Origin: a virus
Lineage: Duplodnaviria; Heunggongvirae; Uroviricota; Caudoviricetes
Length of the DNA: 35,494 nucleotides
Reading direction: 5' to 3' (one strand)
IMG/VR virus record: IMGVR_UViG_2531839180_000004
Location: 1-35,494 of that record
Shown here: positions 1 through 35,494 of the stretch, one piece after another
Layout: each line of letters opens with the position of its first letter
Numbering within the stretch: position 1 is the first letter of the stretch
Translations under genes and position numbers: made by a program
Notes under the pieces: generated by a model
Seen by the model: the letters and a program-made list of their open reading frames with translations, nothing else
Told to the model about the DNA's origin: nothing
Database searches by the model: none

Positions 1-141
1 TTACTGCTTACACTGTAAGAACGCCGCAAACTCCGCTCCCCAGAAGCTCATCCGTATTTCACACAGCGAACCGTGCAACATCCAGATGATGAGGATTGCC
101 GTCACGCAGAACGTGATGGCCGTAAGCGATTTTTGCGACAT
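1..141 (-). CDS. Hok/Gef-family type I toxin (46 aa, single TM helix)
   Basis: Hand translation of the reverse complement of 1-141 gives MSQKSLTAITFCVTAILIIWMLHGSLCEIRMSFWGAEFAAFLQCKQ. It has a hydrophobic N-terminus plus LCEIR and EFAAF motifs like Hok LCE(V/L)R and E(V/L)AAF. Below the ORF-track length cutoff. Confidence 0.5.
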   Translation of the reverse strand: MSQKSLTAITFCVTAILIIWMLHGSLCEIRMSFWGAEFAAFLQCKQ

Positions 142-271
142 AGCACTTGCTCCTTTTCCGGAGAGGCGCTAACCTTTCACTTGTCAAGGTAATGCGGTTA
201 GGGCCTCGGTTAAACAGAGATGTTTTCCGGGGCCTTTCCACATCTGGCCTTCGGGTATTCCCTCCGACCAT
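59..271 (-). CDS. mok-like overlapping reading frame (70 aa) covering the hok start
   Basis: 70-codon ORF in another frame overlapping the hok-like gene, the same arrangement and size as mok of hok/sok loci. Could also be a spurious ORF. Confidence 0.3.
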   Translation of the reverse strand: MVGGNTRRPDVERPRKTSLFNRGPNRITLTSERLAPLRKRSKCYVAKIAYGHHVLRDGNPHHLDVARFAV

Positions 272-331
272 CAGCCGAAAGGCACCCGCGCGTAATCTAT
301 CGCTTTTTTGTTAATCCGGCAATTCTGCCTG

Positions 332-592
332 TTAGTTCTGAGGTAAAGGCAAACTCATCTGATTGTTTCCCCTGTGTGAAGCTGGCAGCTCATGCCACGG
401 GATACCTTCTGAAGAGTGAACGGCGGAGGCGTGTTTTGATGTGAATTTATGGAAGGCTTCCAGTGTTGAGAAGCATACGCCGCATTCCAGGTTGTTACAC
501 TGGTAATACTTTTGCCGCACGGTGTTTGAATCATTTTCCGGACGACTGGTGCGGATTCGGGCAGATGCGCCACAAAGCGGACAACGGAACAT
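332..592 (-). CDS. ogr: Ogr/Delta-type zinc-finger late-gene transcription activator
   Basis: Internal Met of ORF 332..652 gives MFRCPLCGASARIRTSR...YYQCNNLECGVCF, a C-x2-C...C-x4-C finger like P2 Ogr MFHCPLC...HQCQNVNCS. Start at 592 chosen by homology. Confidence 0.8.
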   Translation of the reverse strand: MFRCPLCGASARIRTSRPENDSNTVRQKYYQCNNLECGVCFSTLEAFHKFTSKHASAVHSSEGIPWHELPASHRGNNQMSLPLPQN

Positions 593-660
593 AGCGACCT
601 CCCTTAAATGTAGTAGTGCTGCTATTCTATGTTGTACTGGTTCAGACTCCAACTGACAGT

Positions 661-690
661 TTGCATAGATACACGGTTAAGTAATTAAAT
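661..690 (+). promoter_or_regulatory. candidate sigma70-like promoter for the cargo gene (TTGCAT ... TAATTA)
   Basis: TTGCAT followed about 15 nt later by TAATTA, 20-45 bp upstream of the ATG at 711. Judged by eye only. Confidence 0.25.
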
Positions 691-710
691 CATTCAAAAT
701 CGGGATAAAA

Positions 711-2147
711 ATGAGCACACATGAAATAGCTAGCACACAAGCACAAGGGCAACTCGTATCAACAGATTTCAATCGATTCGAGCAATTTTTGGAGTCGCTT
801 GGATTACCAAAAGAAAATGTTCTTGCTTCAACGATGGAGCGTCAGGTTGTCCAAACAAACTTTCCTCAGTTTGTGATGGCGTTACCAGAAGACGTTAAGC
901 GTGACTCTAGATATTTGTCCAAATTTGCAGCAGCAAGTGCTATTGGTTTGTTTGATGCTGCCTTGAATTATGTCTGGAACGAAGTTGTACTTAACTTACG
1001 AAGAAAGACAGTTATTTATGGTTTGGAACTTTTTTTTGATGCTGCCGTTGGTGGTAAACATAGAGATCTATTTAGTACTGAAAGTGACTTAAGTGGTATT
1101 AAAGATAAAGTTCTTCTTGATAATTGCGCTAAATTAGAATTGATCTCCGACTCAATTTATAAAAAACTCACCCATATTTTAATTATGCGCAATGATCTTG
1201 GTGCCAGTCATCCTAATGATGCGAAAATCAATGCTTATGAACTGATGGGGTGGTTGCAAACATGTGTTCAAGAAGTTATCAATGACACACCTTCAGAGGC
1301 TGCACTGCAAGTTAAGGCTTTTGTTGAGAATCTGCGAAATCAAACTGAAGTCATCAGTAGCTCTAGTTTGCAGCATATGAAAAATGGGCTCAAACAGCTA
1401 CACACAAGAAATTGTGATAATGTCCTTCAGACAATCTTCGGTATGTATATTGGTGCTGGTGCAAATAACATCCTTAAGAAAAATATATCTGAAATTGCTC
1501 CAACAGTTTGGGAATGTGCAGATAATAATATTAAATATAAACTAGGTGTTGCGCTTGATGGTTATCGAACCAACTTGCACAATGATAAATTTTTAGCAGG
1601 TAACGAGTTTTTCGAATTTTGCTCTGGTAATAAATTTAAAACCCTTGAGGCTAGGGTTATTCTGCTTGATGAATATCTGGATGATTTAAGTTCTGCTCAC
1701 AGCGGTTGGGATAATTTCTATAATGAAGTTCCTCATGCTAGGAAAATGTTAAGTTACATTTCCAATGAATCGGATATTCCTAATGAACGTAAAGAAAAAT
1801 TAATTCGTATAATTCTATCGTGTCGTATTGGTAATGGTGTTTCTTATAACACTGGTGTTTCTCCTTTAGGCAAACCCATATACGATTCAATATTGAATAT
1901 GCTGGGCGATGATAATATCGTTCAAGTTATCATTGCATTCTATAATCAAGAGATTTACCACTTATTATCTAACAAAAACTGTAGAAAACATGCTGTGCAA
2001 ATTCTAACGGATATAAGAACTAATGTTGTTAGTGATAAGCTCAAGCAAATCTTAGATTATCTGATTGTAAATGGTGATACTTTGGAAAAAACTATGAAAA
2101 CCACTGAATTTAAAGCTCTAGCATCAAGTCATATAAAATTTAGTTAA
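711..2147 (+). CDS. hypothetical 478-aa cargo protein, AT-rich, orphan; possible HEPN-like abortive-infection protein
   Basis: Long intact ORF with ATG at 711. Markedly AT-rich compared with the flanking phage genes. No Walker or other enzymatic motif seen except RNDLGASH (R-x6-H). Inserted between ogr and D, which are adjacent in P2. Confidence 0.8.
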   Translation: MSTHEIASTQAQGQLVSTDFNRFEQFLESLGLPKENVLASTMERQVVQTNFPQFVMALPEDVKRDSRYLSKFAAASAIGLFDAALNYVWNEVVLNLRRKTVIYGLELFFDAAVGGKHRDLFSTESDLSGIKDKVLLDNCAKLELISDSIYKKLTHILIMRNDLGASHPNDAKINAYELMGWLQTCVQEVINDTPSEAALQVKAFVENLRNQTEVISSSSLQHMKNGLKQLHTRNCDNVLQTIFGMYIGAGANNILKKNISEIAPTVWECADNNIKYKLGVALDGYRTNLHNDKFLAGNEFFEFCSGNKFKTLEARVILLDEYLDDLSSAHSGWDNFYNEVPHARKMLSYISNESDIPNERKEKLIRIILSCRIGNGVSYNTGVSPLGKPIYDSILNMLGDDNIVQVIIAFYNQEIYHLLSNKNCRKHAVQILTDIRTNVVSDKLKQILDYLIVNGDTLEKTMKTTEFKALASSHIKFS

Positions 2148-2162
2148 TAAATTCTAAGTCTT

Positions 2163-2194
2163 CAAAAAAGGTCACAGATTTGCTATCTGTGGCC
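2163..2194 (-). terminator. hairpin terminator downstream of D (A-run on + strand gives a U-tract on the - strand transcript)
   Basis: GGTCACAGAT-TTGCT-ATCTGTGGCC stem-loop (one G-U position) preceded on the + strand by AAAAAA. Confidence 0.4.
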
Positions 2195-2330
2195 TGAGGC
2201 GGACGCCTTAGTGAGGTGCCACGTACCATAAATATCAAGTAAATCATTACAAATATTTTTTAGCGTGAGTGTATTCTTAAGTCCGGCGTAACTATTCTGT
2301 ATTTATCTTTTTCATGGTATCTATGGTTTA

Positions 2331-3440
2331 TCATTCTGTTTCTGCTATCCATTCCGGGATTTTTGCCTCAAGCTCAAGCTGCGTGGTAAAGCCGCTGTTA
2401 TCAATGGTGTGCTCAGCTTTTGCAATAATCCAGTCCTGATTATCAATCTCGCTTTTAAATCCTGTTACCGTGCCATGCATTTCGGGGTAGAGTTCTGCGC
2501 GTCCGCGTGCCAGTGTGATGGAGAATGATGCGGCTCCGCGTTGTAGCTGCTGCCACTTTGCCGCCGCTGCGCGTCTTGCTGCCTGCTCGTTCTGATAAGT
2601 CTTGCGTAACACAAACACATTGCCTTCCGCGCCTTCCATATAATCACCTTCACGGCTGCTGCTTTTCTCCTTTTTGGGTTTTGGCGGTTTACGGCGTTTC
2701 ACGCTGACTTTTTTCTTTTTCCCGTAATTAAGATCAAGCCAGTAGGCGCGTACCCCCGTATACGCCTCGCGGTCAGCAATGCGGAACTGATGGCGATCGC
2801 CGCTGCTGCGTGTAATGGCGAACGAGGGTAACGGCTGACCCTGTGCGTTCACGCCACCGCCGGGCATGATGAATAACAGATTGCCGCTTTTTACCGTGGC
2901 GATTGCGCCCAGCATTTCCGCCATGCGCGTAAGGAAGGACATGTCGCTTTCTTCGGTCTGGTCGGCGTGGTCGATTTCGATATCCATCAGCATTTCGCTG
3001 ATTTGCGGTTTCAGACCATACCGATGAGCGATGGCGGATACCACACGCTCAACGGTCACATCATGCCAGGACACCTCACGTTTAACGTTAAATTCATCCC
3101 GAAAATCTGCGCTTCTGGCTGAAACAGTCAGCCTGTCCGGCGGTCCTTCGTGAGCGATTTCATCAACAATGTAAGTGCCTTTTTCTGTCAGCGGTTCTCC
3201 TTTCCAGCCAATGAGAACCGTCAGGCGCGCGCCCCGTGGCGGTAGCTGCAACTGACCATCCGCATCATCCAGCGTGATGGTGAGCTGGTCCGCCTCAAAT
3301 CCCCGGTTGTCGGTCAGTGACAGGCTCATCAGGCGCTCTGCCACACCTGACAGCGTTTTACCCTCCGCGAGAATATCAAAATCCGGCATTTTCACGGGGT
3401 CTGTGCCCTGACTGAGCAATTGCATGGTGGTGTCGGTCAT
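2331..3440 (-). CDS. D: tail protein D (late control gene D family, baseplate hub/VgrG-like)
   Basis: 369 aa from the internal Met MTDTTMQLL, preceded by a GGGAGGGA Shine-Dalgarno. Size and sequence fit the Phage_GPD family; the ORF-track start at 3572 would leave only 25 bp to FI. Confidence 0.85.
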   Translation of the reverse strand: MTDTTMQLLSQGTDPVKMPDFDILAEGKTLSGVAERLMSLSLTDNRGFEADQLTITLDDADGQLQLPPRGARLTVLIGWKGEPLTEKGTYIVDEIAHEGPPDRLTVSARSADFRDEFNVKREVSWHDVTVERVVSAIAHRYGLKPQISEMLMDIEIDHADQTEESDMSFLTRMAEMLGAIATVKSGNLLFIMPGGGVNAQGQPLPSFAITRSSGDRHQFRIADREAYTGVRAYWLDLNYGKKKKVSVKRRKPPKPKKEKSSSREGDYMEGAEGNVFVLRKTYQNEQAARRAAAAKWQQLQRGAASFSITLARGRAELYPEMHGTVTGFKSEIDNQDWIIAKAEHTIDNSGFTTQLELEAKIPEWIAETE

Positions 3441-3496
3441 CTGCTCCCTCCCTGTGCGGCATGGTCGCATGTGCGTGCGGAGGGGGTTACTGCTTT

Positions 3497-3520
3497 TTGT
3501 TGTCGCCTGGTCGGGAGAAC
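3497..3520. promoter_or_regulatory. candidate late-promoter activator site (TTGTTGT-N12-AGAAC) in the D/FI divergent region
   Basis: Motif centred about 55-60 bp upstream of the expected FI transcript start. A near-identical motif occurs between O and P at 20405-20429. Confidence 0.3.
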
Positions 3521-3597
3521 GGCGCAGGGGTGAGATTACGCGCGTGGTGGGTGATGATTGTTGCCGAATCATTTAACGGATACAAGGGGCTGAAGCT

Positions 3598-4782
3598 ATG
3601 AGTGAAACTCGTTTTCATGGTGCCCGTGTTACGGAAAGTACCGACCTGGTAACAGCGATTAATGATGTTGATTCCAGTGTTATCGGTATCGTGGCAACGG
3701 CGGATGATGCGGATGCGGAGCTGTTCCCGCTGAACAAGCCCACACTGCTGACCCGCGTCAATGACGTGCTGGGAAAATGCGGAACAACGGGGACGCTTTA
3801 TCGTGCGCTTAAGGCCATCGCAGACCAGGTGAGCACAAAGGTGATCGTCGTTCGCGTGGCTGAACACAAAGAAGAAGACGGAAAAACGCAGGATCAACTG
3901 GTTATCGGTGGTTCTGAATCTGACGGCAGCTATACGGGGATGTATGCGCTGCTTGTTGCAGAGCAGGATGAAAGCATCGGATACCGTCCGCGTATTCTGG
4001 CCGCGCCGGAGCTGGACACGGAGGCGGTAACAAAATCCCTGTGCGTGATTGCGGGTAAACTGCGCGCGTTTGTCTATGCCTCATGTCACGGCTGTAACAC
4101 GATGGCTGAGGCGATTACCTACCGCCAGAAATTCAACGAACGTGAGGTGATGCTCTTATGGCCGGACTTCATCGCCTACAACCCGAAAAGTGGCAAAAAC
4201 GAAACGTTCCCCGCGCCTGCCTATGCGTGCGGCCTTCGTGCGTACATTGACCATGAGCAGGGCTGGCACAAATCGCTGTCCAACGTTCCGGTTAAAAATG
4301 TGCTGGGGATGTCCAGGCATGTGTTCTGGTCGTTGCAGGCCGAAGACAGTGATGCCAACAGCCTCAACAACAAAGAAATCACGACCATTATTCGTCGCAA
4401 CGGGTTCCGCTTCTGGGGCAACCGCACACCGGAAACGAACGCCTACATCTTTGAGGTGTATACCCGAACCGCACAGGTGCTGGCTGATTCAATTGCGGAA
4501 GCGCAGTTTGAAACCATCGACAGTCCACTGACGCCTGCGAACGTGAAAGATGTTATCAGTGCCATCAGGGCAAAACTGGATTCACTGGTTACTGCCGGGA
4601 AACTGATTGGGGCGTCGTGCTGGTATGACGTGGTGGATAACGGCACCACGAATTTACGTCAGGGGCGCGTGCGTATTCGCTACAAATATACGCCTGTTCC
4701 CCCGCTGGAAGACATGGAGCTTTACCAGTCGTTTACTGATGAATTCTTTGGTCCCGCATTTGCGGTGCTGGGAGGTGCCTGA
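3598..4782 (+). CDS. FI: tail sheath protein FI
   Basis: 394 aa; FPLNKP, RPRILA, WPDF, GWHK and RRNGFRFWGNRT blocks align with P2 FI. Confidence 0.95.
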   Translation: MSETRFHGARVTESTDLVTAINDVDSSVIGIVATADDADAELFPLNKPTLLTRVNDVLGKCGTTGTLYRALKAIADQVSTKVIVVRVAEHKEEDGKTQDQLVIGGSESDGSYTGMYALLVAEQDESIGYRPRILAAPELDTEAVTKSLCVIAGKLRAFVYASCHGCNTMAEAITYRQKFNEREVMLLWPDFIAYNPKSGKNETFPAPAYACGLRAYIDHEQGWHKSLSNVPVKNVLGMSRHVFWSLQAEDSDANSLNNKEITTIIRRNGFRFWGNRTPETNAYIFEVYTRTAQVLADSIAEAQFETIDSPLTPANVKDVISAIRAKLDSLVTAGKLIGASCWYDVVDNGTTNLRQGRVRIRYKYTPVPPLEDMELYQSFTDEFFGPAFAVLGGA

Positions 4783-5294
4783 TGGCTGTACCAAAACATC
4801 TTCGCTTTTTTACGCTGTTTGTGGATGGTGAAAACGAAGTGGGTAAGGTGACGTCCGTCACTCTGCCTAAGCTGACGCGCAAAACCGACAGCTACCGGGG
4901 TGGTGGCATGATGGGTGCGGTAAGTATTGATCTCGGTCTGGACGACTCCGCGCTTGATGCGAGCTTTGTCATGGGGGGCGCAGTTCGTGAGCTGTTCCTT
5001 AAGTATGGCGGCACGATTGACGGCACGCTGCTGCGTTTTGCGGGTGAATACTACACCGATGCAGAAAGCGACCTGTATGAAGTCGAAATGCGCGGACGTG
5101 TGACGGAAATTGATATGGGGGAAGCCAAACAGGGCGAAGCCACATCACACACTTACGCCATTAAAAACACCTACTACAAGCTGAGTGTTAACGATCGCCC
5201 GTTGTGGGAGATTGACCTGCTGAACTTCATTTACCGGAAGGACGGCAAGGACATTGTGCCCGATCGCATCCGTTCCGCGCTCGGGCTTGGCTGA
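4782..5294 (+). CDS. FII: tail tube protein FII
   Basis: 170 aa; VTLPKLTRKTDSYRGGGM closely matches P2 FII. The start overlaps the FI stop. Confidence 0.95.
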   Translation: MAVPKHLRFFTLFVDGENEVGKVTSVTLPKLTRKTDSYRGGGMMGAVSIDLGLDDSALDASFVMGGAVRELFLKYGGTIDGTLLRFAGEYYTDAESDLYEVEMRGRVTEIDMGEAKQGEATSHTYAIKNTYYKLSVNDRPLWEIDLLNFIYRKDGKDIVPDRIRSALGLG

Positions 5295-5348
5295 TAAGTA
5301 ATATGCAGGCGGCGCAGTGCGTCGCCTCTGACTGAAAGGAGTTTCCTG

Positions 5349-5714
5349 ATGAAAGAGACGAAAAACATCGATACCGAAAACACGGTAGTTACTGACACTG
5401 TGAAAGAAACCAGTGAGCGTGGCGTAAAACTTACCCAACCAATTGAGCGAGGCGGCGAAAAAATCACGTATGTGGAGATCACCGGGGCTATTGAGCAGGC
5501 TGGATCTCTGCGAGATTTGTCGCTGTCTGATGTGCTGAATCTGAAAGCGGAATCCATGTTTACGCTGCTGTCACGCGTGACATCACCGCGACTGGATGAA
5601 GTGACAATCAAAAAAATGGCATCCCGTGACTTTATTCAGTTATGTGCGGTTGCCGTAAATTTTTTGAGCGGTGCGGACTCTGGCGGGAAGAACGAACAGG
5701 CGACGGAAGCCTGA
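5349..5714 (+). CDS. E: tail assembly chaperone E
   Basis: 121 aa; C-terminal part aligns with P2 E and ends ...AVAVNFLS just after the slippery site. Confidence 0.85.
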   Translation: MKETKNIDTENTVVTDTVKETSERGVKLTQPIERGGEKITYVEITGAIEQAGSLRDLSLSDVLNLKAESMFTLLSRVTSPRLDEVTIKKMASRDFIQLCAVAVNFLSGADSGGKNEQATEA

Positions 5715-5878
5715 TCACGGTTGTGTGCTTTGAGCACATAGAAGACTTTGTGGCGGATATTGCCGCCATTTTTAACTGGTCGCCCGCCGAAATCTTCATG
5801 ATGACGCCCGGCGAAGTGGTTAGCTGGCGTGAGCGGGCGGCACTTCGCAGCGGGAATGCAGACAATGAAGACTCTTGA
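5349..5878 (+). CDS. E': E+E' tail chaperone fusion made by programmed -1 ribosomal frameshift (slip site near 5658-5667)
   Basis: AAATTTTTTG slippery run near the 3' end of E. The -1 frame continues as FFERCGLW...FNWSPAEIFMMTPGEVVSW, typical of E'. ORF-track frame 5642..5878 is -1 relative to E. Confidence 0.7.
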
Positions 5879-8672
5879 TATCCGGGTCGCTTTCAGCGCC
5901 GTTGACAGGCTGACCCGGCCTGCCGAAAACGCCCGCCGCCTGATGGGGCAGTTTGGTGACTCCATCCAGCGAACGCAGGGGGCGATCAAAAATCTCGAGC
6001 GTCAGGCGCGATCATTTGAGCGCGCCCGCGACGCTGTCAGTAAAGCGGATGCGGGTATCGTGAAAGCACGACGCCAGCTTAACGCCCTTAATCAGTTACA
6101 ACGCACGGGTACAGTGCTCAGCGAAAAACAACAAAAGCTGATGCAGCAGTTAAGCAACCGGCTTGAACGCCTGAATGAATCGCGCACACGGGAAATTCAG
6201 AAAATGCGGGAGCTTGGCGGAGAACTGAAACGCCACGGCATTTCCCTGACAGGCAGCGATAGCACCATCCAGCAGGCCATCAGACGCACCGAACAGTACA
6301 ACAACCAGCTTGAACGCGAACGGCAGGCGCTTGCGCGTGTAACACGTGCGCGTGAGCGGTATTCGCGCGCGCAGGAAACCGCGGGAAAACTGAAAACAGG
6401 TGGTGCGCTGGCAATTGGTGCGGCAGCGGCTGGCAGCTATGCTGCCGGGCGTTTTTTGCAGCCTGCGATCGGGTTCGGGAAAGAGATGTCCCGCGTTCAG
6501 GCACTGACGCGAATCGACCAGAACAGCCCGCAGTTTAAGGCGCTGCGTGAACAGGCGTTAAAACTTGGCTCTGAAACGCAGTTCACTGCAGGCGAGGCCG
6601 CCAGTGGGCAGGCATTTCTTGCAATGGCTGGCTTCACACCGCAGGCCATTCAGGCTGCGCTTCCCGGCGTGCTGAGCATGGCAACGGCTGGCGGTATGGA
6701 TCTCGGCGAGACGGCGGATATTGGCTCAAATATCCTGACGCAGTTCGGCCTTTCTGCTGACCAGATGGACCGGGTCGGTGACACACTCACCGCAGCGTTT
6801 ACTCGTACCAACACTGACCTTCGCGCACTGGGCGAAACCATGAAATATGCAGGTCCGGTGGCGGGTAAGCTGGGAATATCGCTGGAGCAGGCCGCAGCGA
6901 TGGCGGGCGTGCTGGCGAATATGGGTATCAGGGGGAGTGATGCTGGTACGGCAATGCGTGCCAGCCTGGCTCGTCTGGCATCACCGCCAAAGGCGGCAGC
7001 AGAGGCGCTGAAAGAGCTTGGCGTGTCTGTCTCGGATGCTGGGGGCAAAATGCGCCCGATGGAGGATGTGCTGGCTGACCTTTATAAAGCTACCCGCAAA
7101 TACGGGGAAGTTGACCGGGTATCGTTCTTTAAGGACATTGCCGGAGAAGAGGCTTTCACATCATTTATGGCCCTCGTTGATGCGGCAGGTGACGGCTCCT
7201 TACCCAAACTGAGAAAAGAACTTGAAGGCGCGCGCGGTGAGGCTGAACGCACGGCAAAGGTTATGGCCAACAACCTTGACGGCGATCTGAAATCACTCAG
7301 CAGTGCATGGGAAGGGTTGCGCATCCGCATTGCAGATCTGATTGACGGTCCGCTGCGTTCTGTCACGCAGTGGCTCACGCGTGTGGTATCAAAGGTGACG
7401 GCGCTGGCGCAGGCCCATCCCGCACTGACGCGCCAGCTACTGATTGCAGGCGGTGCACTGCTGGCAATGACTGCAACGGTTGGCTCGTTGTCGCTGGCTA
7501 TTGGTGTGCTTGCTGGCCCGCTGGCAAAACTGCGTCTTGGTTTTTCCCTCCTGACCGGATCAATGAATGCTGTCAGGGTTCTGCCAGCACTATGGGGAAT
7601 GGTGACGGGTTCCGTTTCTTTACTGGGAGGCGCTATCGGGGCGTTGTTCAGTCCGGTTGGTCTTATCGTGGCTGCGCTTGCCGGAGCTGCCGTTCTTATC
7701 TGGAAATACTGGGATCCCATCAGGGCATTTTTTGCCGGGGTGTTCAGCGGGATTATGGAAAGGCTGACCCCGTTGCGCGAAACCTTTGAACGGTTTGGTC
7801 CTGTTTTTGACGCAATCGGGAGTGGGATCAGCCAGGTGTTTAACTGGTTTAAATCGCTGCTGTCACCGATGGAGTCCAGCAAGGAAACTCTGGATAAATG
7901 TACCAGTGCTGGCGAGATATTCGGTAACGTTCTTGGCGGTGCGTTACAACTTGTTCTGACACCTGCAAAAATGTTGCTGGATACGCTGGCGTGGATACTT
8001 GAAAAGCTTGGTGTGCTTCCGGATGAAGCGGAAAGGGCGCGCAAGAAAATCGAAGACGCACAGCGTGCGGCCATTCTTCAGGACAAGGTTGCCTTGCTTC
8101 AGGGGGACCTGGCGAAAATCAATCCGCCGAAGCCTGTGGAAAATGGCAATGGCACCGGAGGTGATAACCCCAAAGACAATAAACCGCTCACAGATAGCAA
8201 TACCGGTACGCTGCGCAGACTCAGCAAAATTGCTGATAACACAGGTAAGCTGGTTGAGGAGACGAAAAAACGCATTGGCCCCGGCGATATTGTCTTTAAA
8301 AACCTGCCCCGAGCACTTGCTGTTCGTGGGGAGTGGCAGGAGCGGAAGATTGCGCAGGTCAGTAAGCCTGCCCCCGCAATTAATATCACACCCGTGGTCC
8401 CGGCTCCGCTGCCTCCGGCGCTGGTCCCTGTTGTTGCGGCCAGCTCCCGCCCGGTGGCGGAGGCTATACGATCGCCAGTGGCATCAGTTCCTGTAACTTC
8501 CCGTAACCGCGAGCCTGTTGCCTCCGGATTTGGTGGTGAAATTCATGTTCATCTGCATAACGTTGTTACGCAGAATCCCCGCGAACTGGCGAAACTGGTC
8601 GGTGAAATGGTCAGGGCAGAAATGGAACGGCGCGCCCGTGCCGGGCGTGGCAGTTTTTACGATAAAGATTGA
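5865..8672 (+). CDS. T: tail tape measure protein T
   Basis: Long Ala/Gly-rich protein with coiled-coil N-terminus and hydrophobic central segments, in the T position after E'. Start at MKTLDIRV chosen for its weak GGGAA Shine-Dalgarno (ORF track starts at 5829). Confidence 0.9.
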   Translation: MKTLDIRVAFSAVDRLTRPAENARRLMGQFGDSIQRTQGAIKNLERQARSFERARDAVSKADAGIVKARRQLNALNQLQRTGTVLSEKQQKLMQQLSNRLERLNESRTREIQKMRELGGELKRHGISLTGSDSTIQQAIRRTEQYNNQLERERQALARVTRARERYSRAQETAGKLKTGGALAIGAAAAGSYAAGRFLQPAIGFGKEMSRVQALTRIDQNSPQFKALREQALKLGSETQFTAGEAASGQAFLAMAGFTPQAIQAALPGVLSMATAGGMDLGETADIGSNILTQFGLSADQMDRVGDTLTAAFTRTNTDLRALGETMKYAGPVAGKLGISLEQAAAMAGVLANMGIRGSDAGTAMRASLARLASPPKAAAEALKELGVSVSDAGGKMRPMEDVLADLYKATRKYGEVDRVSFFKDIAGEEAFTSFMALVDAAGDGSLPKLRKELEGARGEAERTAKVMANNLDGDLKSLSSAWEGLRIRIADLIDGPLRSVTQWLTRVVSKVTALAQAHPALTRQLLIAGGALLAMTATVGSLSLAIGVLAGPLAKLRLGFSLLTGSMNAVRVLPALWGMVTGSVSLLGGAIGALFSPVGLIVAALAGAAVLIWKYWDPIRAFFAGVFSGIMERLTPLRETFERFGPVFDAIGSGISQVFNWFKSLLSPMESSKETLDKCTSAGEIFGNVLGGALQLVLTPAKMLLDTLAWILEKLGVLPDEAERARKKIEDAQRAAILQDKVALLQGDLAKINPPKPVENGNGTGGDNPKDNKPLTDSNTGTLRRLSKIADNTGKLVEETKKRIGPGDIVFKNLPRALAVRGEWQERKIAQVSKPAPAINITPVVPAPLPPALVPVVAASSRPVAEAIRSPVASVPVTSRNREPVASGFGGEIHVHLHNVVTQNPRELAKLVGEMVRAEMERRARAGRGSFYDKD

Positions 8673-8678
8673 GGAGTC

Positions 8679-9173
8679 ATGGCCATGATGATGATCTACG
8701 GCATGTTTGTTTTTGAGCTGCGCACGCTGCCGCATCAGCAGTTACAGCAAAACAAAAGCTGGCGGCATGTGAAAAATGAACGCGTTAACCGTTCAGCAAG
8801 CTGGCAGTATATCGGTGCAGGTGATGATCGCATCGTTCTTTCTGGTGTGCTTTATCCTGAAATTACAGGTGGCGAAGTGTCGCTGTCGCTGCTGACCACG
8901 CAGGCGTATACAGGACGACCCTGGCCTTTGATTGATGGCGTCGGGCAGATTTACGGTATGTATGTCCTGACCGGAACGAATACGACCCGTTCCGAGTTTG
9001 ATCGCTACGGTAAGGCGAAAAAGATAGAATTTTCACTGACCCTTGAACGCTGTGATGAGGATTTGCGGGAGCGCCTGCAATCCTCATCGTTCAGCGATAT
9101 GCTGTCCGGCTTCAAAGATAAGGTGACATCATCCCTTAACAGCGCGGCCAGTTCAGTAAAAGGGTTGTTCTGA
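8679..9173 (+). CDS. U: tail protein U
   Basis: MMMIYGMFVFELRTLPHQQLQQNKSWRH and PEITGGE...YTGRPWPLIDG align with P2 U. Confidence 0.9.
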   Translation: MAMMMIYGMFVFELRTLPHQQLQQNKSWRHVKNERVNRSASWQYIGAGDDRIVLSGVLYPEITGGEVSLSLLTTQAYTGRPWPLIDGVGQIYGMYVLTGTNTTRSEFDRYGKAKKIEFSLTLERCDEDLRERLQSSSFSDMLSGFKDKVTSSLNSAASSVKGLF

Positions 9174-9180
9174 TTTAACA

Positions 9181-9220
9181 CAAAAACCGCTAATGGTCAG
9201 ATTAGCGGTTTTCTTTTTCC
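9181..9220. terminator. bidirectional intrinsic terminator between U and the invertase remnant
   Basis: AACCGCTAAT-GGTCAG-ATTAGCGGTT perfect stem flanked by an A-run upstream and TTTCTTTTT downstream. Confidence 0.55.
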
Positions 9221-9396
9221 TTAGTCTTCTCAATTGTTTCTTCAGTCTGTATATCGCCTACAGGGTGATAACGATAAATCGTCGATATACTGATACCGTA
9301 AATTATTGCCAGTTGTTTTCTGTCATGACCGTTTTTAATAAGCCTTGCTATTTGAATGTTCACCCAAGGAATGCCTCCCTTAAGAAAGGGGGGCAA
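9202..9396 (-). pseudogene. remnant of a Gin/Hin/Cin/Pin-family DNA invertase (C-terminal HTH only)
   Basis: 64-aa ORF ...LIKNGHDRKQLAIIYGISISTIYRYHP resembles the C-terminal DNA-binding helix-turn-helix of serine invertases; the N-terminal catalytic domain is absent. Confidence 0.65.
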
Positions 9397-9409
9397 CCTT
9401 ACCTACAAA

Positions 9410-12007
9410 TCAGTATTTATAATAACGTCCAGGCAGCACAGGAGAGTTAACATTCCAGAACCCCTGCGGATCGCATGCCAGTATCATCCAGGCTGTATTA
9501 CAGGAGGACGGCCACGGTGGCATATCATCATTATCGGGGTAGTCACACGAATCAATATAACCGTAGCGTGTGCGCAGTGGTGCCAGCCTCGCCAGAATAT
9601 CCATCGCGGTGGTATCATCTCCCAGTCTGCGGGCCAGCAATGCCACGCCTGCACTGCCCTCCACCCAGACTCCACGCTGTTTATTCGGGTAGCCATATTC
9701 CGGATGATAAGGCGTGTACCCTGTCGCATCGTGCGTGGCGTACCAGAGTCTGCCCAGGTAAGTAAAACACCGCCGGGCTTTTTCCATATCTATATTGGCC
9801 ACAAACAGCCCTCCCCAGCTCGCGCAGTCCAGCGGTGAGGCCTTGTCCACCCCGGTAGTCCGCATCCCGGCATAAAATCGTCCTTCGTCCTCCACCCACA
9901 GTTTTTCCATAATGGCATCCGCCAGGGCTTTCGCTTTTTCAGCATAGCCGGTGAAGCCCAACCGTCCCATCAGATCAAACAAAAACCACAGGTCGAACTG
10001 ATGTTCTGACGTGCACCAGTCTGCGTCAAAATCCGGATAAAACACACCATTCAGATACTGTCCGCTACCGGATGTATACAAACCAGAGCGAACATCACTG
10101 CCATCTGTGACCCTGAACATTTCAATCCATTCTGCGCACTGCATCAGTTTATCCCGGGCAACAACGGCCATTTCACCGTCCGGATATTTCAGCAGATAAT
10201 ACGCCAGCGCATACGCCACCCACGCTGCGTTTCCCGTCCGGTAATACTGCGATGATGTTTGTGCTGACATACGGTTCACAAAAAAAGGCACGCTTCCCTC
10301 ACTGCCTCCGCTGCCCACAATCGCACACAACCCGCGAACAAAACGCTCAACCTGACTGTGCCCCTGCGCCATCAGGGCAATGGCCGACACAGCCTGGTCG
10401 TAAGTGTACGTACGGTCTTTCATCACCCTTACCGTTTCGTCTCCGGCATCCGATGGCACCCGGTAAGAGCGGATACACAGCGGGTCTTCCCAGACAGTTA
10501 CCAGACCGTTATTTGATGTACGATACAGTTTAAAAGACTTGGCCCCCGGCCAGCTTCTGGCGAAACTGAACGTGCCGTCACTCTCTAATACTACAGAGGA
10601 AAACTGATATTCCAGAGTTGTGCTGGCACACAGCGCAATGGTGTAGCTCTGCGGATCACCGATACTGCACTGACCTGTGACCGGACCGGTATAGTCCGTT
10701 GTCAGCTCTTCATTTACCGTCAGCGTAACGGATTTGTTGTACACATCAGGGGCATTCAGCGATAAAAGTTCCGCTGTGCAGGTTTCCGCCAGTGTGTAAA
10801 AATTTTCCACCCGGCTGTTGCGTTCGCAGGTTGTGATCTGCGAGTGAAATTTATCAATTATTTCCGTTAATCGAAGGTAATCTAGAACATCCTCAGCACT
10901 GGTCTTACTAATAATTTCACGTCCAACACTTGTTAATGCAGTTAATGCGGCACGATTTGCCCCTGTAAAATAAGGGAGTTTATCTGCTGATGTAGCAAGC
11001 TCCGCCAGCGCCGTCAGGGTGGCATCCTTCGGTTGCTTACCCGCAAGCGCGTCAATCACGGTGGTTGCAAAATTAGGGTCATTGCCCAGCGCCGCAGCCA
11101 GTTCGTTCAGCGTGTTCAGTGCATCAGGTGACGAATCTACAAGTGCGGCAATCGCGGCCATAACGAAAGCTGTGCTTGCGATCTGGGCATTATTAGTCCC
11201 CTGTGGCGCTGTTGGTGTTGTTGGCGTTCCGGTCAGTGCCGGGCTGTTTAATGGTGCTTTCTTGTTCGTTTCATCCATTACCACCTTGACAGCTTTTGGT
11301 GTCGCTGCCAGCGTTTCAGACGTGCTGTTCGTGGCGCTACTGAGCTGAACAATCCCTTTTTGTGTAGTGGTGGCGTTCTGGGCGGTATATTTCCCGTTAG
11401 CCAGGTCATATGCAGCCTTAACCGCTTTCGGTGTTGCGGCCAGTGTTTCTGATTCACTGTTAATTGCACTGCTTAACTGAGTAAAACCTTTTACGGTCAG
11501 CGAGGCGTCCGGGTGACGTCGTGACTGTTCGTGCTCTGATATTTTATCATCCACATATTTGCGGGTTGCCAGAACCACAGACGGGTCGATTTTCAGCGTG
11601 ATGGCTTCAGTGTTCGTGACAACCAGAATCATTCGGATAGTCTGGGTGCGTCCACTGCCTTCCTGCAACTGCGGTTTGTACGTTTCCGGGCAGTTTGCCA
11701 CCGCAATGAGTACACCTTCATCATCATAAAGACCAATCTCACGGATCCAGAATCCTCCCTCGTTTTCAGGGATGATTTGCTCCGCAATAATCTGGCTCTG
11801 ATTGTTAGGGTCAACACTCAGAAGATTCAGCGGTGCAATGCGTTTCTGGTTAATCAGTTTTGTTTGTGCAGGGTCTGGTGTTGGTAACACACCATTTGCA
11901 TCACCAACGGCCATTTGCGTCAGATTCAGCTTACTGCCGAGCATCGTCGCGTTAGCCAGTCGTGCCGCGCCCTGATTAGTCAGAATGGCGTAGTATTTCA
12001 CTGTCAT
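9410..12007 (-). CDS. H: tail fibre protein H with P2-like N-terminus, two fibre repeats and a divergent C-terminal domain of about 435 aa
   Basis: N-terminus MTVKYYAILTNQGAARLANA is P2 H-like, followed by two SETLAATPKAVK repeats. The C-terminal half is aromatic/Asp-rich and cysteine-containing, unlike P2 H. No G (fibre assembly) gene follows. Confidence 0.9.
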   Translation of the reverse strand: MTVKYYAILTNQGAARLANATMLGSKLNLTQMAVGDANGVLPTPDPAQTKLINQKRIAPLNLLSVDPNNQSQIIAEQIIPENEGGFWIREIGLYDDEGVLIAVANCPETYKPQLQEGSGRTQTIRMILVVTNTEAITLKIDPSVVLATRKYVDDKISEHEQSRRHPDASLTVKGFTQLSSAINSESETLAATPKAVKAAYDLANGKYTAQNATTTQKGIVQLSSATNSTSETLAATPKAVKVVMDETNKKAPLNSPALTGTPTTPTAPQGTNNAQIASTAFVMAAIAALVDSSPDALNTLNELAAALGNDPNFATTVIDALAGKQPKDATLTALAELATSADKLPYFTGANRAALTALTSVGREIISKTSAEDVLDYLRLTEIIDKFHSQITTCERNSRVENFYTLAETCTAELLSLNAPDVYNKSVTLTVNEELTTDYTGPVTGQCSIGDPQSYTIALCASTTLEYQFSSVVLESDGTFSFARSWPGAKSFKLYRTSNNGLVTVWEDPLCIRSYRVPSDAGDETVRVMKDRTYTYDQAVSAIALMAQGHSQVERFVRGLCAIVGSGGSEGSVPFFVNRMSAQTSSQYYRTGNAAWVAYALAYYLLKYPDGEMAVVARDKLMQCAEWIEMFRVTDGSDVRSGLYTSGSGQYLNGVFYPDFDADWCTSEHQFDLWFLFDLMGRLGFTGYAEKAKALADAIMEKLWVEDEGRFYAGMRTTGVDKASPLDCASWGGLFVANIDMEKARRCFTYLGRLWYATHDATGYTPYHPEYGYPNKQRGVWVEGSAGVALLARRLGDDTTAMDILARLAPLRTRYGYIDSCDYPDNDDMPPWPSSCNTAWMILACDPQGFWNVNSPVLPGRYYKY

Positions 12008-12612
12008 GCGTTTACTCTCAGATTATCAATTAAATGAATGGCCGGGGCAGGGAAATAATCCCCTTCGGCAATAATGGACTCCGGGGTGTAGGGATAAACC
12101 GTCAGGGCATCGCCGTGATAGCATCCCGTACCAACGAAAATCTTTCCGTTCACACTCAGGCTGATCGCCAGCCCCGTCAGATGGCGACTTACTGGTTTTG
12201 CATCCGCAATAAGGCGCTCAAGTTCCTGATACATTTCATCGGTGATGCCCTGATCAAGTACTCCGACAACAATGCGAAATGTTCCTGGCTCCTCGTTGAG
12301 TTGCCACCACTCCTTTACTTCAATCAGGTAGCCGAGAGGCTCCACGGCTCTTCGCAGTGCGCTGATGGTTCCCTTGTGTCGGTGTATCAGCCATGCATCA
12401 CGAATCACCTGTCGTTTTGTCTCTTCCGGCCAGTTGCGATCCCAGCGGTCAACGGAAAATGCCCAGGCGAGATAAGGCAGCAGATGCACCGGGCAGGTAT
12501 CCGGCGACCACAGCGTGTTGAGGTCTACCGGAATGTCTGTAATGCGTGTTCCGACGGCTTCGGCACAACGCATGAAACTGCTGGCTGATGGCGGTAACAG
12601 TGAATTACTCAT
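12004..12612 (-). CDS. I: baseplate assembly protein I
   Basis: From the internal Met MSNSLLPP; LWSPDTCPVHLLPYLAWAFSVDRWD aligns with P2 I. Confidence 0.9.
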   Translation of the reverse strand: MSNSLLPPSASSFMRCAEAVGTRITDIPVDLNTLWSPDTCPVHLLPYLAWAFSVDRWDRNWPEETKRQVIRDAWLIHRHKGTISALRRAVEPLGYLIEVKEWWQLNEEPGTFRIVVGVLDQGITDEMYQELERLIADAKPVSRHLTGLAISLSVNGKIFVGTGCYHGDALTVYPYTPESIIAEGDYFPAPAIHLIDNLRVNA

Positions 12613-13501
12613 TGCGCCCACCTTCGCTGATGGTAAATGACTCACAGCGCGCCGCCTGTATGTCGCTGATGGCCATATTCTGTGTGGGTTCGATTATCTC
12701 TACGCGTTGCACGCCGTGCACATGAAGTGCGGCAGCAATGGCGGACAACGCCACGTCCTGACCGATAAGCCCCTGTTCAGCCAGCCACTTCCTGAATGAC
12801 GATTCCGCCGCAGCCAGAATAGGTTCGGATTCCGGGCCGGGATAAAAGTACAGTTTTGCCTTCAGCCGCCATGTCACGATTCTGGCGCTCTGTACCGTCA
12901 GGCGGTCGGCCACCGGGCGGGTATCCTCTGCATTCAGAACGGCGCGAACGGTATTAAGCAACGCCTCCGTTGCCGTGCCGTCGCCTTCAGTGGACAGGAT
13001 GGAAACCGTCACATTTGCCGGAGACGGACTGATAGCCCGCGCATCACGCACCAGACCGCTGGCGCTGCGGGCAAAATACTCGTATGCACCTGACGGGCCA
13101 GCAACACTCAGGCCGTCATACGCCCGCTGCGCCCGCAGTCTCAGCGAGGTGTCGCTCTCCATCACCGCGTCGGTGGTATCCGTTGCCGGAGTGATAACCA
13201 GGCGCTTTGTGTTCATATTGCCCGCGAGGTTGTCCAGGTTTGTCCCTGAACCGTGGCTTAACATGCAGGCGCGTGCGCCCTCGTTAACCCGCTGGCGTAA
13301 CAGCATTTCACGAAACGACATGGTTTGAGCGATAACGTTAAGGGGTTCCGATTCCAGCTCCAGCGCGGCGGAAACGGCTTCACGCTGTTCGGCGGGATAG
13401 GACGCAATCATCATGGCCTTTGTGTCAGCCAGAATTGCCTCAAAGTCAGGCTCCGCGATGATGGCGGGGTCCGGTAACTGTGAAAGGTCAACGGCAGGCA
13501 T
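12605..13501 (-). CDS. J: baseplate assembly protein J
   Basis: 298 aa; ESEPL, RQRVNE, GLSVAG, RPVADRLTVQSA and LHVHGVQRVE blocks align with P2 J. Confidence 0.95.
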   Translation of the reverse strand: MPAVDLSQLPDPAIIAEPDFEAILADTKAMMIASYPAEQREAVSAALELESEPLNVIAQTMSFREMLLRQRVNEGARACMLSHGSGTNLDNLAGNMNTKRLVITPATDTTDAVMESDTSLRLRAQRAYDGLSVAGPSGAYEYFARSASGLVRDARAISPSPANVTVSILSTEGDGTATEALLNTVRAVLNAEDTRPVADRLTVQSARIVTWRLKAKLYFYPGPESEPILAAAESSFRKWLAEQGLIGQDVALSAIAAALHVHGVQRVEIIEPTQNMAISDIQAARCESFTISEGGRNE

Positions 13502-13504
13502 GAT

Positions 13505-13855
13505 TTACTCCCTCAGCGTGATGGTTAATTCAACATTCTGCATGGTCTGCATGACAGTGCCCGACAGCGTCACCCCGGCGCGGCCTCCTGCCTTCCAGAC
13601 AACGTCGATAGCGTCCAGGGCAATGCGGGGTTCCCATCGTGTCAGCGCAATCACGGCAGCACTCATGCATTGCAGACGCGTGGTGTTATTCATGGGTTCG
13701 TCAATCAAATCAGGCACAAGGCTGCCATATTCCCGTCGCATAACCCGGCTTGCCAGCGGGGTGGTCAGGATGTCCCTGACTGACTGTTTCAGGTGCTCCA
13801 TATCGTTCAGGTTTCCCGTTCTGTCCGGGTTCATTCCTGTGTAGCGGGTTGTCAC
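13505..13855 (-). CDS. W: baseplate assembly protein W (gp25-like)
   Basis: 116 aa; MTTRYTGMN...VRDILTTPLASRVMRREYGS aligns with P2 W. Confidence 0.9.
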   Translation of the reverse strand: MTTRYTGMNPDRTGNLNDMEHLKQSVRDILTTPLASRVMRREYGSLVPDLIDEPMNNTTRLQCMSAAVIALTRWEPRIALDAIDVVWKAGGRAGVTLSGTVMQTMQNVELTITLRE

Positions 13856-14433
13856 TGCGGGCCTCCTGTCGAATCGCTGCCACCTTTAACGCCACCGTGT
13901 TTATGCGTATGCACTGTGATGCCGTTTGAGGTGAAATTGCCGCCGCTGTGCGTGATATTGCCGCTCATCTTTCCCCCTTTTGTGACGTCAAGCGTCGCCG
14001 TTCTCAGAAGGTCTGTGCATTCCACGACGGGCGTATCCAGTGTCACGCTGACGGATGCCTGCAGGGTGGCTGTTTTCATGCCGCTGGCGCTCAGTGCGCC
14101 TGCGTCCGCGTCGTAGCGGAACACCGCGCCATCCGGCGCGCTGACCACGATTTCTTTCAGGCTTTTGCCGGGGGCCGGAATGGCATCACTCCACAGGCTG
14201 CCAATTATCATGGCGGTTTCCGGGTTGCCGCCAATGCAGGCAATTACCACCTGTTCGCCGGGTGATGGCGGCAGCCACACATTGAAGGCTCCCGCGCGCG
14301 TGGTGTTCCAGCGCAGCCAGCCTGTTTCCAGTTCGCCGCTGCGAACGCGCACGCACCAGGATTCCTCATCAACTTCAGAGATGATCCCGGTACGGATGAT
14401 GTTGCTCAGCAGCCGCATGAGTTCTGCGCTCAC
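13852..14433 (-). CDS. V: baseplate spike protein V
   Basis: 193 aa with a Gly-rich C-terminus, in the V position, P2 V-like. Confidence 0.9.
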   Translation of the reverse strand: MSAELMRLLSNIIRTGIISEVDEESWCVRVRSGELETGWLRWNTTRAGAFNVWLPPSPGEQVVIACIGGNPETAMIIGSLWSDAIPAPGKSLKEIVVSAPDGAVFRYDADAGALSASGMKTATLQASVSVTLDTPVVECTDLLRTATLDVTKGGKMSGNITHSGGNFTSNGITVHTHKHGGVKGGSDSTGGPQ

Positions 14434-15074
14434 CGTACAGCCTCCGCAATCCGGCCCAGCACCGTGTTATAAATCAGGCGCTCATCTGCCTGGCTGATAC
14501 CCAGCAGCTCACGTACCGGGTAATCGGTGAAAATGCCCGGCGCAACCTGATCGCGCTCACCGAACTGATGAACGCGTGCAATACGTGCGGCCACGCCGCT
14601 GTAACCCACCGTCACACCGGAAGCATCTGCACGGGCTTTCAGGTAGCGGGCGGTGCGCAGTTTTACGAACATGGGGACGCGCTTTGTGCTGTCCTGGTTG
14701 ATGCGCCGGGTGCGTATTTCCAGAAAACGGTCGATGTCATCCCGGTAAAACGTGCGGATATTGTTTTTATCCTCATCCCACCCGGTAATGGTTCGCCCGT
14801 ATTTCCCCGTGTCGTGATGCCAGTTTTTCAGCGTGCGTGCTTCGTTATTCCAGATAAAGCGAATGCGTTCCTGTATCCGGGTTACGCGGCGTCTGCGTGG
14901 TGTCCACGCGGTCCCGTCCGGCGCTTTCTGTGACCGGATACGCGCCTGCTGGGCGCGGCGTAAATCCTGTGCCAGCTTTCTGGCGATGTTATTGATGGCC
15001 TGCTGATTCAGGCTGTCGCGGATGGCCTCAAAGGTTTCATCCACGCGGGTGAATGCCTTATCCATCGCTTTCAC
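14430..15074 (-). CDS. S: tail completion / virion morphogenesis protein S-like
   Basis: 214 aa in the S position between R and V; longer than P2 S. Confidence 0.7.
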   Translation of the reverse strand: MKAMDKAFTRVDETFEAIRDSLNQQAINNIARKLAQDLRRAQQARIRSQKAPDGTAWTPRRRRVTRIQERIRFIWNNEARTLKNWHHDTGKYGRTITGWDEDKNNIRTFYRDDIDRFLEIRTRRINQDSTKRVPMFVKLRTARYLKARADASGVTVGYSGVAARIARVHQFGERDQVAPGIFTDYPVRELLGISQADERLIYNTVLGRIAEAVR

Positions 15075-15525
15075 CCCACGTCACATCCTGGAATACATGC
15101 GACCAGTCGCCTTCGGAAGATGGCAGGCGGGGTTTTGGCTCAGGCAGGTGTTCTGCCTGCGGTGTGCCCTGACTGCTGCGCGTGATGCGAACGCGTTCCC
15201 GCAGGGGGAGCGTAAACAGGAGATCGGCGCTGTCATCGTCATTGATAACGGCGGAGAATTTGATGTCCTGATTACGCTCCGGATTGAGCAACAACTGTGG
15301 CTGATTTTCGGATAACCACGCCAGTAGCGGCAGCGTGAGGTCGTCCAGCTCCCCGGCGTAATCCATGACAAACATCACCATCTGATAGCGGTAAACAAAC
15401 GAGGGCGTTTCTCCGGTCGTTTCAATGTTGCCGCTCTCCACGAAAATGGTGAATTTTTCCGGGTTGGCCTGACACCATCGGCATGAACGGGTCATGGCTT
15501 CACGCAGGGAATCAGTTTTCAGCAT
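15058..15525 (-). CDS. R: tail completion protein R
   Basis: MLKTDSLREAMT...LPLLAWLSENQP aligns with P2 R. Confidence 0.85.
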   Translation of the reverse strand: MLKTDSLREAMTRSCRWCQANPEKFTIFVESGNIETTGETPSFVYRYQMVMFVMDYAGELDDLTLPLLAWLSENQPQLLLNPERNQDIKFSAVINDDDSADLLFTLPLRERVRITRSSQGTPQAEHLPEPKPRLPSSEGDWSHVFQDVTWGESDG

Positions 15526-15802
15526 GGTTGTTATCCTCGTTGTTCAGTCGTTGCAGCCTGCGCTGTTCCAGTAATTCAATGGCCCGTTTATCCGCGTTAC
15601 AGGTTTCCAGTGCATCCAGAAGGCGGTCGCCCCATATACCGAGATTTCCCCATGTGGGAGTATCAGGGAAGGGGGGAGGCGTTACCGGTATGGTCAGCGT
15701 CTGCGGTATAAGCCGGACTGACGGCGCTGGCAGTGGCGCGTTCTGCGTGCCTGCGCAGCCTGTCAGTAAAACGAGCGTCAGGCAAAGCGTGGGCGCATTC
15801 AT
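15512..15802 (-). CDS. lysC: outer-membrane spanin lipoprotein (LysC/Rz1-like)
   Basis: Signal peptide with lipobox LLTGC, Pro-rich, starts inside lysB and extends into R as in P2. Start Met (MNAPTL) chosen by signal-peptide logic. Confidence 0.65.
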   Translation of the reverse strand: MNAPTLCLTLVLLTGCAGTQNAPLPAPSVRLIPQTLTIPVTPPPFPDTPTWGNLGIWGDRLLDALETCNADKRAIELLEQRRLQRLNNEDNNHAEN

Positions 15803-16070
15803 CTTTTGCAATATCGTTGCGTAGCTGTTCACGTCTTACCTCTCCGTCCTGATTGCGTTGCTGATTTTCCACGCGGAGTTGCGCCAGCACCTGCTGCATA
15901 TCCTGTACCCCGGCGCTGATGATATTCAGGGTGTCGGCGGTACTTTTCAGGGTGCTGGCCTGCGCTTCGTTTCTGGCGTTCTCCCGGCCCAGCGACCACG
16001 ACAGACGCATGGATGTTCCCCATCCGGCAATCAGAAGGAAAGCGACGCCAAGCGTGGGCCAGAGCTTCAT
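15663..16070 (-). CDS. lysB: inner-membrane spanin (LysB/Rz-like)
   Basis: Internal Met MKLWPTLGVAFLLIAGW gives an N-terminal TM helix then a coiled-coil region. GGAG Shine-Dalgarno upstream; start overlaps the endolysin stop. Confidence 0.7.
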   Translation of the reverse strand: MKLWPTLGVAFLLIAGWGTSMRLSWSLGRENARNEAQASTLKSTADTLNIISAGVQDMQQVLAQLRVENQQRNQDGEVRREQLRNDIAKDECAHALPDARFTDRLRRHAERATASAVSPAYTADADHTGNASPLP

Positions 16071-16459
16071 GCCGGATAGGCTCCGTGTGGTAACTGAAAA
16101 TGCGGTCCGTCTTTCAGAGTCTTCCAGTCGCCTCCCCATTCCACCGGAATATTCAGTTCCCGGCTGGCCTGTCTGAATGCTGCTGCGATTTTTTCGTACA
16201 GCGGCCATTCCCATGACACCTGGCTGCCGATATAAGCCACAACATCCACGGCATGTCCCGTAAGGTGGCGGCTGTTCATGGTCTGGCTCTTACCCGTGGC
16301 CACCAGTTGCTTCTGGCGGTAACGGCTGCGCAACCCTTCGGTGATACCAAAATCCACTTCCGAGATTTCCAGTGCCCGTCGGGTCACTTTCACCAGATCA
16401 GGATTTACGCCCTGCAAATTCTTTTCGCTCCGGCTGCTGAATTTAAATGTGTTGCTCAT
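16067..16459 (-). CDS. endolysin, peptidase M15-type (L-alanyl-D-glutamate peptidase-like)
   Basis: 130 aa with SRHLTGHAVD...HFQ zinc-peptidase signature; it replaces the P2 K-type lysozyme. Confidence 0.8.
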   Translation of the reverse strand: MSNTFKFSSRSEKNLQGVNPDLVKVTRRALEISEVDFGITEGLRSRYRQKQLVATGKSQTMNSRHLTGHAVDVVAYIGSQVSWEWPLYEKIAAAFRQASRELNIPVEWGGDWKTLKDGPHFQLPHGAYPA

Positions 16460-16776
16460 TCGTCCTTCTCCTTCACCCTGCGATTAAAGGCCGCAATAAC
16501 CTTGTCGCGTGCTTTCTCTGCCCCCATAAAACCGATTGATGCGCCGATAAACGTCACGGCATCTTCAGGAAACCCGAAGAAGCGCAACGACCCGGCCACG
16601 GCCATGGCAAGAACGCCGCACGCCAGCGATCCCGTTACGGTCTGAACCAGTGTTCGTCCGTCATAAAGACTCATCAGCGCGGAAATGCTGACCGCCGCGC
16701 CTACTGCATACACCGTTGGCAGGTGGTCAAAGAGCCACGCAATAACCTGCTCTGTGATCCCTGTTTGAATGGTGCT
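16456..16776 (-). CDS. holin (GTG start)
   Basis: Hydrophobic 106-aa product with a charged C-terminus (RRVKEKDE). GTG start preceded by a GGGGGGAG Shine-Dalgarno inside the 3' end of X. The upstream part of the 180-aa track ORF overlaps X and is rejected. Confidence 0.6.
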   Translation of the reverse strand, partial: STIQTGITEQVIAWLFDHLPTVYAVGAAVSISALMSLYDGRTLVQTVTGSLACGVLAMAVAGSLRFFGFPEDAVTFIGASIGFMGAEKARDKVIAAFNRRVKEKDE

Positions 16777-16781
16777 CACTG

Positions 16782-16982
16782 CTACTCCCCCCACAACTGA
16801 ATCATTTCTCGTTTCTTCTTCTCCGGCTCCGGCATCTCCACTTCCTGCCCGGCGTCCAGAAATACCTGCTGACAGAGTCCGGGGTTGGCATCCAGCACCT
16901 TTTCGGTGACGCCCTGCGTCGTGCCGTAGTACCGGAAACAGAGCGAATCCACGGTGTCGCCTTCCAGTGCCTTCACTTTCAT
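16782..16982 (-). CDS. X: tail protein X
   Basis: MKVKALEGDTVDSLCFRYYGTTQGVTEKVLDANPGL aligns with P2 X. Confidence 0.8.
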   Translation of the reverse strand: MKVKALEGDTVDSLCFRYYGTTQGVTEKVLDANPGLCQQVFLDAGQEVEMPEPEKKKREMIQLWGE

Positions 16983-17485
16983 CAGCACAATTCCGCAAAG
17001 ATTCGCGGGCGGCACAGAATGTCAGAGATGGCCCAGCTCACATCGCGCCACAAATCCGATGTCTGTATATCCAGTGCGTCCGCCCGGCGGTCGCCCTTGT
17101 CCGTTGTGTCCGCATCGCGGTAACGCTCCAGAATCAGGGCGCGCGTGGCGGTATAAACAGCATTGCGCCAGTGCCAGAGATTGACGCTTTCTCCGTTAAT
17201 TACGGGTGCCGGAACATCGGCCAGCGTCTGATGGCCAGCTGCCTGCTGTTCCTGCTGCCATGCTTCCAGCTCGCGGGTAACGTGTGCCACAGCCCCGGTG
17301 GCAGTATGCAGCAGGCGGGAGGTGGTCACGCGGCCCGGCAGTCGTACCGCCAGACGCAGCTCGCGCAGCACAATATCCGGCCAGAATGCACCCGCTGAAA
17401 TGCGGGTATCGCCATCATCGGTATCGGTGATGTCGTCCTCTGCGGGTCCGGGTTCAGTTCTGGCAACCATACTCATGGGGTTCAC
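16982..17485 (-). CDS. L: head completion/stabilisation protein L
   Basis: 167-aa ORF in the L position, P2 L-like. The track start is a GTG; the true start may be an internal ATG. Confidence 0.8.
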   Translation of the reverse strand: MNPMSMVARTEPGPAEDDITDTDDGDTRISAGAFWPDIVLRELRLAVRLPGRVTTSRLLHTATGAVAHVTRELEAWQQEQQAAGHQTLADVPAPVINGESVNLWHWRNAVYTATRALILERYRDADTTDKGDRRADALDIQTSDLWRDVSWAISDILCRPRIFAELC

Positions 17486-17578
17486 TCCTGAAAAAAATCG
17501 GGCGGTGGGTGCGCGGTGTAAACGGTCACGGAGTCAAACCGGAACACCGCGCACGCCGCCCGCTGACGGGGTCAGTCG

Positions 17579-18379
17579 TTAACCGCGCTTCGCCTTCTGC
17601 GTCGCGGTGGTTTTTCGTGTTGCAGGCTTCCGCGTTGTCTTTTTACTTTTGCTGCTTTCGTCCTGCGTCTGCTGTGCGCTGGCGTCTTCTGGTGCGGCTG
17701 CGGAATCGGCTTTTTTCAGAGCGCGGGAAAGGGTTGCAATCTCGCGTTTCACACCTGCGTTCGGGTTCAGGTGCATCGCTTCGCGCAGCAGCTTCAGTGA
17801 TGAGGCCATGCTGTCCGCATCGCTCAGGCTACGGCGGGCAAAGGCGCACGCTTTGCATAATTTGGCTCGCACTTCGTCCGGCATATCCTGGTTGGCGACA
17901 ATTTCCCAAAGTGTGTCCAGTGGTTCGATAAAGGCGGACAAATCCGCGTCGGCATCCGTCCCGGCCTGCGTCAGTACCGGGTTGCAGATTTCTTCGGTCA
18001 GTACCGTGGCAGCAGTACGGCCAAAGTTATCCGGCATGATGAGGTTGTGACGGACCACATACGCACCAATACGCAGCGCAAGCGGAAGATCGCCGCAGTC
18101 AATTGCCCACACCATCAGCGTGGCAATCACTTCATCCTGCTGCCCGCCGTCAGCCTCCAGCGTTCCCTCAATCCAGCCGGAAAAGTCCGGCAACAACTCT
18201 TTTTTGATGGCGGCTTTCGCGCTTCTGGCCTGTACGCCCTTAAGTCGGGCCTGTGCCAGACGCAGACGATACAGCACCTCTTCATGCGCGGTACGCGCGG
18301 CGTGGTCCACGCCTTCATTCGCCCGGCCTGCGCGCTGTGCCATCACGTTCTGCCAGTGTTGCTGTGCAGGAGTAATCAT
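17579..18379 (-). CDS. M: terminase endonuclease (small) subunit M
   Basis: 266 aa with a basic Lys/Thr-rich C-terminal tail, in the M position between N and L. Confidence 0.85.
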   Translation of the reverse strand: MITPAQQHWQNVMAQRAGRANEGVDHAARTAHEEVLYRLRLAQARLKGVQARSAKAAIKKELLPDFSGWIEGTLEADGGQQDEVIATLMVWAIDCGDLPLALRIGAYVVRHNLIMPDNFGRTAATVLTEEICNPVLTQAGTDADADLSAFIEPLDTLWEIVANQDMPDEVRAKLCKACAFARRSLSDADSMASSLKLLREAMHLNPNAGVKREIATLSRALKKADSAAAPEDASAQQTQDESSKSKKTTRKPATRKTTATQKAKRG

Positions 18380-18424
18380 TTTTTCTCTCCGTTACAGGCG
18401 GGCATGATGCCCGCCGTGAGTTGA

Positions 18425-19476
18425 TTAGCTGTCGGCGAACTTCAGGCCAGTGACCATCGCGCACTTGCCATAGTCTTCAACGACATAAGCGTCATTGATG
18501 GACTGGTAGGTGGCGATGCGGTTGTATTCCGGCTCGTCTTTCATCAGGCGACGCATTGTTCCTTTCTGCCAGTAAATCGACAGGTTGTTGAACGAGGTGA
18601 TCAGCATCGTTGAATCCGGGAAGAACGGCGCAAGGAATACATCCAGTCCGCCAATGGCGCGCGATGACAGGATGAGCTGTCCGGCAAGTAATTCCGCATT
18701 GGGATTCTGGCCGCTGATGCTGTTCAGCACGGGCAGACGCAGCGAGTTAAACAGGTTGCGCCCCATAATCACCACGAGGTCGTCAGCTTCCTTGTGCCAT
18801 TCATCCAGCAGGGATGAGCGCGCGTCCTGTACCAGTGCATCAGCGTTCGCATACTTACCCGCGTGCGCCACGGTGTTGTCCATGTTGCGGGAGGTCAGCG
18901 TCACGTCATTCATTACGCGCTCGCTGGCGTCGGTTCTGATGTGCTCCAGCCATCCCACGTTAACGTCCTGAAGCAGCTTGTTGGTGCTGAAGTTGGACTC
19001 ATCTGCGTGAGACGTGCCGTTGAAACCGATCATGATGCGGTCAAGCGCCACCTGCCGGGCAATCTGTGTGCTGACGCGTGACTGAAAATCAGGGTGTGCC
19101 GCCCAGGCATCAAGCTGCGGATACGAAATAAACGTGTCGTAGTTCACCTGTTCGCACTGATATTTGCGGTTTTTCAGATCAACCACGTTATTCGGGTTAC
19201 GGCGTTTTGTGCCGTCATAACTGGTATTCGTGCGCGCAATCGGCCCGGTGGTGTCCAGGAGGATTTTTTCGCCTTTCTGGTCGGTCACACCGAACACGTT
19301 AATTTTTTTGTAAATTCAGTGCTCTCCTTTACTGCGTTTTCAAAACGCTGCTGCACCGAGGGTTCCACGGTAAATCGCGATACCAGTGCAGATACCGGGA
19401 TGTTGTTAAGCGACGCCTGCTGCGCCATATAGCAACCCAGCTTGTTGCGGGTAATATCTGACATCACCAGATTCAT
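18425..19476 (-). pseudogene. N: major capsid protein N, interrupted by a frameshift in a homopolymer run
   Basis: N-terminal 63 aa (19285..19476, ...FTVEPSVQQRFENAVKESTEF) and the remaining 290 aa (18425..19297, ...VTDQKGEKI) both align with P2 N but lie in different frames. The junction is an A7 run on the coding strand. Confidence 0.85.
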
Positions 19477-19499
19477 AAAAAATTTGCTCCTTTGTCTTA

Positions 19500-20336
19500 T
19501 CAGAAGTCAGCCAGTTGATCGGAGGCTGCGCCCGTTGCGGTGAACCGGTTTTGCGGATCGCCGTCCTGCGTGCGCAGTTTTTCCTTCAGTGCTGTCAGCT
19601 CTGTGGTCAGTGACGTGATTTTCTGGCGGTCCTGCTGATGGCGGGTTTCCAGCACATTAAAACGGTCGATAATGTCGGCCTGTGACGTTGCGACGCCTTC
19701 CACCGCTTCCTGAATACGGGAGAAACTGGCGTCATCCGCTTTGCGGCCACGACCAATAATCCCCATTACGCGGTTAAACCACTGGGTGCCTTCTTCCTGG
19801 CTTTGTTCTGCCATTTCGATGATTTCAGACTCGATGGCTTTGGAAATGAGCGGTGCTTCACCCTGGACACTGTTGAACGTCATCACCGCCTGACGTTGCT
19901 GTGCCGTGAATTTCAGGCGCTCAGTGCCCAGGCTTGCCGGGGTGTCGGTCATCGCCAGCCCGACCAGATAGGCGCGCCCGTTAACGGAGAACTGCGGGTG
20001 CAGTTCGATACTGGAATAGATTTTCTTGCCGTCCGCGACAAGCTGCTTCATGCGCTCGGTCGGTTCGATTTCTGCATACAGCGCAGTACGTCCGGCCAGC
20101 GGACCTTCCGTAATGTCTTCCGTACTCAGTGCGGTGACATCGCCCATTGCGGAAAATTCGCTTGACGGGCATGGCGAGAGATAGTGCTCAACGTTCACGC
20201 GGGCAGCGTAAACATCCGGGTTGAAGTTCTCGGCGGCTTCACGCAGATGTACCGGGCTGATTTCGCGGCCATCAACAGTTGATCCGGAGACAGCCACGCG
20301 AAACTTTTTGCGGGATGTCTTTTTTTCATTAGCCAT
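19500..20336 (-). CDS. O: capsid scaffolding protein O
   Basis: From the internal Met MANEKK; FRVAVSGSTVDGREISPVHLREAAENFNP aligns with P2 O. Confidence 0.9.
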   Translation of the reverse strand: MANEKKTSRKKFRVAVSGSTVDGREISPVHLREAAENFNPDVYAARVNVEHYLSPCPSSEFSAMGDVTALSTEDITEGPLAGRTALYAEIEPTERMKQLVADGKKIYSSIELHPQFSVNGRAYLVGLAMTDTPASLGTERLKFTAQQRQAVMTFNSVQGEAPLISKAIESEIIEMAEQSQEEGTQWFNRVMGIIGRGRKADDASFSRIQEAVEGVATSQADIIDRFNVLETRHQQDRQKITSLTTELTALKEKLRTQDGDPQNRFTATGAASDQLADF

Positions 20337-20404
20337 AGTTTTTGCCCCTCTGACTGGTTCTTCAGTCATGATGGCAAAGCGTAACAGGCTGATACAAAGG
20401 GCTT

Positions 20405-20429
20405 TTGTTGTAAGAAAACGGCCAGAACA
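20405..20429. promoter_or_regulatory. candidate late-promoter activator site (TTGTTGT-N12-AGAACA) in the divergent O/P region
   Basis: Same motif as at 3497-3520, located in the divergent O/P intergenic region. Confidence 0.3.
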
Positions 20430-20490
20430 GGGGGTTAAGGAGAACAGTTTCGCGCGCGGGTAATCTTCCTGTAATTACTCAGGGGGAGCA

Positions 20491-22242
20491 ATGATTCAGG
20501 ACGCTTTTGTGCGCCAGCGTGCGCGGCAACTTTACTGGCAGGGTTATCCGCCCGCAGAAATATCACGTCTGATGGGAATAAACCCGAACACGATTTATGC
20601 GTGGAAAAAACGCGACCAGTGGGATGAAACGCCACCCGTGCAGCGTGTCACGCAGTCCATCGATGCGCGCCTCATCCAGCTCACTGAAAAACAGAATAAA
20701 ACAGGTGGTGACTTCAAGGAAATAGACCTGCTGACCCGGCAGCTTAAAAAACTGCATGATGGCCAGCCGGATGCGACGGCCACAGGAAAGAAAGGCCGGG
20801 CGAAAAAACTCAAAAATCATTTCACGCCGGAACAGATTGCCGCACTGCGGGAAAAAATCATCAGCAGGCTGGAGTGGCATCAGCGGGGCTGGTTTGACTC
20901 CCTGACCCTTTGCAGGGAAGCCGGGATACGTAACAGGATGATCCTGAAATCCCGACAGATTGGGGCGACCTGGTATTTTGCACAGGAAGCTCTGCTGATG
21001 GCGCTGCGTGACGATGTGGCGCAACCTTACCAGCGTAACCAGATTTTTTTGTCTGCGTCGCGTCGTCAGGCGTTCCAGTTTAAAAGCATTATTCAGAAGG
21101 CCGCGGCTGAAGTTGATGTGGAGCTGAAAGGGGGCGATAAAATCATCCTCTCCAACGGCGCAGAGCTGCATTTTCTCGGCACTTCTGCTGCGTCGGCACA
21201 GTCCTATACGGGCAATTTTTATTTTGATGAATTTTTCTGGGTCAGTCGCTTTGCTGAACTGCGCAAGGTAGCTGGCGCTATGGCAACCCTCAGCGGACTG
21301 CGGCGCACCTACTTCTCCACGCCATCCACCGAAACGCACGAGGCATACGCCTACTGGAACGGCGACCGCTGGAACGAGAAAAAGGCCTCGCATAAACGCC
21401 AGCGTTTTTCTGTGGACTGGAAAACGCTGCATAACGGGCTTATCTGCCCTGACCGGACGTGGCGGCAAATTGTCACGCTGGAAGATGTGGTTAATCACGG
21501 CTGGAAACACACCGATATTGACGAAATCCGTGATGAAAACACCGAAGACGAGTTCCTCAATCTCTATATGTGTGAGTTTGTTCGCGAAGGGGAATCGGCA
21601 TTTAACCTGAATATCCTGATTGGCTGCGGTGTTGACGGATACGACGACTGGAAAGACTGGAAACCTTTTGCTCCCCGCCCGATGGGGAATCGTCCGGTAT
21701 GGATTGGGTATGACGCAAACGGCAGCAGTGGCAACGGCGACAGCGGCGCTGTGTCCGTGGTGGTTCCTCCGGCTGTTCCTGGTGGCCGTTTTCGAACGGT
21801 GGAGACGCGACGCGTTCAGGGGCTGGAGTTTGAAGAACAGGCCAGAGTCATTGAAGAGTTCACGTGTCGCTACAACGTGGAACACATCGGCATTGATGTG
21901 ACGGGCGGGAACGGGGAGGCTGTTTATCAGATAGTGAAGCGGTTTTTCCCTGCTGCTATTCCGTACACCTTCACGCTGTCATCCAAACGGTCGCTGGTAC
22001 TGAAAATGCTGCAAATAATGCGTGCCGGACGCTGGGAATACGATCGCGCCGAACGCGAGCTGGTCGCGGCCTTTAACGCCGTGCGTAAGGTGAAAACACC
22101 GGGCGGCTTTATCACTTACGAAACGGACCGCGCGAGGGGGATCAGCCACGGCGACCTTGCGTGGGCAACCATGCTTGCTGTCATTAACGAACCAATTGGC
22201 GGCGAAGGAGAAAACGAGCGTTTCACGGTTATGGAGTTCTGA
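20491..22242 (+). CDS. P: terminase ATPase (large) subunit P
   Basis: 583 aa with a P2 P-like N-terminus and nuclease region. Confidence 0.95.
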   Translation: MIQDAFVRQRARQLYWQGYPPAEISRLMGINPNTIYAWKKRDQWDETPPVQRVTQSIDARLIQLTEKQNKTGGDFKEIDLLTRQLKKLHDGQPDATATGKKGRAKKLKNHFTPEQIAALREKIISRLEWHQRGWFDSLTLCREAGIRNRMILKSRQIGATWYFAQEALLMALRDDVAQPYQRNQIFLSASRRQAFQFKSIIQKAAAEVDVELKGGDKIILSNGAELHFLGTSAASAQSYTGNFYFDEFFWVSRFAELRKVAGAMATLSGLRRTYFSTPSTETHEAYAYWNGDRWNEKKASHKRQRFSVDWKTLHNGLICPDRTWRQIVTLEDVVNHGWKHTDIDEIRDENTEDEFLNLYMCEFVREGESAFNLNILIGCGVDGYDDWKDWKPFAPRPMGNRPVWIGYDANGSSGNGDSGAVSVVVPPAVPGGRFRTVETRRVQGLEFEEQARVIEEFTCRYNVEHIGIDVTGGNGEAVYQIVKRFFPAAIPYTFTLSSKRSLVLKMLQIMRAGRWEYDRAERELVAAFNAVRKVKTPGGFITYETDRARGISHGDLAWATMLAVINEPIGGEGENERFTVMEF

Positions 22243-23288
22243 TGAGCAGAAAAAATAAAAAAGTGCGCATGAGTTCACGCATTGATCTCGCTGATGCGCT
22301 CAGGAAAGAATCATCGCTCAGTGCATTCACATTTGATGGTCCTTATCGCCTGACCGGGCATGACCTGCTGGACAATATGTACTGTGCTGATAACGGGCGG
22401 TGGTATGAAACCCCGGTAGACTGGTACGGTCTGGCAAGAGCTGCCCGGCAAACGTCCTGGCATCAGTCTGCGCTTTACTTTAAGCGCAATGTATTGCTCG
22501 GCTGCTATATTCCGCACCCGCTGCTTTCCCGGCAGGATTTCTCGGCGCTGGCGCTGGACTGGTTTGTGTTCGGTAACGCATTCCTTGAGCTTCGAAGCAA
22601 TATGCTCGGCGAACCGCTTAAATTACGGCACGCCCTGGCGAAATACATGCGACGCGGAAGCGATCTTGAATCATGGTGGTATGTGCAGGATGGCAAGGAT
22701 GCGTTTCAGTTTCGCCCTGGTAAAGTGTGCCACCTGATGAATCCTGACATTAACCAGGAAATCTACGGCATGCCGGAATATCTTGGCGCATTACTCTCGG
22801 CCAGCCTGTCTCATTCGGCGGACATGTTCAGAAAACTGTATTACGACAACGGATCCCACGCCGGGTGCATCATCTACATCGGTGCAGCGCAGGTAAACCG
22901 CGAAAGCATGGACTCCCTGAAAGAAACGCTACAGGGTGCACGTGGTGGTGGTGCGTTTAAAAACGTGCTCATTCATGCCCCCAACGGTGGCAAAGAGGGG
23001 GTGCAAATTTTGCCGTTCCAGCAGATCACCGCAAAGGATGAGTTCATGAATGTTAAGGCGGCATCCCGTGATGATGTGCTGGCTGCGCACCGCGTTCCGC
23101 CGCAACTGATGGGGGCGATGCCGGGCGAAAAAAGTGCGTTTGGTGATGTGGAGAAGGCCGCGCGGGTTTACGCAATTAACGAGCTGATGCCCGTCATGGA
23201 GGCCATGAAGCACATCAATGACTGGCTTGGCGAAGAGGTGATCCGCTTTAACCCTTACGCACTGTTAGATACCCAGCCCACATCCTGA
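22242..23288 (+). CDS. Q: portal (capsid vertex) protein Q
   Basis: 348 aa, P2 Q-like; start overlaps the P stop (TGATG). Confidence 0.95.
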   Translation: MSRKNKKVRMSSRIDLADALRKESSLSAFTFDGPYRLTGHDLLDNMYCADNGRWYETPVDWYGLARAARQTSWHQSALYFKRNVLLGCYIPHPLLSRQDFSALALDWFVFGNAFLELRSNMLGEPLKLRHALAKYMRRGSDLESWWYVQDGKDAFQFRPGKVCHLMNPDINQEIYGMPEYLGALLSASLSHSADMFRKLYYDNGSHAGCIIYIGAAQVNRESMDSLKETLQGARGGGAFKNVLIHAPNGGKEGVQILPFQQITAKDEFMNVKAASRDDVLAAHRVPPQLMGAMPGEKSAFGDVEKAARVYAINELMPVMEAMKHINDWLGEEVIRFNPYALLDTQPTS

Positions 23289-23312
23289 CGCGCTTCGCTT
23301 GTCTGCTGCTTC

Positions 23313-23341
23313 GCCGGGGCATAAAAAATTTATGCCCCGAC
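23313..23341 (+). terminator. hairpin downstream of Q (GGGGCATAAA-AAA-TTTATGCCCC)
   Basis: Perfect 10-bp inverted repeat about 25 bp after the Q stop, but no clear U-tract. Confidence 0.35.
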
Positions 23342-23710
23342 TCTCCAGCTCCTGTATCAATCAGATAATTTCACGACGCTTTTCTGCTTATTGCCATCAT
23401 CGGCGGTCAGACTCTTACGCAATCCCACCGCGTTGACTGCATGTTATTCGCCGCCTCAGTGCGATTTTGACGGCCTTACCTTTCACCCCATCAAATCAGA
23501 ATCCCTCACGTATTTTTCACGCTCAGCGTGAGAAATACAGCCATTCTGTTGTGTCTCTGCGACATCGTTCAGGGAATGCTATTTACCCCCTGAAACGCGG
23601 GCTGTTCCCCCGTCACCTGCGCGCAGAAAAAGCGCGTTTTTTTGTGCACGCACGGATCCCTGACGGATCCAGCCGCCACGCGGGCCAGAAGGGCAAAAAT
23701 TCGTTCAAAA

Positions 23711-23741
23711 AAATTGTGCAAATTTGTGCACTATTGTGCGC
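23711..23741. promoter_or_regulatory. three direct TTGTGC(A/G) repeats at 10-11 bp spacing upstream of the ATPase gene
   Basis: ATTGTGCA, TTTGTGCA and ATTGTGCG roughly one helical turn apart, about 90 bp upstream of the ATG at 23826. Confidence 0.35.
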
Positions 23742-23825
23742 TAAATCGAATCCCTGTATTGCTTACCAGCTCATTACATGTAAACTCAACAGGTAGCAAT
23801 ATTTACTTCCAAAAGGTGGAACAAA

Positions 23826-25025
23826 ATGGCTTTTACAAAAATCAGAATCGATAATCTGTTTTGCTTTGAAAATAGCATCCTTGACTTAAGCTTCTCCAGA
23901 CCCCCGATCAACAGCTCACTGGAAGGTGAGTACATTGATGGATTTGAAAAGTTCTACTTCAAAAAGGTTTGCATCGTTTCTGGTGCTAATGCATCTGGTA
24001 AAACATCTCTTGGTCGCGTGATGCTTTCTGTGTTGCGTTTTCTCAGTAGTGGTGTTTTCAATCCAGAACCGTTAAAAATTACTGACAAAAGAAAACCTGC
24101 ATATATAGAGGTTGACTTTTTCCAGAGTCATTTAAAATGTTTGTTTAGGGCAGGTGTCTGGCTTAGGGCTATGGATGAGTCTGTTGTTGTAGAAAAAATT
24201 GCAATGGCATCTGTTGATTTAAGAAGCTCGGAATCATGCGCAAAGACGACCAAAAGATTGGATGCTGTGTGGGATGCGCAAAAGTTTGAATTAAATGGTC
24301 AAAATAGATTTTTTTCAACCGAAAACGCTAACTCAAAAGAATTTTCCCAATATTTAGAGGATTTGGACTTTGTTCTTGGTTGGCATTTCATTCTATCTGA
24401 AAACCAAGAGAACACGGATAAAATATCACGAATTAAGAAGAATGTGCTTAATAGCATATTAAAAACCTTTGACAATACTGTTAAATCTGTCTCAGGACTC
24501 ACTCTTAAAGATGATGAGGGAAAGGAGGATTTGCAGGGTTATTCAGTAGTCTTCAATAATGGAGATAGAGTTATTATTGATATGGAAGGTGATATAACAA
24601 ATAAAGATAGACTGTCTCGTGGTACTTATGAGGCAGTAAAAATATCCCATCTCCTGTCAGGAGTGCTTGAAGATAAAATAGAAGAGCGAGAGTTCAATTT
24701 CCCTTGCAGTGGGGTGTACTTTTTGGATGAGAAAATGGCCTTCACTCATACTGAATTAGAAAAAATGATGGTCACGCTGATTATATCTAAGCTTTGCAGA
24801 TATGGTCAATTTATATACACCACACATAATTATGATATCTTGAGCTTAGATCTGCCTACGCATTCATATACTTTTACTAAAAAAGTAGATGGTGTAACCA
24901 CTTTTGTTGAAGCTACCACACATCATAAAAAGAATGATCGCAATCTTTTAAATAAAGTAAAAAATGACTGTTTTGCAACAATACCTGACGTTTCATTAAT
25001 CGAAGAGATGCTATTTGAGGATTGA
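23826..25025 (+). CDS. ABC-type/AAA_21-like ATPase (cargo, candidate defence ATPase)
   Basis: Walker A GANASGKTS, Walker B VYFLDE, H-loop-like TTHN. AT-rich. AAGGTGG Shine-Dalgarno before the ATG. Confidence 0.85.
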   Translation: MAFTKIRIDNLFCFENSILDLSFSRPPINSSLEGEYIDGFEKFYFKKVCIVSGANASGKTSLGRVMLSVLRFLSSGVFNPEPLKITDKRKPAYIEVDFFQSHLKCLFRAGVWLRAMDESVVVEKIAMASVDLRSSESCAKTTKRLDAVWDAQKFELNGQNRFFSTENANSKEFSQYLEDLDFVLGWHFILSENQENTDKISRIKKNVLNSILKTFDNTVKSVSGLTLKDDEGKEDLQGYSVVFNNGDRVIIDMEGDITNKDRLSRGTYEAVKISHLLSGVLEDKIEEREFNFPCSGVYFLDEKMAFTHTELEKMMVTLIISKLCRYGQFIYTTHNYDILSLDLPTHSYTFTKKVDGVTTFVEATTHHKKNDRNLLNKVKNDCFATIPDVSLIEEMLFED

Positions 25026-25027
25026 TT

Positions 25028-25564
25028 ATGGCAGTTAAGAAATTTGCTATTATTCTTGTTGAGGGAGATACGGAAAAAGCATTGTTTCAGGATTTCAAAA
25101 CATTGCTAGGCTATCCTATTAAGAAAATAGTAATTGCTAATTTATGGAATGTTAATATAAATAAATACATGCCAGCATTAACCGAAAATAGCGAAATCAT
25201 AGTGGTTTTTGATACGGATAGGATTGAGAATCTTGATAGATTTAAGAATAATCTCAATCTATTAAAGGCGAAAAAACACACAATCCACCTATTTCAACAA
25301 ACAAGCAATTTTGAGGATGAGCTTGCCAATGCTTGTGGTGTAAGTAATAGAAAGTTGTATTCTTGTTTTTGCCCAAAGATCATTTCTGCAGATAACTTCA
25401 AGAATGAATTCATTGCGCTGCGCAACAGGATGATGAAATTAGATGGACTTGGACTAAATAAAACGTTGCTTTGGAGTAGAGGGATTATCCCCCAATTGAG
25501 AGATTATAATTTTCATGTTTCCTCTCATGATGATTATTTTTATAAAAATAATAGTCCTCATTAA
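25028..25564 (+). CDS. Toprim-like small protein (RloB/DUF4276-like) coupled to the ATPase
   Basis: N-terminal FAIILVEGDTE and VVFDTD acidic motifs match the Toprim/OLD-type pattern. ATG 2 bp after the ATPase stop with a GAGGA Shine-Dalgarno. AT-rich. Confidence 0.7.
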   Translation: MAVKKFAIILVEGDTEKALFQDFKTLLGYPIKKIVIANLWNVNINKYMPALTENSEIIVVFDTDRIENLDRFKNNLNLLKAKKHTIHLFQQTSNFEDELANACGVSNRKLYSCFCPKIISADNFKNEFIALRNRMMKLDGLGLNKTLLWSRGIIPQLRDYNFHVSSHDDYFYKNNSPH

Positions 25565-25675
25565 GATAAACATATTTTAAGACACAAGACCGCCAGCTAG
25601 GCGGCCTTATATCTTTGACGCTCGACTCCTTATTTGTTGATTGTTTTCAGAACTGGAAACCTCCCGTGCAAAGTT

Positions 25676-25987
25676 CTAATCGGGAAATAACGCCCGGATA
25701 TTTCCGGCCATCTGACTGGTTATCTGTGCGGTGGGGGCTGTCTGTAACATGTGGCGTTCTGCCCTGGTTTGTGTCACTGATAACGCCTCATCGTCAGCCC
25801 ATGCAGCCAGTCGTTAAGCCTCTGCCGGATTCATTTTCAGAAGTGCCAGCCCGGCCAGAAAAGCCACGCGTTGGCCGCTTTTGCGGGCTTCTGGTGTAAG
25901 GCTGTCCAGCCAGGCGCATGCTTCGCCTTCGTTCTTGACGGCGGCGGGCTTCAGATAGAAACTTATCCGTCTGGTTGGTGTCGTCAT
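25676..25987 (-). pseudogene. ParR-like partition adaptor interrupted by an in-frame TAA
   Basis: From Met MTTPTRRISFYLKP the N-terminus resembles R1 ParR, then an in-frame TAA. The continuation in the same frame (...ITSQMAGNIRALFPD) resembles the ParR C-terminal region. Confidence 0.5.
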
Positions 25988-25991
25988 TGGT

Positions 25992-26951
25992 TTACTCCTT
26001 GTCCATTGCGTACAAACCATTGACCAGAGCAAACTGTGGCACCCCGTCCGCGATGAAAGTCGCATTAACTCCGCAGGCTTCGCGGATAGCGGGTGCCACA
26101 ATCTCCGCCCCTCCACCGACAACCATCACCCGCCCGTAACCCGAAAAACCCGCCAGCGCGCGGATCACTCGTTGTTTCAGTGTTTCTTCCTTTTCACGAA
26201 TAACCGCCATCAGGCTGTCGTAATGCGCGTCATTGTGGATGTGCTGGCGCAGCCAGGCTTCATCATGGCGATGTTCGATAATGGTATTGGCGATGTGGTG
26301 ACTGGTGCGCATACCGTTAGTGGCCATCACCGACAGTACGGCATCGGCCATCAGAGAAACGCCTACGTGTGGATCGCAAAACACCTGGCTGATACCTGCC
26401 AGTTACCCCTGAACCTTTGCCACATCCAGCGTGGTTCCGCCCAAATCCACAATCAGCAGGGATTCAAACGGACTCATGTCAGCCAGTGCCTTAAAGCCAG
26501 CCGGAATGGATTCAGGCATAACCCGCACGTTACGGATAGTGAATGCTTCGCCGTTCTGGTACTCCACCGGGCGCATAACGTTCGCTTTTTTGCGGTTGAT
26601 GTTGGCCATGTCCGGCTGTGCGTTTGTGTCGAAATACTCGCTCAGTGGCAGGGTGACAACCACATCCACCTCCTGTGGCGTGATGCCTGATTTGACCAGC
26701 GCGTGATGAATGGCAATGACATTCACATCGCTGTATTGGTATTGCGTGTCGGTCGTCTGGACAAAGCGATCGCTGACCGGATCAAAACCATAGCGCACGC
26801 CATCAAGCATGTAGTTCGCGGGCTGCGTGCCACCGAACGGCGCAGACCATTCCGACTTGAAGCTGTTCGGGCTGATGGCGTTGCGGCGTTCGCCGTTCTC
26901 AGTCCATGCCAGCTTGATGTTGGTGGAGCCGTCGTCGATACAAATTTTCAT
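25992..26951 (-). pseudogene. ParM/StbA-like actin-type segregation ATPase interrupted by one in-frame stop codon
   Basis: MKICIDDGSTNIKLAW...DLGGTTLD...VMVVGGGAE is colinear with plasmid R1 ParM. ORFs 26403..26951 and 25992..26384 are in the same frame, separated by a single TAA and six sense codons. Confidence 0.8.
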
Positions 26952-26975
26952 GTCGATTTTCCTTATGTTGATTAA

Positions 26976-27100
26976 TTAATCGTTTACGGGATTCTGAAAT
27001 CCCGCTTTTGCCTGTTTTGTGTGCGCTTCATATATCGCGGCGCGTTTTTTGCTCATTTACGGGATTCGTGAGTCCCGTTTCTGTCTGTTTTTTGTTTCCA
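26976..27100. repeat. two copies of a ~45-bp direct repeat, each with an internal GGGATTC...(A/G)TCCC hairpin, upstream of parM and overlapping the 3' end of A
   Basis: TTTACGGGATTCTGAAATCCCGCTTTTGCCTGTTTTGTGT and TTTACGGGATTCGTGAGTCCCGTTTCTGTCTGTTTTTTGT, about 75 bp apart. Confidence 0.5.
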
Positions 27101-29850
27101 CTGGTCAGGCCACCCCGCAGCAGGTCTGCTTTGCGGCGGGCGCGTTCAGTGGTTTCACTGATTCTCTGTGCGTGCTCTGCGTCGCGGATGGCGCGCAGCA
27201 TGTCAGAAAGCACGGTAACGGGGGTTTTCATGGTGTTCTGGTCCTGCTGAAGTGTGGATGCCAGGCGTGCGGCGGCTTCAGGGTCTGATGCCCCCAGCTG
27301 TGCCAGATAGCTGGCGACCGGGTTATGGCGGATCTCCGTGCTGCTTACGCCGTGATTACGGCTCAGGCGCTGCCAGAGCTGCGTGATTCGGCTGTCCGGG
27401 CGGGTATCCGGTTTGCGTACAATTTCAAATCCCTGCGGTGCAATGATGCTGCCGTCAACGTACAGACTGCCGCCCCGTAACAGGTGCTGCATCTGTTGTT
27501 CACCGATATGCAGGCCGAGAGATTCAGCAGACTCCCGCCATTCTTTAGCGAGTAATTCGTGGTTATCAGGCAAAGGCCGCTGCTGTTTGCGGCTCTGTGT
27601 CCAGCTCTGCATTTCATCACGGCTGTTTTTTGCCTGTTTGTCACGAAGCGAACGTATCAGCGCCCGGCGTTCGTGCCGTTTCAGTGAGCGCATCCATTCG
27701 TTCACTTCAACGCCGTCAGGGAGCTGCGGCCACGGTGCTGGCCGTTCTTCCGGCTGTTCTGTCCCGTTGTTGTCCGTTTCCTGTACACGGGGACAGTTAT
27801 TGCCACGAGTCCAAGGGGCGGCAGGGCCGCCCTGAAGGTCAAAACCATTTTCGCGGGCGCTGTCTTCCGCTTCCGGTTTGCGTCTTACCAGCTTCCAGTT
27901 ATCCGGATGCGTGCACACACGGGAGGATTCCCCGATGAGTGGTGACCAGATCCCGTAAATCTGTACGCTCTGTTCGCCGTAATCGTTCAGCTCATCGGCG
28001 AGGTCGTAGGCGGTGCGAATCAGGTAGTCTTTGCGTGGAACAAGTACGCCGCCCTGTTTCTCTATGTAGGTGGCAAAACATCCGGCATCAGCGGCAGCGA
28101 GTACCGCATCCATTGCGTCATCCTTCAGCCGTTGCGGGCCTTCCGGGTTGCGTGCCATCTGGCTGGCAAGGCGGCGGAGTTCACGCCACACCTGACGGGA
28201 AGGGATGCCAAAGAACTGGAACTGGCGGACCCGGTGAAGGCGCGCCCAGCCGATGGCGCGCTCCACGCTCTCGGCCATTGATTTCCCGGTTTCGTGGTCA
28301 ACGCGTGGTTTGCCCGTTTTCGGGTCGATGCCATCCACGGCGCGGCTGTCCAGGTTTTTTCCGATGTAGGTGGCGATGTAGCTGGTTGGCGTACCTTTTG
28401 AGCCGTCTACGTACTCCGCCTTAAAACGCGGAGTTATGTCATTGCCCAGCTCGTGGCGGTCTTCCTGAATGGCAATATCGCAGACGTGGGACACAATGGT
28501 GTCGATTTCTTCCGGATGTGCAAAGACCATCATGTGCCAGTGCACGGTGCCGTCATGATGAGGCTCCACGGTGCGGATGCCATACCAGCGCAGGCCGTCG
28601 CGGTTCAGTTTTTTGCGGACCGCCGCAAAAAACGTGTTAACTAGGTAATCGCTGGAATCGCGCATGGTGGCCCCGTTCCATTTGGGGTTCGGATGACCGT
28701 TCTCCGTTGTTGCGTGGTATTTTGACGGGCAGGTGACAGTCAGAAACACCGCTCTGTCGCCACGGGCTTCGGCCAGAAGTTCCAGCCCTTTCATGGTGGC
28801 CATCATTTCTGCCTTACGGTGAACCGGGTTACTTACTCCCGCGTAATACACTGTCTCGAGATCAATCGTGAACCCGTCTTCGTTTTCCAGCATGAAACTT
28901 TTCAGGAAATCGCGTGTTTTCTCGCACTGTGCGCGAAACTCGCTTAACGCGTCCTGGCTCAGATAGGGCGATGTTTTTCTGGAAACCAGACAGGCGGCGC
29001 GGAGTTGTTCTTCCCGCCACTCGCAACGTAAAAGCCACAGTTTGCGTTTCCACCAGTCCGCACAGGTCAGGCGAAGAATTGCGCCCGGCAGCAGCTCCGT
29101 GTCTGGTTCGTTCCTCCGGTCTTTGTCTGTTGTCAGTGCGTCATAATGTGGAGGCATGGCGTGCAGGTGTAACGCCATGCGGGCCAGCATCTGATACGCC
29201 TTCAGCGTTACATCCATGGTCAGCTCGCCATCGGTCGCGCCAAAGCCATCGCAGAGTTTTTCGAAGGTGCTGCTGAACATCGCCGCCGTCATGGTGGCCA
29301 GCGTCTGTATCTGGTGTTTGTTGAGCTGCGGCAGGTAAAGCAAATCGTCCAGGCGTTCGCGTCCGGCAAGGGAGCGATAGCCCGGTGTCAGCCAGCGTCC
29401 GTCAGTGCGATCCAGACGTTCGAATATTTTGCGCAGGGTTCCGCGCGCGTAGCGTTCAGCCTGCCAGCTCTTTTTGCCTTTCCGGCGATCGGCTTCCTGT
29501 TTTTTGCGCAGGAAGGAGAGGTGGCGAATAAGCGGATCGCGCAGATAGAACGGCAGCAGGCGGAGCGAGGCCATGGCTTCATCCACCGCGCCGCGTGCCT
29601 GTTTTCTGGCGTCTCCTGCCAGTGTGATGGTTTTGTCCTGTTTTTCCTGTGCGTCCAGGCTTTTATTAATCAGGTTGCCCAGCGGCGTTGCGGAGAACGC
29701 CGCATCAGCCATTTCCTGGCGGCGCTCGTTCTCTACCCGGTAGGCATCCAGCCAGGAGGAAAGCGCGGATTCAGGAGCGGGGATCCCCGCTCCTTCACGC
29801 CCCACTGCGTGGCGCGGTTGTTGCCAGTCCCTGATGTACTCCGTTGACAT
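27028..29850 (-). CDS. A: replication initiation protein A (rolling-circle HUH endonuclease)
   Basis: 940 aa with HUH motif VHWHMMVF and Tyr motif SYIATYIGK; P2 A-like, in the A position. Confidence 0.9.
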   Translation of the reverse strand: MSTEYIRDWQQPRHAVGREGAGIPAPESALSSWLDAYRVENERRQEMADAAFSATPLGNLINKSLDAQEKQDKTITLAGDARKQARGAVDEAMASLRLLPFYLRDPLIRHLSFLRKKQEADRRKGKKSWQAERYARGTLRKIFERLDRTDGRWLTPGYRSLAGRERLDDLLYLPQLNKHQIQTLATMTAAMFSSTFEKLCDGFGATDGELTMDVTLKAYQMLARMALHLHAMPPHYDALTTDKDRRNEPDTELLPGAILRLTCADWWKRKLWLLRCEWREEQLRAACLVSRKTSPYLSQDALSEFRAQCEKTRDFLKSFMLENEDGFTIDLETVYYAGVSNPVHRKAEMMATMKGLELLAEARGDRAVFLTVTCPSKYHATTENGHPNPKWNGATMRDSSDYLVNTFFAAVRKKLNRDGLRWYGIRTVEPHHDGTVHWHMMVFAHPEEIDTIVSHVCDIAIQEDRHELGNDITPRFKAEYVDGSKGTPTSYIATYIGKNLDSRAVDGIDPKTGKPRVDHETGKSMAESVERAIGWARLHRVRQFQFFGIPSRQVWRELRRLASQMARNPEGPQRLKDDAMDAVLAAADAGCFATYIEKQGGVLVPRKDYLIRTAYDLADELNDYGEQSVQIYGIWSPLIGESSRVCTHPDNWKLVRRKPEAEDSARENGFDLQGGPAAPWTRGNNCPRVQETDNNGTEQPEERPAPWPQLPDGVEVNEWMRSLKRHERRALIRSLRDKQAKNSRDEMQSWTQSRKQQRPLPDNHELLAKEWRESAESLGLHIGEQQMQHLLRGGSLYVDGSIIAPQGFEIVRKPDTRPDSRITQLWQRLSRNHGVSSTEIRHNPVASYLAQLGASDPEAAARLASTLQQDQNTMKTPVTVLSDMLRAIRDAEHAQRISETTERARRKADLLRGGLTSGNKKQTETGLTNPVNEQKTRRDI

Positions 29851-29856
29851 GTTGAC

Positions 29857-30222
29857 TTACTCCGCTTTGCCGCTCAGTGCGTCGTGGCAGACGGCAGCCA
29901 GCCGCTGAATTTCCAGTACGGTGTATTCTGTGTTGGCATGGCGGTGTGTGATGCGAACGCTGTCAGCTATCACATCTGCAATTACAGATGACAGTCGCTG
30001 GTAAATGCCAATAACGTACGGATTACCACCTTCAACACGGTAAAGCCTGTAATTGCCCTGGTGGCTGTCAATCATGTAACGACCATCAATAACAATCTTT
30101 CCGTCAGCAAGCTGTGGTGCAGGCAGGGATTTCAGATACATGTCGTAACGCTCACGCACGCGAACGGCAAGATCACGCTCTGTGTTGAGCAGGTATTCAA
30201 GAAAGTCGTTGGCGAGAATCAT
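29857..30222 (-). CDS. hypothetical early protein upstream of A
   Basis: 121 aa from the internal Met with an AAGAGGA Shine-Dalgarno; its stop abuts the A start. Confidence 0.5.
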   Translation of the reverse strand: MILANDFLEYLLNTERDLAVRVRERYDMYLKSLPAPQLADGKIVIDGRYMIDSHQGNYRLYRVEGGNPYVIGIYQRLSSVIADVIADSVRITHRHANTEYTVLEIQRLAAVCHDALSGKAE

Positions 30223-30294
30223 TGCGGCAATCCTCTTGTTACAGATGTGCGAAGGCCTCCCGCCGCAAGGTGCAGGAAAGGCCAAGAACAGGAA

Positions 30295-30525
30295 TTAATG
30301 GAGTTTGTTTTGCTGCTGGATGAGCTGCTGAAGCTCGCGCAGATCATCCGCCAGATAGCTAAAAACAGAGGCGGAATAAGTGTTTGATAGCGCATGACTG
30401 CGCTCATGCAGCATATTGATGTGCATGATTTGCGCGACGCGTGATGCGCGGAAAAGTCTGCGGTTGATTTCAGTCTGGATGTGACGACGCGCAGCGTATG
30501 CGCGCTGTTGTTTGCGGTTTGCCAT
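30295..30525 (-). CDS. hypothetical small basic protein (76 aa)
   Basis: Intact ORF co-oriented with A; function not recognised. Confidence 0.45.
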   Translation of the reverse strand: MANRKQQRAYAARRHIQTEINRRLFRASRVAQIMHINMLHERSHALSNTYSASVFSYLADDLRELQQLIQQQNKLH

Positions 30526-30700
30526 GGGGTGGCCTCTTTGGTTGTAAGTTTTGAAAACTCACCATCCAGAGCTGCGAAACTGTGGGTGGCGAGACGTACG
30601 AGGTTCGCAGTACCGGCAACCAAAGAACCCGGCCCGACCGAAGTCGGCCCCGTACGCCCCACCATAATTCGTGTGCGAAAAAGACGTGGCAATACAGTAC

Positions 30701-30725
30701 GCACAAAAAAACCGCTGGCGCGGTT
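30701..30725 (-). terminator. intrinsic terminator on the - strand between the SPFH operon and the A operon
   Basis: AACCGC-TGGC-GCGGTT stem-loop with an A7 run on the + strand, giving a U-tract immediately after the stem on the - strand RNA. Confidence 0.5.
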
Positions 30726-30862
30726 GTGCGCTTTGGTTGTCAGCAGGCTGCGAAACCCGGCACCCGTTTTATGAGGTGCAGCGGAAATGTAACCTGACTG
30801 ATTGCGGCATGGCAAGCGGTTTTTTTGTGAGAACGGCATACTAAAAAATCCTGATACTGCTC

Positions 30863-30887
30863 CGGCCAGCGATTTTCACTGGCCGGG
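30863..30887 (-). terminator. terminator-like hairpin immediately downstream of the SPFH gene
   Basis: CCGGCCAG-loop-CTGGCCGG 8-bp stem; the U-tract lies about 13 nt away, so it is not canonical. Confidence 0.3.
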
Positions 30888-30892
30888 TTTAA

Positions 30893-31723
30893 TTACTTCA
30901 CCGGAACAAACGGAACAGCGGTATTACTGGTCATGTATTGCGGCAGCGTGCCGTTCCATTTGTTGATAGCTTCCAGCTCCATAACGCCGGGATTCTGGCG
31001 CAGAGCTTCACCACGCAAACGAATGGCATCGGCTTCAGCCTGGGCTTTTGTACGAATGGCATCAGCCTGTCCGGCAGCTTCTGCGCGCAGCATGTTGGCT
31101 TCTGCTTCGCGTTGCTTGACTTCCTGCTCGCGTTGCAGAGTTTTCTGGTTTGCCGTGACTTTGGCATTAATGCTGTCGATAACGGTTGGCGGGTATTCCG
31201 GCTTACCCACATAAGAGAGGCTCATGACCTGAATGCCGATGGGGGTCATCTCTTCCTGAATATCTTTAAGTGCTGAATCCAGTAGTTCAGACTTACCACC
31301 GTCGATAAACTTATCGGTGGTCATTTTGCTGGCCAGTCGGTTGAGTGCATCGGCGATCTTCTGGCGCAGGTCAGTGTCGGTAATGTCATCCACGCCTTTG
31401 CGGTAGGTTTGAAACACTGTAGTAACTTTGGATGAATCAACCTTGTAGGCCACACCGATGTGATAGCCGATGGTTGTGCCGTCACTCATCTGGAAGCTGA
31501 ACGGCTCATCGTAAGTCTTCATTTGTTTGAAGGTCGGGAAGATGTAAACCTCTGTATTCCAGCCTGTCCAGTAGCGGCCAACGCCAACCACTTCACCGAC
31601 GCCTTTGTCGTCGCCCAGTTTGTTGACTTTGATGCCCACATTACCTGGCTCAACGCGATCGCAGCCAACCAGCAGGATGGCTGCAAAAATCGGGAGAATC
31701 TGAAAGAGTTTGAATTTCTTCAT
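30893..31723 (-). CDS. SPFH/band-7 (stomatin/HflC-like) lipoprotein
   Basis: Signal peptide with lipobox LLVGC, followed by a band-7-like core and a Gln/Ala/Glu-rich coiled-coil tail. Confidence 0.8.
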   Translation of the reverse strand: MKKFKLFQILPIFAAILLVGCDRVEPGNVGIKVNKLGDDKGVGEVVGVGRYWTGWNTEVYIFPTFKQMKTYDEPFSFQMSDGTTIGYHIGVAYKVDSSKVTTVFQTYRKGVDDITDTDLRQKIADALNRLASKMTTDKFIDGGKSELLDSALKDIQEEMTPIGIQVMSLSYVGKPEYPPTVIDSINAKVTANQKTLQREQEVKQREAEANMLRAEAAGQADAIRTKAQAEADAIRLRGEALRQNPGVMELEAINKWNGTLPQYMTSNTAVPFVPVK

Positions 31724-31923
31724 TGTTTGATTTCCTTGATGTACTTACTGAAAAGGCGAACAACGCCTGCCGGGTACAGCATGGCAATGAAAATGCCCAG
31801 CAATACCAGGAAGGAGCTGTCTGATGAGATCATTCGGGGGAGTAGTCCTGCATACAGAATGAGAGATATGAGGACGCATACCAGCGCCCACATGTATGCG
31901 CGAAACCAGGTCTTTTTGTTCAT
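31720..31923 (-). CDS. small two-helix membrane protein (NfeD-like partner of the SPFH protein)
   Basis: 67 aa with two hydrophobic segments; its stop overlaps the SPFH start. Confidence 0.6.
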   Translation of the reverse strand: MNKKTWFRAYMWALVCVLISLILYAGLLPRMISSDSSFLVLLGIFIAMLYPAGVVRLFSKYIKEIKQ

Positions 31924-31934
31924 ATCGCGGTCCT

Positions 31935-32234
31935 TTACTGGTTAAGGAAAAAATCAAAAACCTTGTCGATGCGTTGCAGTAGCTCTCGTTGCATTGCTTC
32001 CGGCGTTTCTGGTTCACCAGGCGAACCCAGTGGTGCGCAGAAATCAGCGATTTCATGATGGAGCGTCAGGCGAATGGCTGGAGCCATGGTTCTGGTGTGC
32101 TCCAGCTCATCCAGCAGTGCCAGCACGGCAGATGGCGAGAGCATTGCGCGAAACGCCAGTAATTTTTGATGCGTTGCCATTCGTTGCAGGTCAGTCGCCA
32201 GTTCGCGTAGTTCCTGGTAGTTGATGGTGCTCAT
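31935..32234 (-). CDS. hypothetical early protein (99 aa, acidic)
   Basis: Intact ORF in the early operon. Confidence 0.45.
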   Translation of the reverse strand: MSTINYQELRELATDLQRMATHQKLLAFRAMLSPSAVLALLDELEHTRTMAPAIRLTLHHEIADFCAPLGSPGEPETPEAMQRELLQRIDKVFDFFLNQ

Positions 32235-32476
32235 GCTCTGGCTTCCTTCAGTAGCTGGTTAAACATGTTGGTAAGTGGATTGCCGCACCCGAACGGCATC
32301 GGGTTTATCTGGTAAGAAAAGCGACCGCCTGTTTTGCGCTCTTTTCTTATGACCGAACCGCTACGCCAGAGACGGCGTAACTCCGTGTTAATGGTTGTGG
32401 TTGGGGTATTCAGTGCTGCGGCGATTTCTCCACCGCTACACCCCGGATTGGCGGCGATATAATCAAGAATGGTCAT
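32231..32476 (-). CDS. small winged-helix-like DNA-binding protein
   Basis: 81 aa; GGEIAAALNTPTTTINTELRRLWRSGSV resembles a wHTH recognition region. Confidence 0.45.
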   Translation of the reverse strand: MTILDYIAANPGCSGGEIAAALNTPTTTINTELRRLWRSGSVIRKERKTGGRFSYQINPMPFGCGNPLTNMFNQLLKEARA

Positions 32477-32727
32477 CTGCGTGACTCCTGTACCTGTCGG
32501 ATAAGGTTCACCTGCACCACATTCGTGGCGCAGAAGTAAGTGCCGTCAGTGAGATAGATGTGATGTGCATCCTTTTCTGAACGGTGTTTGTCGATTGTGG
32601 TAATCAGGCGTTCGTCAACTTCGTATTCACGTCCTCTGGAGGTGAAACGAACGACAGGAAAATGCTTAATTGCCATTACGCCTCCTTGGCGTGTGCGAAT
32701 ACCTCCGCGAATGCGGATTGTTTTCAC
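32473..32727 (-). CDS. hypothetical early protein
   Basis: ORF with overlapping stop/start to its neighbour; the true start may be the internal Met MAIKHF. Confidence 0.4.
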   Translation of the reverse strand: MKTIRIRGGIRTRQGGVMAIKHFPVVRFTSRGREYEVDERLITTIDKHRSEKDAHHIYLTDGTYFCATNVVQVNLIRQVQESRR

Positions 32728-32872
32728 ATATTCTTATTTAACCTGGAGTCTTATTTGCGCGGTTATTCTTCAGTGAAAAAGCGTTCAATCTTTTTTACTG
32801 AATTAATAATTCGCATAATTCCAATAGCGCAGGCCACCGAAATAATCAGAACAAGCCATGAGATAAATATAC

Positions 32873-33115
32873 TCATGCAATATTCCCCAGTTTATATGGC
32901 TCAATATGGTCCCCGTTTTCTGCGGCGCAGACGAGTATGGAAAGCTCGTCGAGCGCGTCCGGGTCGTCAATGTAAAAAGCTGTGTCGTATATACTCTTGA
33001 TGGCCCTGGTCAATGACTCTCGGGCTGCGAGCTCAGCATGAGTGCCTGATGCGCTTAAGCGAAAATGAAAGCGCTCAAGTGCTTTATTGACGAGAGTTTT
33101 ATATTCTTTATCCAT
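32873..33115 (-). CDS. hypothetical early protein (80 aa)
   Basis: Intact ORF in the early operon. Confidence 0.4.
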   Translation of the reverse strand: MDKEYKTLVNKALERFHFRLSASGTHAELAARESLTRAIKSIYDTAFYIDDPDALDELSILVCAAENGDHIEPYKLGNIA

Positions 33116-33126
33116 CGCAACGCCCT

Positions 33127-33405
33127 TTAATCTGCCTTCTGAATTTCAGCTTCTGAATCCATGCAGATAATTTCGAGATAGGGTTTATTGCCATTAACCT
33201 GACGTGCTTTTTCAGCTTCGCTAATAATTTCGCATACGTGTTGATATGGAATCTCTACGGTCAGGCGTGTGCCGTTCAGATAAATGTAAGTGGCCGTGCT
33301 CTTATCTACCGGAACCACTCCATCAATAGCTGATGCGCGCAACAACAGCTCACCGCGAAAATCAATAAAGCGGATAAATACACCCTGAGCATGGTCTTTG
33401 GTCAT
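33127..33405 (-). CDS. hypothetical early protein (92 aa from internal Met)
   Basis: Internal start chosen to avoid overlap with the upstream ORF. Confidence 0.4.
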   Translation of the reverse strand: MTKDHAQGVFIRFIDFRGELLLRASAIDGVVPVDKSTATYIYLNGTRLTVEIPYQHVCEIISEAEKARQVNGNKPYLEIICMDSEAEIQKAD

Positions 33406-33415
33406 AAAGCACCTG

Positions 33416-33754
33416 TTATAAATCAGCCTGTTTAATGAAATTCTGTCCGCGCAGCAGACGATCAACCGTGCGCAGAGCTTCGTACAACGTGAAATCCTGT
33501 CCAAACTGATTGTCGCCGTTGCTCAGAGCAAAAATGCGGTTTCCGGTAAATGGGTTGCGTTGGCATCTGTGAACCACGATTCCAGCTTTCTCAATCAGCC
33601 AGGCGTGCTCGCCGATTTGTTTTACTGGGTAGCCATCCGGCGTTGCGTGTGTATCACTCAGGCTGTAGCGGATGTTGCTGCGTGATGCACTGGTAGTGAA
33701 ACGGTTAGCGTGGCGTTCTGTTCCGGTACGAAAATTACGGTGTTGCTTCAGCAT
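33416..33754 (-). CDS. hypothetical early protein (112 aa), second gene of the early operon
   Basis: Starts 15 bp after cox. Confidence 0.45.
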   Translation of the reverse strand: MLKQHRNFRTGTERHANRFTTSASRSNIRYSLSDTHATPDGYPVKQIGEHAWLIEKAGIVVHRCQRNPFTGNRIFALSNGDNQFGQDFTLYEALRTVDRLLRGQNFIKQADL

Positions 33755-33768
33755 AAAATGACACCTCG

Positions 33769-34047
33769 TTATTTTGTCATCTGCACGTATTTTTCTGCGC
33801 TCCTGATTGTTTTCAGGAAAAGAGCGAAGAGATTTACTGTGCGTCTTGAGTTCTTTTCATCCTGGTTGATGGGAATTGAACCTCTGTCAGCCTGTCTTTT
33901 CACTGTGTTAACAGCTTGGTTGGTACGCTTTGCGTAATCTTTCAGGCTTTCTTCAAGTACTGGTAACCCATGCTCATCGCGGTAGGGATAGAACGCTGCT
34001 AAACGCTCAAAGTCTGCCTGTTCGTGTGTGTTCAGGACTTTTGCCAT
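33769..34047 (-). CDS. cox: Cox-like excisionase / early-operon regulator
   Basis: First gene divergent from C, 92 aa. The HTH region YAKRTNQAVNTVKRQADRGSIP resembles P2 Cox FAKLIGKSTGAVRRMIDKGKLP. Confidence 0.6.
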   Translation of the reverse strand: MAKVLNTHEQADFERLAAFYPYRDEHGLPVLEESLKDYAKRTNQAVNTVKRQADRGSIPINQDEKNSRRTVNLFALFLKTIRSAEKYVQMTK

Positions 34048-34085
34048 GTGTGATAACCTGCGCTATCTGTGGTTGTTTGTGACTT

Positions 34086-34138
34086 GGTGTACTTATAAGT
34101 ACACCTTGTGCGCAAGCTTAGTGTACTTATAGGAACAC
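34086..34138. promoter_or_regulatory. immunity-region operator repeats between cox and C (20-bp palindrome plus a direct repeat)
   Basis: GGTGTACTTATAAGTACACC is a perfect palindrome; GTGTACTTATAGGAACAC repeats its left arm about 33 bp downstream. Confidence 0.5.
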
Positions 34139-34146
34139 TGTCAATG

Positions 34147-34452
34147 CTTATCGGTGAAAAAATTAGAGTGATTCGTGAATCAGAGGATTTAACGCGCGAA
34201 GAATTTTGTGGCCTGATTGATGTGCCTATCGGCACTTTGCGTCGTTATGAAACGGGGCGGATTGAAAACATAGGGGGCGAAGTGCTTATCAAGATTGTTA
34301 ATCACCCTCGCTTTTTTAAGTACATGAATTGGCTTATGACGGGAAAAACAAATGAGGCTGCTGGGCAGATCAGTCCGTCTCTCTCCCCTGATGGGCCAAA
34401 AAGCACATCGCCTTCTCAAAAACCCCGCAAGACTGGCACACAGCCCGGCTAA
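34147..34452 (+). CDS. C: immunity repressor C (HTH)
   Basis: From the internal Met MLIGEKIRVIRESEDLTREEF...YETGRIEN...FFKYMNWLMTGK, closely similar to P2 C. Confidence 0.85.
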   Translation, partial: LIGEKIRVIRESEDLTREEFCGLIDVPIGTLRRYETGRIENIGGEVLIKIVNHPRFFKYMNWLMTGKTNEAAGQISPSLSPDGPKSTSPSQKPRKTGTQPG

Positions 34453-34501
34453 TCATGGAGCGCTGGGGGCATGGTGGTCTTGTAACGCTGGGGTTTCACG
34501 A

Positions 34502-35494
34502 ATGAGCATAAAATCAATTCCGGGAGGGTATCTTCTTGACATGCGCCCAGAGGGGCGTAAAGGCAAACGCATTCGAAAAAAATTTAAAACGAAATCAGAT
34601 GCAGTTTTATATGAGCGGTGGGTGCTGGCACAACTGCATAACAATGAGTGGAAAGGAAACTCCATTGATCGCCGTCCGCTGTCAGTGCTTATTGACTTGT
34701 GGTGGAAATACCACGGCCAGCTAATGAAGTCAGGGCATAACACGCGCCTTAAATTGCTGCGCTTGAGTGAGGCAATGGATGACCCGTGCGTGCATAAACT
34801 TAATACAACGATGCTCACCGAGCTACGTGTGTCCAGGATAGAGCAGGGGATACAGCCCAGCACCATAAATCGAGAGATTGGGGCGTTAAGCGCGATGTTT
34901 ACCGCACTCATCTCATCCGGCCATTTTCTTAACGATAACCCCATTCAAGGCCTGAAAGGAATGAAGGTTAACGAACGCGAAATGGGATATCTGAGTAAGT
35001 CTGAATGTGTTCAGTTGCTGGATGCACTGGCTGAAAATCCCGATGAGCGGCTGGCTGTTGAAATCCTTTTATCGACCGGGGCGCGATGGGGCGAGGTAGC
35101 GGCACTGGAGCAGCGCCGCGTTCTTCATTGTCGAATCACTTTTTCAAAAACGAAGAACAGCAAAAACCGTACCGTTCCTATTTCTGAAAGCCTGTTTGAA
35201 AAGATCAAAAAACGGGGCGGGAAACTGGTGTTTCCGACGCTGGATTATTCATTGGTTCGCGATGTCATCAAAACGGTCGCACCTGATGTTCCTGACGGCC
35301 AGGCTGTTCATGCGCTGCGCCACACCTTCGCCAGTCATTTCATGATGAACGGCGGCAATATTCTGACGCTCCAGAAAATTCTGGGGCACGCAAAGATTCA
35401 GACAACGATGATTTATGCCCATCTTGCGCCGGATTACTTGCAGGATGCGGTGAAATTTAATCCTCTTGGAGAAACCGTATATGAAGCCTCTTAA
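34502..35494 (+). CDS. int: tyrosine integrase (P2 Int family)
   Basis: From Met MSIKSIPGGYLLDMRPEGRKGKRIRKKF; catalytic region ARWGE...HALRHTFASHF...ILGHAKIQTTMIYAHL is P2 Int-like. The stop codon is the last triplet of the window. Confidence 0.9.
   Translation: MSIKSIPGGYLLDMRPEGRKGKRIRKKFKTKSDAVLYERWVLAQLHNNEWKGNSIDRRPLSVLIDLWWKYHGQLMKSGHNTRLKLLRLSEAMDDPCVHKLNTTMLTELRVSRIEQGIQPSTINREIGALSAMFTALISSGHFLNDNPIQGLKGMKVNEREMGYLSKSECVQLLDALAENPDERLAVEILLSTGARWGEVAALEQRRVLHCRITFSKTKNSKNRTVPISESLFEKIKKRGGKLVFPTLDYSLVRDVIKTVAPDVPDGQAVHALRHTFASHFMMNGGNILTLQKILGHAKIQTTMIYAHLAPDYLQDAVKFNPLGETVYEAS

Follow-up and report, generated by a model that had tools for sequence, protein, structure and literature searches.

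The window considered here is a stretch of 35,494 nucleotides of viral DNA (IMGVR_UViG_2531839180_000004:1-35494), and its first 331 bases carry a small toxin locus. A hok-family toxin gene encoding 46 amino acids runs on the minus strand from 141 to 1, with its ATG at 141-139 and its TAA stop at 3-1 (PGAP, Pfam). The upstream neighbour is ogr, a late-gene activator on the same strand (332..592; Pfam Ogr_Delta 52.5 bits; PGAP). Around the toxin gene are found the larger part of an mRNA of the hok type (1..287, minus strand), a predicted hok promoter and, on the plus strand, a predicted antisense RNA of the Sok type. A sequence-only reading of the region had proposed a hok/mok-type type I toxin locus abutting ogr. 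The module is genuine and intact, and that reading was right on all points except mok.

The toxin gene and its peptide

Translation of the minus-strand ORF 141..1 yields MSQKSLTAITFCVTAILIIWMLHGSLCEIRMSFWGAEFAAFLQCKQ, bases 3..1 being the TAA stop. The motifs LCEIR and EFAAF are both found in the 46-residue peptide, and residues 7-22 form its hydrophobic N-terminal stretch. Pfam HOK_GEF (PF01848) matches residues 7-44 with 29.9 bits against a cut-off of 22 (E 4.1e-7), and PHROG 251 is matched with an E-value of 1.3e-22. The residues conserved to more than 80% in the Hok logo (M1, C16, T18, L30, C31, E32 and E41) are present without exception (7/7) and stand at M1, C12, T14, L26, C27, E28 and E37 of the window peptide. 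By these sequence measures, the toxin ORF is far beyond chance. Its coordinates, motifs and Pfam match all agree with the Hok-like reverse-strand ORF of 46 aa, ending at bases 1-3, that had been described before. The alignment to the Hok family, then suggested as a check, gave a Pfam score above the cut-off and 39% identity to R1 Hok over the SLCEIR...AAF core.

The peptide is listed by RefSeq/PGAP as Hok/Gef family protein WP_000078916.1. The NCBIfam Hok models were not reached (34 bits against 89 for HokA, 21.6 against 73 for the Hok family model), and none of the PADLOC models matched the toxin. Since the peptide falls below the NCBIfam Hok cut-offs and the PGAP name derives from the Pfam domain only, it represents a divergent subfamily.

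The locus is of a known kind, and its sequence has already been catalogued. In a recent preprint, 44,248 Hok homologues were collected and hok genes were found to be enriched in prophages (Escalera-Maurer et al. 2026, bioRxiv 10.1101/2025.08.07.668861). The window peptide is, residue for residue, entry 72_1621 of that catalogue; 72_1589 is the variant of Stx phages, and their cluster 72 is of high abundance. Both entries belong to the set that was assayed for toxicity (Table S2), in which 42 of 45 peptides were toxic and the three non-toxic ones carry other identifiers. Sok, mok and mRNA structure were explicitly left unanalysed there (Escalera-Maurer et al. 2026, bioRxiv 10.1101/2025.08.07.668861). 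The catalogue and the present analysis deal with the same peptides; what the present work adds is the anatomy of the RNAs, the lack of mok and the position between ogr and attR. A literature search returned nothing specific on a hok gene beside ogr in P2-like phages, nor on MokW-like/WP_000078916 proteins. Only the absence of mok and a hypervariable recognition patch, both described below, go beyond the literature found.

Most chromosomal hok loci of E. coli K-12 are inactive relics, and the locus might likewise be a relic hitch-hiking on its prophage. Several prophage copies are indeed rearranged remnants, e.g., those of STEC1585 and O55:H7 CB9615, and the scores against curated Hok and Sok models are low. 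Yet the toxin ORF is intact in 34 of 34 variants examined, and the best 80 of 254 matches in IMG/VR all encode the identical peptide. The identical protein was found on more than 1000 contigs. Moreover, the synonymous sites of the last 13 hok codons are almost invariant, which is consistent with a constraint at the RNA level. The module is also carried by inducible phage genomes, and the identical peptide was reported to be toxic when expressed (bioRxiv 10.1101/2025.08.07.668861). With these observations against it, decay into a relic is very improbable.

The hok mRNA

The predicted mRNA has a length of about 410 nt, and its last 122 nt or so would lie to the left of base 1. This part was read in the genome of E. 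coli STEC1585 (locus L001, in which window position x corresponds to 6000+x). STEC1585 shows 100% identity to the window over bases 1-710 and agrees with it at 2325 of the first 2330 bases. The leftward extension that had been recommended thus leads into identical E. coli DNA, which holds the remainder of the hok-type mRNA. Past the hok stop, the minus strand carries a GC hairpin (L001 5992-5969), then the element AAGGCACCC (L001 5942-5934) and then an intrinsic terminator, CCCGCAG-N8-CTGCGGG followed by UUUUCUUUUU (L001 5914-5887). The 5' end, placed by the start of the Rfam model and by the 3' complement, carries the 'tac'-like sequence GGGUGCCUU (279..287, minus strand). Element AAGGCACCC is the exact complement of GGGUGCCUU (287-279) and is situated 58-66 nt outside the window; by a rough estimate, a 9-nt match within about 120 nt is expected some 5e-4 times by chance. 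The fold-back part at the 3' end had been expected to lie outside the window, and the 3' element and terminator are in fact located 58-113 nt left of base 1.

For folding, the full transcript was taken as L001 6287-5878. Its predicted energy is -178.1 kcal/mol, versus -131.6 ± 5.2 in shuffled sequences (z = -9.0). In the minimum-energy fold, the 5' 15 nt close onto the 3' element, and RNAalifold predicted the same closure of the 5' and 3' ends from 30 distinct homologues. The pairing between GGGUGCCUU and AAGGCACCC is 100% paired in the 30 sequences, the only changes being from G-C to G-U. A helix of 14 pairs, also predicted by RNAalifold, joins the hok start region to the 3' portion of the coding sequence. 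Over the 115 consensus pairs and 30 homologues, 98.4% of cells are paired. Changes on both sides of a pair amount to 14, against 3.1 ± 1.4 in shuffles (0/500 reach 14) and 3-6 in slid controls, the consensus structure being scored on the same alignment of closely related sequences that yielded it.

The Shine-Dalgarno sequence of hok, AGGAG (150..154, minus strand), stands 8 nt before the ATG and is predicted to be held in a CUCC/GGAG hairpin. This hairpin occurs in the minimum-energy folds and in the consensus (columns 129-132 with 141-144 of alignment A3, 97.5% paired). Taken together, the predicted closure of the two ends, the helix at the start region and the masked Shine-Dalgarno sequence would resemble an inert storage form of the mRNA. 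The hok mRNA of plasmid R1 has a tac/ucb switch. When the 3' element was removed in silico, the 5' end of the window mRNA refolded onto nt 19-35, and this modelled local refolding of the 3'-trimmed mRNA resembles the switch of R1. The hok Shine-Dalgarno sequence is still masked in the predicted 3'-trimmed fold.

Transcription would start at about 287 from a promoter predicted from the sequence at 294..322 on the minus strand (-35 TTGCCG at 322-317, 17-nt spacer, -10 TAGATT at 299-294). A -10-like hexamer (TAGATT, TAGATA or TAAATT) is retained in homologous loci where the upstream context differs.

Rfam family RF01794 ("sok") matches the minus strand of the window at 287-128 with 48.4 bits, below the gathering score of 59 (E 1.7e-9). 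The control loci scored 87 bits (R1-type plasmid locus), 118 bits (K-12 hokC) and 113.5 bits (hokW). In these controls, the match was always on the hok strand and ended at the hok AUG. Therefore, RF01794 describes the hok leader and not Sok itself, and a minus-strand match is what is due from the leader of a hok mRNA. Relatives of the window locus scored 30.9-53.5 bits; since all members stay below the threshold, they form a divergent branch.

Absence of mok

In the control loci, mok is read in frame with hok from an ATG at -57. The controls with this arrangement (3/3) are K-12 mokC, the R1-type plasmid locus with the R1 Hok peptide and mokW. As K-12 mokC and hokC share their stop codon, mok is an in-frame extension of hok. 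No such in-frame mok is present in the window family: in 34 of 34 loci, a stop codon occurs 15-36 nt before the hok ATG, with no start codon between them. In the window, the hok frame is closed 27 nt before the ATG by a UAG (171-169, minus strand) which overlaps the predicted Sok -10 box. The same TAG, formed by the complement of that box, closes the frame in 31 of the 34 loci, and the other three are closed 15-36 nt upstream.

A frame of 70 codons overlapping hok (271..59, minus strand) had earlier been said to mimic mok. If so, the locus would be a canonical hok/mok/sok system, with this ORF coupled to hok and blocked by Sok. The ORF does exist, has an ATG, overlaps the hok start and has about the length of the Mok proteins of R1 and K-12. 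However, it lies in another frame than hok, whereas true mok genes are in frame at -57. It has no Pfam match and is probably not a gene. Moreover, it starts 16 nt from the 5' end of the mRNA, has no Shine-Dalgarno sequence and lies outside the predicted contact with Sok. Of 33 loci compared, no more than 12 share it; 7 more use a different ATG that opens another register, and 13 lack any start codon in the two frames that overlap hok out of register. The loci in which it is absent or differently phased (21/33) include the copies of phage P88 and of Stx phages. No out-of-frame ORF of this kind was found in the R1-type control. The canonical reading is thus left with hardly any probability, and by sequence comparison the window family conserves no mok, whatever its kind.

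Further short frames were considered as substitutes and rejected. A leader ORF of three codons, GUG-AAA/AUA-GGU-UAG (180-169), is without a Shine-Dalgarno sequence, and its GUG is replaced by GUA in the Stx-phage copies and by GUC in those of E. albertii. A second upstream AUG stands at mRNA nt 45, but indels in the hairpin loop shift its register, and no more than 7 of 33 loci have an overlapping frame that begins there.

The predicted Sok antisense RNA

Homology and conservation point to a Sok-like promoter on the plus strand at 147..175 (-35 TTGCTC at 147-152, 17-nt spacer, -10 TAACCT at 170-175). The antisense RNA itself, of about 60 nt, is predicted at ~183-243 by alignment to the annotated sokC of K-12 (start 183/185). 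It would have a single-stranded 5' tail, a long hairpin (200-209 with 227-236) and a short tail containing U, with a predicted energy of -26 kcal/mol (z = -4.1) and the same architecture as the R1-type Sok control. Pairing is predicted 42-100 nt upstream of the hok AUG, at nt 45-105 of the leader. Within this region, the target of the 5' tail would be mRNA nt 91-104 (184..197, minus strand), which was delimited by a peak of entropy.

The -10 hexamer TAACCT (mRNA nt 113-118) is invariant in 30 of 30 distinct homologues, and the -35 hexamer, which overlaps the hok Shine-Dalgarno sequence, is invariant or at least 90% conserved. This conservation can also be explained by the Shine-Dalgarno sequence and the RNA structure. 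Consequently, hok might be controlled by folding and processing of its mRNA alone, with no functional antisense RNA and with the Sok features being the complement of leader structure. The overlap of the -35 box with the Shine-Dalgarno sequence would agree with this, as would the fact that the hok leader likewise has a hairpin at the position of the Sok hairpin. The loss of mok removes the classical target of Sok. The hexamers of the predicted hok and Sok promoters are weak as well, with 6-7 of 12 positions of the sigma-70 consensus; both fall under the threshold of a generic consensus scan, which called no promoter over the locus. However, the promoter of R1 Sok is equally weak by consensus and was missed in the R1-type control too, so that the negative scan is uninformative.

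Several observations speak for a functional antisense RNA. The hokW-sokW locus has TTGCCT-17-TAACCT at the homologous place, i.e., the same -10 hexamer and spacing, with the exact sokW -10 position inferred from the sequence. Mutations in the sokW promoter abolish antitoxin activity (Takada et al. 2021, PMC8621323). In addition, the AGGU complementary to the -10 box is invariant although it is unpaired in the consensus fold. Entropy over the 30-sequence alignment peaks at mRNA nt 91-104, with 0.75 bits per column, while most of the remaining alignment has 0.03-0.4. Variability in the module is thus greatest in the partner of the predicted Sok 5' tail (window 197-184), as expected under diversifying pressure on pairing specificity, and such a hypervariable patch would fit lineage-specific antisense recognition. 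In view of this, control by mRNA folding alone is unlikely, and a Sok-type antisense RNA is the preferred reading.

An antisense RNA had been anticipated on the plus strand within about 150-330, and the predicted promoter at 147-175 and predicted RNA at ~183-243 answer to it. Combined with the toxin match and the hok-type features of the mRNA, this Sok-like unit argues for a type I toxin locus of the hok/sok type, as had been suggested.

Prophage context

Base 1 of the window is also the terminal base of dozens of IMG/VR provirus contigs, and the opposite end (35494) is the last base of the integrase ORF. The exact coincidence of the toxin stop with base 1 reflects the trimming of this provirus call at gene boundaries. 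The element is inserted between ihfA and btuC. A 25-bp att core, AAAGAAAAAAGGCCGCAGAGCGGCC, is found at both ends of the element in E. coli STEC388, which is 99.9% identical to the window over 2.5 kb at the integrase side. In K-12 the core occurs as a single copy and forms the stem of the ihfA terminator. The hok-side copy (attR) is located at L001 5715-5739. Since this is about 260 bp beyond the hok stop, the hok transcription unit is prophage cargo between ogr and attR and not host DNA. The choice between a prophage and a host origin, for which a search for the att core had been advised, is thereby settled in favour of the prophage, the core flanking the element on both sides and occurring once in K-12.

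The true prophage is larger than the window. In STEC388, a 399-bp hypothetical gene and a DUF1640 gene (L005 1498-2566) precede attL beside btuC. Between ogr and gpD, the window contains an ORF of 478 aa (711-2147, plus strand) with a GC content of 35%, compared to 52% for the window. Its sole match is PHROG 27609 (function unknown, E 1.9e-200), and none was obtained with Pfam, NCBIfam or PADLOC. In O55:H7 CB9615, the corresponding slot is filled by a different gene of 666 bp. The slot at 711-2147 looks like a variable cargo slot, and its occupant in the window is a possible defence gene. The gpD gene of the window is a full ORF of 413 aa (2331-3572). In STEC1585 (L001 8331-9184) and O55:H7 CB9615 (L002 5602-6455), gpD is truncated (801 bp, annotated as VgrG/Pvc8) and followed by a tail sheath gene on the opposite strand. 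The copies in these two strains are rearranged prophage remnants, in which the hok module is still intact.

Distribution

The first 710 bases of the window have matches in 1553 of 5426 complete E. coli genomes (~29%), and the hok-ogr pair is nearly complete in 1158 of the 5426 (21%). In sequenced phages of the P88/Xuanwuvirus group, hok and ogr occur together at 91-97% identity; the module is present in the genomes of phages P88, 500465-2 and PhiR44_2. In the Stx phages 933W and VT2-Sakai, the hok module stands by itself beside lom, with an identity of 83%. Comparison of 33 distinct loci showed that homology extends from the -10 of the hok promoter to just past the 3' complement, while the flanks differ. 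On this sequence evidence, the locus is a portable module of about 0.4 kb.

A profile built from a 3-sequence alignment was run against 185,579 species genomes and found 7 loci, in Escherichia, Salmonella and Citrobacter and in assemblies assigned to Planococcaceae, Vagococcus and Xanthomonas. The hok loci of the Planococcaceae, Vagococcus and Xanthomonas pisi assemblies (L009, L010 and L013) are near-identical to the E. coli type, and some stand on very short contigs; these are probably contamination and not real hosts. In Salmonella enterica subsp. diarizonae, a match to the sRNA STnc540 (L014 1009-1195, minus strand; 185.7 bits) lies about 300 bp from a cluster-72 hok gene and is overlapped by a weak match to STnc320.

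Comparison with known systems

The window locus shares several features with the R1 hok/mok/sok system (parB). In both, a small Hok with an SLCEIR core is encoded by an mRNA of about 400 nt, whose 5' end would, by the predicted folds, pair with a 3' element shortly upstream of the terminator. R1 also has a cis-antisense RNA of about 60 nt, which consists of a 5' tail and a hairpin and has its promoter over the hok Shine-Dalgarno sequence; the RNA predicted in the window matches it. The geometry is also alike, with Sok starting 40-50 nt upstream of the hok ATG. In contrast to R1, the window locus has no mok and is carried by a phage instead of a plasmid. The Hok peptides are 39% identical over 31 aa; the window peptide has 46 aa and ends in QCKQ, whereas R1 Hok has the tail AYES. 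The Rfam score is 48 bits in the window, compared to 87 bits for the R1-type plasmid locus.

The hokW-sokW locus of the Stx2 prophage Sp5/933W is likewise phage-borne, belongs to the Hok family and has the inferred -10 TAACCT with the 17-nt spacing. For this locus, an antitoxin RNA and a contribution to lysis upon induction were demonstrated (Takada et al. 2021, PMC8621323). By analogy, the function of hokW-sokW is a plausible model for the window locus. Nevertheless, HokW has 51 aa, is of the HokD type and belongs to cluster 35, unlike the window peptide of cluster 72 (bioRxiv 10.1101/2025.08.07.668861). HokW is the one Hok of phage origin known to be characterised. Furthermore, mokW is read in frame with hokW from -57, and the locus exceeds the Rfam threshold with 113.5 bits. 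Two hok-family loci are present in Sp5/933W, namely hokW-sokW with mokW and an uncharacterised, mok-less cluster-72 locus beside lom. The latter is the true homologue of the window locus and lies about 13 kb from hokW in VT2-Sakai, where the two loci are found at L003 1433-1789 and L097 603-927 (AP000363, ~44.4-44.8 kb and ~57.5-57.8 kb).

As for K-12 hokC/mokC/sokC, window 183-243 can be aligned with the annotated sokC, and the alignment covers the GGCCUCGG...CGGGGC hairpin. This system differs in its in-frame mokC, which is 57 nt longer than hokC, in its Rfam score of 118 bits and in its chromosomal position directly adjoining IS186.

Proposed mode of action and significance

The first 331 bases of the window and about 120 nt to their left are best regarded as a self-contained, mok-less type I module of the hok/sok family, carried as cargo between ogr and attR of a P2-like prophage (Peduoviridae; P88/Xuanwuvirus type). 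We give this reading a probability of roughly 80%.

Following the R1 and hokW paradigms, slow trimming of the hok mRNA from its 3' end would strip the 3' element, upon which the 5' end would fold locally and the leader would become accessible. A constitutive Sok of about 60 nt, transcribed from the plus strand at ~183-243, would pair with leader nt 45-105 and keep the toxin off as long as the prophage is present and transcribed. Should Sok synthesis stop, the stable hok mRNA would outlast Sok, and Hok would permeabilise the inner membrane. This might be triggered when the element is lost, when another phage shuts off the host or when the prophage is induced. The hok/sok system of R1 is reported to exclude other phages. 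By analogy with the known systems, the module is likely to serve prophage retention, to help lysis as hokW does or to exclude phages as R1 hok/sok does.

Without mok, the established pathway of hok repression by Sok is lost. Sok could then not work by blocking the translation of a coupled upstream ORF; instead, it would have to work through duplex-triggered cleavage or decay, or by keeping the leader folded such that the Shine-Dalgarno sequence is masked. A wider proposal concerns cluster 72 as a whole and is put forward tentatively, as a possibility with somewhat less than even chances. According to this proposal, the cluster is a natural mok-less hok/sok, in which the Sok -10 (CTAACCT) supplies the in-frame UAG and Sok exerts its control without coupling. 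The patch of about 14 nt would diversify by phage lineage, so that co-resident P2-like and Stx prophages keep private antitoxins.

From a biological point of view, the locus is routine, as the enrichment of hok in prophages is known and the peptide is already part of a catalogue and of its toxicity assays. The point for specialists is that a phage-borne Hok cluster of such abundance has no mok. Owing to its abundance, the mok-less cluster offers a convenient natural test of whether Sok-type RNAs can control hok when translation is not coupled. It might further reveal how cross-talk is avoided between paralogous modules of the same cell.

Consequences for annotation

The first 331 bases should be annotated as a phage-borne module of the hok/sok type that was cut at a gene boundary by the provirus call. 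The RNA partner of the window hok is missed at the Rfam threshold. RefSeq phage records name the cluster-72 locus beside lom 'MokW-like host killing', which is misleading. Automatic annotation of hok and mok is inconsistent in plasmids, too. For instance, on the IncFII plasmid pMTY1886 (L008 445-503), PGAP calls the R1-type Hok as a CDS of 102 bp (558-659), while the full Hok ORF of 52 aa begins at 501 and is preceded by the in-frame mok ATG at 444.

What the first reader, a model, noticed from the sequence alone, without database searches (positions are those of the whole stretch)
3441..9409. FI-FII-E-T-U tail block is inverted relative to the canonical P2 gene order
Seen in sequence: FI, FII, E/E', T and U are on the + strand, while every other late gene from O to H, plus D and ogr, is on the - strand. 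Established: in P2 the order is ...H-G-(Z/fun)-FI-FII-E-T-U-D-ogr, with FI through D co-oriented in one operon. Here D is divergent from FI across only about 157 bp, and the other junction (9174-9409) carries a bidirectional terminator and an invertase remnant where G and Z/fun should be. Inference: a roughly 5.7-kb inversion, or an assembly artefact, that separates D from the FI operon and requires D to have its own promoter.
Basis: partly seen in the sequence, partly recalled or inferred. Interest (0 to 1): 0.62.

Follow-up and report, generated by a model that had tools for sequence, protein, structure and literature searches.

The report
Normal tail-gene order of P88-like phages
The tail-gene block that looks flipped compared with the textbook phage P2 is the normal, inherited gene order of a large, common group of P2-related phages of enteric bacteria, so it is ordinary and not an error or a recent rearrangement.

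Summary
FI-FII-E/E'-T-U (3598-9173) lie on the + strand. D, ogr and the genes O to H lie on the - strand. D and FI diverge across 157 bp. U and H converge on a two-way terminator and a remnant of an invertase gene.

The interpretation as a local inversion or a misassembly is wrong. The window is a P88-like prophage (about 76% identity x coverage to phage P88). The same order occurs in isolated phages of six genera and in Serratia phage KSP20. The D/FI junction is in 1358 of 5426 complete E. coli genomes. In a one-genome-per-species survey, all 39 loci with FI at least 55% identical have this order, and all 40 classifiable loci at 51% or less have the P2 order. The inverted group is monophyletic in an FI tree (30/30 bootstraps).

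D does need its own promoter. The D/FI gap holds one P2-type activator dyad (TGT-N12-AGA, 3501-3518). It has -10-like hexamers on both sides at the offsets of P2's mapped late promoters, and these are conserved across the clade. This mirrors P2's pO/pP pair, which shares one activator site. The promoter pair is inferred, not shown. Specific to this window, a tailspike-type H end replaces the invertase and the tail-fibre cassettes. Interest is low.

The parts
332..592 (-). ogr (late-gene activator, Ogr/Delta zinc finger), co-oriented with D as in P2
   Evidence: Pfam PF04606 E = 8e-14. An 86-aa product is annotated in the near-identical STEC388 prophage.
711..2147 (+). Low-GC cargo gene (478 aa, function unknown) inserted between ogr and D
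   Evidence: GC 34.5%. phrog_27609, unknown function. Relatives have other genes or nothing at this position.
2173..2191 (-). Terminator-like hairpin plus T-run downstream of D
   Evidence: Terminator scan and fold.
2331..3440 (-). Gene D (tail/baseplate hub protein), transcribed away from FI
   Evidence: phrog_52 E = 1e-167, Pfam Phage_GPD. 49% identical to P2 gpD, which also fixes the start at the ATG at 3440.
3441..3597 (.). 157-bp divergent D/FI control region
   Evidence: Read directly from the sequence. Aligned with six other phage genomes.
3501..3518 (.). Single putative Ogr-binding dyad TGT-N12-AGA (centre 3509.5). The O/P gap at 20409-20426 has the same flanks, TTTTGTTGT...AGAAC.
   Evidence: The dyad is present in 33 of 37 clade loci. 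The P2 record annotates one activator site shared by pO and pP.
3461..3466 (-). Predicted -10 hexamer of the D promoter (GACCAT). The predicted transcription start is about 3452-3454, giving a 14-nt leader that contains GGGAGGGAG.
   Evidence: It sits at offset 52-57 from the dyad, as in P2 pO, pP and pF. An xAxxAT hexamer is conserved at this offset in 31 of 34 clade loci and in 0 of 6 P2-order controls.
3553..3558 (+). Predicted -10 hexamer of the FI promoter (GATGAT). The predicted transcription start is about 3565-3567.
   Evidence: 33 of 34 clade loci.
3598..4782 (+). FI, tail sheath
   Evidence: phrog_23 E = 2e-125.
4782..5294 (+). FII, tail tube
   Evidence: phrog_55. Annotated as major tail tube protein in STEC388.
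5349..5878 (+). E and E' (tail assembly chaperones). E ends at 5714. The slippery site TTTTTTG is at 5660-5666. The -1 frame product E' ends at 5878.
   Evidence: phrog_103. Sequence read. GpE family CDS in relatives.
5865..8672 (+). T, tape measure protein
   Evidence: phrog_28 E = 8e-216. The start follows the P88 and STEC388 annotation.
8679..9173 (+). U, tail protein; last gene of the reversed block
   Evidence: phrog_76 E = 8e-75.
9183..9212 (.). Two-way intrinsic terminator between the converging FI-U and V-H transcription units
   Evidence: Conserved in P88 and 500465-2.
9202..9354 (-). Remnant of a serine DNA invertase gene (C-terminal HTH only)
   Evidence: Pfam HTH_7. Alignment to intact invertase genes ends abruptly at 9354. 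Annotated as a pseudogene in STEC388.
9410..12007 (-). H, tail fibre. The N-terminus is P2-H-like. The C-terminal module (9450-10836) is shared with a tail fibre/spike gene of an unrelated prophage. No G gene follows.
   Evidence: Pfam Phage_tail_fib and phrog_7032. 95% identity to E. coli C012 locus L090.

Best explanation
The window is a P88-like prophage (Peduoviridae, genus-level relative of Xuanwuvirus P88) with the normal gene order of its lineage.

Origin of the order. One ancient inversion of the FI-FII-E/E'-T-U block, together with its late promoter, became fixed in the common ancestor of a clade of P2-like phages of Enterobacterales. Every member now reads ...V-W-J-I-H(-G) -> <- U-T-E-FII-FI | D -> ogr ->.

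How D is expressed (inferred). The inversion placed the F-operon activator site next to D. That one symmetric Ogr-binding dyad (TGT-N12-AGA, 3501-3518) now serves two back-to-back late promoters, each starting about 55 bp from the dyad centre: PF rightward for FI-U, and a D promoter leftward. This is the same design as the single activator site shared by pO and pP in P2. D is then a short unit of its own, ended in this window by a hairpin at 2173-2191.

The U/H junction. FI-U and V-H transcription converge on a two-way terminator. This junction is a variable cargo site in the lineage. It usually holds a Hin/Gin-type invertase with flip-flop tail-fibre cassettes. In this window those were replaced by a tailspike-type H C-terminus that has no separate assembly gene, leaving only the last 51 codons of the invertase.

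What is shown and what is inferred. Shown: the orientations, the conservation, the monophyly, the motif positions, the remnant and the terminator hairpin. Inferred: Ogr binding, the transcription start sites, and the direction of the ancient change.
For: Identity of the prophage:
- 97% nucleotide identity to P88 over window 2331-9354.
- About 0.76 identity x coverage to the whole P88 genome.

Same order in isolated phages:
- P88, 500465-2, PhiR44_2, SEN4, phiT5282H, 3LV2017, ST16-OXA48phi5.4 and KSP20. Several are proven viable phages (PMC5285337, PMC6456863, PMC9826266).

Frequency:
- The D/FI junction is in 1358 of 5426 complete E. coli genomes.
- 78 of 78 IMG/VR relatives that contain both genes are divergent.

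Survey of one genome per species:
- 39 of 39 loci with FI 55-99% identical have the inverted order. They come from about 20 genera, from Salmonella to Xenorhabdus and Providencia.
- 40 of 40 classifiable loci with FI 51% or less have the P2 order.
- The inverted set is monophyletic with a long stem in an FI neighbour-joining tree, 30/30 bootstraps.

Promoter:
- P2's record annotates one activator site (3057-3087) for the divergent pO and pP promoters, with starts 55.5 bp to either side.
- The window's D/FI and O/P gaps each hold one dyad with identical flanks.
- Measured from the dyad, -10-like hexamers lie at offset 52-57 on both sides, the same offset as in P2 pO, pP and pF.
- Across the clade, A2 is present in 31/33 and 31/32 hexamers, and T6 in 31/33 and 29/32 (FI side and D side respectively).
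- The D-side hexamer is present in 31 of 34 inverted loci and 0 of 6 P2-order controls.
- The TGT-N12-ACA consensus and a shared PP'/PO' site are described in PMC3931495.

Terminator and remnant.
Against: - No transcription data were available, so Ogr binding and both start sites are predictions.
- The right half of the window's dyad is AGA, not the consensus ACA. An exact TGT-N12-ACA search finds nothing at any late promoter in the window.
- The combined motif pattern alone is expected about 1.7 times per shuffled window. Its weight comes from its position and its conservation.
- Four to six clade loci (Symbiopectobacterium, Providencia) lack a recognisable dyad.
- The P2-order control set is small (6 loci).
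- The predicted D leader is short (about 14 nt).
- Midpoint rooting of the FI tree places the inverted and P2-order groups as sisters. The direction of the change therefore rests on the wider host range of the P2 order and on the same order in other contractile-tail clusters, which is recalled knowledge and was not tested here.
Confidence: 0.85

Rival explanations
1. A recent inversion of about 5.7 kb occurred in this particular prophage.
For: The block is reversed relative to P2.
Against: Identical junctions are present in 1358 complete E. coli genomes, in 78 of 78 IMG/VR relatives, and in phages of six genera down to 55% FI identity. No inverted repeats link the two junctions.
Confidence: 0.01
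2. The order is an assembly artefact.
For: None beyond the departure from P2.
Against: Both junctions are reproduced at 100% identity in independent complete genomes (STEC388, B1172). The D/FI junction is also present in over a thousand other complete genomes and in isolated phage genomes.
Confidence: 0.01
3. FI-U is a programmed invertible segment flipped by the neighbouring serine invertase, and this window shows one of two states.
For: An invertase gene lies next to U in many relatives, and a remnant lies here.
Against: - Only one orientation is seen in every genome examined.
- No inverted crossover-like repeats flank the block.
- In P88 the invertase's repeats flank the tail-fibre cassettes, not FI-U.
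- Clade members with no invertase (SEN4, phiT5282H, PhiR44_2) have the same order.
- The window's invertase is truncated to its HTH domain.
Confidence: 0.01
4. The clade-level order is real, but D is not driven by the shared dyad. It would instead use an independent promoter, either constitutive or lying inside the FI coding region on the antisense strand.
For: The dyad is imperfect (AGA). The predicted leader is short. There are no expression data. A few clade loci lack the dyad.
Against: The D-side -10 hexamer and the GC-rich CGCGCG block upstream of it are conserved at a fixed distance from the dyad across genera, while the surrounding sequence diverges. The generic sigma-70 scan finds no promoter-like site in 3441-3597.
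Confidence: 0.2
5. The divergent D/FI order is the ancestral one, and the P2 order is derived.
For: Midpoint rooting of the FI tree makes the two groups sisters, so the tree does not give a direction.
Against: The P2 order is found in Burkholderiales, Pseudomonas, Acinetobacter and Enterobacterales. The inverted order is confined to Enterobacterales. From recalled knowledge, R-type pyocin clusters and phiCTX also have FI..U-D co-oriented.
Confidence: 0.12

Closest known systems
Escherichia phage P88 (Xuanwuvirus P88, NC_026014) and relatives 500465-2 (Gemsvirus), P884B11, Citrobacter phage Shae_phiSM and PhiR44_2
   Same: The gene order is identical: ogr<-D | FI-FII-E-E'-T-U -> <- (invertase) H.... 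There is 95-97% nucleotide identity over D to U. The 157-bp D/FI gap, the dyad and the terminator after U are the same.
   Different: The window lacks the intact invertase, the invertible tail-fibre cassettes and the G gene. It has a different H C-terminus and different cargo genes between ogr and D and between Q and A.
Bacteriophage P2 (Peduovirus P2, NC_001895)
   Same: The set of late genes is the same, and every other block has the same order. It has the Ogr activator, a TGT-N12-ACA-type site about 55 bp upstream of late starts, and the E/E' frameshift site.
   Different: In P2, FI-U-D is one operon co-oriented with V-G. Here FI-U is reversed and D stands alone. FI is only 46% identical and D 48% identical. 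Nucleotide similarity covers about 9% of the window.
P2 pO/pP divergent late promoters sharing one activator-binding site
   Same: One dyad lies in a short gap between divergent late genes, with starts (predicted here) about 55 bp to each side and -10 hexamers at offset 52-57 from the dyad.
   Different: The pair here is D/FI rather than O/P. It exists only in the inverted clade. It is predicted from sequence, not mapped.
Hin/Gin/Cin/Pin tail-fibre inversion systems
   Same: Relatives carry a serine invertase next to inverted tail-fibre and assembly cassettes at the U/H junction. The window keeps the HTH end of such a gene.
   Different: In the window the system is destroyed. It has nothing to do with the orientation of FI-U.

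Membership tests
P88-like Peduoviridae (Xuanwuvirus/Gemsvirus level) | High nucleotide similarity across the genome (from memory, the ICTV genus guideline is about 70% identity over the full length) | tested here: met
   One-directional identity x coverage of the window against P88 is 0.76, and against PhiR44_2 is 0.70. The window is cut within int, so this is not a full reciprocal value.
P88-like Peduoviridae (Xuanwuvirus/Gemsvirus level) | Gene order ogr<-D | FI..U -> <- H..R | tested here: met
P2-like phages (Peduoviridae) | P2-type late gene set (Q, P, O, N, M, L, X, lysis genes, R, S, V, W, J, I, H, FI, FII, E, T, U, D), the Ogr/Delta activator and the GPA replication protein | tested here: met
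   PHROG and Pfam hits for ogr, D, FI, FII, E, T, U, H, A and int. The remaining genes follow from synteny with the annotated P88 and STEC388 prophage.
Canonical P2 F operon (FI-FII-E-E'-T-U-D as one transcript) | D directly downstream of U and co-oriented with it | tested here: not met
   D is on the opposite strand, 5' of FI.
Ogr-dependent P2-type late promoter | Dyad TGT-N12-ACA centred about 55 bp upstream of the start | tested here: inconclusive
   TGT-N12-AGA at 3501-3518 has one mismatch to the consensus. Canonical ACA is present at the same place in SEN4, 3LV2017 and KSP20. The start sites are not mapped.
Ogr-dependent P2-type late promoter | -10 element at the P2 spacing from the dyad | tested here: met
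   GATGAT (FI side) and GACCAT (D side) lie at offset 52-57, as in P2 pO, pP and pF. Conserved in 33/34 and 31/34 clade loci.
Ogr-dependent P2-type late promoter | Transcription that depends on Ogr and on the RNA polymerase alpha subunit | not testable with these tools
   Needs start-site mapping or reporter assays.
Serine-invertase (Hin/Gin) invertible segment | Intact catalytic recombinase | tested here: not met
   Only 51 C-terminal codons (HTH_7) remain at 9202-9354.
Serine-invertase (Hin/Gin) invertible segment | Inverted crossover sites flanking the segment, and both orientations found in nature | tested here: not met
   No inverted repeat links 3441-3597 with 9174-9409. A single orientation is seen in all relatives.
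Intrinsic two-way terminator | GC-containing hairpin flanked by an A-run and a T-run, so that both strands end in U-tracts | tested here: met
   The 12-bp stem at 9183-9212 folds at -15.7 and -15.4 kcal/mol on the two strands (z about -3.9 and -4.0), with U-tracts after the stem on both.

The most novel reading that the evidence does not exclude
After an ancient inversion, the F-operon activator site was co-opted as a second two-way late promoter, D<->FI, copying the pO/pP design. This inversion is a clean shared derived marker for a large Enterobacterales-restricted clade of Peduoviridae. The head-on U/H junction it created became the lineage's hotspot for invertase and tail-fibre cassettes and other cargo. 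None of the papers found in the searchable library mention the inverted order or a D promoter.
Probability: 0.6. Interest if true: 0.3.

Novelty: already known. Interest (0 to 1): 0.15.

Why it matters
The main value is negative: this gene order should not be flagged as a misassembly or as a fresh rearrangement when annotating E. coli and other enteric genomes. About one complete E. coli genome in four carries it.

There are two modest positive points.
- The FI-U orientation is a simple, reliable marker that separates the P88/SEN4/KSP20-type clade from P2/186-type phages.
- The D/FI gap offers a second natural example of one Ogr-type activator site feeding two divergent late promoters. This can be tested with a simple reporter construct. 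It also shows how a gene stranded by an inversion could regain regulated expression.

Tried and rejected
- Exact TGT-N12-ACA search of the window. It gave three hits, none at a late promoter and fewer than chance. The late sites here have AGA as the right half and were found only when one mismatch was allowed.
- Inverted-repeat search across 3300-9500. Only short chance-level pairs appeared, and none joined the two junctions. Site-specific or repeat-mediated recent inversion was rejected.
- Generic sigma-70 promoter scan. It gave no more hits than shuffles and none in the D/FI gap, as expected for activator-dependent promoters.
- PDB sequence search with the H C-terminal half. No match, so the fold of the receptor-binding module was not pursued.
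- PADLOC search for the 478-aa cargo gene. Only an insignificant hit.
- Literature. The papers on P88, PhiSM, SEN4/5 and the Serratia PP4/KSP20 prophage do not mention the reversed block. No paper describing a D promoter was found. One search failed because a term was too short.
- Midpoint rooting did not give the direction of the change.
- The single-protein search of viral contigs returned only relatives 98-100% identical. It was useful for frequency but not for breadth, which came from the alignment-based scan of species genomes.
Full report
**1. What is in the window**

The ORF list with PHROG and Pfam assignments shows a P2-like prophage that runs from a hok/gef gene (1-141, - strand) to a cut integrase gene (34352-35494, + strand). 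The genes are:
- ogr 332-592 (-)
- a low-GC cargo gene 711-2147 (+)
- D 2331-3440 (-)
- FI 3598-4782, FII 4782-5294, E 5349-5714 (with E' to 5878), T 5865-8672 and U 8679-9173, all (+)
- H 9410-12007 (-), then I, J, W, V, S, R, the lysis genes, X, L, M, N and O, all (-)
- P and Q (+), a two-gene cargo, A (-) and the early genes

D begins at the ATG at 3440. P2 gpD aligns from residue 63 of the longer ORF.

The annotated P2 record confirms the canonical order and a single F operon that includes D. In detail: relative to P2, exactly FI to U is reversed and everything else is syntenic.

**2. The second junction**

A 12-bp hairpin lies at 9183-9212. It has an A-run before it and a T-run after it, and it folds equally well on both strands (-15.7 and -15.4 kcal/mol, z about -4). 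It is a two-way terminator.

Overlapping it, 9202-9354 (-) encodes only the C-terminal helix-turn-helix of a serine invertase (HTH_7, E = 2.4e-9). This stretch aligns with the 3' ends of the intact invertase genes of P88 and 500465-2, and the similarity stops abruptly at 9354.

No G gene and no Z/fun gene are present.

The C-terminal part of H (9450-10836) is 95% identical to the last gene of an unrelated, siphovirus-like prophage beside potB in E. coli C012. There, too, no assembly gene follows it. The missing G gene is best explained by a swap to a tailspike-type module that does not use a separate chaperone. This point is an inference.

**3. The order is not peculiar to this sequence**

- Megablast finds 95-97% identity from D to U in P88, P884B11, 500465-2, 520873, 503458, PhiR44_2, Chuche and Citrobacter phage Shae_phiSM.
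- The annotations of P88, 500465-2 and PhiR44_2 show the same order: D (-) | FI..U (+) | [invertase] H (-).
- The window is about 76% (identity x coverage) similar to P88, which is genus level.
- The 851 bp spanning the D/FI junction occur at 80% coverage or more in 1358 of 5426 complete E. coli genomes.
- The U-terminator-invertase end occurs in about 1370 genomes. The window's own U-remnant-H junction occurs in eight genomes, two of them at 100% identity (STEC388 and B1172).
- Among 80 IMG/VR contigs with near-identical FI, all 78 that contain both genes have them divergent, 76 of them with a 156-157-bp gap.

These results exclude misassembly and a private inversion.

**4. How deep the order goes**

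tblastn against phage genomes shows D and FI adjacent and divergent in five more phages:

| Phage | Genus | FI identity to window |
|---|---|---|
| Enterobacter phiT5282H | Novemvirus | 75% |
| Klebsiella ST16-OXA48phi5.4 | Reipivirus | 71% |
| Klebsiella 3LV2017 | Reginaelenavirus | 68% |
| Serratia KSP20 | not assigned | 68% |
| Salmonella SEN4/SEN5 | Senquatrovirus | 55% |

ENT90 (FI 50%) and P2 (46%) have the canonical order.

I then scanned one genome per bacterial species with an FI alignment and classified 80 loci by tblastn.
- All 39 loci with FI 55-99% identical have ogr (-) D (-) | FI..U (+) | J (-). They come from Salmonella, Citrobacter, Enterobacter, Kosakonia, Klebsiella, Raoultella, Trabulsiella, Yokenella, Mixta, Pantoea, Erwinia tracheiphila, Brenneria, Pectobacterium, Symbiopectobacterium, Chania, Dryocola, Providencia, Morganella, Photorhabdus and Xenorhabdus.
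- All 40 classifiable loci with FI 51% or less have the P2 order. They include Burkholderiales, Pseudomonas-group and Acinetobacter hosts.
- In a neighbour-joining tree of FI the inverted set is monophyletic on a long stem (0.23) in 30 of 30 bootstraps.

The arrangement is therefore a shared derived character of a large clade restricted to Enterobacterales.

The direction of change is inferred as P2 order first, inversion second. The inference rests on the much wider host range of the P2 order and, from recalled knowledge, on the same order in phiCTX and R-type pyocin clusters. Midpoint rooting alone does not settle it.

**5. How D is expressed**

The P2 record annotates a single activator-binding site (3057-3087) for the divergent pO and pP promoters, with starts at 3016 and 3127. 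Each start is 55.5 bp from the centre of TGT-N12-CCA. PMC3931495 summarises the TGT-N12-ACA consensus and also lists PP' and PO' of Smp131 as one site read on both strands.

In the window, the D/FI gap contains one such dyad, TTTTTGTTGT-N12-AGAAC (3501-3518). The O/P gap contains another with the same flanks (20409-20426).

When the sequences are lined up from the dyad, -10-like hexamers sit at offset 52-57 on all four sides. This is the offset of the -10 regions of P2 pO, pP and pF, whose mapped starts are at offset 64-66. The hexamers are:
- FI: GATGAT
- D: GACCAT
- P: TAATCT
- O: TGCCAT, one base closer

The predicted starts are about 3565-3567 (+) for FI and about 3452-3454 (-) for D. The D leader would be 14 nt and contains GGGAGGGAG.

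The same layout holds in P88, SEN4, phiT5282H, 3LV2017, ST16-OXA48phi5.4 and KSP20, although the rest of the gap has diverged. Three of these have the canonical ACA half-site.

Across the species survey a dyad is found in 33 of 37 gaps. At the predicted -10 positions, A2 is present in 31/33 (FI side) and 31/32 (D side), A5 in 32/33 and 25/32, and T6 in 31/33 and 29/32.

As a control, the hexamer on the side facing away from FI is present in 31 of 34 inverted loci but in 0 of 6 P2-order loci where a dyad could be located.

The combined motif hits only the FI, D and P sites in the whole window, but it is expected about 1.7 times by chance. The argument therefore rests on position and conservation.

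The likely solution is two-way use of the PF activator site. This is inferred from sequence, not demonstrated.

A hairpin with a T-run at 2173-2191 (-) probably ends the D transcript in front of the converging cargo gene. In relatives without cargo, ogr follows D directly.

**6. Alternatives considered**

- A switchable, invertase-driven flip of FI-U is rejected for five reasons. No inverted repeats link the junctions. P88's large inverted repeats flank the tail-fibre cassettes only. Only one orientation is ever seen. Clade members without any invertase have the same order. The window's invertase is a stub.
- An independent D promoter, not using the dyad, cannot be excluded without expression data.

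**7. The U/H junction as a variable site**

Among 65 IMG/VR relatives that reach the end of U, 32 continue into an intact invertase. About 27 diverge within a few bases of the U stop codon. Different relatives carry different contents at this junction:
- an invertase plus flip-flop cassettes (P88, 500465-2)
- H-G only (PhiR44_2, SEN4)
- extra cargo such as a DUF262 gene (ST16-OXA48phi5.4)

The window's version, with the invertase stub, is rare: 8 genomes.

**8. Verdict**

This is the ordinary, already deposited gene order of P88-like and related Peduoviridae, present in about a quarter of complete E. coli genomes. The one point of modest interest is the inferred two-way D/FI late promoter. No paper mentioning it was found in the searchable library.

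Noticed in passing
window 23826-25564 (+): A two-gene low-GC cargo between Q and A, at the position of old/tin in P2. It consists of a 399-aa AAA_15 ATPase (PADLOC AbiLi, E = 1e-27) and a 180-aa OLD-type TOPRIM protein (AbiLii/GajA-like). It is probably an AbiL-type anti-phage system.
   Followed up: partly
window 711-2147 (+): A 478-aa ORF with 34.5% GC, inserted between ogr and D and converging on D. It matches phrog_27609 (unknown function) but has no Pfam hit and no significant PADLOC hit. Relatives carry a DUF2971 gene, another hypothetical gene, or nothing at this spot, so the D/ogr gap is a cargo hotspot.
   Followed up: partly
window 9410-12007 (-): The tail fibre H is a mosaic. The N-terminus is P2-H-like. 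The C-terminal 460 or so residues are 95% identical at the DNA level to the terminal tail fibre/spike gene of an unrelated prophage beside potB in E. coli C012. No assembly (G/Tfa) gene follows it in either place. There was no PDB match by sequence.
   Followed up: partly
window 30582-30779 (-): Rfam hits above the gathering score for C4 antisense RNA (30582-30669, 82.8 bits) and isrK (30705-30779, 65.9 bits) in the early region.
   Followed up: no
window 1-141 (-) and 142-330: A hok/gef family toxin gene sits at the very start of the window, beyond ogr. P88 and STEC388 annotate the same gene. The neighbouring antisense/leader region was not examined.
   Followed up: no
window 20336-20369 (-): The longest O ORF starts at 20369. 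The P2 gpO alignment and a GAGGGG ribosome-binding site point to the ATG at 20336 as the true start. That start also fits the shared O/P dyad spacing.
   Followed up: yes
window 3441-3572 (-); P88 gp50 and similar 'hypothetical protein' calls in many RefSeq genomes: Many annotations place a small hypothetical CDS in the D/FI gap, or extend D to 413 aa. The gap is not conserved as coding sequence in other genera and holds the promoter elements, so these calls are probably spurious.
   Followed up: partly
L114 and L117 (Providencia), D/FI gap: These clade members lack TGT-N12-ACA and instead have a GTTCTC...GAGAAC palindrome in the same gap. Their late activator may have a changed specificity.
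   Followed up: no
IMG/VR loci among L004-L083 (2 loci); L101 and L134: A few relatives have a D/FI spacing of about 0.8-1.6 kb instead of 157 bp. This probably reflects insertion sequences in the control region or in D.
   Followed up: no

What the first reader, a model, noticed from the sequence alone, without database searches (positions are those of the whole stretch)
9202..9396. Remnant of a serine DNA invertase between H and U
Seen in sequence: a 64-aa ORF whose product (...KNGHDRKQLAIIYGISISTIYRY...) resembles only the C-terminal HTH of Gin/Hin/Cin/Pin invertases; the catalytic N-terminal domain is missing. Established: such invertases sit next to invertible tail-fibre segments in Mu, P1, e14 and many P2-like prophages. 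Inference: an ancestral invertible fibre shufflon was deleted or replaced, and the breakpoint falls inside the invertase gene. It coincides with one junction of the FI-U inversion.
Basis: partly seen in the sequence, partly recalled or inferred. Interest (0 to 1): 0.45.

Follow-up and report, generated by a model that had tools for sequence, protein, structure and literature searches.

The report
Dead stub of a tail-fibre invertase
The small ORF is the leftover last quarter of a DNA-invertase gene in a P88-like E. coli prophage, stranded when the switchable tail-fibre cassette it served was replaced by a fixed tail-spike module; this is ordinary and already flagged as a pseudogene in public annotation.

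Summary
Confirmed and ordinary. The window is a P88-like (Xuanwuvirus, P2 family) E. coli prophage.

**The stub.**
- Window 9202-9354 (minus strand) is the 3' end of a Hin/Gin-type serine invertase gene: codons 150-199 plus the stop.
- It is 93-97% identical in DNA to intact 195-199-aa invertase genes at the same place in P88, phage 503458 and about 620 E. coli genomes.
- Homology stops sharply at 9354. No catalytic domain exists anywhere in the window.
- The other 14 codons of the 64-aa ORF (9355-9396) are junction DNA. They contain a poly-C tract of variable length, so the TTG start is not conserved.

**What replaced the rest.**
- The deleted part is the first 149 invertase codons, both gix sites, and the invertible fibre tips with their chaperone genes.
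- In its place sits a chaperone-less spike domain with a predicted (alpha/alpha)6 glycosidase-like fold. It is fused just after a degenerate ex-gix site in H (10862-10887).

**Corrections and extras.**
- The opposite orientation of the FI-U block is genus-wide, not an event in this genome.
- RefSeq already annotates 9202-9354 as a pseudogene.
- The same 2.2-kb spike-plus-stub cassette also occurs in P1-like plasmid prophages, with homology ending inside the stub.
- An unrelated second deletion type breaks the invertase gene at the same nucleotide. This is unexplained.

The parts
9202..9354 (-). 3' stub of a serine DNA-invertase gene: codons 150-199 of a 199-aa P88-type invertase plus the stop codon. 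It encodes only the HTH_7 domain (helices 1-3) and the C-terminal tail.
   Evidence: DNA homology to intact invertase genes ends at 9354. tblastn matches residues 150-199 only. Pfam HTH_7. Hin and Gin structures. RefSeq annotates exactly these coordinates as a pseudogene, 'missing N-terminus'.
9355..9409 (-). Junction DNA of unknown origin between the H stop codon and the stub. It supplies the first 14 codons of the 64-aa ORF, a TTG (9396-9394), an alternative GTG (9363-9361), and an 8-bp hairpin (9374-9393) whose 3' arm reads as an SD-like AAGGGAGG.
   Evidence: No similarity to invertase genes. Found only in the same junction type: 8 E. coli records plus P1-like loci. No significant similarity to the upstream flank of the other junction type.
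9388..9393 (.). Homopolymer G6 (C6 on the coding strand) whose length varies among near-identical relatives.
   Evidence: C5, C6, C7, C8 and longer in L005, window, L004, L018 and L019. This shifts the TTG start out of frame.
9183..9212 (.). Bidirectional intrinsic terminator shared by U (+) and the H/invertase transcript (-). It overlaps the last codons and the stop of the stub.
   Evidence: 12-bp stem followed by a T-run. Conserved in P88, 503458 and L009.
8679..9173 (+). Tail gene U, convergent with the stub.
   Evidence: Pfam Phage_P2_GpU, 131.5 bits.
9410..12007 (-). Tail fibre gene H (865 aa): a P2-type collar and fibre repeats fused to a foreign spike domain. No chaperone gene follows it.
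   Evidence: Pfam Phage_tail_fib and Phage_fiber_2 in the N-terminal 253 aa. ORF map. PHROG 7032 matches over the full length.
9413..10861 (-). Spike module (483 aa): a beta-sandwich followed by an (alpha/alpha)6-barrel glycosidase-like domain. It occupies the place of the invertible fibre tips.
   Evidence: Window 9450-10836 is 91-95% identical to tail fibre/spike genes of unrelated E. coli prophages. The domain is fused to at least 5 different N-terminal adaptors. AlphaFold2 model: pLDDT 78.6, pTM 0.83. Foldseek best matches are GH78 rhamnosidases and other six-hairpin enzymes, at TM about 0.5.
10862..10887 (.). Degenerate ex-gix site inside H (TTCCGTTAATCGAAGGTAATCTAGAA), the positional homologue of the H-internal crossover site of P88. 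The spike homology begins within about 12-25 nt 3' of it.
   Evidence: 6 mismatches to the degenerate gix consensus, against 0-2 in intact relatives. Position offset and alignment. By my reading of the sites printed, the constant-side half matches L008's site at 11/12 and the variable-side half at 7/12.
9258..11495 (-). 2.24-kb cassette (most of H, ex-gix, spike, junction DNA and the first 32 codons of the stub) shared at 96.5% identity with P1-like plasmid prophages.
   Evidence: blastn: window 11495..9258 = L018 866..3106. Context of L018/L019: R, S::spike, stub, lydC/lydB/darA. The stub part is 0/97 different from the window, 9/97 from P88-type alleles and 19/97 from a P1-like allele.

Best explanation
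Window 9202-9354 is a non-functional 3' remnant of the Hin/Gin-type serine invertase that P88-like (Xuanwuvirus) prophages carry between tail gene U and the tail-fibre gene H.

In intact relatives this enzyme flips a roughly 3-kb segment between two 26-bp gix sites, so that H ends in one of two alternative receptor-binding tips, each with its own chaperone. In this lineage one stretch of DNA was lost: the first 149 invertase codons (catalytic domain, dimer helix and minor-groove arm), its promoter and enhancer region, both gix sites, both fibre tips and both chaperone genes. A single chaperone-less spike domain took its place. That domain was fused to the constant part of H just after the former crossover site, and it brought about 55 bp of flanking DNA with it.

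Consequences. The stub cannot recombine DNA, and there is nothing left for it to invert. The fibre is fixed.

Why the stub persists (inferred). Its last codons overlap the bidirectional terminator shared with U, and nothing selects for its removal. It is transcribed, if at all, only by read-through from H.

A secondary role, shown at sequence level. The stub's conserved helix-turn-helix coding sequence served as the right-hand homology arm when the spike-plus-stub cassette was exchanged between P88-like and P1-like phages.

Shown: identity, breakpoint, what is missing, what replaced it, and the shared cassette. Inferred: the order of events, the direction of transfer and the lack of protein function.
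For: - Identity of the stub: Pfam HTH_7 at 36.8 bits; Hin DNA-binding domain E 6e-10 and Gin residues 150-183; tblastn matches residues 150-199 only.
- Orthology and breakpoint: window 3001-9354 is 97.4% identical to P88, ending at codon 150 of its invertase gene. The same holds for phage 503458.
- Population context: about 620 E. coli genomes carry the full-length gene next to U, and only 8 records (6 strains) carry this junction.
- What intact relatives have: two gix sites, TTATCTAAAACCTCGGTTTACAGGAA, flanking fibre tips and chaperone genes.
- What the window lacks: no gix-like site within 3 mismatches of P88's site; only a 6-mismatch relic at the homologous H position.
- The replacement: a spike module 91-95% identical to spike genes of unrelated prophages.
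- No sign of a maintained gene: no sigma-70-like promoter on the minus strand upstream of the stub; terminator at 9183-9212.
- Hints of decay: the poly-C length varies, and the only substitution within the truncated clade is Leu>Gln at 9311, in the helix-turn-helix.
- Existing annotation: RefSeq calls it a pseudogene, 'incomplete; missing N-terminus'.
- Cassette shared with P1-like plasmids, ending inside the stub.
Against: - Translation is possible. An SD-like AAGGGAGG lies 10 nt upstream of an in-frame GTG at 9363, and gene callers predict a 53-aa product in several assemblies. A small helix-turn-helix peptide is therefore not excluded.
- The left parent of the junction DNA (9355-9449) was not found, so the recombination event itself cannot be reconstructed.
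- A second, unrelated junction type (L009) breaks the invertase gene at the same nucleotide. Simple random deletion does not predict this.
- Divergence within the truncated clade is too small to test for relaxed selection: 1 non-synonymous and 0 synonymous changes.
Confidence: 0.9

Rival explanations
1. The stub is a retained, functional helix-turn-helix micro-protein of 53 aa, read from the GTG at 9363. It might be a domesticated DNA-binding regulator, or a decoy that interferes with invertases of co-resident prophages. On this view its preservation reflects selection.
For: - SD-like AAGGGAGG lies 10 nt upstream of an in-frame GTG.
- The ORF is co-directional with H and immediately downstream of it, so it would be transcribed with the late operon.
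- Two unrelated junction types keep the helix-turn-helix from the same codon, Q150, which is where helix 1 starts.
- The stub also travelled into P1-like plasmids.
Against: - Homology starts after the GGRRPK/GRPR arm. From my own knowledge of the Hin literature, not checked here, that arm is needed for sequence-specific binding.
- The SD-like motif is one arm of a hairpin.
- There is no promoter of its own.
- A Leu>Gln change in the helix-turn-helix is carried by six assemblies.
- In P1-like copies the C-terminal tail is replaced.
- Other stubs are cut at other positions, or nothing is left at all.
- No PADLOC match.
Confidence: 0.07
2. Codon 150 is a preferred breakpoint in this invertase gene. 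On this view the stub is the recurrent product of a directed process, such as a recombinase quasi-site, a nuclease cut, or processing of the palindrome formed by the two chaperone genes, rather than of a one-off random deletion.
For: - Window-type and L009-type junctions have unrelated upstream sequences (local alignment p about 0.13) but start invertase homology at the same nucleotide, CAAATAGCAAGG.
- Both types recur in metagenome contigs.
- Among 76 informative contigs, no other truncation retaining codon 156 onward was seen.
Against: - Only two junction classes share the position. Others end near R133, near R161, at query positions 262 and 212, or at the terminator.
- By eye, the 26 bp around the break show no resemblance to gix/hix/cix half-sites, and the scan did not pick the position up in P88.
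- My rough estimate of a chance coincidence is about 1-3%, from a handful of classes over about 450-600 possible positions. That is small but not negligible.
Confidence: 0.15
3. The similarity is a chance ORF, or an unrelated helix-turn-helix protein that only resembles invertase C-termini.
For: Helix-turn-helix motifs are short, and several HTH families give weak hits.
Against: - 93-97% DNA identity to the 3' ends of intact invertase genes in the same genomic position, running on through the terminator and U.
- tblastn E 2e-24.
Confidence: 0.01

Closest known systems
DNA invertase of Escherichia phage P88 (YP_009113086.1) and phage 503458 (YP_009949316.1), genus Xuanwuvirus
   Same: Same locus, between U and H, convergent with U. 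The same terminator overlaps the stop codon. Codons 150-199 are 86% identical in protein and 93-97% in DNA.
   Different: Those genes are complete (195-199 aa, Resolvase plus HTH_7) and are accompanied by two gix sites and an invertible fibre-tip/chaperone segment. The window keeps only the last quarter of the gene and none of the rest.
Hin (Salmonella), Gin (Mu), Cin (P1) and Pin (e14) serine invertases
   Same: The stub aligns with the C-terminal DNA-binding domain: 1HCR chain positions 13-48 (the DNA-binding-domain peptide) and Gin residues 150-183.
   Different: No catalytic serine domain, no helix E, no minor-groove arm, no crossover sites and no enhancer region. It is a relic of a family member, not a working one.
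Other truncated invertase stubs next to 'frozen' tail fibres in E. coli P2-family prophages (L009/L010, L026, L011; strain 746 classical P2-like prophage L007)
   Same: Helix-turn-helix-only remnants beside a fixed fibre gene, annotated by PGAP as pseudogenes. L009 breaks at the identical nucleotide.
   Different: In those prophages one fibre tip and its chaperone survive, and the deletion removed the silent copy. Here both tips and both chaperones are gone and a foreign spike domain was installed.
P1-like plasmid prophages carrying S::spike followed by a 44-aa stub (L018, L019)
   Same: The same spike, the same junction DNA and the same first 32 stub codons: 96.5% identity over 2241 bp.
   Different: The backbone is P1-like (R, lydC, lydB, darA). 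The stub's tail switches to the P1-lineage C-terminus after ...YRYHPV.

Membership tests
Hin/Gin/Cin/Pin-type serine DNA invertases (Pfam Resolvase PF00239 + HTH_7 PF02796) | N-terminal catalytic domain with the serine nucleophile (PF00239) | tested here: not met
   Pfam finds only HTH families in the ORF. tblastn with a full-length invertase finds residues 150-199 only, anywhere in the window. A stop codon at 9403-9405 and the end of H lie directly upstream.
Hin/Gin/Cin/Pin-type serine DNA invertases (Pfam Resolvase PF00239 + HTH_7 PF02796) | C-terminal resolvase-type helix-turn-helix domain | tested here: met
   HTH_7 at 36.8 bits against a cut-off of 23.8. Hin DNA-binding domain E 6e-10; Gin E 1e-4.
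Hin/Gin/Cin/Pin-type serine DNA invertases (Pfam Resolvase PF00239 + HTH_7 PF02796) | Minor-groove arm preceding the HTH (GRPR in Hin, GGRRPK in the P88 type) | tested here: not met
   Homology starts at Q150, after ...GGRRPKLTKEQHE.
Hin/Gin/Cin/Pin-type serine DNA invertases (Pfam Resolvase PF00239 + HTH_7 PF02796) | Two 26-bp crossover sites in inverted orientation flanking an invertible segment | tested here: not met
   No match within 3 mismatches of P88's gix site. The degenerate scan gives only chance-level hits: best 5-6 mismatches, and shuffled sequence reaches 4-5. P88 and 503458 score 0-1 mismatches at two sites each.
Hin/Gin/Cin/Pin-type serine DNA invertases (Pfam Resolvase PF00239 + HTH_7 PF02796) | Fis-dependent enhancer in the 5' part of the gene | not testable with these tools
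   That the enhancer lies in the 5' coding region of hin, gin and cin is from my own knowledge; the P7 record annotates 'cin: enhancer'. That region is simply absent here. No enhancer model was run.
Hin/Gin/Cin/Pin-type serine DNA invertases (Pfam Resolvase PF00239 + HTH_7 PF02796) | Descent from a family member (orthologous position and DNA-level homology) | tested here: met
   93-97% DNA identity to the 3' ends of intact invertase genes at the same locus, continuous with U and T.
Xuanwuvirus (P88-like) genome organisation | D on one strand, FI-FII-E-T-U on the other, then invertase and H-I-J-W-V convergent with U | tested here: met
   Same order and orientation in P88, 503458, L009, L011 and L012. 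A classical P2-like prophage (L007) has all of these genes co-directional.
Free-standing functional HTH proteins | Conserved start, intact ORF and purifying selection among relatives | tested here: inconclusive
   The TTG start is lost through poly-C variation, while the GTG start is kept. One non-synonymous and zero synonymous changes among 12 copies, which is too few to test.

The most novel reading that the evidence does not exclude
The stub is not inert debris. It may be a recurrent, position-specific product: codon 150 would be a preferred breakpoint in this invertase gene. It may also serve as a portable right-hand homology arm that lets chaperone-free spike cassettes move between P2-family and P1-family phages. 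A still bolder version is that the helix-turn-helix-only peptide is expressed and selected.
Probability: 0.15. Interest if true: 0.4.

Novelty: already known. Interest (0 to 1): 0.17.

Why it matters
On its own it matters little. It is a correctly spotted pseudogene that NCBI's pipeline already flags.

Its value is as a marker. It shows that this prophage gave up programmed tail-fibre switching in favour of a single spike with a predicted glycosidase-like fold. That predicts a fixed host range, probably dependent on a surface polysaccharide.

It also gives a clean example of tail-fibre module exchange between P2-like and P1-like phages, with one crossover resolved inside the conserved helix-turn-helix coding sequence.

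The recurrence of the same breakpoint in an unrelated deletion is a small open question about how invertible fibre cassettes are lost.

Tried and rejected
An exact-ish search with P88's site found 0 matches at up to 3 mismatches. A degenerate 26-mer scan gave 9 hits at 5-6 mismatches, against a mean of 3.9 (maximum 7) in shuffled sequence, where the best hit had 4-5 mismatches. The hit in D (3291-3316) also occurs in P88 and is at chance level. The hit at 9400-9425 is AT-rich and at chance level. Only 10862-10887 is meaningful, because of its homologous position.
- **Origin of the junction DNA 9355-9449.** blastn in 'distant' mode against E. coli genomes, blastn-short against all fetched loci and an IMG/VR exact scan found only copies of the same junction.
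- **Common ancestry of the window-type and L009-type junctions.** The 60 nt upstream of the break show no significant similarity (p about 0.13).
- **Reading 9355-9409 as the reverse complement of a chaperone-gene 3' end, as in L009.** Checked by eye and by translation; not convincing.
- **Quasi-gix site or Chi at the break.** Inspected by eye; no resemblance.
- **Contigs ending at E149 (P0006).** I first took these as a sign of a mosaic boundary. A more likely cause, not tested, is an assembler fork at the first polymorphic site, the third position of codon 154.
- **GTDB representative genomes.** Two pattern scans returned nothing.
- **Selection test within the truncated clade.** No power, with only one substitution.
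- **Sequence identification of the spike domain.** PDB and NCBIfam sequence searches gave nothing useful. Only the fold comparison was informative.
- **Literature search for 'invertase remnant'.** The results were swamped by sucrose invertase papers.

Full report
**1. The observation**

The minus strand carries a 64-aa ORF at 9202..9396. It starts with TTG and contains ...KNGHDRKQLAIIYGISISTIYRY.... It lies 13 bases downstream of the stop codon of the 865-aa tail-fibre gene H (9410..12007, minus strand). It is convergent with tail gene U (8679..9173, plus strand; Pfam Phage_P2_GpU).

The resemblance to invertases is well above chance:
- Pfam HTH_7, the resolvase helix-turn-helix, scores 36.8 bits against a curated cut-off of 23.8.
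- Among all solved structures the best match is the Hin DNA-binding domain (1HCR), E 6e-10. It aligns ORF residues 15-50 with chain positions 13-48. Gin (3UJ3, 4M6F) matches at its residues 150-183.
- A tblastn of a complete 199-aa invertase against the whole window finds residues 150-199 at 9354..9205 (86% identity, E 2e-24). Nothing credible matches residues 1-149.

**2. What the window is**

megablast places the region in the P88 group of P2-family phages (genus Xuanwuvirus). Matches include P88, P884B11, phages 503458, 520873 and 500465-2, and the Citrobacter phage phiSM.

In P88 the gene order is:
- D (minus strand)
- FI-FII-E-E'-T-U (plus strand)
- a 195-aa DNA invertase (minus strand)
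- an alternative fibre tip and its assembly protein (plus strand)
- a second assembly protein and H (minus strand)
- I, J and the rest

The window has the same order and orientation except between U and H. The opposite orientation of the FI-U block is therefore a property of the genus. It also occurs in 503458, L009, L011 and L012. A classical P2-like prophage, in E. coli strain 746, has everything co-directional.

**3. The breakpoint**

Window 3001-9354 aligns with P88 at 97.4% identity. The alignment stops at 9354, which is P88 locus position 6450, codon 150 of its invertase gene.

Multiple alignments with P88 and 503458 show identity from CAAATAGCAAGG (Gln150-Ile-Ala-Arg) through the stop codon and into the terminator. 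There is no similarity upstream.

The stub's tail (...PVGDIQTEETIEKTKEKENR) is the native invertase C-terminus; 503458 ends ...PVGDIQTEETTGQTQENENR.

The remnant proper is therefore 9202-9354. The remaining 14 codons of the ORF (9355-9396) are junction DNA. Within it, the run of six C on the coding strand (9388-9393) is C5, C7, C8 or longer in otherwise near-identical relatives. That puts the TTG start out of frame in those copies. An in-frame GTG at 9363 survives, and some gene callers report a 53-aa product from it.

RefSeq/PGAP annotates exactly 9202-9354 in strains STEC388, E275a and ECL27977 as a pseudogene: 'helix-turn-helix domain-containing protein; incomplete; missing N-terminus'.

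**4. What was lost and what replaced it**

P88 and 503458 each carry two 26-bp sites of gix type. One (TTATCTAAAACCTCGGTTTACAGGAA) lies just upstream of the invertase gene. Its inverted partner lies inside H. They bracket about 3 kb holding two fibre tips and two chaperone genes.

The window has no such site within three mismatches. A degenerate scan gives only chance-level hits.

One of those hits matters because of its position. Window 10862-10887 (TTCCGTTAATCGAAGGTAATCTAGAA, 6 mismatches) is exactly where P88's H-internal site would fall. It encodes VLDYLRLTE where P88 encodes VIEYLGLQE.

I compared it by eye with the intact site of a closer H lineage, L008, as printed. The half on the constant side of H matches at 11 of 12 positions. 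The half on the variable side matches at 7 of 12.

Directly after it, homology begins to tail fibre/spike genes of unrelated E. coli prophages (window 9450-10836, 91-95% identity).

About this 483-aa module:
- It occurs fused to at least five different N-terminal adaptors in Escherichia, Salmonella and Citrobacter. These are the P2 collar, P1-type fibre repeats, PF18668, PF08400 and others.
- An AlphaFold2 model (pLDDT 78.6, pTM 0.83) shows a beta-sandwich followed by an alpha-helical barrel.
- Foldseek matches it best to GH78 rhamnosidases and other six-hairpin enzymes, with TM only about 0.5.
- No chaperone gene follows H.

**5. How common it is**

- About 620 of 5426 complete E. coli genomes have the full-length invertase next to U.
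- The junction seen here occurs in 8 records from 6 strains.
- It also occurs in several draft assemblies, in one metagenome contig out of 78 that carry this helix-turn-helix region, and in one IMG/VR contig.

Other truncations of the same gene exist:
- L011 is cut near R133.
- L026 is cut near R161, beside a partly deleted chaperone gene.
- Other records end at query positions 262, 212 or at the terminator.
- A stub of a different invertase lineage sits in the classical P2-like prophage of strain 746.

Losing the switch and leaving a helix-turn-helix stub is thus a recurrent, ordinary outcome.

**6. Function**

The stub lacks several things:
- the catalytic domain
- the dimer helix
- the arm preceding the helix-turn-helix (from my own knowledge of the Hin literature, not checked here, this arm is required for sequence-specific binding)
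- any target site in the window

No sigma-70-like promoter lies upstream of it on the minus strand. The strong bidirectional terminator at 9183-9212 overlaps its last codons.

The SD-like AAGGGAGG, 10 nt upstream of the GTG, is one arm of an 8-bp hairpin.

Among twelve copies of this junction type, the only substitution in the stub is 9311 T>A (Leu>Gln, in the helix-turn-helix), present in six assemblies. No synonymous change was seen. This fits decay but has no statistical power.

My reading is a pseudogene, with confidence about 0.9. It probably persists because its end is part of the U/H terminator and because nothing selects against it.

**7. Two things beyond the finding**

*The cassette is shared with P1-like phages.*
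- P1-like plasmid prophages (L018, L019) carry R, an S::spike fusion of 911 aa, the same junction DNA and a 44-aa stub, followed by lydC, lydB and darA.
- Window 11495..9258 matches L018 at 96.5% identity over 2241 bp.
- The match ends inside the stub, after ...YRYHPV. The nucleotides just before that point are identical in all six aligned invertase sequences (column conservation).
- Beyond that point, L018 continues with the P1-lineage C-terminus seen in phage vB_EcoM-813R1.
- The 97 shared stub nucleotides differ from the window at 0 positions, from P88-type alleles at 9, and from the P1-like allele at 19.
- This suggests the junction arose in a P88-like phage and was carried into P1-like elements by homologous recombination, with the stub as one arm. 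The direction is inferred from a single P1-like allele.

*A second junction breaks at the same nucleotide.*
- A different junction type (L009/L010) has H, one tip, one chaperone, a terminator, 41 nt of the opposite chaperone gene, and then the stub.
- It starts invertase homology at the very same nucleotide as the window, although the upstream sequences are unrelated.
- By eye, the sequence around the break resembles no gix/hix/cix half-site.
- I estimate a chance coincidence at roughly 1-3% and leave it unexplained.

**8. Verdict**

The link to an 'FI-U inversion' does not hold as an event in this genome. The feature is a known kind of relic and is already annotated as a pseudogene, so interest is low.

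Background on P88 as a P2-like phage is in PMC5285337 and PMC6456863. PMC5285337, by its title and abstract, addresses receptor recognition and host range in P88-type phages. PMC9881135 treats programmed inversions that alter genes, with tail-fibre proteins among the enriched target families.

Noticed in passing
window 9354/9355; L009 6060/6061: Two unrelated deletion junctions break the invertase gene at the same nucleotide, where homology starts at CAAATAGCAAGG (codon Q150). One is the spike type seen here; the other is a 'frozen fibre plus chaperone' type in L009/L010. Their upstream flanks show no significant similarity. Both types recur in metagenome contigs.
   Followed up: partly
window 9258-11495; L018 866-3106; L019: The spike-plus-stub cassette is shared at 96.5% identity with P1-like plasmid prophages (context: R, S::spike, stub, lydC, lydB, darA). 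Homology ends inside the stub, and the stub there is of P88 lineage. This is an exchange between P2-family and P1-family phages, using the invertase 3' end as a homology arm.
   Followed up: yes
window 9413-10861 (minus strand): The receptor-binding part of H is not a fibre tip with a chaperone. It is a 483-aa module predicted to be a beta-sandwich plus an (alpha/alpha)6 barrel, closest to GH78 rhamnosidases and six-hairpin enzymes at TM about 0.5. In Enterobacteria the same module is fused to at least five different N-terminal adaptors.
   Followed up: partly
window 23826-25025 and 25022-25564 (plus strand): A two-gene pair: an AAA_15 ATPase (399 aa; PADLOC AbiLi E 1e-27, weaker AriA) and a small OLD-like TOPRIM protein (180 aa; AbiLii/GajA-like). 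This is probably an AbiL-like anti-phage defence cargo downstream of the 348-aa ORF 22242-23288 (not identified here). The same pair occurs in L011.
   Followed up: partly
window 25992-26384 and 26403-26951 (minus strand): parM (actin-like segregation protein) is split into two ORFs: StbA_N plus the start of the C domain, then the rest of the C domain. A relative (L011) has one 319-aa gene, so this is probably a frameshift or nonsense pseudogene.
   Followed up: partly
window 711-2147 (plus strand): A 478-aa ORF between ogr (332-652) and D (2331-3572) has no Pfam or PADLOC match. It may be cargo near the prophage end.
   Followed up: no
window 9388-9393: A homopolymer (C6 on the coding strand) just downstream of H varies from C5 to about C9 among near-identical genomes. 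This could be true slippage or homopolymer sequencing error.
   Followed up: partly
L007 3702-3947 (E. coli strain 746, classical P2-like prophage): An independent stub of a different (Gin/Pin-like) invertase lineage, plus a fragment of a chaperone gene, sits between tfaE and the sheath gene. This shows the same kind of decay in the P2 Z/fun position.
   Followed up: partly
window 30893-31723 (minus strand): A Band_7/SPFH-domain protein (275 aa) is encoded in the early region next to an Ash-family protein. Its role is unknown.
   Followed up: no
L021-L025 (contig ends): Many draft assemblies break their contigs 3-5 nt upstream of codon 150 of this invertase gene. The likely cause, not tested, is an assembler fork at the first polymorphic site (codon 154) between two co-resident prophage copies, rather than anything biological.
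   Followed up: partly

What the first reader, a model, noticed from the sequence alone, without database searches (positions are those of the whole stretch)
9410..10720. Tail fibre H carries a large non-P2 C-terminal domain and lacks a G chaperone gene
Seen in sequence: after the P2-like N-terminus and two fibre repeats, the C-terminal 435 aa or so is rich in Trp/Tyr/Asp/Gly with blocks such as YDQAVSAIALMAQG, TGNAAWVAYALAYY and WVEGSAGVALLARRLG. No tail-fibre assembly gene G follows; only 14 bp separate H from the invertase fragment. Inference: receptor-binding module swap. The composition suggests an alpha-rich, possibly glycoside-hydrolase-like (alpha/alpha-barrel) domain, which could mean a polysaccharide-degrading or self-folding fibre tip. 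That fold assignment is a guess from motif feel, not a search.
Basis: inference. Interest (0 to 1): 0.55.

Follow-up and report, generated by a model that had tools for sequence, protein, structure and literature searches.

The report
Enzyme-like barrel tip on P2-type fibre
A P2-family prophage of E. coli has swapped the tip of its tail fibre, together with the fibre chaperone gene and host-range switch, for a mobile sugar-cleaving-enzyme-like (alpha/alpha)6 barrel module that several unrelated phage types also carry, a rare and untested kind of phage receptor-binding tip.

Summary
H (9410-12007, minus strand, 865 aa) is P2/Gemsvirus-like to about aa 378-387. The rest, about 475 aa rather than 435, is foreign. 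No G/Tfa homologue exists in the window. A dead invertase remnant (last 47 of 196 aa) follows H.

The family has no Pfam, NCBIfam or PDB sequence match. It spans 510 clusters at 50% identity. Fifteen residues, including D537, E668, H669, D672, D727 and E783, are conserved in at least 91% of 125 diverse members (12 of them in at least 97%). All sit at the N-terminal ends of alternate helices.

The same module (50-94% identity) ends tail proteins with four other N-terminal anchors. Three genomic contexts were examined, and none has a chaperone gene downstream.

The best reading is a self-folding, probably hydrolytic, glycan-binding tip that replaced the Hv-Tfa-Tfa'-Hv'-invertase cassette. Catalysis and substrate are inferred, not shown. 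I rate it a new member of a known but rare kind (alpha/alpha-toroid depolymerase-like receptor-binding proteins).

The parts
9410..12007 (-). Tail fibre gene H, 865 aa, intact ORF (stop codon at 9410-9412)
   Evidence: ORF list. PHROG 7032 'tail fiber protein' matches the full length. Identical to WP_000217024.1 'phage tail protein' in E. coli E275 a.
10874..12007 (-). Resident P2/Gemsvirus-type part of H (aa 1-378): collar domain PF12571 (aa 1-150), two PF03406 fibre repeats, then shaft
   Evidence: Pfam. 70% aa identity to P2 gpH aa 1-387. 97% nt identity to the H remnant of E. coli E89; 98% nt identity to Escherichia phage 500465-2 over 11543-12700 (N-terminal third of H plus gene I).
10837..10873 (-). 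Left recombination joint (aa about 379-390, 'RLTEIIDKFHSQ'). It matches neither the recipient nor the donor DNA.
   Evidence: blastn boundaries. Sequence read.
10442..10864 (-). Start of the mobile module (aa 382-522): neck helices and a beta-sandwich of about 80 aa
   Evidence: AF2 model residues 1-141, strands at 47-125. The conserved module begins at 'ERNSRVENF' (aa 395) in all homologues. dN/dS 0.39 against the siphovirus-type copy.
9470..10441 (-). (alpha/alpha)6 barrel (aa 523-846). Conserved pocket residues: Y536, D537, R590, G592, E668, H669, D672, D721, L726, D727, W731, W781, E783, G784, W840.
9413..9469 (-). Short C-terminal tail (aa 847-865, '...FWNVNSPVLPGRYYKY'). No further domain follows. 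The last 13 codons differ from the donor-type copies.
   Evidence: The model ends with one short strand. Alignment A1. DNA similarity to L002 stops at 9450.
9355..9409 (-). Right joint: 55 nt without a match to Gemsvirus-type or donor-type DNA, lying between the H stop and the invertase remnant
   Evidence: blastn boundaries. Sequence read.
9202..9354 (-). Remnant of a Gin/Hin-type DNA invertase gene: only the C-terminal HTH, the last 47 of 196 aa. The catalytic serine domain is absent.
   Evidence: Pfam HTH_7, E 4e-9. 95% nt identity to the 3' end of the invertase gene of phage 500465-2 and of the E89 recombinase gene. PGAP calls it a pseudogene missing its N-terminus.
9183..9212 (.). Hairpin flanked by A and T runs, between the convergent U and H/invertase-remnant transcription units. 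Likely a bidirectional terminator.
   Evidence: Terminator scan. Sequence.

Best explanation
**What it is.** The prophage is a Gemsvirus-type member of the P2 family. In its relatives, H is followed by an invertible host-range cassette: Hv, Tfa, an inverted Tfa' and Hv', then a serine invertase.

**What happened (shown).** One recombination event replaced everything from H codon about 380 to three quarters of the way into the invertase gene. The incoming piece is a 1.5-kb mobile receptor-binding module.

**The module (shown by prediction).** It consists of a short neck, a beta-sandwich and an (alpha/alpha)6 barrel of the six-hairpin glycosidase type. GH15 enzymes and the endo-mannanase MmpH are its closest structural neighbours.

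**How it likely works (inferred).**
- Each trimeric fibre carries three globular barrels at its tip.
- The barrel pocket is lined by the family's near-invariant Asp, Glu, His, Arg, Tyr and Trp residues. It binds a surface polysaccharide of the host (O-antigen, capsule or another exopolysaccharide) and probably cleaves it by acid/base hydrolysis. E783 and E668, D672 or D537 are the candidate catalytic residues.
- Cleavage would let the baseplate reach the outer membrane.
- Because the tip is a compact globular enzyme fold rather than an interdigitated beta-fibre tip, it folds without a Tfa/G chaperone. That is why G could be lost.
- The phage thereby traded a two-state invertible host range for one fixed specificity.
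For: **Anatomy and junctions.**
- define the ORF, its domains and both recombination joints.
- The reference arrangement H-Tfa-(Tfa'-Hv')-invertase-U is annotated in Escherichia phage 500465-2.

**Fold.**
- AF2 gives pLDDT 94.4 and pTM 0.93 from a 60-sequence alignment reaching down to 24% identity.
- Foldseek gives the same superfamily.

**Signs of an active site.**
- Y536, D537, G592, E668, H669, D672, L726, D727, W731, E783, G784 and W840 are conserved in at least 97% of 125 sequences drawn from clusters at 50% identity or less.
- All lie at the N-terminal ends of alternate helices of the model. From general knowledge of the fold, that is where six-hairpin enzymes build their pocket.
- MmpH uses an Asp near the first helix pair and a Glu near the C-terminal helices (PMC9883506). 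That is the same order as D537 and E783.

**Purifying selection.** dN/dS between the P2-type and siphovirus-type copies is 0.13 in the barrel.

**Mobility and independence from a chaperone.**
- The module ends a 636-aa PF18668 spike that is the last prophage gene beside potB.
- It ends a 608-aa PF08400 fibre that is the last gene of a prophage beside the Usp/porin/PFOR genes.
- It ends a 673-aa spike followed directly by lysis genes.
- In none of these is there a Tfa gene downstream.

**Use on other tail devices.** Distant members are fused to a gp5-type puncturing spike, T7-type nozzle proteins, a baseplate hub and a Glucodextranase-B domain. That suits an enzyme domain used on phage tails.
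Against: - No activity data exist for any member that I could find.
- Sequence searches give no significant link to any GH family. Pfam and NCBIfam return nothing. A PDB profile search gives E of at least 0.1.
- Structural neighbours include non-hydrolytic enzymes: AGE-family epimerases and isomerases, linalool dehydratase and terpene cyclases.
- I could not superpose the model on GH15 or MmpH to check that the conserved carboxylates sit at catalytic positions.
- Trimer assembly of a 240-aa P2-type shaft without G is assumed, not shown.
- The carriers whose serotype I found differ: O45:H16 (abstract of PMC7285328) and O8:H2. No single O-antigen target is evident.
- In this window the major capsid gene carries a frameshift. 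This particular prophage copy may therefore not make virions.
Confidence: 0.62

Rival explanations
1. The barrel is a non-catalytic, lectin-like receptor-binding domain. It uses the old enzyme pocket only to bind a sugar epitope, such as the LPS core or an O-antigen, and cleaves nothing.
For: - No sequence link to a catalytic GH family.
- P2-type fibres normally only bind (general knowledge).
- Six-hairpin folds also occur in non-hydrolytic proteins.
Against: Two Glu, four Asp, one His and one Arg are conserved in at least 91% of sequences that share only about 25-30% identity. That is more typical of catalysis than of binding alone. The module also sits in the tailspike position of a podovirus-like prophage, a position usually held by enzymes (general knowledge).
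Confidence: 0.2
2. The domain is an enzyme with different chemistry: a polysaccharide lyase or an unsaturated-uronyl hydrolase, epimerase or isomerase-type activity, rather than an inverting GH15-like hydrolase.
For: - The conserved His, Arg and Tyr (H669, R590, Y536) would suit proton abstraction.
Against: - Epimerases act on free sugars, which is implausible for a fibre tip (inference).
Confidence: 0.1
3. The fusion is a by-product of prophage decay. An illegitimate deletion or insertion destroyed the invertase, G and the fibre tip, and the H chimera does not assemble into working fibres.
For: - The invertase is reduced to 47 aa.
- Only 8 of 5426 complete E. coli genomes carry this H.
- The capsid gene N is frameshifted and parM is split in the window.
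- An internally deleted variant of the same H exists (P0053).
Against: - The joint is in frame, and H is intact and 98-100% identical in all 8 genomes, which come from humans, sheep, a pig and food.
- The barrel is under purifying selection.
- The same module works without a downstream chaperone gene in three other phage backbones.
- The N frameshift lies in a T-run and is absent from E275 a. It may be strain-specific or a sequencing error.
Confidence: 0.08

Closest known systems
Bacteriophage P2 gpH / gpG tail fibre and chaperone pair (Peduoviridae)
   Same: Same operon position after gpI. The N-terminal collar domain, fibre repeats and shaft are shared: 70% aa identity over aa 1-387.
   Different: The C-terminal receptor-binding tip is unrelated. 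No G gene follows. The tip is a globular alpha-helical barrel instead of a chaperone-dependent fibre tip.
Gemsvirus-type Peduoviridae (Escherichia phage 500465-2) with an invertible Hv/Tfa cassette and DNA invertase
   Same: 98% nt identity over gene I and the N-terminal third of H (window 11543-12700), and 95% over U and the 3' end of the invertase gene. The F operon (ending in U) converges on H in the same way.
   Different: Hv, both Tfa genes, Hv' and 149 of 196 invertase codons are gone, replaced by the barrel module. No gix/hix-like core is left.
GH15 glycoside hydrolases (glucoamylase, glucodextranase, dextran dextrinase; clan GH-L) and MmpH endo-alpha-1,4-mannanase
   Different: Only 10-16% identity. 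No Pfam GH15 hit, and a PDB profile search gives E of at least 0.1. The domain is attached to a virion fibre. Substrate and mechanism are unknown.
Phage polysaccharide depolymerases of the rare 'alpha/alpha toroid' fold class (DepoScope; Klebsiella prophage survey)
   Same: A receptor-binding protein with a polysaccharide-degrading-type toroid fold. The class was reported as about 1% of phage depolymerase candidates: 11 of 984, and 29 among several thousand prophage domains (PMC11326577; PMC12491483).
   Different: Those assignments are computational, and I do not know whether they belong to the same sequence family. I found no experimentally characterised member. Here the module sits on a P2-type contractile-tail fibre.
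Classical beta-helix tailspikes (P22 gp9, HK620, CBA120 TSPs)
   Same: Exchangeable N-terminal anchor plus an enzymatic C-terminal module. No separate chaperone gene. The 673-aa and 636-aa relatives occupy the tailspike position.
   Different: The fold is an alpha-helical barrel, not a right-handed beta-helix. There is no C-terminal trimerisation domain.

Membership tests
P2 gpH-type tail fibre | N-terminal tail-collar fibre domain (PF12571) and fibre repeats (PF03406) | tested here: met
   PF12571 E 4e-62 over aa 1-150. PF03406 E 1e-40, two stretches.
P2 gpH-type tail fibre | Encoded directly after baseplate genes V-W-J-I | tested here: met
   ORF order 13852-14433 (V), 13505-13855 (W), 12605-13501 (J), 12004-12645 (I), then H. 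PGAP names in E275 a agree.
P2 gpH-type tail fibre | P2-type C-terminal tip with a downstream Tfa/G chaperone gene | tested here: not met
   P2 H similarity stops at aa 387. The best P2 G tblastn hit has E 6.3. No Caudo_TAP appears in the window ORFs tested or in the PGAP annotation.
Six-hairpin (alpha/alpha)6 glycosidase superfamily | Barrel of six inner and six outer helices | tested here: met
Six-hairpin (alpha/alpha)6 glycosidase superfamily | Conserved acidic and aromatic pocket at the N-terminal ends of the inner helices | tested here: inconclusive
   The near-invariant residues map to the starts of alternate helices.
CAZy family GH15 (clan GH-L) | Sequence membership (Pfam Glyco_hydro_15 or significant similarity to GH15 enzymes) | tested here: not met
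   No Pfam hit at E up to 1. No NCBIfam hit. The profile search of PDB sequences found no GH15 protein. dbCAN/CAZy HMMs were not available.
CAZy family GH15 (clan GH-L) | Two catalytic Glu residues (general acid and base) at equivalent structural positions; inverting hydrolysis | not testable with these tools
   E668 and E783 are invariant. Residue-level superposition and enzymology were not possible.
Enzymatic tailspike / depolymerase receptor-binding protein | Modular build: exchangeable N-terminal virion anchor plus a C-terminal domain with a polysaccharide-degrading fold | tested here: met
   The same module sits behind five different N-termini. Fold.
Enzymatic tailspike / depolymerase receptor-binding protein | Demonstrated cleavage of a host surface polysaccharide | not testable with these tools
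   No experiment was possible. Literature searches found no characterised homologue.
Fibres or spikes with a C-terminal intramolecular chaperone (Peptidase_S74 type) | Auto-cleaved chaperone domain at the extreme C-terminus | tested here: not met
   No Pfam hit. The model ends 19 residues after the barrel.
Invertible tail-fibre host-range switch (Mu G, P1 C, Gemsvirus cassette) | Intact serine invertase, inverted crossover sites and an alternative Hv'/Tfa' set | tested here: not met
   Only the last 47 of 196 invertase residues remain. No AAACCNNGGTTT-type core was found with up to one mismatch. No Tfa or Hv' genes are present.

The most novel reading that the evidence does not exclude
The module founds a still unclassified glycoside hydrolase family, structurally nearest GH15 and MmpH, with no Pfam, NCBIfam or PDB sequence link. 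Phages deploy it on very different tail devices: P2-type fibres, podovirus spikes, siphovirus spikes, gp5-type puncturing needles and T7-type nozzles. It folds and works as a monomeric unit on a trimeric stalk, which frees the fibre from Tfa chaperones. Its enterobacterial branch would then be a new class of O-antigen or exopolysaccharide depolymerase.
Probability: 0.4. Interest if true: 0.65.

Novelty: new member of a known kind. Interest (0 to 1): 0.45.

Why it matters
- **Fold diversity.** Nearly all characterised phage depolymerases are beta-helices or beta-propellers. An alpha-helical barrel family that is frequent in metagenomes and prophages (510 clusters at 50% identity) but nearly absent from isolated phages (16 of 50,697 records) is a blind spot for host-range prediction tools and for enzyme discovery.
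- **Engineering.** A receptor-binding module that moves between myo-, sipho- and podovirus backbones without a chaperone would be a convenient cassette for retargeting phages or tailocins.
- **Evolution of host range.** The locus records how a phage gives up an invertible two-state host range for one fixed specificity.

Tried and rejected
1. **Sequence route to function.** Pfam, NCBIfam, phmmer and a profile search of PDB sequences gave nothing significant. A marginal hit (E 0.34) aligns the segment just after E783 with MmpH residues 264-336. The chain numbering offset is unknown, so I did not use it.
2. **Cryptic G.** tblastn with P2 G, Pfam scans of spare ORFs and the PGAP annotation were all negative. 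The antisense ORFs 9193-9450 and 9356-9838 on the plus strand have no support. The first was scanned with Pfam and gave no hit.
3. **Remaining inversion system.** No gix/hix-like core was found.
4. **Inverted F operon.** I first suspected that the F operon, which runs opposite to P2 (the stretch FII-E-T-U was checked), was a new inversion tied to the invertase. I rejected this because the isolated Gemsvirus phage 500465-2 has the same layout.
5. **Inferring the receptor from host serotypes.** The few carriers with a published serotype differ: O45:H16 (abstract of PMC7285328) and O8:H2. No conclusion is possible.
6. **Literature on characterised alpha/alpha-toroid tail proteins.** I found only computational mentions.
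7. **Viral structure library.** Only six matches at E 0.001 or better, none of them annotated as a tail protein.
Full report
**What is there**

The window is a P2-family prophage of E. coli. Its tail region is 98-100% identical to prophages in eight complete E. coli genomes.

Gene H is the ORF 9410..12007 on the minus strand and encodes 865 aa. Pfam recognises the tail-collar fibre N-terminal domain (PF12571, aa 1-150) and two fibre repeats (PF03406). It recognises nothing in the last 436 aa. NCBIfam and a phmmer search of PDB sequences are also empty.

P2 gpH aligns only to aa 1-387, at 70% identity. P2 gpG has no counterpart anywhere in the window. Pfam scans of the remaining unassigned ORFs show no Caudo_TAP domain. 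PGAP annotation of the near-identical tail region in strain E275 a lists no tail fibre assembly protein.

The C-terminal part is enriched in Trp, Tyr, Gly and Asp. The foreign part begins at about aa 379-395, not 430. The spacing to the next ORF is 13 nt, and real invertase homology starts 55 nt after the H stop.

**How the locus arose**

The closest isolated phage backbone is Escherichia phage 500465-2 (Peduoviridae, Gemsvirus). There the order is I, H, Tfa, inverted Tfa', inverted Hv', DNA invertase, and then the convergent U and T genes.

Three window segments have matches elsewhere:
- Window 11543-12700 matches that phage at 98%, and 10874-12100 matches the H remnant of strain E89 at 97%.
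- Window 8600-9354 matches U plus the last 141-153 nt of the invertase gene at 95%.
- Window 9450-10836 is 95% identical to the 3' end of a 636-aa 'tail fiber/spike' gene. That gene is the last gene of an unrelated siphovirus-type prophage next to potB in strain C012.

Short unmatched joints remain at 10837-10873 and 9355-9449.

So a 1.5-kb cassette replaced the variable part of H, both chaperone genes, the alternative tip and 149 of the 196 invertase codons. What is left of the invertase is its HTH (Pfam HTH_7). No gix/hix-type crossover core survives. A hairpin with flanking A and T runs at 9183-9212 probably terminates both convergent operons.

**What the module is**

I built a 60-sequence alignment reaching down to 24% identity. 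From it, AlphaFold2 gave a model of aa 382-865 with mean pLDDT 94.4 and pTM 0.93. The model has three parts:
- a short neck;
- a beta-sandwich at model residues 47-125;
- eleven to twelve long helices at model residues 142-465, forming an (alpha/alpha)6 barrel.

Only 19 residues follow the barrel, so there is no intramolecular chaperone domain.

The structure comparisons agree on the superfamily:
- Foldseek returns the same superfamily, led by a GH78 rhamnosidase whose beta-sandwich also aligns.

No beta-helix, fibre-tip or knob fold appears.

**Is it likely to be an enzyme?**

An exhaustive HMMER search found 510 clusters (at 50% identity) with E up to 0.001. I aligned 125 of them to a family profile. 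Conservation was 97-100% at Y536, D537, G592, E668, H669, D672, L726, D727, W731, E783, G784 and W840. It was about 91-93% at R590, D721 and W781 (numbering checked).

Each of these residues sits at the N-terminal end of every second helix of the model.

In MmpH the proposed acid is an Asp near the first helix pair and the base is Glu262 near the C-terminal helices (PMC9883506). D537 and E783 occur in the same order.

Between the P2-type copy and the siphovirus-type copy, dN/dS is 0.13 in the barrel and 0.39 in the beta-sandwich. Distant members are fused to a T4 gp5-type needle, to T7-type nozzle proteins, to a baseplate hub and to a Glucodextranase-B domain. That fits an enzyme domain recruited to many tail devices.

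Together this makes catalysis the better reading, but it remains an inference. Sequence methods give no significant link to any GH family: Pfam and NCBIfam found nothing, and the best PDB profile hits have E of at least 0.1. Non-hydrolytic six-hairpin proteins score almost as well in the structure searches.

**Mobility and the missing chaperone**

The module, starting at the conserved 'ERNSRVENF', ends proteins with at least five different N-termini:
- the P2-type H in this window;
- a 636-aa protein with the PF18668 spike anchor;
- a 673-aa protein with an anchor shared by many 700-1000-aa tail spikes;
- 586-631-aa proteins with the PF08400 prophage fibre N-terminus;
- a 907-aa Salmonella protein.

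In the three other contexts I examined, nothing resembling a Tfa lies downstream:
- The 636-aa gene is the last prophage gene.
- The 608-aa gene is the last gene of a prophage next to the Usp, porin and PFOR genes. The Caudo_TAP gene upstream of it belongs to the preceding fibre.
- The 673-aa gene is followed by holin and endolysin genes.

Loss of G in the window is therefore expected for this module rather than being a defect. How the 240-aa P2-type shaft trimerises without a C-terminal nucleating chaperone is not explained by my data.

**Distribution and prior knowledge**

This allele of the module (above 85% nt identity) is in 24 of 5426 complete E. coli genomes, at 30 places. Four genomes carry two or three copies. 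E275 a, for example, holds both the P2-type H and a 673-aa spike.

The 54%-identical branch is much more common. One 608-aa protein is indexed in 445 blocks of the collection.

Among 50,697 phage records only 16 have a relative. The nearest are phiSTEC1575-Stx2k (52%) and the jumbo phage ph0011 (46%), followed by Microbacterium and Thermus phages. BFVD holds only six structural matches at E 0.001 or better.

PHROGs already contains the family as 'tail fiber protein' (phrog_7032, 13714, 4128). The 'alpha/alpha toroid' has been listed as a rare fold class, about 1% or less, among computationally detected phage depolymerases (PMC11326577, PMC12491483). A catalogue of 105 tested Klebsiella depolymerases describes only beta-helical enzymes. 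I found no experimentally characterised relative.

**Receptor**

The receptor is unknown. The published serotypes I could find for carriers differ: O45:H16 for the RM strains (abstract of PMC7285328) and O8:H2 for KS-NP019. No O-type association can be claimed.

**Verdict**

Hydrolysis and substrate are inferred.

This is a new member of a known but rare and uncharacterised kind. Its main value is as an entry point to what may be an unclassified glycosidase family on phage tails. I rate the interest at 0.45.

Noticed in passing
window 18425-19476 (indel at 19309): The major capsid gene N is split into two ORFs (19285..19476 and 18425..19297, minus strand). The cause is a 1-nt deletion in a T-run relative to strain E275 a. 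It is either a real pseudogene, which would make this prophage copy defective, or a homopolymer sequencing error.
   Followed up: partly
window 23826-25564: A low-GC (about 35%) two-gene cargo downstream of the portal gene Q (22242-23288). The first gene has an AAA_15 ATPase domain and the second an OLD-like TOPRIM domain. Their best PADLOC hits are AbiLi (E 1e-27) and AbiLii, so this is a probable AbiL-type anti-phage defence pair. E275 a carries different cargo at this position.
   Followed up: partly
window 25992-26951: The parM (plasmid segregation actin) gene is split into two ORFs, 26403..26951 and 25992..26384. This is a probable frameshift pseudogene. The gene is intact in E275 a.
   Followed up: partly
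window 711-2147: A low-GC (about 35%) ORF of 478 aa lies just left of gene D (2331-3572), in the cargo position where E275 a carries a DUF3800 gene between ogr and D. It has no Pfam or PADLOC hit, so its function is unknown.
   Followed up: partly
window 2331-9173: FI, FII, E, T and U run on the plus strand, while D and V-W-J-I-H run on the minus strand, unlike P2. The F operon (its FII-E-T-U part was checked) converges on H in the same way in phage 500465-2 (Gemsvirus) and in strains E89 and E275 a. The layout is therefore typical of this lineage and not a new inversion. The D start lies only 25 nt from the FI start.
   Followed up: yes
P0053 (667 aa, Logan assembly): A variant of exactly this H protein has an internal in-frame deletion of about aa 318-515. 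It joins 'ALGNDP' directly to 'LCIRSY', removing the neck and the beta-sandwich but keeping the barrel.
   Followed up: no
P0132, P0134, P0157, P0153, P0140 (representative proteins): Distant homologues of the barrel (30-34% identity) are fused to other tail parts. These are T4 gp5 C-terminal needle repeats, T7-type nozzle proteins, a phiJL001 Gp84-type baseplate hub, and PASTA plus Glucodextranase-B domains.
   Followed up: partly
L005 4292-5092 versus window 2331-3572: Gene D (the baseplate hub, VgrG-like) is a full-length 413-aa ORF in the window. In E275 a it is annotated as only 267 aa, and nearby indels are visible at window 3507-3511. The two copies of the prophage thus carry different lesions.
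   Followed up: no

What the first reader, a model, noticed from the sequence alone, without database searches (positions are those of the whole stretch)
19280..19312. Major capsid gene N is split by a one-base frameshift in an A7 homopolymer
Seen in sequence: the first 63 codons and the remaining 290 codons of the P2 N homologue are in different frames. The two reading frames cross within ACAAAAAAATTAACGTG; an eighth A would restore a continuous T-K-K-I-N-V reading that aligns with P2 N. Inference: either a homopolymer sequencing error or a genuine inactivating mutation that makes the prophage defective for capsid production.
Basis: seen in the sequence. Interest (0 to 1): 0.5.

Follow-up and report, generated by a model that had tools for sequence, protein, structure and literature searches.

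The report
Capsid-gene frameshift, probably a sequencing error
The major capsid gene of this E. coli prophage is split by one missing A in a run of eight, but the missing base is unique to this 2011 draft assembly and is most likely a homopolymer miscall, so the finding is ordinary.

Summary
The P2-family capsid gene N lies on the minus strand at 18425..19476 and is split into a 63-codon and a 290-codon ORF. The two frames cross at an A7 run (T7 on the plus strand, 19303..19309). Adding one A gives a 350-aa protein that aligns end to end with P2 gpN.

The window is a complete P88-like prophage of E. coli TW10509, from the draft assembly GCA_000190995.1. Every close relative examined carries A8:
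- 208 of 208 RefSeq complete genomes with identical flanks;
- 16 phage genomes;
- 35 of 36 IMG/VR contigs and 14 of 14 metagenome contigs;
- 23 of 24 contigs with an identical gpO (the exception is this assembly).

Independently sequenced copies of the same prophage lineage show no substitution private to the window. The window's only two private differences are one-base contractions of A/T homopolymers: this one, and T6 to T5 at 25537..25541.

That pattern points to homopolymer under-calling (about 0.7). A very recent real deletion is the main rival (about 0.25).

The A8 tract is a recurrent trouble spot. A7 and A9 forms occur on 157 and 121 public contigs, on at least 8 haplotypes. The run is an in-frame A_AAA_AAA slippery heptamer, but nothing supports programmed recoding. 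Interest is low.

The parts
18425..19476 (-). Major capsid gene N (P2 family, PF05125) of a P88-like prophage. It is 1052 nt here and 1053 nt in all relatives.
   Evidence: It lies in the conserved order Q-P / O-N-M-L.
19303..19309 (-). A7 homopolymer on the coding strand. Relatives have A8. This is the site of the one-base shortfall. In the upstream frame it reads acA AAA AAA, which is an in-frame A_AAA_AAA heptamer.
19285..19476 (-). Upstream ORF of 63 codons, ending ..TKKLTCSV-TGA. It covers Pfam profile positions 4-49.
   Evidence: This exact product is on record on 157 contigs.
18425..19297 (-). Downstream ORF of 290 codons (GTG start, no Shine-Dalgarno sequence in front). It covers Pfam profile positions 50-324.
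   Evidence: This exact product is on 75 contigs.
19285..19288 (-). GTGA overlap. The TGA stop of the 63-codon ORF overlaps an in-frame GTG of the N frame. Some gene callers start a 287-aa product here. Re-initiation at this point is possible in principle. The product would lack the N-terminal 63 residues.
   Evidence: Read from the sequence. The 287-aa calls are seen in L009, L010 and L012. Function is inferred only.
19324..19329 (-). AAGGAG (codons K-E), 14 nt upstream of the A run. It resembles a Shine-Dalgarno sequence. It is listed only because it bears on the frameshifting rival.
   Evidence: Read from the sequence. No test of function was possible.
25537..25541 (+). Second private homopolymer contraction of this assembly: T5 here, T6 in all lineage copies. 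It changes the end of the AbiLii-like TOPRIM gene (25028..25564) from ..DDYFL* (172 aa) to ..DDYFYKNNSPH* (178 aa).
   Evidence: The 178-aa form is on 1 contig (this scaffold) and the 172-aa form is on 443 contigs.

Best explanation
The split is a one-base under-call of an A8 homopolymer in the draft assembly of E. coli TW10509 (GCA_000190995.1, scaffold GL872204.1). It is probably not a property of the prophage. The real gene is most likely the intact 350-codon N gene found in every other sequenced copy of this prophage, and the prophage should be treated as probably capsid-competent.

Shown:
- the identity of the assembly;
- the A8 state of all close relatives;
- the absence of any substitution private to the window;
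- a second private homopolymer contraction.

Inferred:
- that the two length differences are technical. This rests partly on my recollection, not checked here, that Broad E. coli drafts of 2010-2011 were made by 454 pyrosequencing, which under-calls long homopolymers.
For: 1. The window is 100% identical to GL872204.1 of GCA_000190995.1. A protein of that scaffold is named 'Escherichia coli TW10509'.

2. Copies of the same prophage lineage share its two nonsense mutations in parM and parR, its cargo genes and its insertion site. These copies show no substitution private to the window.
- Window 1..12147 is 100.000% identical to Logan ERR273783, GCA_025270795.1 and ERR1937248.
- Window 17030..35494 versus ERR273783 has 0 mismatches and 2 gaps, both homopolymer contractions in the window: T8 to T7 at 19303-19309 and T6 to T5 at 25537-25541.
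- Window 1..22006 versus GCA_049986805.1 has 1 SNP, which belongs to that relative, plus the A7/A8 gap.

3. The other lineage members differ from the consensus mainly by substitutions: L034 has 3, L035 has 1, L018 has 1, L032 has 2 and L031 has 2. There is one shared homopolymer indel (L029/L030) and one 6-bp repeat change (L013). That is 9 SNPs to 1 homopolymer indel, against 0 to 2 for the window. My hand-calculated Fisher exact p is about 0.045.

4. Among the 24 longest contigs carrying the identical gpO protein, only this scaffold has A7. The other 23 have A8.

5. No RefSeq complete E. coli genome with the identical 71-nt context has A7 (0 of 208). All 16 full-length phage matches span 1053 nt. 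IMG/VR has 35 A8 and 1 A7. Metagenome contigs have 14 A8 and no other length.

6. The 178-aa product created by the second contraction is on record on this scaffold only, although the independent assembly of the same strain (AEKA01, GCA_000208545.2) is in the collection.

7. Every other phage gene tested is full length. The only other defects are the parM and parR nonsense codons.

8. A7 calls elsewhere are enriched in visibly error-ridden assemblies. In L003, 12 of 18 genes are broken. In L008, 7 of 20 are flagged, one of them only by tail-fibre divergence. In L009, gpQ is also shifted.
Against: - No reads could be inspected.
- The sequencing platform of the assembly is recalled, not verified.
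- Real one-base deletions in A8 runs are the commonest spontaneous frameshifts, so a genuine recent mutation gives the same sequence.
- A7 also occurs in at least five otherwise clean assemblies on different haplotypes (L004, L005, L007, L011, L012). Real A7 alleles may therefore exist.
- Two differences is a small sample.
- The contig of the independent TW10509 assembly that carries N could not be retrieved.
Confidence: 0.7

Rival explanations
1. This is a genuine, very recent one-base deletion by replication slippage in the A8 tract, in the TW10509 isolate or its laboratory stock. The prophage makes only a 63-residue N-terminal peptide. At best it also makes an N-terminally truncated fragment by re-initiation at the GTGA overlap. 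It cannot build heads, although its lysis, tail and replication genes are intact.
For: - The sequence as deposited carries A7.
- A8 runs are mutational hot spots. AAAAAAA is under-represented in E. coli genes, which Sharma et al. 2014 attribute partly to a high indel rate (PMC4066793).
- The same A7 allele, and an A9 allele, appear in many public assemblies on at least 8 haplotypes. Five of those assemblies are otherwise intact, and one carries an IS66 element in gpV.
- The lineage already carries two nonsense mutations, in parM and parR.
Against: - The allele is not inherited by any relative. Explicit lineage copies (L013, L018, L033, L034, L035) and 23 of 24 contigs with identical gpO have A8.
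- The window has no private substitution but two private homopolymer contractions. Natural divergence in this lineage runs about 9 SNPs to 1 such indel.
- The parM and parR nonsense codons are lineage-wide and coexist with intact N. They are not evidence of decay specific to this copy.
Confidence: 0.25
2. The A7 allele is real and is decoded. Either a -1 ribosomal shift on the in-frame A_AAA_AAA heptamer, or insertion of an extra A by RNA polymerase slippage, restores T-K-K-I-N-V. This would supply some full-length capsid protein (compensatory frameshifting).
For: - The A run is in frame as acA AAA AAA, and a -1 shift gives exactly the A8 protein.
- AAGGAG lies 14 nt upstream.
- A_AAA_AAA gave more than 0.1% frameshifting without stimulators in E. 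coli and is common in IS elements (PMC4066793).
- Compensatory frameshifting at homopolymer indels is known for the G7 run of HSV thymidine kinase (PMC5009743).
Against: - No relative conserves the split. All have A8, so nothing is programmed.
- The predicted downstream structure starts 1 nt after the run and is unremarkable: z = -1.94, matched by 9 of 200 shuffles.
- Unstimulated efficiency, of the order of 0.1% in the reported assays, is far below what a major capsid protein needs (my inference).
- The AAGGAG is simply codons K-E. The relatives aligned over N show no difference there, apart from L010, whose variable sites were not mapped.
- This explanation presupposes that the A7 is real.
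Confidence: 0.03
3. The A8 tract is a selected contingency (phase-variation) switch that toggles capsid production on and off in lysogen populations.
For: Both A7 and A9 forms recur in public data, on 157 and 121 contigs.
Against: - The combined frequency is low: 0 of 208, 1 of 36 and 0 of 14 in curated or independent sets.
- A7 calls are enriched in error-ridden assemblies.
- Other N haplotypes replace the tract with K-R codons (P0002, P0008 and P0033), so the tract is not conserved.
- I can see no benefit to the host from losing only the capsid while the lysis genes remain.
Confidence: 0.02

Closest known systems
Major capsid protein gpN of phage P2 (PDB 7JW1) and of P88-like phages (Xuanwuvirus: P88, P884B11, PhiR44_2)
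   Same: - Same Pfam family, PF05125.
- The repaired protein aligns over its whole length with P2 gpN (E = 5e-83).
- 98.7-99.6% nucleotide identity to P88-like phage N genes.
- Same gene order Q-P / O-N-M-L.
   Different: The window copy is 1052 nt, not 1053 nt, and is therefore split 63 + 290 codons. All 16 full-length phage matches and all close prophage relatives are unsplit.
Homopolymer length miscalls in draft assemblies (pyrosequencing or nanopore type), which produce false frameshifts and false pseudogenes
   Same: - A single-base contraction in a long A/T run.
- Private to one assembly.
- Accompanied by a second private homopolymer contraction and no substitution.
- Other A7 calls occur in assemblies full of broken genes.
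   Different: The platform and the reads of this assembly were not checked here. Only two such differences occur in 35.5 kb.
Programmed -1 frameshifting on A_AAA_AAG or A_AAA_AAA (dnaX, IS elements). The window's own genuine example is gpE/E+E' at T_TTT_TTG, 5660..5666.
   Same: An in-frame slippery heptamer with a Shine-Dalgarno-like sequence upstream. The -1 product is the biologically sensible protein.
   Different: Real programmed sites are conserved as two overlapping frames in all relatives, as E/E' is here. The N split is absent from all relatives. There is no convincing stimulatory structure.
Compensatory low-level frameshifting at homopolymer indels (HSV thymidine kinase G7 run; Atkins et al. 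2016, PMC5009743)
   Same: An indel in a homopolymer of a viral gene that slippage could partly correct.
   Different: No evidence of expression, selection or inheritance here.

Membership tests
P2-family major capsid protein gene (PF05125) | Sequence match to the family profile above the curated cut-off | tested here: met
   Scores against a cut-off of 27 bits: repaired protein 400 bits, 63-aa piece 34.9 bits, 290-aa piece 343.8 bits.
P2-family major capsid protein gene (PF05125) | Position between the scaffold gene O and the small terminase gene M, opposite Q-P | tested here: met
   tblastn of the STEC388 prophage proteins and the annotations of L001 and L002.
P2-family major capsid protein gene (PF05125) | One uninterrupted reading frame of about 350 codons | tested here: not met
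   Split 63 + 290 codons at the A7 run.
Sequencing or assembly artefact (homopolymer under-call) | The variant is private to one assembly, while near-identical independent copies carry the longer run | tested here: met
   L013, L018, L033, L034 and L035, and 23 of 24 contigs with identical gpO, have A8.
Sequencing or assembly artefact (homopolymer under-call) | Other private differences of the same assembly are also homopolymer length changes rather than substitutions | tested here: met
   0 private SNPs. The second private difference is T6 to T5 at 25537..25541. The 178-aa product is on 1 contig, against 443 contigs for the 172-aa form.
Sequencing or assembly artefact (homopolymer under-call) | Reads, or an independent sequence of the same strain, show the longer run | not testable with these tools
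   No reads are available. The independent assembly AEKA01 was reached only for window 33667..35494, where it is identical to the window.
Genuine pseudogene in a decaying prophage | The lesion is inherited by related genomes, or accompanied by other lesions specific to this copy | tested here: not met
   No relative shares it. The parM and parR nonsense codons are lineage-wide and coexist with intact N. All other genes are intact.
Programmed -1 ribosomal frameshift site | Slippery X_XXY_YYZ heptamer in the upstream frame | tested here: met
   acA AAA AAA at 19309..19303.
Programmed -1 ribosomal frameshift site | The two-frame arrangement is conserved in homologues | tested here: not met
   Homologues have A8 and one frame.
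Programmed -1 ribosomal frameshift site | Stimulatory structure 5-9 nt downstream, or a Shine-Dalgarno-like sequence 10-14 nt upstream | tested here: inconclusive
   The downstream fold scores -26.2 kcal/mol, z = -1.94, and starts 1 nt after the run. AAGGAG lies 14 nt upstream, but it is coding sequence (K-E), and nearly all relatives aligned over N show no difference there. The spacing rule is recalled, not checked.

The most novel reading that the evidence does not exclude
The A8 tract in the capsid gene of this phage group is a genuine hypermutable site. Real A7 and A9 prophage alleles would then circulate, on at least 8 haplotypes and 157 + 121 public contigs. A7 alleles would remain weakly capsid-competent, because the run is an in-frame A_AAA_AAA heptamer with AAGGAG 14 nt upstream. 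Ribosomal -1 slippage or RNA polymerase slippage would then restore some full-length N.
Probability: 0.05. Interest if true: 0.4.

Novelty: not a real feature. Interest (0 to 1): 0.08.

Why it matters
The main consequence is for annotation. On the face of the sequence, this prophage would be scored as defective for head assembly. The comparative evidence says it is probably an intact copy of a recently mobile P88-like phage, because near-identical copies (0-3 SNPs) sit in hosts whose flanking DNA differs by 1.2%.

It is also a caution. Single homopolymer frameshifts in older draft assemblies should not be read as prophage decay. The A8 tract of this capsid gene repeatedly yields A7 and A9 calls in public data.

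If the deletion were real, it would be an ordinary first step of prophage inactivation.

Tried and rejected
- **General assembly quality.** I looked for many broken genes in the window. Only N is frame-broken. Alignment to STEC388 shows 3 indels in 31 kb, and the A7 at 17491 is lineage-typical. Gross error is rejected. A low error rate is not.
- **parM and parR nonsense codons as decay of this copy.** Rejected. They are shared by the lineage (ParM182 is on 32 contigs and 67 blocks; ParR57 is on 60 contigs), and the relatives that carry them have intact N.
- **The 6-bp GGACTC difference in gpA as a third private change.** Rejected. The 940-aa form is the lineage norm (29 blocks). The 942-aa form is private to L013.
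- **A single A7 lineage.** Rejected. A7 loci carry at least 8 N haplotypes that differ by up to 35 sites.
- **Programmed frameshifting.** No conservation and no convincing structure.
- **gpD looking truncated in RefSeq annotation (266 aa).** This is only a choice of start codon. Other gene callers give 369 aa.
- **Fetching the N-bearing contig of the independent TW10509 assembly (AEKA01).** Look-ups of the integrase, the 167-aa gpL call, gpA, ParM and gpO all failed to show it.
- **Exact A8 and A9 pattern scans of the public collections.** I replaced them with a variable-gap pattern.
- **Scans of the GTDB representative genomes.** Nothing found.
- **Literature search for ERR273783.** Nothing found.

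Full report
**What is in the sequence**

The feature is on the minus strand. The ORF listing gives a 63-aa ORF at 19285..19476 and a 290-aa ORF at 18425..19297. The coding strand reads GAA TTT ACA AAA AAA TTA ACG TGT TCG GTG TGA. The A7 run is at 19309..19303, which is T7 at 19303..19309 on the plus strand.

The downstream frame reads YKKINVFGVTDQKGEK.. and is closed upstream by TGA at 19318..19316. The two frames can therefore only be joined between 19315 and 19288, and the A run is the only repeat in that stretch.

Pfam PF05125 (Phage_cap_P2) matches the short ORF at profile positions 4-49 and the long ORF at positions 50-324. With one A added, the 350-aa protein aligns in one stretch with P2 gpN (PDB 7jw1_A, residues 8-349 against 4-344, E = 5e-83).

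**What the window is**

The window runs from a hok gene (4..141) to the stop codon of an integrase (35494). It is a complete P88-like (Xuanwuvirus, P2-family) prophage inserted between ihfA and btuC.

It is 100% identical to scaffold GL872204.1 of GCA_000190995.1. A protein of that scaffold carries the source name Escherichia coli TW10509. TW10509 is a cryptic clade I strain from human faeces, and a second, independent assembly exists under AEKA00000000 (PMC7716201).

I ran tblastn of 47 proteins of the closest RefSeq prophage (STEC388) against the window.
- 45 of them match, and every one is covered essentially end to end. Only N is split between two frames.
- Two genes carry in-frame TAA codons: parM (26405..26403) and parR (25816..25814).

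**How relatives read the site**

- All 1056 near-full-length matches in RefSeq complete E. coli genomes that were listed span 1053 nt against the 1052-nt query. The best differ from the window by the gap alone.
- A 71-nt query centred on the run found 208 records. None was identical to the window, and every listed one spans 72 nt.
- All 16 full-length phage matches, including P88, P884B11 and PhiR44_2, span 1053 nt.
- A variable-gap pattern found 35 A8 and 1 A7 in IMG/VR. The A7 contig is only 98.3% identical to the window, so it is a different phage.
- The same pattern found 14 A8 and no other length in metagenome contigs.

**The window's own lineage**

The parM and parR nonsense codons mark a lineage. 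The 182-aa ParM product is on record in 67 blocks.

Copies of this lineage from independent samples were compared with the window base by base.
- Window 1..12147 is 100.000% identical to Logan ERR273783, GCA_025270795.1 and ERR1937248.
- Window 17030..35494 against ERR273783 has no mismatch and two one-base gaps: T8 against T7 at the N site, and T6 against T5 at 25537..25541.
- Window 1..22006 against GCA_049986805.1 has one SNP, which belongs to that relative, plus the N gap.
- The 6-bp repeat difference in gpA seen against L013 is private to L013.

The window therefore has no private substitution and exactly two private differences. Both are contractions of A/T homopolymers.

The second contraction changes the end of an AbiLii-like TOPRIM protein. 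The resulting 178-aa form is on record on this scaffold only, while the 172-aa form is on 443 contigs.

Among the 24 longest contigs encoding the identical gpO protein, only this scaffold has A7.

The other lineage members differ from the consensus by 1-3 substitutions each and almost never by homopolymer length.

The host flank in the independent TW10509 assembly (AEKA01000114.1) is identical to that of ERR273783 over 6.2 kb. It differs by 2 SNPs in 11.8 kb from GCA_001912565.1. The closest comparators are therefore the same host clone.

**Interpretation**

A pattern of no substitutions and two homopolymer contractions, private to one 2011 draft, is what homopolymer under-calling produces. 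It is not what divergence in this lineage looks like, which runs about nine SNPs per homopolymer indel.

I recall, but could not verify here, that Broad E. coli drafts of that period were 454 assemblies. I put the artefact at about 0.7.

A genuine recent deletion in this isolate gives the same sequence and cannot be excluded without reads. I put it at about 0.25. Either way the finding is ordinary.

**Recurrence elsewhere**

- The exact 63-aa product (A7) is on 157 contigs.
- A 59-aa product ending ..TKKN, which is what an A9 run predicts, is on 121 contigs.

Ten A7 loci (one of them the window's own scaffold) carry at least 8 N haplotypes that differ by up to 35 sites, so the event is recurrent.

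Of the nine A7 loci that are not the window:
- three come from assemblies with many broken genes (L003, L008, L009);
- one has an IS66 element in gpV (L010);
- five are otherwise intact.

The tract is thus a recurrent trouble spot. Part of this is clearly technical and part may be real. AAAAAAA is under-represented in E. coli genes, which Sharma et al. attribute to transcriptional slippage or a high indel rate (PMC4066793).

**Recoding**

The run is in frame as A_AAA_AAA, and a -1 shift yields exactly the A8 protein. AAGGAG lies 14 nt upstream. Sharma et al. report more than 0.1% frameshifting for this heptamer without stimulators. Compensatory frameshifting at homopolymer indels is known (PMC5009743).

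Against this:
- No homologue conserves the split.
- The downstream fold is unremarkable: z = -1.94, matched by 9 of 200 shuffles.
- Such an efficiency could not supply a major capsid protein.

The window's genuine programmed frameshift is gpE/E+E' at T_TTT_TTG, 5660..5666. It is conserved as two frames in the relatives.

**Limits**

- No reads were available.
- The N-bearing contig of AEKA01 could not be reached.
- The 'similar places not shown' counts of the look-up tool cannot be read as A8 counts. The tool also merged this scaffold with A8 places when large flanks were used. I therefore count only loci that I aligned myself.

Noticed in passing
window 26403..26405 (parM) and 25814..25816 (parR), minus strand: Two in-frame TAA nonsense codons lie in the adjacent plasmid-type partition genes: parM CAA to TAA (Q183*) and parR TAC to TAA (Y58*). 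They are inherited across a prophage lineage (ParM182 on 32 contigs and 67 blocks; ParR57 on 60 contigs). Two knock-outs in one 1.3-kb module suggests selection against the module, or a compensating pair.
   Followed up: partly
window 25537..25541 (gene 25028..25564, plus strand): T5 here against T6 in all lineage copies. This changes the C-terminus of an AbiLii-like TOPRIM protein from 172 aa to 178 aa. The 178-aa form is on record on this scaffold only, against 443 contigs for the 172-aa form.
   Followed up: yes
window 23826..25564 and 711..2147: The cargo next to the portal gene is an AbiL-like two-gene defence pair: AbiLi ATPase (E = 1e-27) and a weak AbiLii/TOPRIM match. A 478-aa cargo gene between ogr and gpD has no PADLOC match.
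   Followed up: partly
L003-L012, L036; proteins P0001 and P0003: The same capsid gene appears with A7 (63-aa product, 157 contigs) and with A9 (59-aa product ..TKKN, 121 contigs) in many public assemblies, on at least 8 haplotypes. Some of these assemblies are error-ridden and five are otherwise clean. Whether any of these alleles is real and heritable was not resolved.
   Followed up: partly
window 5660..5666 (plus strand): T_TTT_TTG heptamer in gpE (5349..5711), with the E' frame continuing to 5875. This is the conserved programmed -1 frameshift of P2-type tail chaperones. It is present as two overlapping frames in the relatives.
   Followed up: partly
L034/L035 versus L033/L091 (host flank beyond window 35494): Near-identical copies of this prophage (0-3 SNPs in 18 kb) sit next to host DNA that differs by about 1.2%. 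The lineage has therefore moved between hosts recently, which implies that A8 copies are or were infectious despite the parM and parR nonsense codons.
   Followed up: partly
window 17491..17497: The intergenic A7 between gpM and gpL is A6 in STEC388 but A7 in all lineage copies. This is natural variation, not a private change of this assembly.
   Followed up: yes
L010 15317..18047: One A7-bearing relative (GCA_974498245.1) also has an IS66-family element inserted in the baseplate gene V, so it is a truly decayed prophage.
   Followed up: no

What the first reader, a model, noticed from the sequence alone, without database searches (positions are those of the whole stretch)
23826..25564. Two-gene ABC-ATPase plus Toprim-like module in the slot where P2 carries old/tin
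Seen in sequence: a 399-aa ATPase (Walker A GANASGKTS, Walker B VYFLDE) is translationally coupled, with a 2-bp spacer and its own GAGGA Shine-Dalgarno, to a 178-aa protein whose N-terminus (ILVEGDTE, VVFDTD) looks like a Toprim/RloB acidic active site. Both genes are strongly AT-rich against a GC-rich phage backbone. Established: between replication gene A and cos/Q, P2 carries the exclusion genes old and tin, and P2 Old is a fused ATPase-Toprim nuclease. Inference: this is either a split, in-trans OLD-like or AbiL-like abortive-infection system, or a divergent member not matching named families. The combined length (577 aa) is close to single-chain OLD. The triple TTGTGC repeat upstream (23711-23741) may be its regulatory site.
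Basis: partly seen in the sequence, partly recalled or inferred. Interest (0 to 1): 0.78.

Follow-up and report, generated by a model that had tools for sequence, protein, structure and literature searches.

The report
AbiL-type ATPase–Toprim phage-defence cassette
A P2-family prophage of E. coli carries, in its known cos-proximal "defence hotspot", a two-gene cassette (ABC ATPase plus small Toprim nuclease) of the AbiL/OLD kind that most likely kills or arrests the cell when another phage infects; the kind, the slot and this exact cassette are already catalogued, but it has never been tested.

Summary
There is a 399-aa ABC ATPase (23826-25025) and a 178-aa protein (25028-25564), separated by TGA-tt-ATG, with a GAGGA Shine-Dalgarno inside the ATPase's last codons. 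The pair has 35% GC against a 54% GC backbone.

The host element is a P88-like (Xuanwuvirus, Peduoviridae) prophage, not P2 itself. The slot is still the gpQ-cos-gpA hotspot where P2 carries old and tin.

The ATPase matches PADLOC AbiLi (1e-27; 39 of 39 relatives). Its model resembles PtuA, Rad50 and Thermus OLD.

The small protein passes Pfam OLD-like_TOPRIM narrowly. Its family matches AbiLii in 85 of 126 members and conserves the OLD-type catalytic set (EGxTE, DxD, ExE, Lys). Fold searches gave only generic Rossmann-like hits.

The gene pair and its tight coupling are kept in every context examined, all prophage-like, four of them P2-like Q-A slots.

The TTGTGC x3 repeat is real, but it belongs to the conserved phage backbone at the cassette's left boundary, not to the cassette.

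Rousset et al. 2022 already list this exact cassette (Table S5B, system 90, 37 occurrences), apparently untested.

Verdict: an ordinary but uncharacterised new member of a known kind. Interest is modest.

The parts
23714..23739 (+). Three TTGTGC units at an exact 10-bp period. This is the last element of the conserved phage backbone, marking the left boundary of the variable slot; it is not part of the cargo.
   Evidence: The pattern search finds both overlapping dimers. Megablast matches from other E. coli prophages all end at query position 440, which is window 23739. P88 identity runs 22001-23739. The repeat is kept in P88_4B11, which has other cargo, with divergence starting immediately after it. 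It is also kept in a Citrobacter P2-like phage.
23740..25675 (+). Horizontally acquired cargo cassette of about 1.94 kb and 35% GC: leader, ATPase gene, Toprim gene and a terminator-like hairpin.
   Evidence: Similarity to P88 is lost between 23739 and 25677. GC is 0.353 against 0.541 for the rest of the window. The full cassette occurs in only 6 of 5426 E. coli genomes. The right edge abuts the stop codon of the parR-like gene (25676).
23759..23786 (+). Weak candidate sigma-70 promoter, TTGCTT-16 nt-TAAACT, within the cassette-specific leader. This is an inference only.
   Evidence: Read from the sequence. Both hexamers and the spacing are conserved in the 87%-identical Citrobacter copy, which sits in a different backbone. 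The consensus scan did not call any + strand promoter here.
23813..23819 (+). Shine-Dalgarno AAGGTGG for the ATPase gene, 6 nt before the ATG.
   Evidence: Read from the sequence. The block ACTTCCAAAAGGTGGAAC is invariant in the E. coli, Citrobacter and Erwinia copies.
23826..25025 (+). ABC-type (SMC/Rad50-like) ATPase of 399 aa, AbiLi-like; the presumed sensor/regulator.
   Evidence: Pfam AAA_15 at 3.2e-08, above the cut-off. PADLOC AbiLi at 1.1e-27, mad3 at 2.7e-11, AriA at 5e-08. All 39 relatives hit AbiLi. The AF2 model has pLDDT 88.6. Foldseek top hits are PtuA (1.7e-10), retron PtuA-like ATPases, Rad50/SbcC and Thermus OLD 6p74 (6e-08). Walker A, signature, Walker B and H-loop residues are invariant.
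25017..25021 (+). GAGGA Shine-Dalgarno for the small gene, embedded in the ATPase's last codons (TTT GAG GAT = FED).
   Evidence: Read from the sequence. The same TTTGAGGA + stop + 2-4 nt + ATG junction is kept in the Citrobacter, Erwinia and Psychrobacter homologues. A distant E. coli homologue has a 1-nt overlap instead.
25028..25564 (+). Small stand-alone Toprim protein (178 aa here, 172 aa in other copies), AbiLii-like; the presumed nuclease effector.
   Evidence: Pfam OLD-like_TOPRIM at 5.1e-05, 24.2 bits against a cut-off of 23.2. PADLOC GajA Toprim region at 6.5e-05, AbiLii at 7.6e-05, mad4 at 2.5e-04. Family-wide, AbiLii hits 85 of 126 members and OLD-like_TOPRIM hits 18 of 126. The AF2 model (pLDDT 84.7) has a beta-alpha-beta-alpha-beta-alpha-beta core. 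Conserved residues are E12, G13, E16, D62, D64, E96, E98 and K125. hhalign against the class-1 OLD Toprim profile gives E = 3.7e-05, against 0.55 for the OLD ATPase control.
25590..25604 (+). Terminator-like GC hairpin (CCGCCAGCTAGGCGG), 26 nt after the stop of the small gene.
   Evidence: Consensus scan. The T-tail is weak.

Best explanation
This is a two-gene anti-phage (abortive-infection type) cassette of the AbiL / split-OLD kind. It is carried as lysogenic-conversion cargo in the cos-proximal gpQ-gpA hotspot of a P88-like (P2-family) E. coli prophage.

Shown here:
- An intact ABC ATPase gene is translationally coupled to an intact small Toprim gene.
- The pair is conserved as a unit across distant relatives on prophages and prophage-like regions.
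- The Toprim protein keeps a full OLD-type two-metal catalytic set.

Inferred by analogy with PARIS (AriA/AriB), P2 Old and Gabija:
- In the lysogen the two proteins are made together and form a complex in which the ATPase keeps the nuclease inactive.
- A cue from an infecting phage (a phage protein, or a replication or DNA-end state) is sensed by the ATPase.
- ATP binding or hydrolysis then releases or activates the Toprim nuclease.
- The nuclease cuts nucleic acid, either tRNA (as for AriB and, per a 2026 preprint, P2 Old) or DNA (as for GajA and Bp/Ts OLD in vitro).
- This stops growth of the infected cell and of the competing phage.
For: Domains:
- ATPase: AbiLi 1.1e-27 and AAA_15 above the Pfam cut-off. 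All 39 relatives match AbiLi. The model resembles defence ABC ATPases, namely PtuA, Rad50/SbcC and TsOLD.
- Small protein: OLD-like_TOPRIM above the Pfam gathering score. AbiLii matches 85 of 126 family members. Every multi-member Pfam hit lies in Toprim-related families: OLD-like_TOPRIM 18, RloB 9, DUF3226 4.
- The best PDB profile hit is 1t6t (E = 0.039), which Schiltz et al. describe as the Aquifex putative RNase M5 and include in their superposition of Toprim structures.

Catalytic set:
- E12-x3-E16, D62-x-D64, E96-x-E98 and K125 are invariant or at least 90% conserved.
- These mirror BpOLD E400/E404, D455/D457, T506/E508 and K562, which are needed for nuclease activity (PMC6755086).
- Class-1 OLD proteins have the same EGKTE...DxD pattern.

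Operon:
- The 2-bp spacer and internal GAGGA are conserved in the Citrobacter, Erwinia and Psychrobacter copies.
- The downstream partner belongs to the same family in all four contexts checked (E = 1e-52 to 1e-57).

Context:
- The Q-A locus is an established defence hotspot (PMC9122126 section 10). P2 carries old-tin there, transcribed from next to cos.
- The cassette is rare, AT-rich cargo.
- Homologues sit in P2-like Q-A slots in Citrobacter and Erwinia, next to a lambdoid integrase in E. coli, and in a Psychrobacter region with a CI-like repressor (HTH_3/Peptidase_S24), a Cap4-family nuclease and a transposase.
- Distant relatives occur in an Acinetobacter phage and an Acinetobacter plasmid.

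Literature: AbiL and MADS3-4 are grouped with PARIS as split ABC + TOPRIM defences (PMC11464382; preprint 10.64898/2026.07.10.737580).
Against: - No phenotype exists for this cassette. It is listed but, as far as the held tables show, was not among the systems evaluated by Rousset et al..
- A related ATPase + TOPRIM candidate, HEC-01, gave no protection in its only test.
- Fold searches of the small protein gave only generic alpha/beta folds.
- The Pfam margin is 1 bit. The window protein's own AbiLii hit is weak (7.6e-05).
- The profile-profile match to OLD is confident only over 19 columns around EGxTE.
- Similarity to the lactococcal AbiL prototype itself was not shown. tblastn found no Lactococcus plasmid hit.
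- Complex formation, trigger and substrate are pure analogy.
- This copy has a 3'-terminal frameshift, and the neighbouring parM and parR-like genes carry nonsense mutations. This particular prophage may therefore be decaying, or the assembly may contain errors.
Confidence: 0.75

Rival explanations
1. It is a toxin-antitoxin-like addiction module that stabilises the prophage or its plasmid form, rather than excluding other phages. The Toprim nuclease would be the toxin and the ATPase its restraint.
For: The cassette lies directly beside a ParM/ParR-type partition system. Rousset et al. suggest that such systems perhaps allow these prophages to be maintained as plasmids. The FEMS review describes PARIS as behaving like a type II TA pair.
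Against: The same cassette occurs in P2-like phages without the partition genes (Citrobacter and Erwinia) and beside a lambdoid integrase, so it is not tied to ParMR. In the original PARIS study, deleting either gene was non-toxic. The slot is documented for defence cargo. The two roles are not mutually exclusive.
Confidence: 0.1
2. In this window the cassette is an inactive, decaying remnant. It belongs to a real family but is non-functional in this copy.
For: A 1-nt deletion alters the C-terminus of the small protein. The adjacent parM (Q183 to stop) and parR-like gene (Y58 to stop) are interrupted compared with strain 504838. No strong promoter was called upstream.
Against: Both reading frames are full length. 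Every conserved catalytic and nucleotide-binding residue is intact. The frameshift replaces only the last residue and adds six. The cassette is 99.0-99.6% identical to the six other E. coli copies. A homopolymer indel could be a sequencing error.
Confidence: 0.1
3. It serves the phage's own DNA metabolism, for example as a RecF/RecR-like or SbcCD-like recombination or repair pair, since RecF is an ABC ATPase and RecR has a Toprim domain.
For: The domain pairing superficially resembles RecF-RecR. Rad50/SbcC appear among the ATPase's structural neighbours.
Against: There is no Pfam or NCBIfam hit to RecF or RecR, and the only SMC_N hit is insignificant (E = 0.22). The small protein has no match to RecR in the family-wide scan. 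The cassette is absent from almost all relatives of this phage, so it is dispensable. The best matches are defence ATPases.
Confidence: 0.03

Closest known systems
AbiL (AbiLi + AbiLii) abortive-infection system, as modelled in PADLOC
   Same: It is a two-gene operon with the ABC ATPase first and a small Toprim/OLD-like protein second. The ATPase hits the AbiLi model at 1.1e-27 (39 of 39 relatives). The small-protein family hits AbiLii in 85 of 126 members. The AbiLii model is 170 positions long, close to this family's roughly 172 aa.
   Different: The window protein's own AbiLii score is weak (7.6e-05). No pairwise similarity to a Lactococcus plasmid gene was found, so kinship with the experimentally studied prototype is only via the HMMs. 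The host is a Gram-negative prophage hotspot rather than a lactococcal plasmid. AbiL's own mechanism is still unknown (PMC13064643).
P2 Old (class 1 OLD nuclease)
   Same: It occupies the same genomic slot in a related phage, has the same orientation away from cos, and has a similar total size (586 against 577 aa). It shares an ABC ATPase plus a Toprim with the same EGxTE...DxD motifs.
   Different: Old is a single polypeptide. Its ATPase carries a dimerisation insert, and its Toprim has a long segment between DxD and the last conserved Glu/Lys. Sequence similarity is limited to the motifs: hhalign is confident over about 19 columns for Toprim, and the ATPase comparison gives E = 2e-04.
PARIS (AriA/AriB; proposed class 4 OLD)
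   Same: It is a split ABC ATPase + Toprim pair, often phage- or satellite-borne next to cos. The ATPase shows partial AriA hits (5e-08; 34 of 39 relatives). It is the best-understood mechanistic model: sensor ATPase, released Toprim, tRNA cleavage.
   Different: AriB is a DUF4435 protein of about 35 kDa. The small protein here is about 20 kDa, with no DUF4435 or AriB hit.
MADS mad3/mad4 and PADLOC candidates HEC-01, PDC-M12, PDC-M38
   Same: The ATPase hits mad3 (2.7e-11; 38 of 39 relatives) and PDC-M12A. The small protein hits mad4 (2.5e-04). A few family members hit HEC-01B and PDC-M38B.
   Different: MADS is a multi-gene, methylation-associated system (models up to mad8 appear in PADLOC), whereas only two genes lie in this cargo. 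HEC-01 gave no defence when tested.
Rousset et al. 2022, P2-hotspot system 90
   Same: It is the same cassette. Protein 1 differs by one residue (LEGLDF against LEDLDF). Protein 2 is the 172-aa allele. It is annotated 'AAA_15/AAA_21/SMC_N | RloB', with 37 occurrences among 18,150 loci.
   Different: That entry is a catalogue line with no name, note or phenotype.

Membership tests
AbiL (PADLOC definition) | Adjacent, co-directional ATPase gene followed by a small nuclease gene | tested here: met
   Genes at 23826-25025 and 25028-25564, same strand, 2-bp spacer. The arrangement is kept in 4 other contexts.
AbiL (PADLOC definition) | First protein matches the AbiLi profile | tested here: met
   PDLC02335 at E = 1.1e-27, 95 bits. 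39 of 39 relatives match, best 6e-32.
AbiL (PADLOC definition) | Second protein matches the AbiLii profile | tested here: inconclusive
   The window protein scores E = 7.6e-05, 21.4 bits. 85 of 126 family members match, best 1e-07. PADLOC's own calling thresholds could not be applied.
AbiL (PADLOC definition) | Homology to the L. lactis AbiL prototype proteins | tested here: inconclusive
   tblastn of the ATPase against 72,556 plasmids at E <= 0.01 found only an Acinetobacter plasmid. I could not confirm that the prototype plasmid is in that collection.
AbiL (PADLOC definition) | Abortive-infection or phage-resistance phenotype requiring both genes | not testable with these tools
   Needs cloning and phage challenge. 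The cassette is not among the sequences in Rousset Table S2.
OLD-family nucleases | ABC ATPase with Walker A Lys, signature motif, Walker B and H-loop | tested here: met
   G53, N55, G58, K59, S264, G266, T267, D301, E302 and H334 are invariant. Foldseek hits TsOLD 6p74 at 6.4e-08.
OLD-family nucleases | Toprim domain with the invariant Glu and DxD, plus the extra acidic residues and Lys of the two-metal site | tested here: met
   PF20469 scores 24.2 bits against a cut-off of 23.2. E12, E16, D62, D64, E96, E98 and K125 are conserved, matching the BpOLD set and the class-1 EGKTE/DxD pattern.
OLD-family nucleases | Toprim fold recognisably similar to solved OLD, GajA or AriB structures | tested here: inconclusive
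OLD-family nucleases | ATPase and Toprim on one polypeptide (classes 1-3) | tested here: not met
   There are two separate ORFs with a stop codon between them. All of the best 150 family representatives listed are 85-199 aa, so none is a fused ATPase-Toprim protein.
PARIS | AriB-type DUF4435 Toprim partner | tested here: not met
   No PF14491 or AriB hit for the window protein or among the top families of 126 relatives.
RloB (PF13707) | Score at or above the Pfam gathering threshold | tested here: not met
   17.6 bits against a cut-off of 31.5. Only 9 of 126 relatives hit at E <= 0.01.
Gabija | GajB UvrD-like helicase partner | tested here: not met
   The cargo interval 23740-25675 holds only the two genes.
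P2-family Q-A defence hotspot cargo | Variable insert between the portal gene Q/cos and replication gene A, with conserved flanks | tested here: met
   Portal at 22242-23288 and GPA at 27028-29850. Flanks are conserved in 1133 genomes and the cargo is present in 6. P88 carries different genes in the slot. The hotspot is defined in PMC9122126.

The most novel reading that the evidence does not exclude
The roughly 170-aa partner would define a minimal, free-standing OLD-type Toprim nuclease. Its helical part, carrying the catalytic Lys, follows the Toprim core rather than being inserted in it, and its trigger and substrate could differ from those of PARIS, Old and Gabija.

Separately, the phased TTGTGC repeats, which are conserved at the backbone edge whatever the cargo, could be a phage-encoded control or packaging element. 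That element might set expression of any cassette dropped into the slot, or mark the recombination boundary for cassette swapping.
Probability: 0.15. Interest if true: 0.55.

Novelty: new member of a known kind. Interest (0 to 1): 0.3.

Why it matters
If active, the cassette would be one more prophage-borne immunity module shaping which phages can infect the few E. coli lineages that carry it.

It would also be a compact (399 + 172 aa), genetically tractable representative of the AbiL branch of ABC-ATPase/Toprim defences. The mechanism of that branch is still unknown, unlike those of PARIS, Gabija and now P2 Old.

It does not open a new question. The hotspot, the domain pairing and this very cassette are already in the literature.

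Tried and rejected
- **Direct sequence search of PDB.** Single sequences gave nothing meaningful. The family profile gave only 1t6t at E = 0.039.
- **NCBIfam.** No hit was near threshold. The weak Toprim-region match to the retron Eco8 effector (0.0019) is only consistent with the assignment.
- **P2 cos.** The 19-nt P2 cohesive end is absent, even allowing 3 mismatches. The Q-to-cassette region has no meaningful similarity to the P2 cos junction. I therefore could not place cos. The only clue is that one linear P88-like record ends at the equivalent of 23695/23696.
- **Promoter.** The consensus scan found no + strand sigma-70 site between 23700 and 23826. TTGCTT-16-TAAACT is a hand-picked weak candidate.
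- **TTGTGC as the cassette operator.** Rejected, because the repeat is backbone.
- **RecF/RecR-like reading.** Rejected for lack of any profile support.
- **Prototype AbiL.** A search for lactococcal AbiL in the plasmid collection found nothing.
- **Full-text searches for 'AbiL'.** These mostly matched 'ability'.
Full report
**1. What is in the sequence**

The two ORFs are as described: 23826..25025 (+, 399 aa) and 25028..25564 (+, 178 aa from the ATG; an in-frame TTG at 25022 would give 180 aa).

The junction reads ...TTT GAG GAT TGA tt ATG...:
- The stop codon is at 25023-25025.
- The spacer is 2 bp.
- GAGGA lies at 25017-25021, 6 nt before the ATG.

A second ribosome-binding site, AAGGTGG (23813-23819), precedes the ATPase gene. 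A GC hairpin follows the small gene at 25590-25604.

The cargo is 35.3% GC against 54.1% for the rest of the window.

**2. Which phage and which slot**

The flanks are a portal gene (22242-23288), a ParM/ParR-type partition pair, and a 940-aa GPA-family replication gene (27028-29850, minus strand). The window ends in an integrase.

The backbone is 92-96% identical to Escherichia phage P88 and its relatives (Xuanwuvirus, Peduoviridae). The element is therefore P2-family but not P2.

The geometry matches P2. There, tin and old lie between A and cos, and the old-tin transcript starts about 150 bp from the cohesive end, reading away from it.

Rousset et al. 2022 showed that this gpA-gpQ, cos-proximal locus is a diversity hotspot rich in defence systems. 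About a quarter of P2-likes carry a partition system there.

**3. Cargo boundaries**

Against P88, identity runs 22001-23739 and 25677-27200. The 1.94 kb between those blocks is replaced in P88 by other genes.

In 5426 complete E. coli genomes, the first 440 bases of my query (window 23300-23739) occur in 1133 genomes. The whole cassette occurs in only 6, at 99.0-99.6% identity. Every listed partial match stops at exactly 23739.

The right edge coincides with the stop codon of the parR-like gene.

**4. The TTGTGC repeat**

Three TTGTGC units sit at 23714, 23724 and 23734, an exact 10-bp period. They are the last backbone bases before the break.

The repeat is retained in:
- P88_4B11, where the sequence diverges immediately afterwards into unrelated cargo;
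- a Citrobacter P2-like phage, whose surrounding backbone is only loosely similar.

The repeat is therefore real and probably functional, but it belongs to the phage rather than to the cassette. Its role (packaging, regulation of the slot, or a recombination boundary) is unknown.

One linear P88-like record starts and ends at the equivalent of 23695/23696. This hints that cos is nearby, but the P2 cohesive-end sequence itself is absent.

The 86-bp cassette-specific leader is conserved with the Citrobacter copy. It contains a weak TTGCTT-16-TAAACT candidate promoter, which the consensus scan did not call.

**5. The ATPase**

Profile hits:
- Pfam AAA_15 passes its cut-off (3.2e-08).
- PADLOC gives AbiLi at 1.1e-27, then mad3, AriA and PDC-M12A.
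- Among 39 relatives at 33-87% identity, all 39 hit AbiLi, 38 hit mad3 and 34 hit AriA.

Conserved residues: Walker A (G53, N55, G58, K59), the ABC signature LSRGT (S264, G266, T267), Walker B (D301, E302) and the H-loop His334 are all invariant.

Structure: the AlphaFold model (pLDDT 88.6, pTM 0.88) is closest to the following:
- Septu PtuA (1.7e-10);
- PtuA-like retron ATPases;
- Rad50/SbcC;
- the Thermus OLD nuclease (6.4e-08).

It is a compact ABC ATPase of the defence clade.

**6. The small protein**

Profile hits, all mapping to residues 7-96:
- Pfam OLD-like_TOPRIM is just above its gathering score (24.2 against 23.2 bits). RloB is below threshold (17.6 against 31.5 bits).
- PADLOC hits the Toprim region of GajA (6.5e-05), AbiLii (7.6e-05) and mad4 (2.5e-04).
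- NCBIfam gives a weak hit to the Toprim region of the retron Eco8 effector.

Family size: an exhaustive profile search found 345 cluster representatives. All of the best 150 listed are short (85-199 aa, mostly 157-199), so none is a fused ATPase-Toprim protein.

Conservation in a 126-sequence alignment:
- Invariant: D62, D64 and E96.
- At least 90% conserved: E12, G13, E16, N38, N75, Q91, E98, K125 and W149.

Member-by-member scans: AbiLii hits 85 of 126 members. In Pfam, OLD-like_TOPRIM hits 18, RloB 9 and DUF3226 4, and no unrelated family recurs.

The model (pLDDT 84.7) has a four-strand alternating beta/alpha core:
- E12 lies just after strand 1.
- E16 lies in helix 1.
- D62 and D64 lie at the end of strand 3.
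- E96 and E98 lie in the helix after strand 4.
- K125 lies in a later helix.

This pattern reproduces the experimentally defined two-metal site of Burkholderia OLD: E400/E404, D455/D457, T506/E508 and K562 (PMC6755086). Class-1 OLD proteins, including P2 Old, have the same EGKTE...DxD pattern.

Profile-profile comparison:
- Against a class-1 OLD Toprim alignment, E = 3.7e-05 (probability 71%).
- Against the OLD ATPase half as a control, E = 0.55.
- The confident stretch covers only 19 columns.

The best PDB profile hit is 1t6t, the Aquifex Toprim/RNase M5-like protein, at E = 0.039.

**7. The pair is a unit, and it is mobile**

The ATPase homologues I inspected had the following contexts:

| ATPase identity | Host | Context |
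|---|---|---|
| 87% | Citrobacter | Q-A slot of a different P2-like phage |
| 62% | Erwinia | degraded P2-like element, between a truncated portal gene and gpA |
| 43% | E. coli | beside a lambdoid integrase |
| 36-37% | Psychrobacter | region with a CI-like repressor, a Cap4-family nuclease and a transposase |

In each case the next gene encodes a member of the same small-protein family (E = 1e-52 to 1e-57). The junction is tight: TTTGAGGA + stop + 2-4 nt + ATG, or a 1-nt overlap.

Isolated phages and plasmids hold only distant relatives, namely Acinetobacter phage Ab105-3phi and one Acinetobacter plasmid.

**8. What is already known**

Table S5B of Rousset et al. lists this very cassette as system 90, 'AAA_15/AAA_21/SMC_N | RloB', with 37 occurrences. 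Protein 1 differs by one residue and protein 2 is the 172-aa allele. The entry has no note. Its sequence is not among the systems in their Table S2 of evaluated systems.

RefSeq calls the small protein a TOPRIM nucleotidyl transferase/hydrolase domain protein.

Recent work groups AbiL and MADS3-4 with PARIS as split ABC + TOPRIM defences. A 2026 review notes that whether AbiL works like PARIS is untested.

**9. Most likely mechanism**

Shown:
- The two genes are co-translated.
- Both have intact catalytic residues.
- They are conserved as a pair and sit on mobile elements in defence slots.

Inferred by analogy with PARIS, Old and Gabija:
- The ATPase senses an infection cue and, through ATP binding or hydrolysis, unleashes the Toprim nuclease on tRNA or DNA.
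- This aborts the infection.

I put about 0.75 on 'functional anti-phage cassette of the AbiL/split-OLD kind'. I place much less confidence on any particular trigger or substrate.

The rivals considered (an addiction module, a decayed copy, phage DNA metabolism) are discussed separately, with the evidence for and against each.

**10. Verdict**

The main interpretation is right in kind, but the phage is P88-like, the repeat is backbone, and the structural test was inconclusive.

This is a new, untested member of a known kind, in a known hotspot, and already catalogued. Interest is modest.

Noticed in passing
window 25676-26951 (minus strand): Both partition genes next to the cassette carry premature stops relative to intact copies in E. 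coli 504838. parM has Q183 to stop (stop codon at 26403-26405). The parR-like Plasmid_stab_B gene has Y58 to stop (25814-25816). Together with the T-run deletion near 25536, that makes three lesions in about 1.5 kb, which could reflect either prophage decay or assembly errors.
   Followed up: partly
window 711-2147 (+): A 478-aa ORF lies in a second AT-rich island (33-37% GC), just beyond the tail gene D (2331-3572, minus strand) near the other prophage end. It has no Pfam or PADLOC hit and may be another cargo slot holding an unknown gene.
   Followed up: partly
window 23640-23739; L010/L013 (P2 cos-old interval): Further TGTGCA copies (TTTTGTGCAC at 23640-23649) lie upstream of the triple repeat. 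P2 itself has three ATGCA(A/C) units about 10-11 bp apart just upstream of the old-tin promoter. Phased short repeats between cos and the hotspot may therefore be a general P2-family feature.
   Followed up: no
window 23695/23696; L011/L012 (LR595891): The linear record of phage P88_4B11 begins and ends at the position equivalent to window 23695/23696, 18 bp before the first TTGTGC. This may mark the cohesive end of P88-like phages. The P2 cos sequence is absent from the window.
   Followed up: partly
window 25014-25030 and homologous junctions in L003, L008, L009: The ATPase's conserved C-terminal residues F-E-D are encoded by TTT GAG GAT, which also supplies the GAGGA Shine-Dalgarno for the downstream gene. 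This dual use is conserved from E. coli to Psychrobacter.
   Followed up: yes
window 30893-31723 (minus strand): An SPFH/Band-7 domain protein (276 aa) is encoded in the early region of the prophage, and also in P88. It is an accessory gene of unknown role.
   Followed up: no

What the first reader, a model, noticed from the sequence alone, without database searches (positions are those of the whole stretch)
25676..26951. Plasmid-type parMR partition module inside the prophage, with one in-frame stop codon in each gene
Seen in sequence: a ParM-like actin ATPase, colinear with R1 ParM over about 320 codons, contains a single in-frame TAA (N- and C-terminal ORFs share a frame, 6 codons apart). 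The adjacent ParR-like gene also has an in-frame TAA, with ParR-like sequence continuing after it. Established: parMRC drives plasmid segregation and is not part of canonical P2. Inference: a module acquired from a plasmid or plasmid-prophage, now decaying. Two in-frame TAA codons in neighbouring genes are unlikely to be homopolymer sequencing errors.
Basis: partly seen in the sequence, partly recalled or inferred. Interest (0 to 1): 0.6.

Follow-up and report, generated by a model that had tools for sequence, protein, structure and literature searches.

The report
Broken plasmid-partition genes in a P2-like prophage
A P2-family prophage carries the plasmid-style parM/parR DNA-segregation cassette found in about a quarter of such E. 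coli phages. In this bacterial lineage both genes are knocked out by real, inherited stop codons, which is ordinary loss of an accessory function.

Summary
On the minus strand, parM (26951..25992, 319 codons) has TAA at codon 183, and parR (25987..25676, 103 codons) has TAA at codon 58. Homology is clear: Pfam StbA_N 2e-82 plus ParM C-terminal domain 4e-68, colinear with R1 ParM (E 1e-92), and Plasmid_stab_B 1e-23 running across the parR stop.

The stops are not sequencing errors. The window is 100% identical to Escherichia clade I strain TW10509 (GL872204.1). An independent ENA scaffold has the same prophage with 0 mismatches over 19.7 kb and both stops. The exact truncated products are on record on 32 and 60 contigs.

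Close relatives have CAA (Gln) and TAC (Tyr) at these codons. None of about 1,400 copies in 5,426 complete E. coli genomes has either stop.

The "recent plasmid acquisition" reading is not supported. The cassette is a conserved part of P88-like (Xuanwuvirus) phages and is already noted by Rousset et al. 2022. True plasmid ParMs are at most 53% identical.

The rest of the phage is intact and under purifying selection (64 synonymous, 17 missense private changes). Having nonsense changes as the only two private coding changes in the cassette is mildly odd, since about 3% of random changes give stops. The event is otherwise ordinary.

The parts
25992..26951 (-). parM pseudogene (319 codons, actin-like segregation ATPase) interrupted by TAA at codon 183
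   Evidence: Pfam StbA_N plus ParM C-terminal domain. Colinear with R1 ParM (1mwk). Intact 960-nt gene in relatives L001, L002, L003 and L004.
26403..26405 (-). in-frame ochre stop in parM: Gln183 CAA to TAA (plus-strand G to A at 26405)
   Evidence: codon comparison with L001/L002. (private to the window lineage against 7 relatives). (no exact 71-mer match in about 1,400 copies). (same stop in ENA scaffold L005/L007).
26403..26951 (-). N-terminal ParM fragment ORF, 182 aa. It keeps the phosphate-1 (IDDGS) and phosphate-2 (VDLGGTT) motifs and lacks everything after residue 182.
   Evidence: The exact 182-aa product is on 32 contigs, with NCBI accessions EGB73223.1, ENY9605847.1, HBE3200509.1 and MCF6615294.1.
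25992..26384 (-). C-terminal ParM fragment ORF (GTG at codon 190, 130 aa). It holds the adenosine-binding VVGGGAE motif. There is no evidence that it is translated.
   Evidence: It is called as a separate gene in L008.
25676..25987 (-). parR pseudogene (103 codons, ParR/StbB-type centromere-binding adaptor) interrupted by TAA at codon 58
   Evidence: Pfam Plasmid_stab_B, 1.1e-23, residues 6-75. Intact 312-nt gene in relatives.
25814..25816 (-). in-frame ochre stop in parR: Tyr58 TAC to TAA (plus-strand G to T at 25814)
26980..27095 (-). Candidate parC centromere/operator. Two 43-nt direct repeats (26980-27022 and 27053-27095) each hold an imperfect palindrome ACGGGAyTC..rrTCCCGT (26983-27004 and 27056-27077). 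They span the gpA 3' end and the 76-bp gap before parM.
   Evidence: repeat D1, inverted repeat I1. (2 matches against 0.02 expected). (98% mean column identity in 7 relatives). The function is inferred by position only.
26956..26956 (-). A third lineage-private substitution, G to T on the coding strand, 5 nt upstream of the parM ATG in the spacer after the AAGGA ribosome-binding site
27028..29850 (-). gpA-type replication endonuclease (940 aa), intact, directly upstream of parM on the same strand. This is context: parMR sits at the end of the early/replication gene block.
   Evidence: PF05840 Phage_GPA.

Best explanation
This is the type II (actin-type) partition cassette that belongs to P88-like (Xuanwuvirus) members of the P2 phage family. 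It consists of a candidate centromere/operator, then parM, then parR, placed directly after the replication gene gpA.

How it normally works (inferred from the R1 paradigm): ParR dimers bind the repeated boxes upstream of parM. ATP-ParM filaments capture the ParR-DNA complexes and push sister circular phage genomes apart while the phage is episomal, that is after infection, after excision, or in plasmid-like carriage.

What happened here: in the Escherichia clade I TW10509 lineage the machine has been knocked out by two independent point mutations that are real and vertically inherited.
- parM Gln183 to ochre removes residues 183-319, including the adenosine-binding GGGA motif.
- parR Tyr58 to ochre removes the C-terminal 46 residues. 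In the R1 paradigm the ParM-binding tail lies at the ParR C-terminus.

The prophage is kept by integration, since the integrase is intact and it sits at the usual site. The loss is therefore tolerated, while the rest of the phage stays intact and under purifying selection. This is loss of a dispensable accessory module, not a recent acquisition in decay and not an artefact.

Shown: gene identity, the mutations, their inheritance, and conservation of the cassette elsewhere. Inferred: how the cassette works in a phage, the parC assignment, and why the loss was tolerated or favoured.
For: Identity of the genes.

Intact orthologues at the same position in P88 and many E. coli prophages.

Ancestral codons CAA and TAC, with all other coding differences from the nearest relative synonymous (5 in parM, 1 in parR).

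The stops are private to this lineage:
- No exact 71-mer match in about 1,400 copies.
- Private against 6-7 aligned relatives.

The stops are real:
- The window is 100% identical to GL872204.1 (L008).
- ENA scaffold ERZ28646956 (L005/L007) has 0 mismatches over 19,687 bases and the same 182-aa and 57-aa products.
- The products are on 32 and 60 contigs under several NCBI accessions.
- GL872204 is Escherichia TW10509, clade I (PMC12304041).

The rest of the phage is constrained:
- Private changes elsewhere are 64 synonymous and 17 missense, with no further nonsense changes, over 23.5 kb.
- About 40 phage genes are full length compared with STEC388.

parM loss recurs: strain TUM9812 has an independent Gln189 CAG to TAG, annotated 'internal stop', with parR intact. 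Phage record 503458 has a fragmented ParM.

The cassette is an old phage lineage: plasmid and D6 ParMs are 48-53% identical, with none between 60% and 95%.

Literature: about a quarter of P2-like phages carry a putative partition system (PMC9122126).
Against: Plain neutral drift does not fit the pattern well. The only two private coding changes in the cassette are both nonsense, although only about 3% of random single-base changes in these genes create stops. Both nonsense changes in 23.5 kb fall in this 1.27-kb module. That hints at selection for inactivation or at a compensatory second hit, but it is one post-hoc observation.

No experiment shows what parMR does in an integrating phage. The parC assignment rests on position and conservation only, and the promoter scan found no sigma-70-like site there.

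The order of the two mutations is unknown.

I could not see raw reads. The evidence for authenticity is agreement between independent assemblies.
Confidence: 0.8

Rival explanations
1. Selected or compensatory double knock-out. One stop came first, for example truncation of ParR or loss of the ParM motor. That left a harmful half-system, such as unregulated or uncapped ParM filaments, or ParR-parC complexes that pair phage or chromosomal DNA without a motor. The second stop was then favoured rather than neutral.
For: The only 2 private coding changes in the cassette are both nonsense, against an expected fraction of about 3%. Both nonsense changes of the whole prophage lie in this one module. 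A third private change lies at -5 of the parM start. The rest of the phage is under purifying selection, so the phage was not simply abandoned.
Against: TUM9812 carries a parM nonsense allele with an intact parR, so a ParR-only state is at least tolerated. No single-stop intermediate of this lineage was found. This is a sample of one and was noticed post hoc. About 1,300 genomes carry the intact cassette integrated with no sign of cost.
Confidence: 0.2
2. Sequencing or assembly artefact: the true sequence has sense codons at both sites.
For: The window's assembly does contain two probable homopolymer undercalls, T7 for T8 in gpN and T5 for T6 at the 3' end of the TOPRIM gene. It is therefore not error-free.
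Against: Both stops are substitutions outside homopolymers. An independent ENA metagenome scaffold has both stops with 0 mismatches over 19.7 kb, while it corrects the two homopolymer sites. The truncated products occur on 32 and 60 contigs from several submitters.
Confidence: 0.02
3. The genes are still functional. This could be through ochre readthrough or suppression, through ParM made as two complementing fragments (reinitiation at GTG codon 190, preceded by GCAGGT), or because the 57-residue ParR fragment, which may retain DNA binding, serves as a stand-alone regulator.
For: GTG190 lies 6 codons after the stop, with a weak Shine-Dalgarno-like GCAGGT 9 nt upstream. Independent alleles stop at codon 189, immediately before the same GTG. 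The parR stop leaves the first 57 residues, which cover most of the Pfam Plasmid_stab_B match.
Against: There is no tRNA gene in the window. TAA is the most efficient E. coli stop codon (general knowledge). The break at residue 183 cuts inside domain II of the actin fold rather than between domains (alignment to 1mwk). The clustering of stops at 183 and 189 is explained by the fact that Gln181, 183 and 189 are the only Gln codons in residues 137-202, the length range sampled by that protein cluster. None of about 1,400 other copies is split.
Confidence: 0.04

Closest known systems
parMRC (stbAB) of plasmids R1/NR1, the type II actin-like partition system
   Same: Same gene order, with repeats upstream, then parM, then parR. 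ParM is colinear with R1 ParM over 2-316 (E 1e-92) and keeps the phosphate-1, phosphate-2 and adenosine motifs. ParR matches Pfam Plasmid_stab_B.
   Different: Identity is only about 50% (best plasmid hit 52.9%). The cassette sits in an integrating phage after the replication gene gpA. The candidate centromere is two about 20-bp palindromic boxes 73 bp apart rather than ten 11-bp iterons (R1 detail from general knowledge). Here both genes carry stop codons.
parM/parR of Escherichia phage P88 and other Xuanwuvirus (P2 family) phages and prophages
   Same: The same cassette at the same locus, at 94-99% DNA identity. This is the family to which the window's prophage belongs.
   Different: P88 and nearly all relatives have intact 319-aa ParM and 103-aa ParR. 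The window lineage has Gln183 to stop and Tyr58 to stop.
Putative plasmid partitioning system of P2-like phages noted by Rousset et al. 2022 (PMC9122126)
   Same: The same gpA-gpQ interval. The paper reports it in about a quarter of P2-like phages and suggests plasmid-like maintenance. I found it in 1,307 of 5,426 complete E. coli genomes, 24%.
   Different: The paper does not study the system and does not describe inactivated alleles.
StbA-type partition gene of phage-plasmid D6 (P1-like)
   Same: It is the only other phage record with a ParM homologue (47.8% identity).
   Different: D6 is a 91-kb phage that I know as a P1-like phage-plasmid, where partition is expected to matter. The window's phage integrates.
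AlpAC of Corynebacterium glutamicum prophage CGP3 (PMC4446434, PMC5539076)
   Same: An actin-like protein plus a DNA-binding adaptor, encoded by an integrated prophage and reported as required for efficient viral DNA replication (abstracts). It offers a possible model for why an integrating phage keeps such a system.
   Different: Different host phylum. No sequence relationship was tested here. This is an analogy only.

Membership tests
Type II (ParMRC) partition system | Actin-fold ATPase ParM: StbA_N plus ParM C-terminal domain, colinear with R1 ParM, with phosphate-1, phosphate-2 and adenosine motifs | tested here: met
   Pfam 1.8e-82 and 4.4e-68. PDB 1mwk E 1.3e-92 over 2-316. IDDGS, VDLGGTT and VVGGGAE are visible in that alignment.
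Type II (ParMRC) partition system | Small ParR/StbB adaptor gene directly downstream of parM | tested here: met
   Pfam PF10784 Plasmid_stab_B, 1.1e-23, residues 6-75. The gene starts 4 nt after the parM stop. The fold was not modelled, and there was no PDB sequence match.
Type II (ParMRC) partition system | Centromere parC: repeated ParR-binding sites next to the operon, overlapping its promoter | tested here: inconclusive
   Two conserved palindromic boxes within 43-nt direct repeats lie upstream of parM. There are only two copies, no promoter consensus was found, and binding was not tested.
Type II (ParMRC) partition system | Uninterrupted reading frames, meaning a potentially functional system | tested here: not met
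   TAA at parM codon 183 and parR codon 58. In this window it is a pseudogenised member.
Type II (ParMRC) partition system | ParM polymerisation and ParR/parC-dependent DNA segregation | not testable with these tools
   Requires biochemistry or cell biology.
P88-like (Xuanwuvirus) P2-family prophage | P2-type gene order with gpA - parM - parR - variable cargo - gpQ, and high identity to P88 | tested here: met
   97.5% identity to P88 over the cassette. The P88 gene map matches. Gene-by-gene match to the STEC388 prophage.
Phage-plasmid (extrachromosomal prophage) | Stable maintenance as a plasmid instead of integration | tested here: inconclusive
   The window element has an intact integrase and lies in the chromosome scaffold at the same site as in STEC388. 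One 34,461-bp circular P88-like genome is deposited as plasmid pZ1323PEC0009-2, but it also encodes an integrase and may be excised phage DNA.

The most novel reading that the evidence does not exclude
The double stop is not drift. It is a selected, two-step disarming of a partition machine whose half-functional state is harmful in a lysogen or during phage replication. This would imply that parMRC in integrating P2-like phages is active and consequential, for example by positioning replicating or pre-integration phage genomes as AlpAC does in CGP3. The natural Gln183-stop/Tyr58-stop lineage, together with the parM-only mutant in TUM9812, would then give ready-made genetic material to test what a plasmid partition system does for a phage that integrates.
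Probability: 0.15. Interest if true: 0.45.

Novelty: already known. Interest (0 to 1): 0.2.

Why it matters
It matters only modestly. The cassette and its wide presence in P2-like phages are already annotated and published, and loss of an accessory prophage gene by nonsense mutation is routine.

The useful outcomes are these:
- A clean demonstration that the stops are genuine and lineage-specific.
- Correction of the "recent plasmid acquisition" idea.
- Natural loss-of-function alleles (a double knock-out here, parM alone in TUM9812). These could be used to ask why an integrating phage conserves a plasmid segregation system, which appears not to have been tested experimentally.

Tried and rejected
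- Exact k-mer scans for the stop-bearing sequences found nothing in IMG/VR, JGI metagenome contigs or GTDB species representatives. The carriers were found only by exact-protein look-up.
- Two look-up hits, L006 and L009, turned out to be different prophages (about 95% identity) whose contigs merely end at the stop position. I rejected them as carriers.
- The PDB sequence search with ParR gave no match. NCBIfam gave only sub-threshold ParM matches.
- The promoter scan found no sigma-70-like site near parM, so an own promoter for the cassette remains unsupported.
- Literature searches for ParM in P2-like phages and for Xuanwuvirus returned mostly irrelevant papers. Only Rousset et al. was informative.
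- I considered a mutational or functional hotspot at ParM residues 183-189, since there are three independent stops there. I rejected it as unproven. The protein cluster samples only products of about 137-202 aa, and Gln181, 183 and 189 are the only Gln codons in that range.
- I could not determine which stop came first. No single-stop relative of this haplotype was retrievable with the permitted look-ups.
- I considered a suppressor tRNA on the element and rejected it, because there are no tRNA genes in the window.

Full report
**What is at the coordinates.**
Both genes lie on the minus strand.
- One reading frame runs from the ATG at 26951 to the TAA at 25992-25994. It is broken once, by TAA at 26405..26403 (codon 183). 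The next possible start in that frame is GTG at codon 190, six codons later.
- Four bases after the parM stop, a second frame runs from the ATG at 25987 to the TAG at 25676-25678. It is broken once, by TAA at 25816..25814 (codon 58).

**Identity of the genes.**
- With the stop masked, the 319-residue product matches Pfam StbA_N (1-157, 1.8e-82) and the ParM C-terminal domain (159-316, 4.4e-68).
- It aligns end to end with R1 ParM (PDB 1mwk, 2-316 against 2-318, E 1.3e-92). The phosphate-1 (IDDGS), phosphate-2 (VDLGGTT) and adenosine (VVGGGAE) motifs are in place.
- The 103-residue product matches Pfam Plasmid_stab_B (1.1e-23) over residues 6-75, so homology continues past the stop.
- ParR has no sequence match in the PDB.
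- The observation and the ParM/ParR assignment are confirmed.

**Nature of the stops.**
- The closest complete-genome relatives are E. coli CE0021a and 504838, at 99.2% and 99.1% over 1,431 bases with the same flanking genes. Both have intact 960-nt parM and 312-nt parR.
- Codon by codon, the window differs from CE0021a by Gln183 CAA to TAA in parM and Tyr58 TAC to TAA in parR. It also differs by five synonymous changes in parM and one in parR. There are no missense changes.
- Neither site is in a homopolymer run.
- Against seven aligned relatives, four positions in 25600-27030 are private to the window lineage. They are the two stops, a change at -5 of the parM ATG (26956), and one downstream non-coding site (25621) for which only two relatives could be compared.

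**Are the stops real?**
- None of about 1,400 copies of the cassette in 5,426 complete E. coli genomes matches the 71-mers around either stop exactly. 1,276 records differ from the parM 71-mer by exactly one base.
- Exact-protein look-ups nevertheless find the truncated products in public assemblies. The 182-aa ParM fragment is on 32 contigs and the 57-aa ParR fragment on 60, under several unrelated NCBI accessions plus ENA and Logan.
- L008 (GCA_000190995.1, scaffold GL872204.1) is 100% identical to window 15814-35494 and is evidently the source. A paper lists GL872204 as Escherichia TW10509, cryptic clade I, ST-747 (PMC12304041).
- An independent ENA metagenome scaffold (ERZ28646956; L005/L007) has the same prophage with 0 mismatches and 3 indels over 19,687 bases. 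It carries both stops.
- The three indels are informative:
  - T8 versus T7 in the major capsid gene gpN. The window is frameshifted; the scaffold and all relatives are intact.
  - T6 versus T5 at the 3' end of the TOPRIM gene. The scaffold and relatives give 172 aa.
  - An in-frame 6-bp CGAGTC copy-number difference in gpA.
- The window's assembly therefore has two likely homopolymer undercalls, while the two TAA substitutions are reproduced independently. The sequencing-error rival is close to excluded.
- Two other look-up hits (L006, L009) are different prophages whose contigs simply end at the site. They are not carriers.

**What the module is in context.**
- The window is essentially one P2-family prophage, running from hok/ogr at the left to the integrase at the right. 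It matches the STEC388 prophage gene for gene. In STEC388 the prophage lies between ihfA and btuC.
- The order is gpA (replication endonuclease, 27028-29850), parM, parR, a variable cargo pair, then the portal gene gpQ.
- The same order, with intact parMR, is found in:
  - phage P88 and 13 other phage records, identified as Xuanwuvirus from the P88 and P884B11 records;
  - 1,307 of 5,426 complete E. coli genomes, with 1,453 of 1,455 places on chromosomes.
- Rousset et al. [quoted passage not shown] The presence of the module is therefore already known.
- In PLSDB the identity distribution of ParM matches is sharply bimodal. Six records are at 95% or more, and these carry the phage-type cassette next to a gpA-type replication endonuclease gene in five of the six; pZ1323PEC0009-2 is a whole P88-like phage genome. 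At least 4,994 records are below 60%, the best at 52.9%.
- The only non-P88-like phage with a homologue is phage D6, which I know as a P1-like phage-plasmid, at 47.8%.
- The cassette is thus an old, phage-specific ParM lineage and not a recent plasmid import.
- One 34,461-bp circular P88-like genome with integrase and intact parMR is deposited as a plasmid (pZ1323PEC0009-2). This is weak evidence that episomal forms exist.

**Candidate centromere.**
- Upstream of parM, across the gpA 3' end and the 76-bp gap, lie two 43-nt direct repeats (26980-27022 and 27053-27095).
- Each contains an imperfect palindrome, TTTACGGGATTC....rTCCCG.
- There are 2 matches against 0.02 expected by chance.
- The region is 98% conserved across seven relatives.
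- By position this is the likely ParR-binding parC/operator. However, there are only two sites, the consensus scan found no promoter, and binding is untested.

**Consequence of the mutations (inference from the R1 paradigm and the actin fold).**
- The 182-residue ParM fragment ends just after the phosphate-2 motif. It lacks the rest of domain II, the adenosine-binding motif and the C-terminal part of domain I, so it cannot be a working ATPase or filament former.
- The 57-residue ParR fragment keeps most of the region matched by the Pfam ParR/StbB model and loses the C-terminal 46 residues. In R1, ParM binding lies at the ParR C-terminus (general knowledge; PDB 4a62 appears among the hits). It might still bind DNA, but it cannot couple DNA to ParM.
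- The segregation machine is therefore dead in this lineage.

**Drift or selection?**
- I counted substitutions private to the window lineage, using a panel of 3-8 relatives per gene over 23.5 kb of coding sequence. The result was 64 synonymous, 17 missense and 2 nonsense.
- The phage as a whole has therefore evolved under clear purifying selection, and about 40 genes are full length.
- The two nonsense changes are the only private coding changes in parM and parR, and both lie in this 1.27-kb module.
- Only about 3% of random single-base changes in these genes create a stop. A second nonsense hit with no missense change is unexpected under plain drift, at roughly the 3-5% level.
- This is a single post-hoc observation. 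It fits a compensatory second hit, but it does not prove one.
- Against an obligatory pairing: strain TUM9812 carries an independent parM knock-out (Gln189 CAG to TAG, annotated "internal stop") with an intact parR. Other truncated ParM and ParR products exist in the protein collection, and the phage 503458 record has a fragmented ParM.
- Loss of parM therefore recurs in resident prophages, as expected for a function not needed while integrated.

**Verdict.**
These are ParM/ParR homologues, they are inactivated, and this is not a homopolymer artefact.
This is the standard, conserved, already described partition cassette of P88-like P2-family phages, pseudogenised in one Escherichia clade I lineage.
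- Novelty is low. The only mildly interesting residue is the all-nonsense mutation pattern, together with the untested question of what a plasmid partition system does for an integrating phage.

Noticed in passing
window 19303-19310 (gpN, major capsid gene, minus strand): A 1-bp deletion in an A8 run (A7 here) splits the major capsid gene into 63-aa and 290-aa ORFs. The gene is intact (350 aa) in the otherwise identical ENA scaffold L007 and in all relatives. This is probably a homopolymer undercall in the TW10509 assembly. If real, the prophage could not make capsids.
   Followed up: yes
window about 25531-25536 (3' end of the TOPRIM gene, 25022-25564, plus strand): A T5 run here is T6 in L007. 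The relatives and L007 encode a 172-aa product, while the window reads 178-180 aa with a different tail. This is a second likely homopolymer error in the same assembly.
   Followed up: partly
window 23826-25564 (plus strand): A two-gene cargo sits between the portal gene and parR, in the P2 gpA-gpQ hotspot. It comprises a 399-aa ATPase (PADLOC AbiLi 1e-27; Pfam AAA_15) and a 172-180-aa OLD-like TOPRIM protein (AbiLii 7e-5). This is an AbiL-like, PARIS/Gabija-related defence pair. The same pair flanks parMR in CE0021a, 504838 and strain 1303.
   Followed up: partly
window 711-2147 (plus strand): A 478-aa ORF between ogr and gpD, in the second variable locus of P2-like phages, has no Pfam or PADLOC match. 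STEC388 has a DUF2971 gene at this position instead. This is unknown cargo.
   Followed up: partly
window 27800-27811 (gpA, minus strand): An in-frame 6-bp CGAGTC tandem copy-number difference separates the window (1 copy, gpA 940 aa) from the ENA scaffold (2 copies, 942 aa). Apart from the two homopolymer sites, it is the only difference over 19.7 kb.
   Followed up: no
window 26976-27056 (minus strand): A 26-aa ORF (MSKKRAAIYEAHTKQAKAGFQNPVND) lies between the two palindromic boxes and echoes the gpA C-terminus (..KKQTETGLTNPVNEQ..). It is a by-product of the 43-nt duplication and is probably not a gene.
   Followed up: no
L013 (E. coli TUM9812, NZ_CP128926.1) 2141-3100: An independent parM pseudogene, Gln189 CAG to TAG, lies immediately before the GTG that starts the window's C-terminal ORF. 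parR is intact there. A second background (P0004, GCO15096.1, 15 contigs) ends at the same residue.
   Followed up: partly
L010 (NZ_CP148288.1, pZ1323PEC0009-2), whole record: A complete 34,461-bp P88-like phage genome is deposited as a circular plasmid. It has an integrase, intact parMR, and a DNA methyltransferase plus Com-family regulator gene pair. It could be an episomal or excised form.
   Followed up: partly
window 30893-31723 and 30219-30839 (minus strand): The early region carries an SPFH/Band_7 protein (2e-30) and an Ash-family protein. The SPFH gene is shared with STEC388 but absent from several other relatives.
   Followed up: no
L006 and L009 (contig ends): Two unrelated draft assemblies have contigs that stop one base short of the variable positions 26405 and 25814. 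This is most simply an ascertainment effect of the exact-length protein look-up. It could also reflect assembly-graph breaks in genomes with two related prophages.
   Followed up: no
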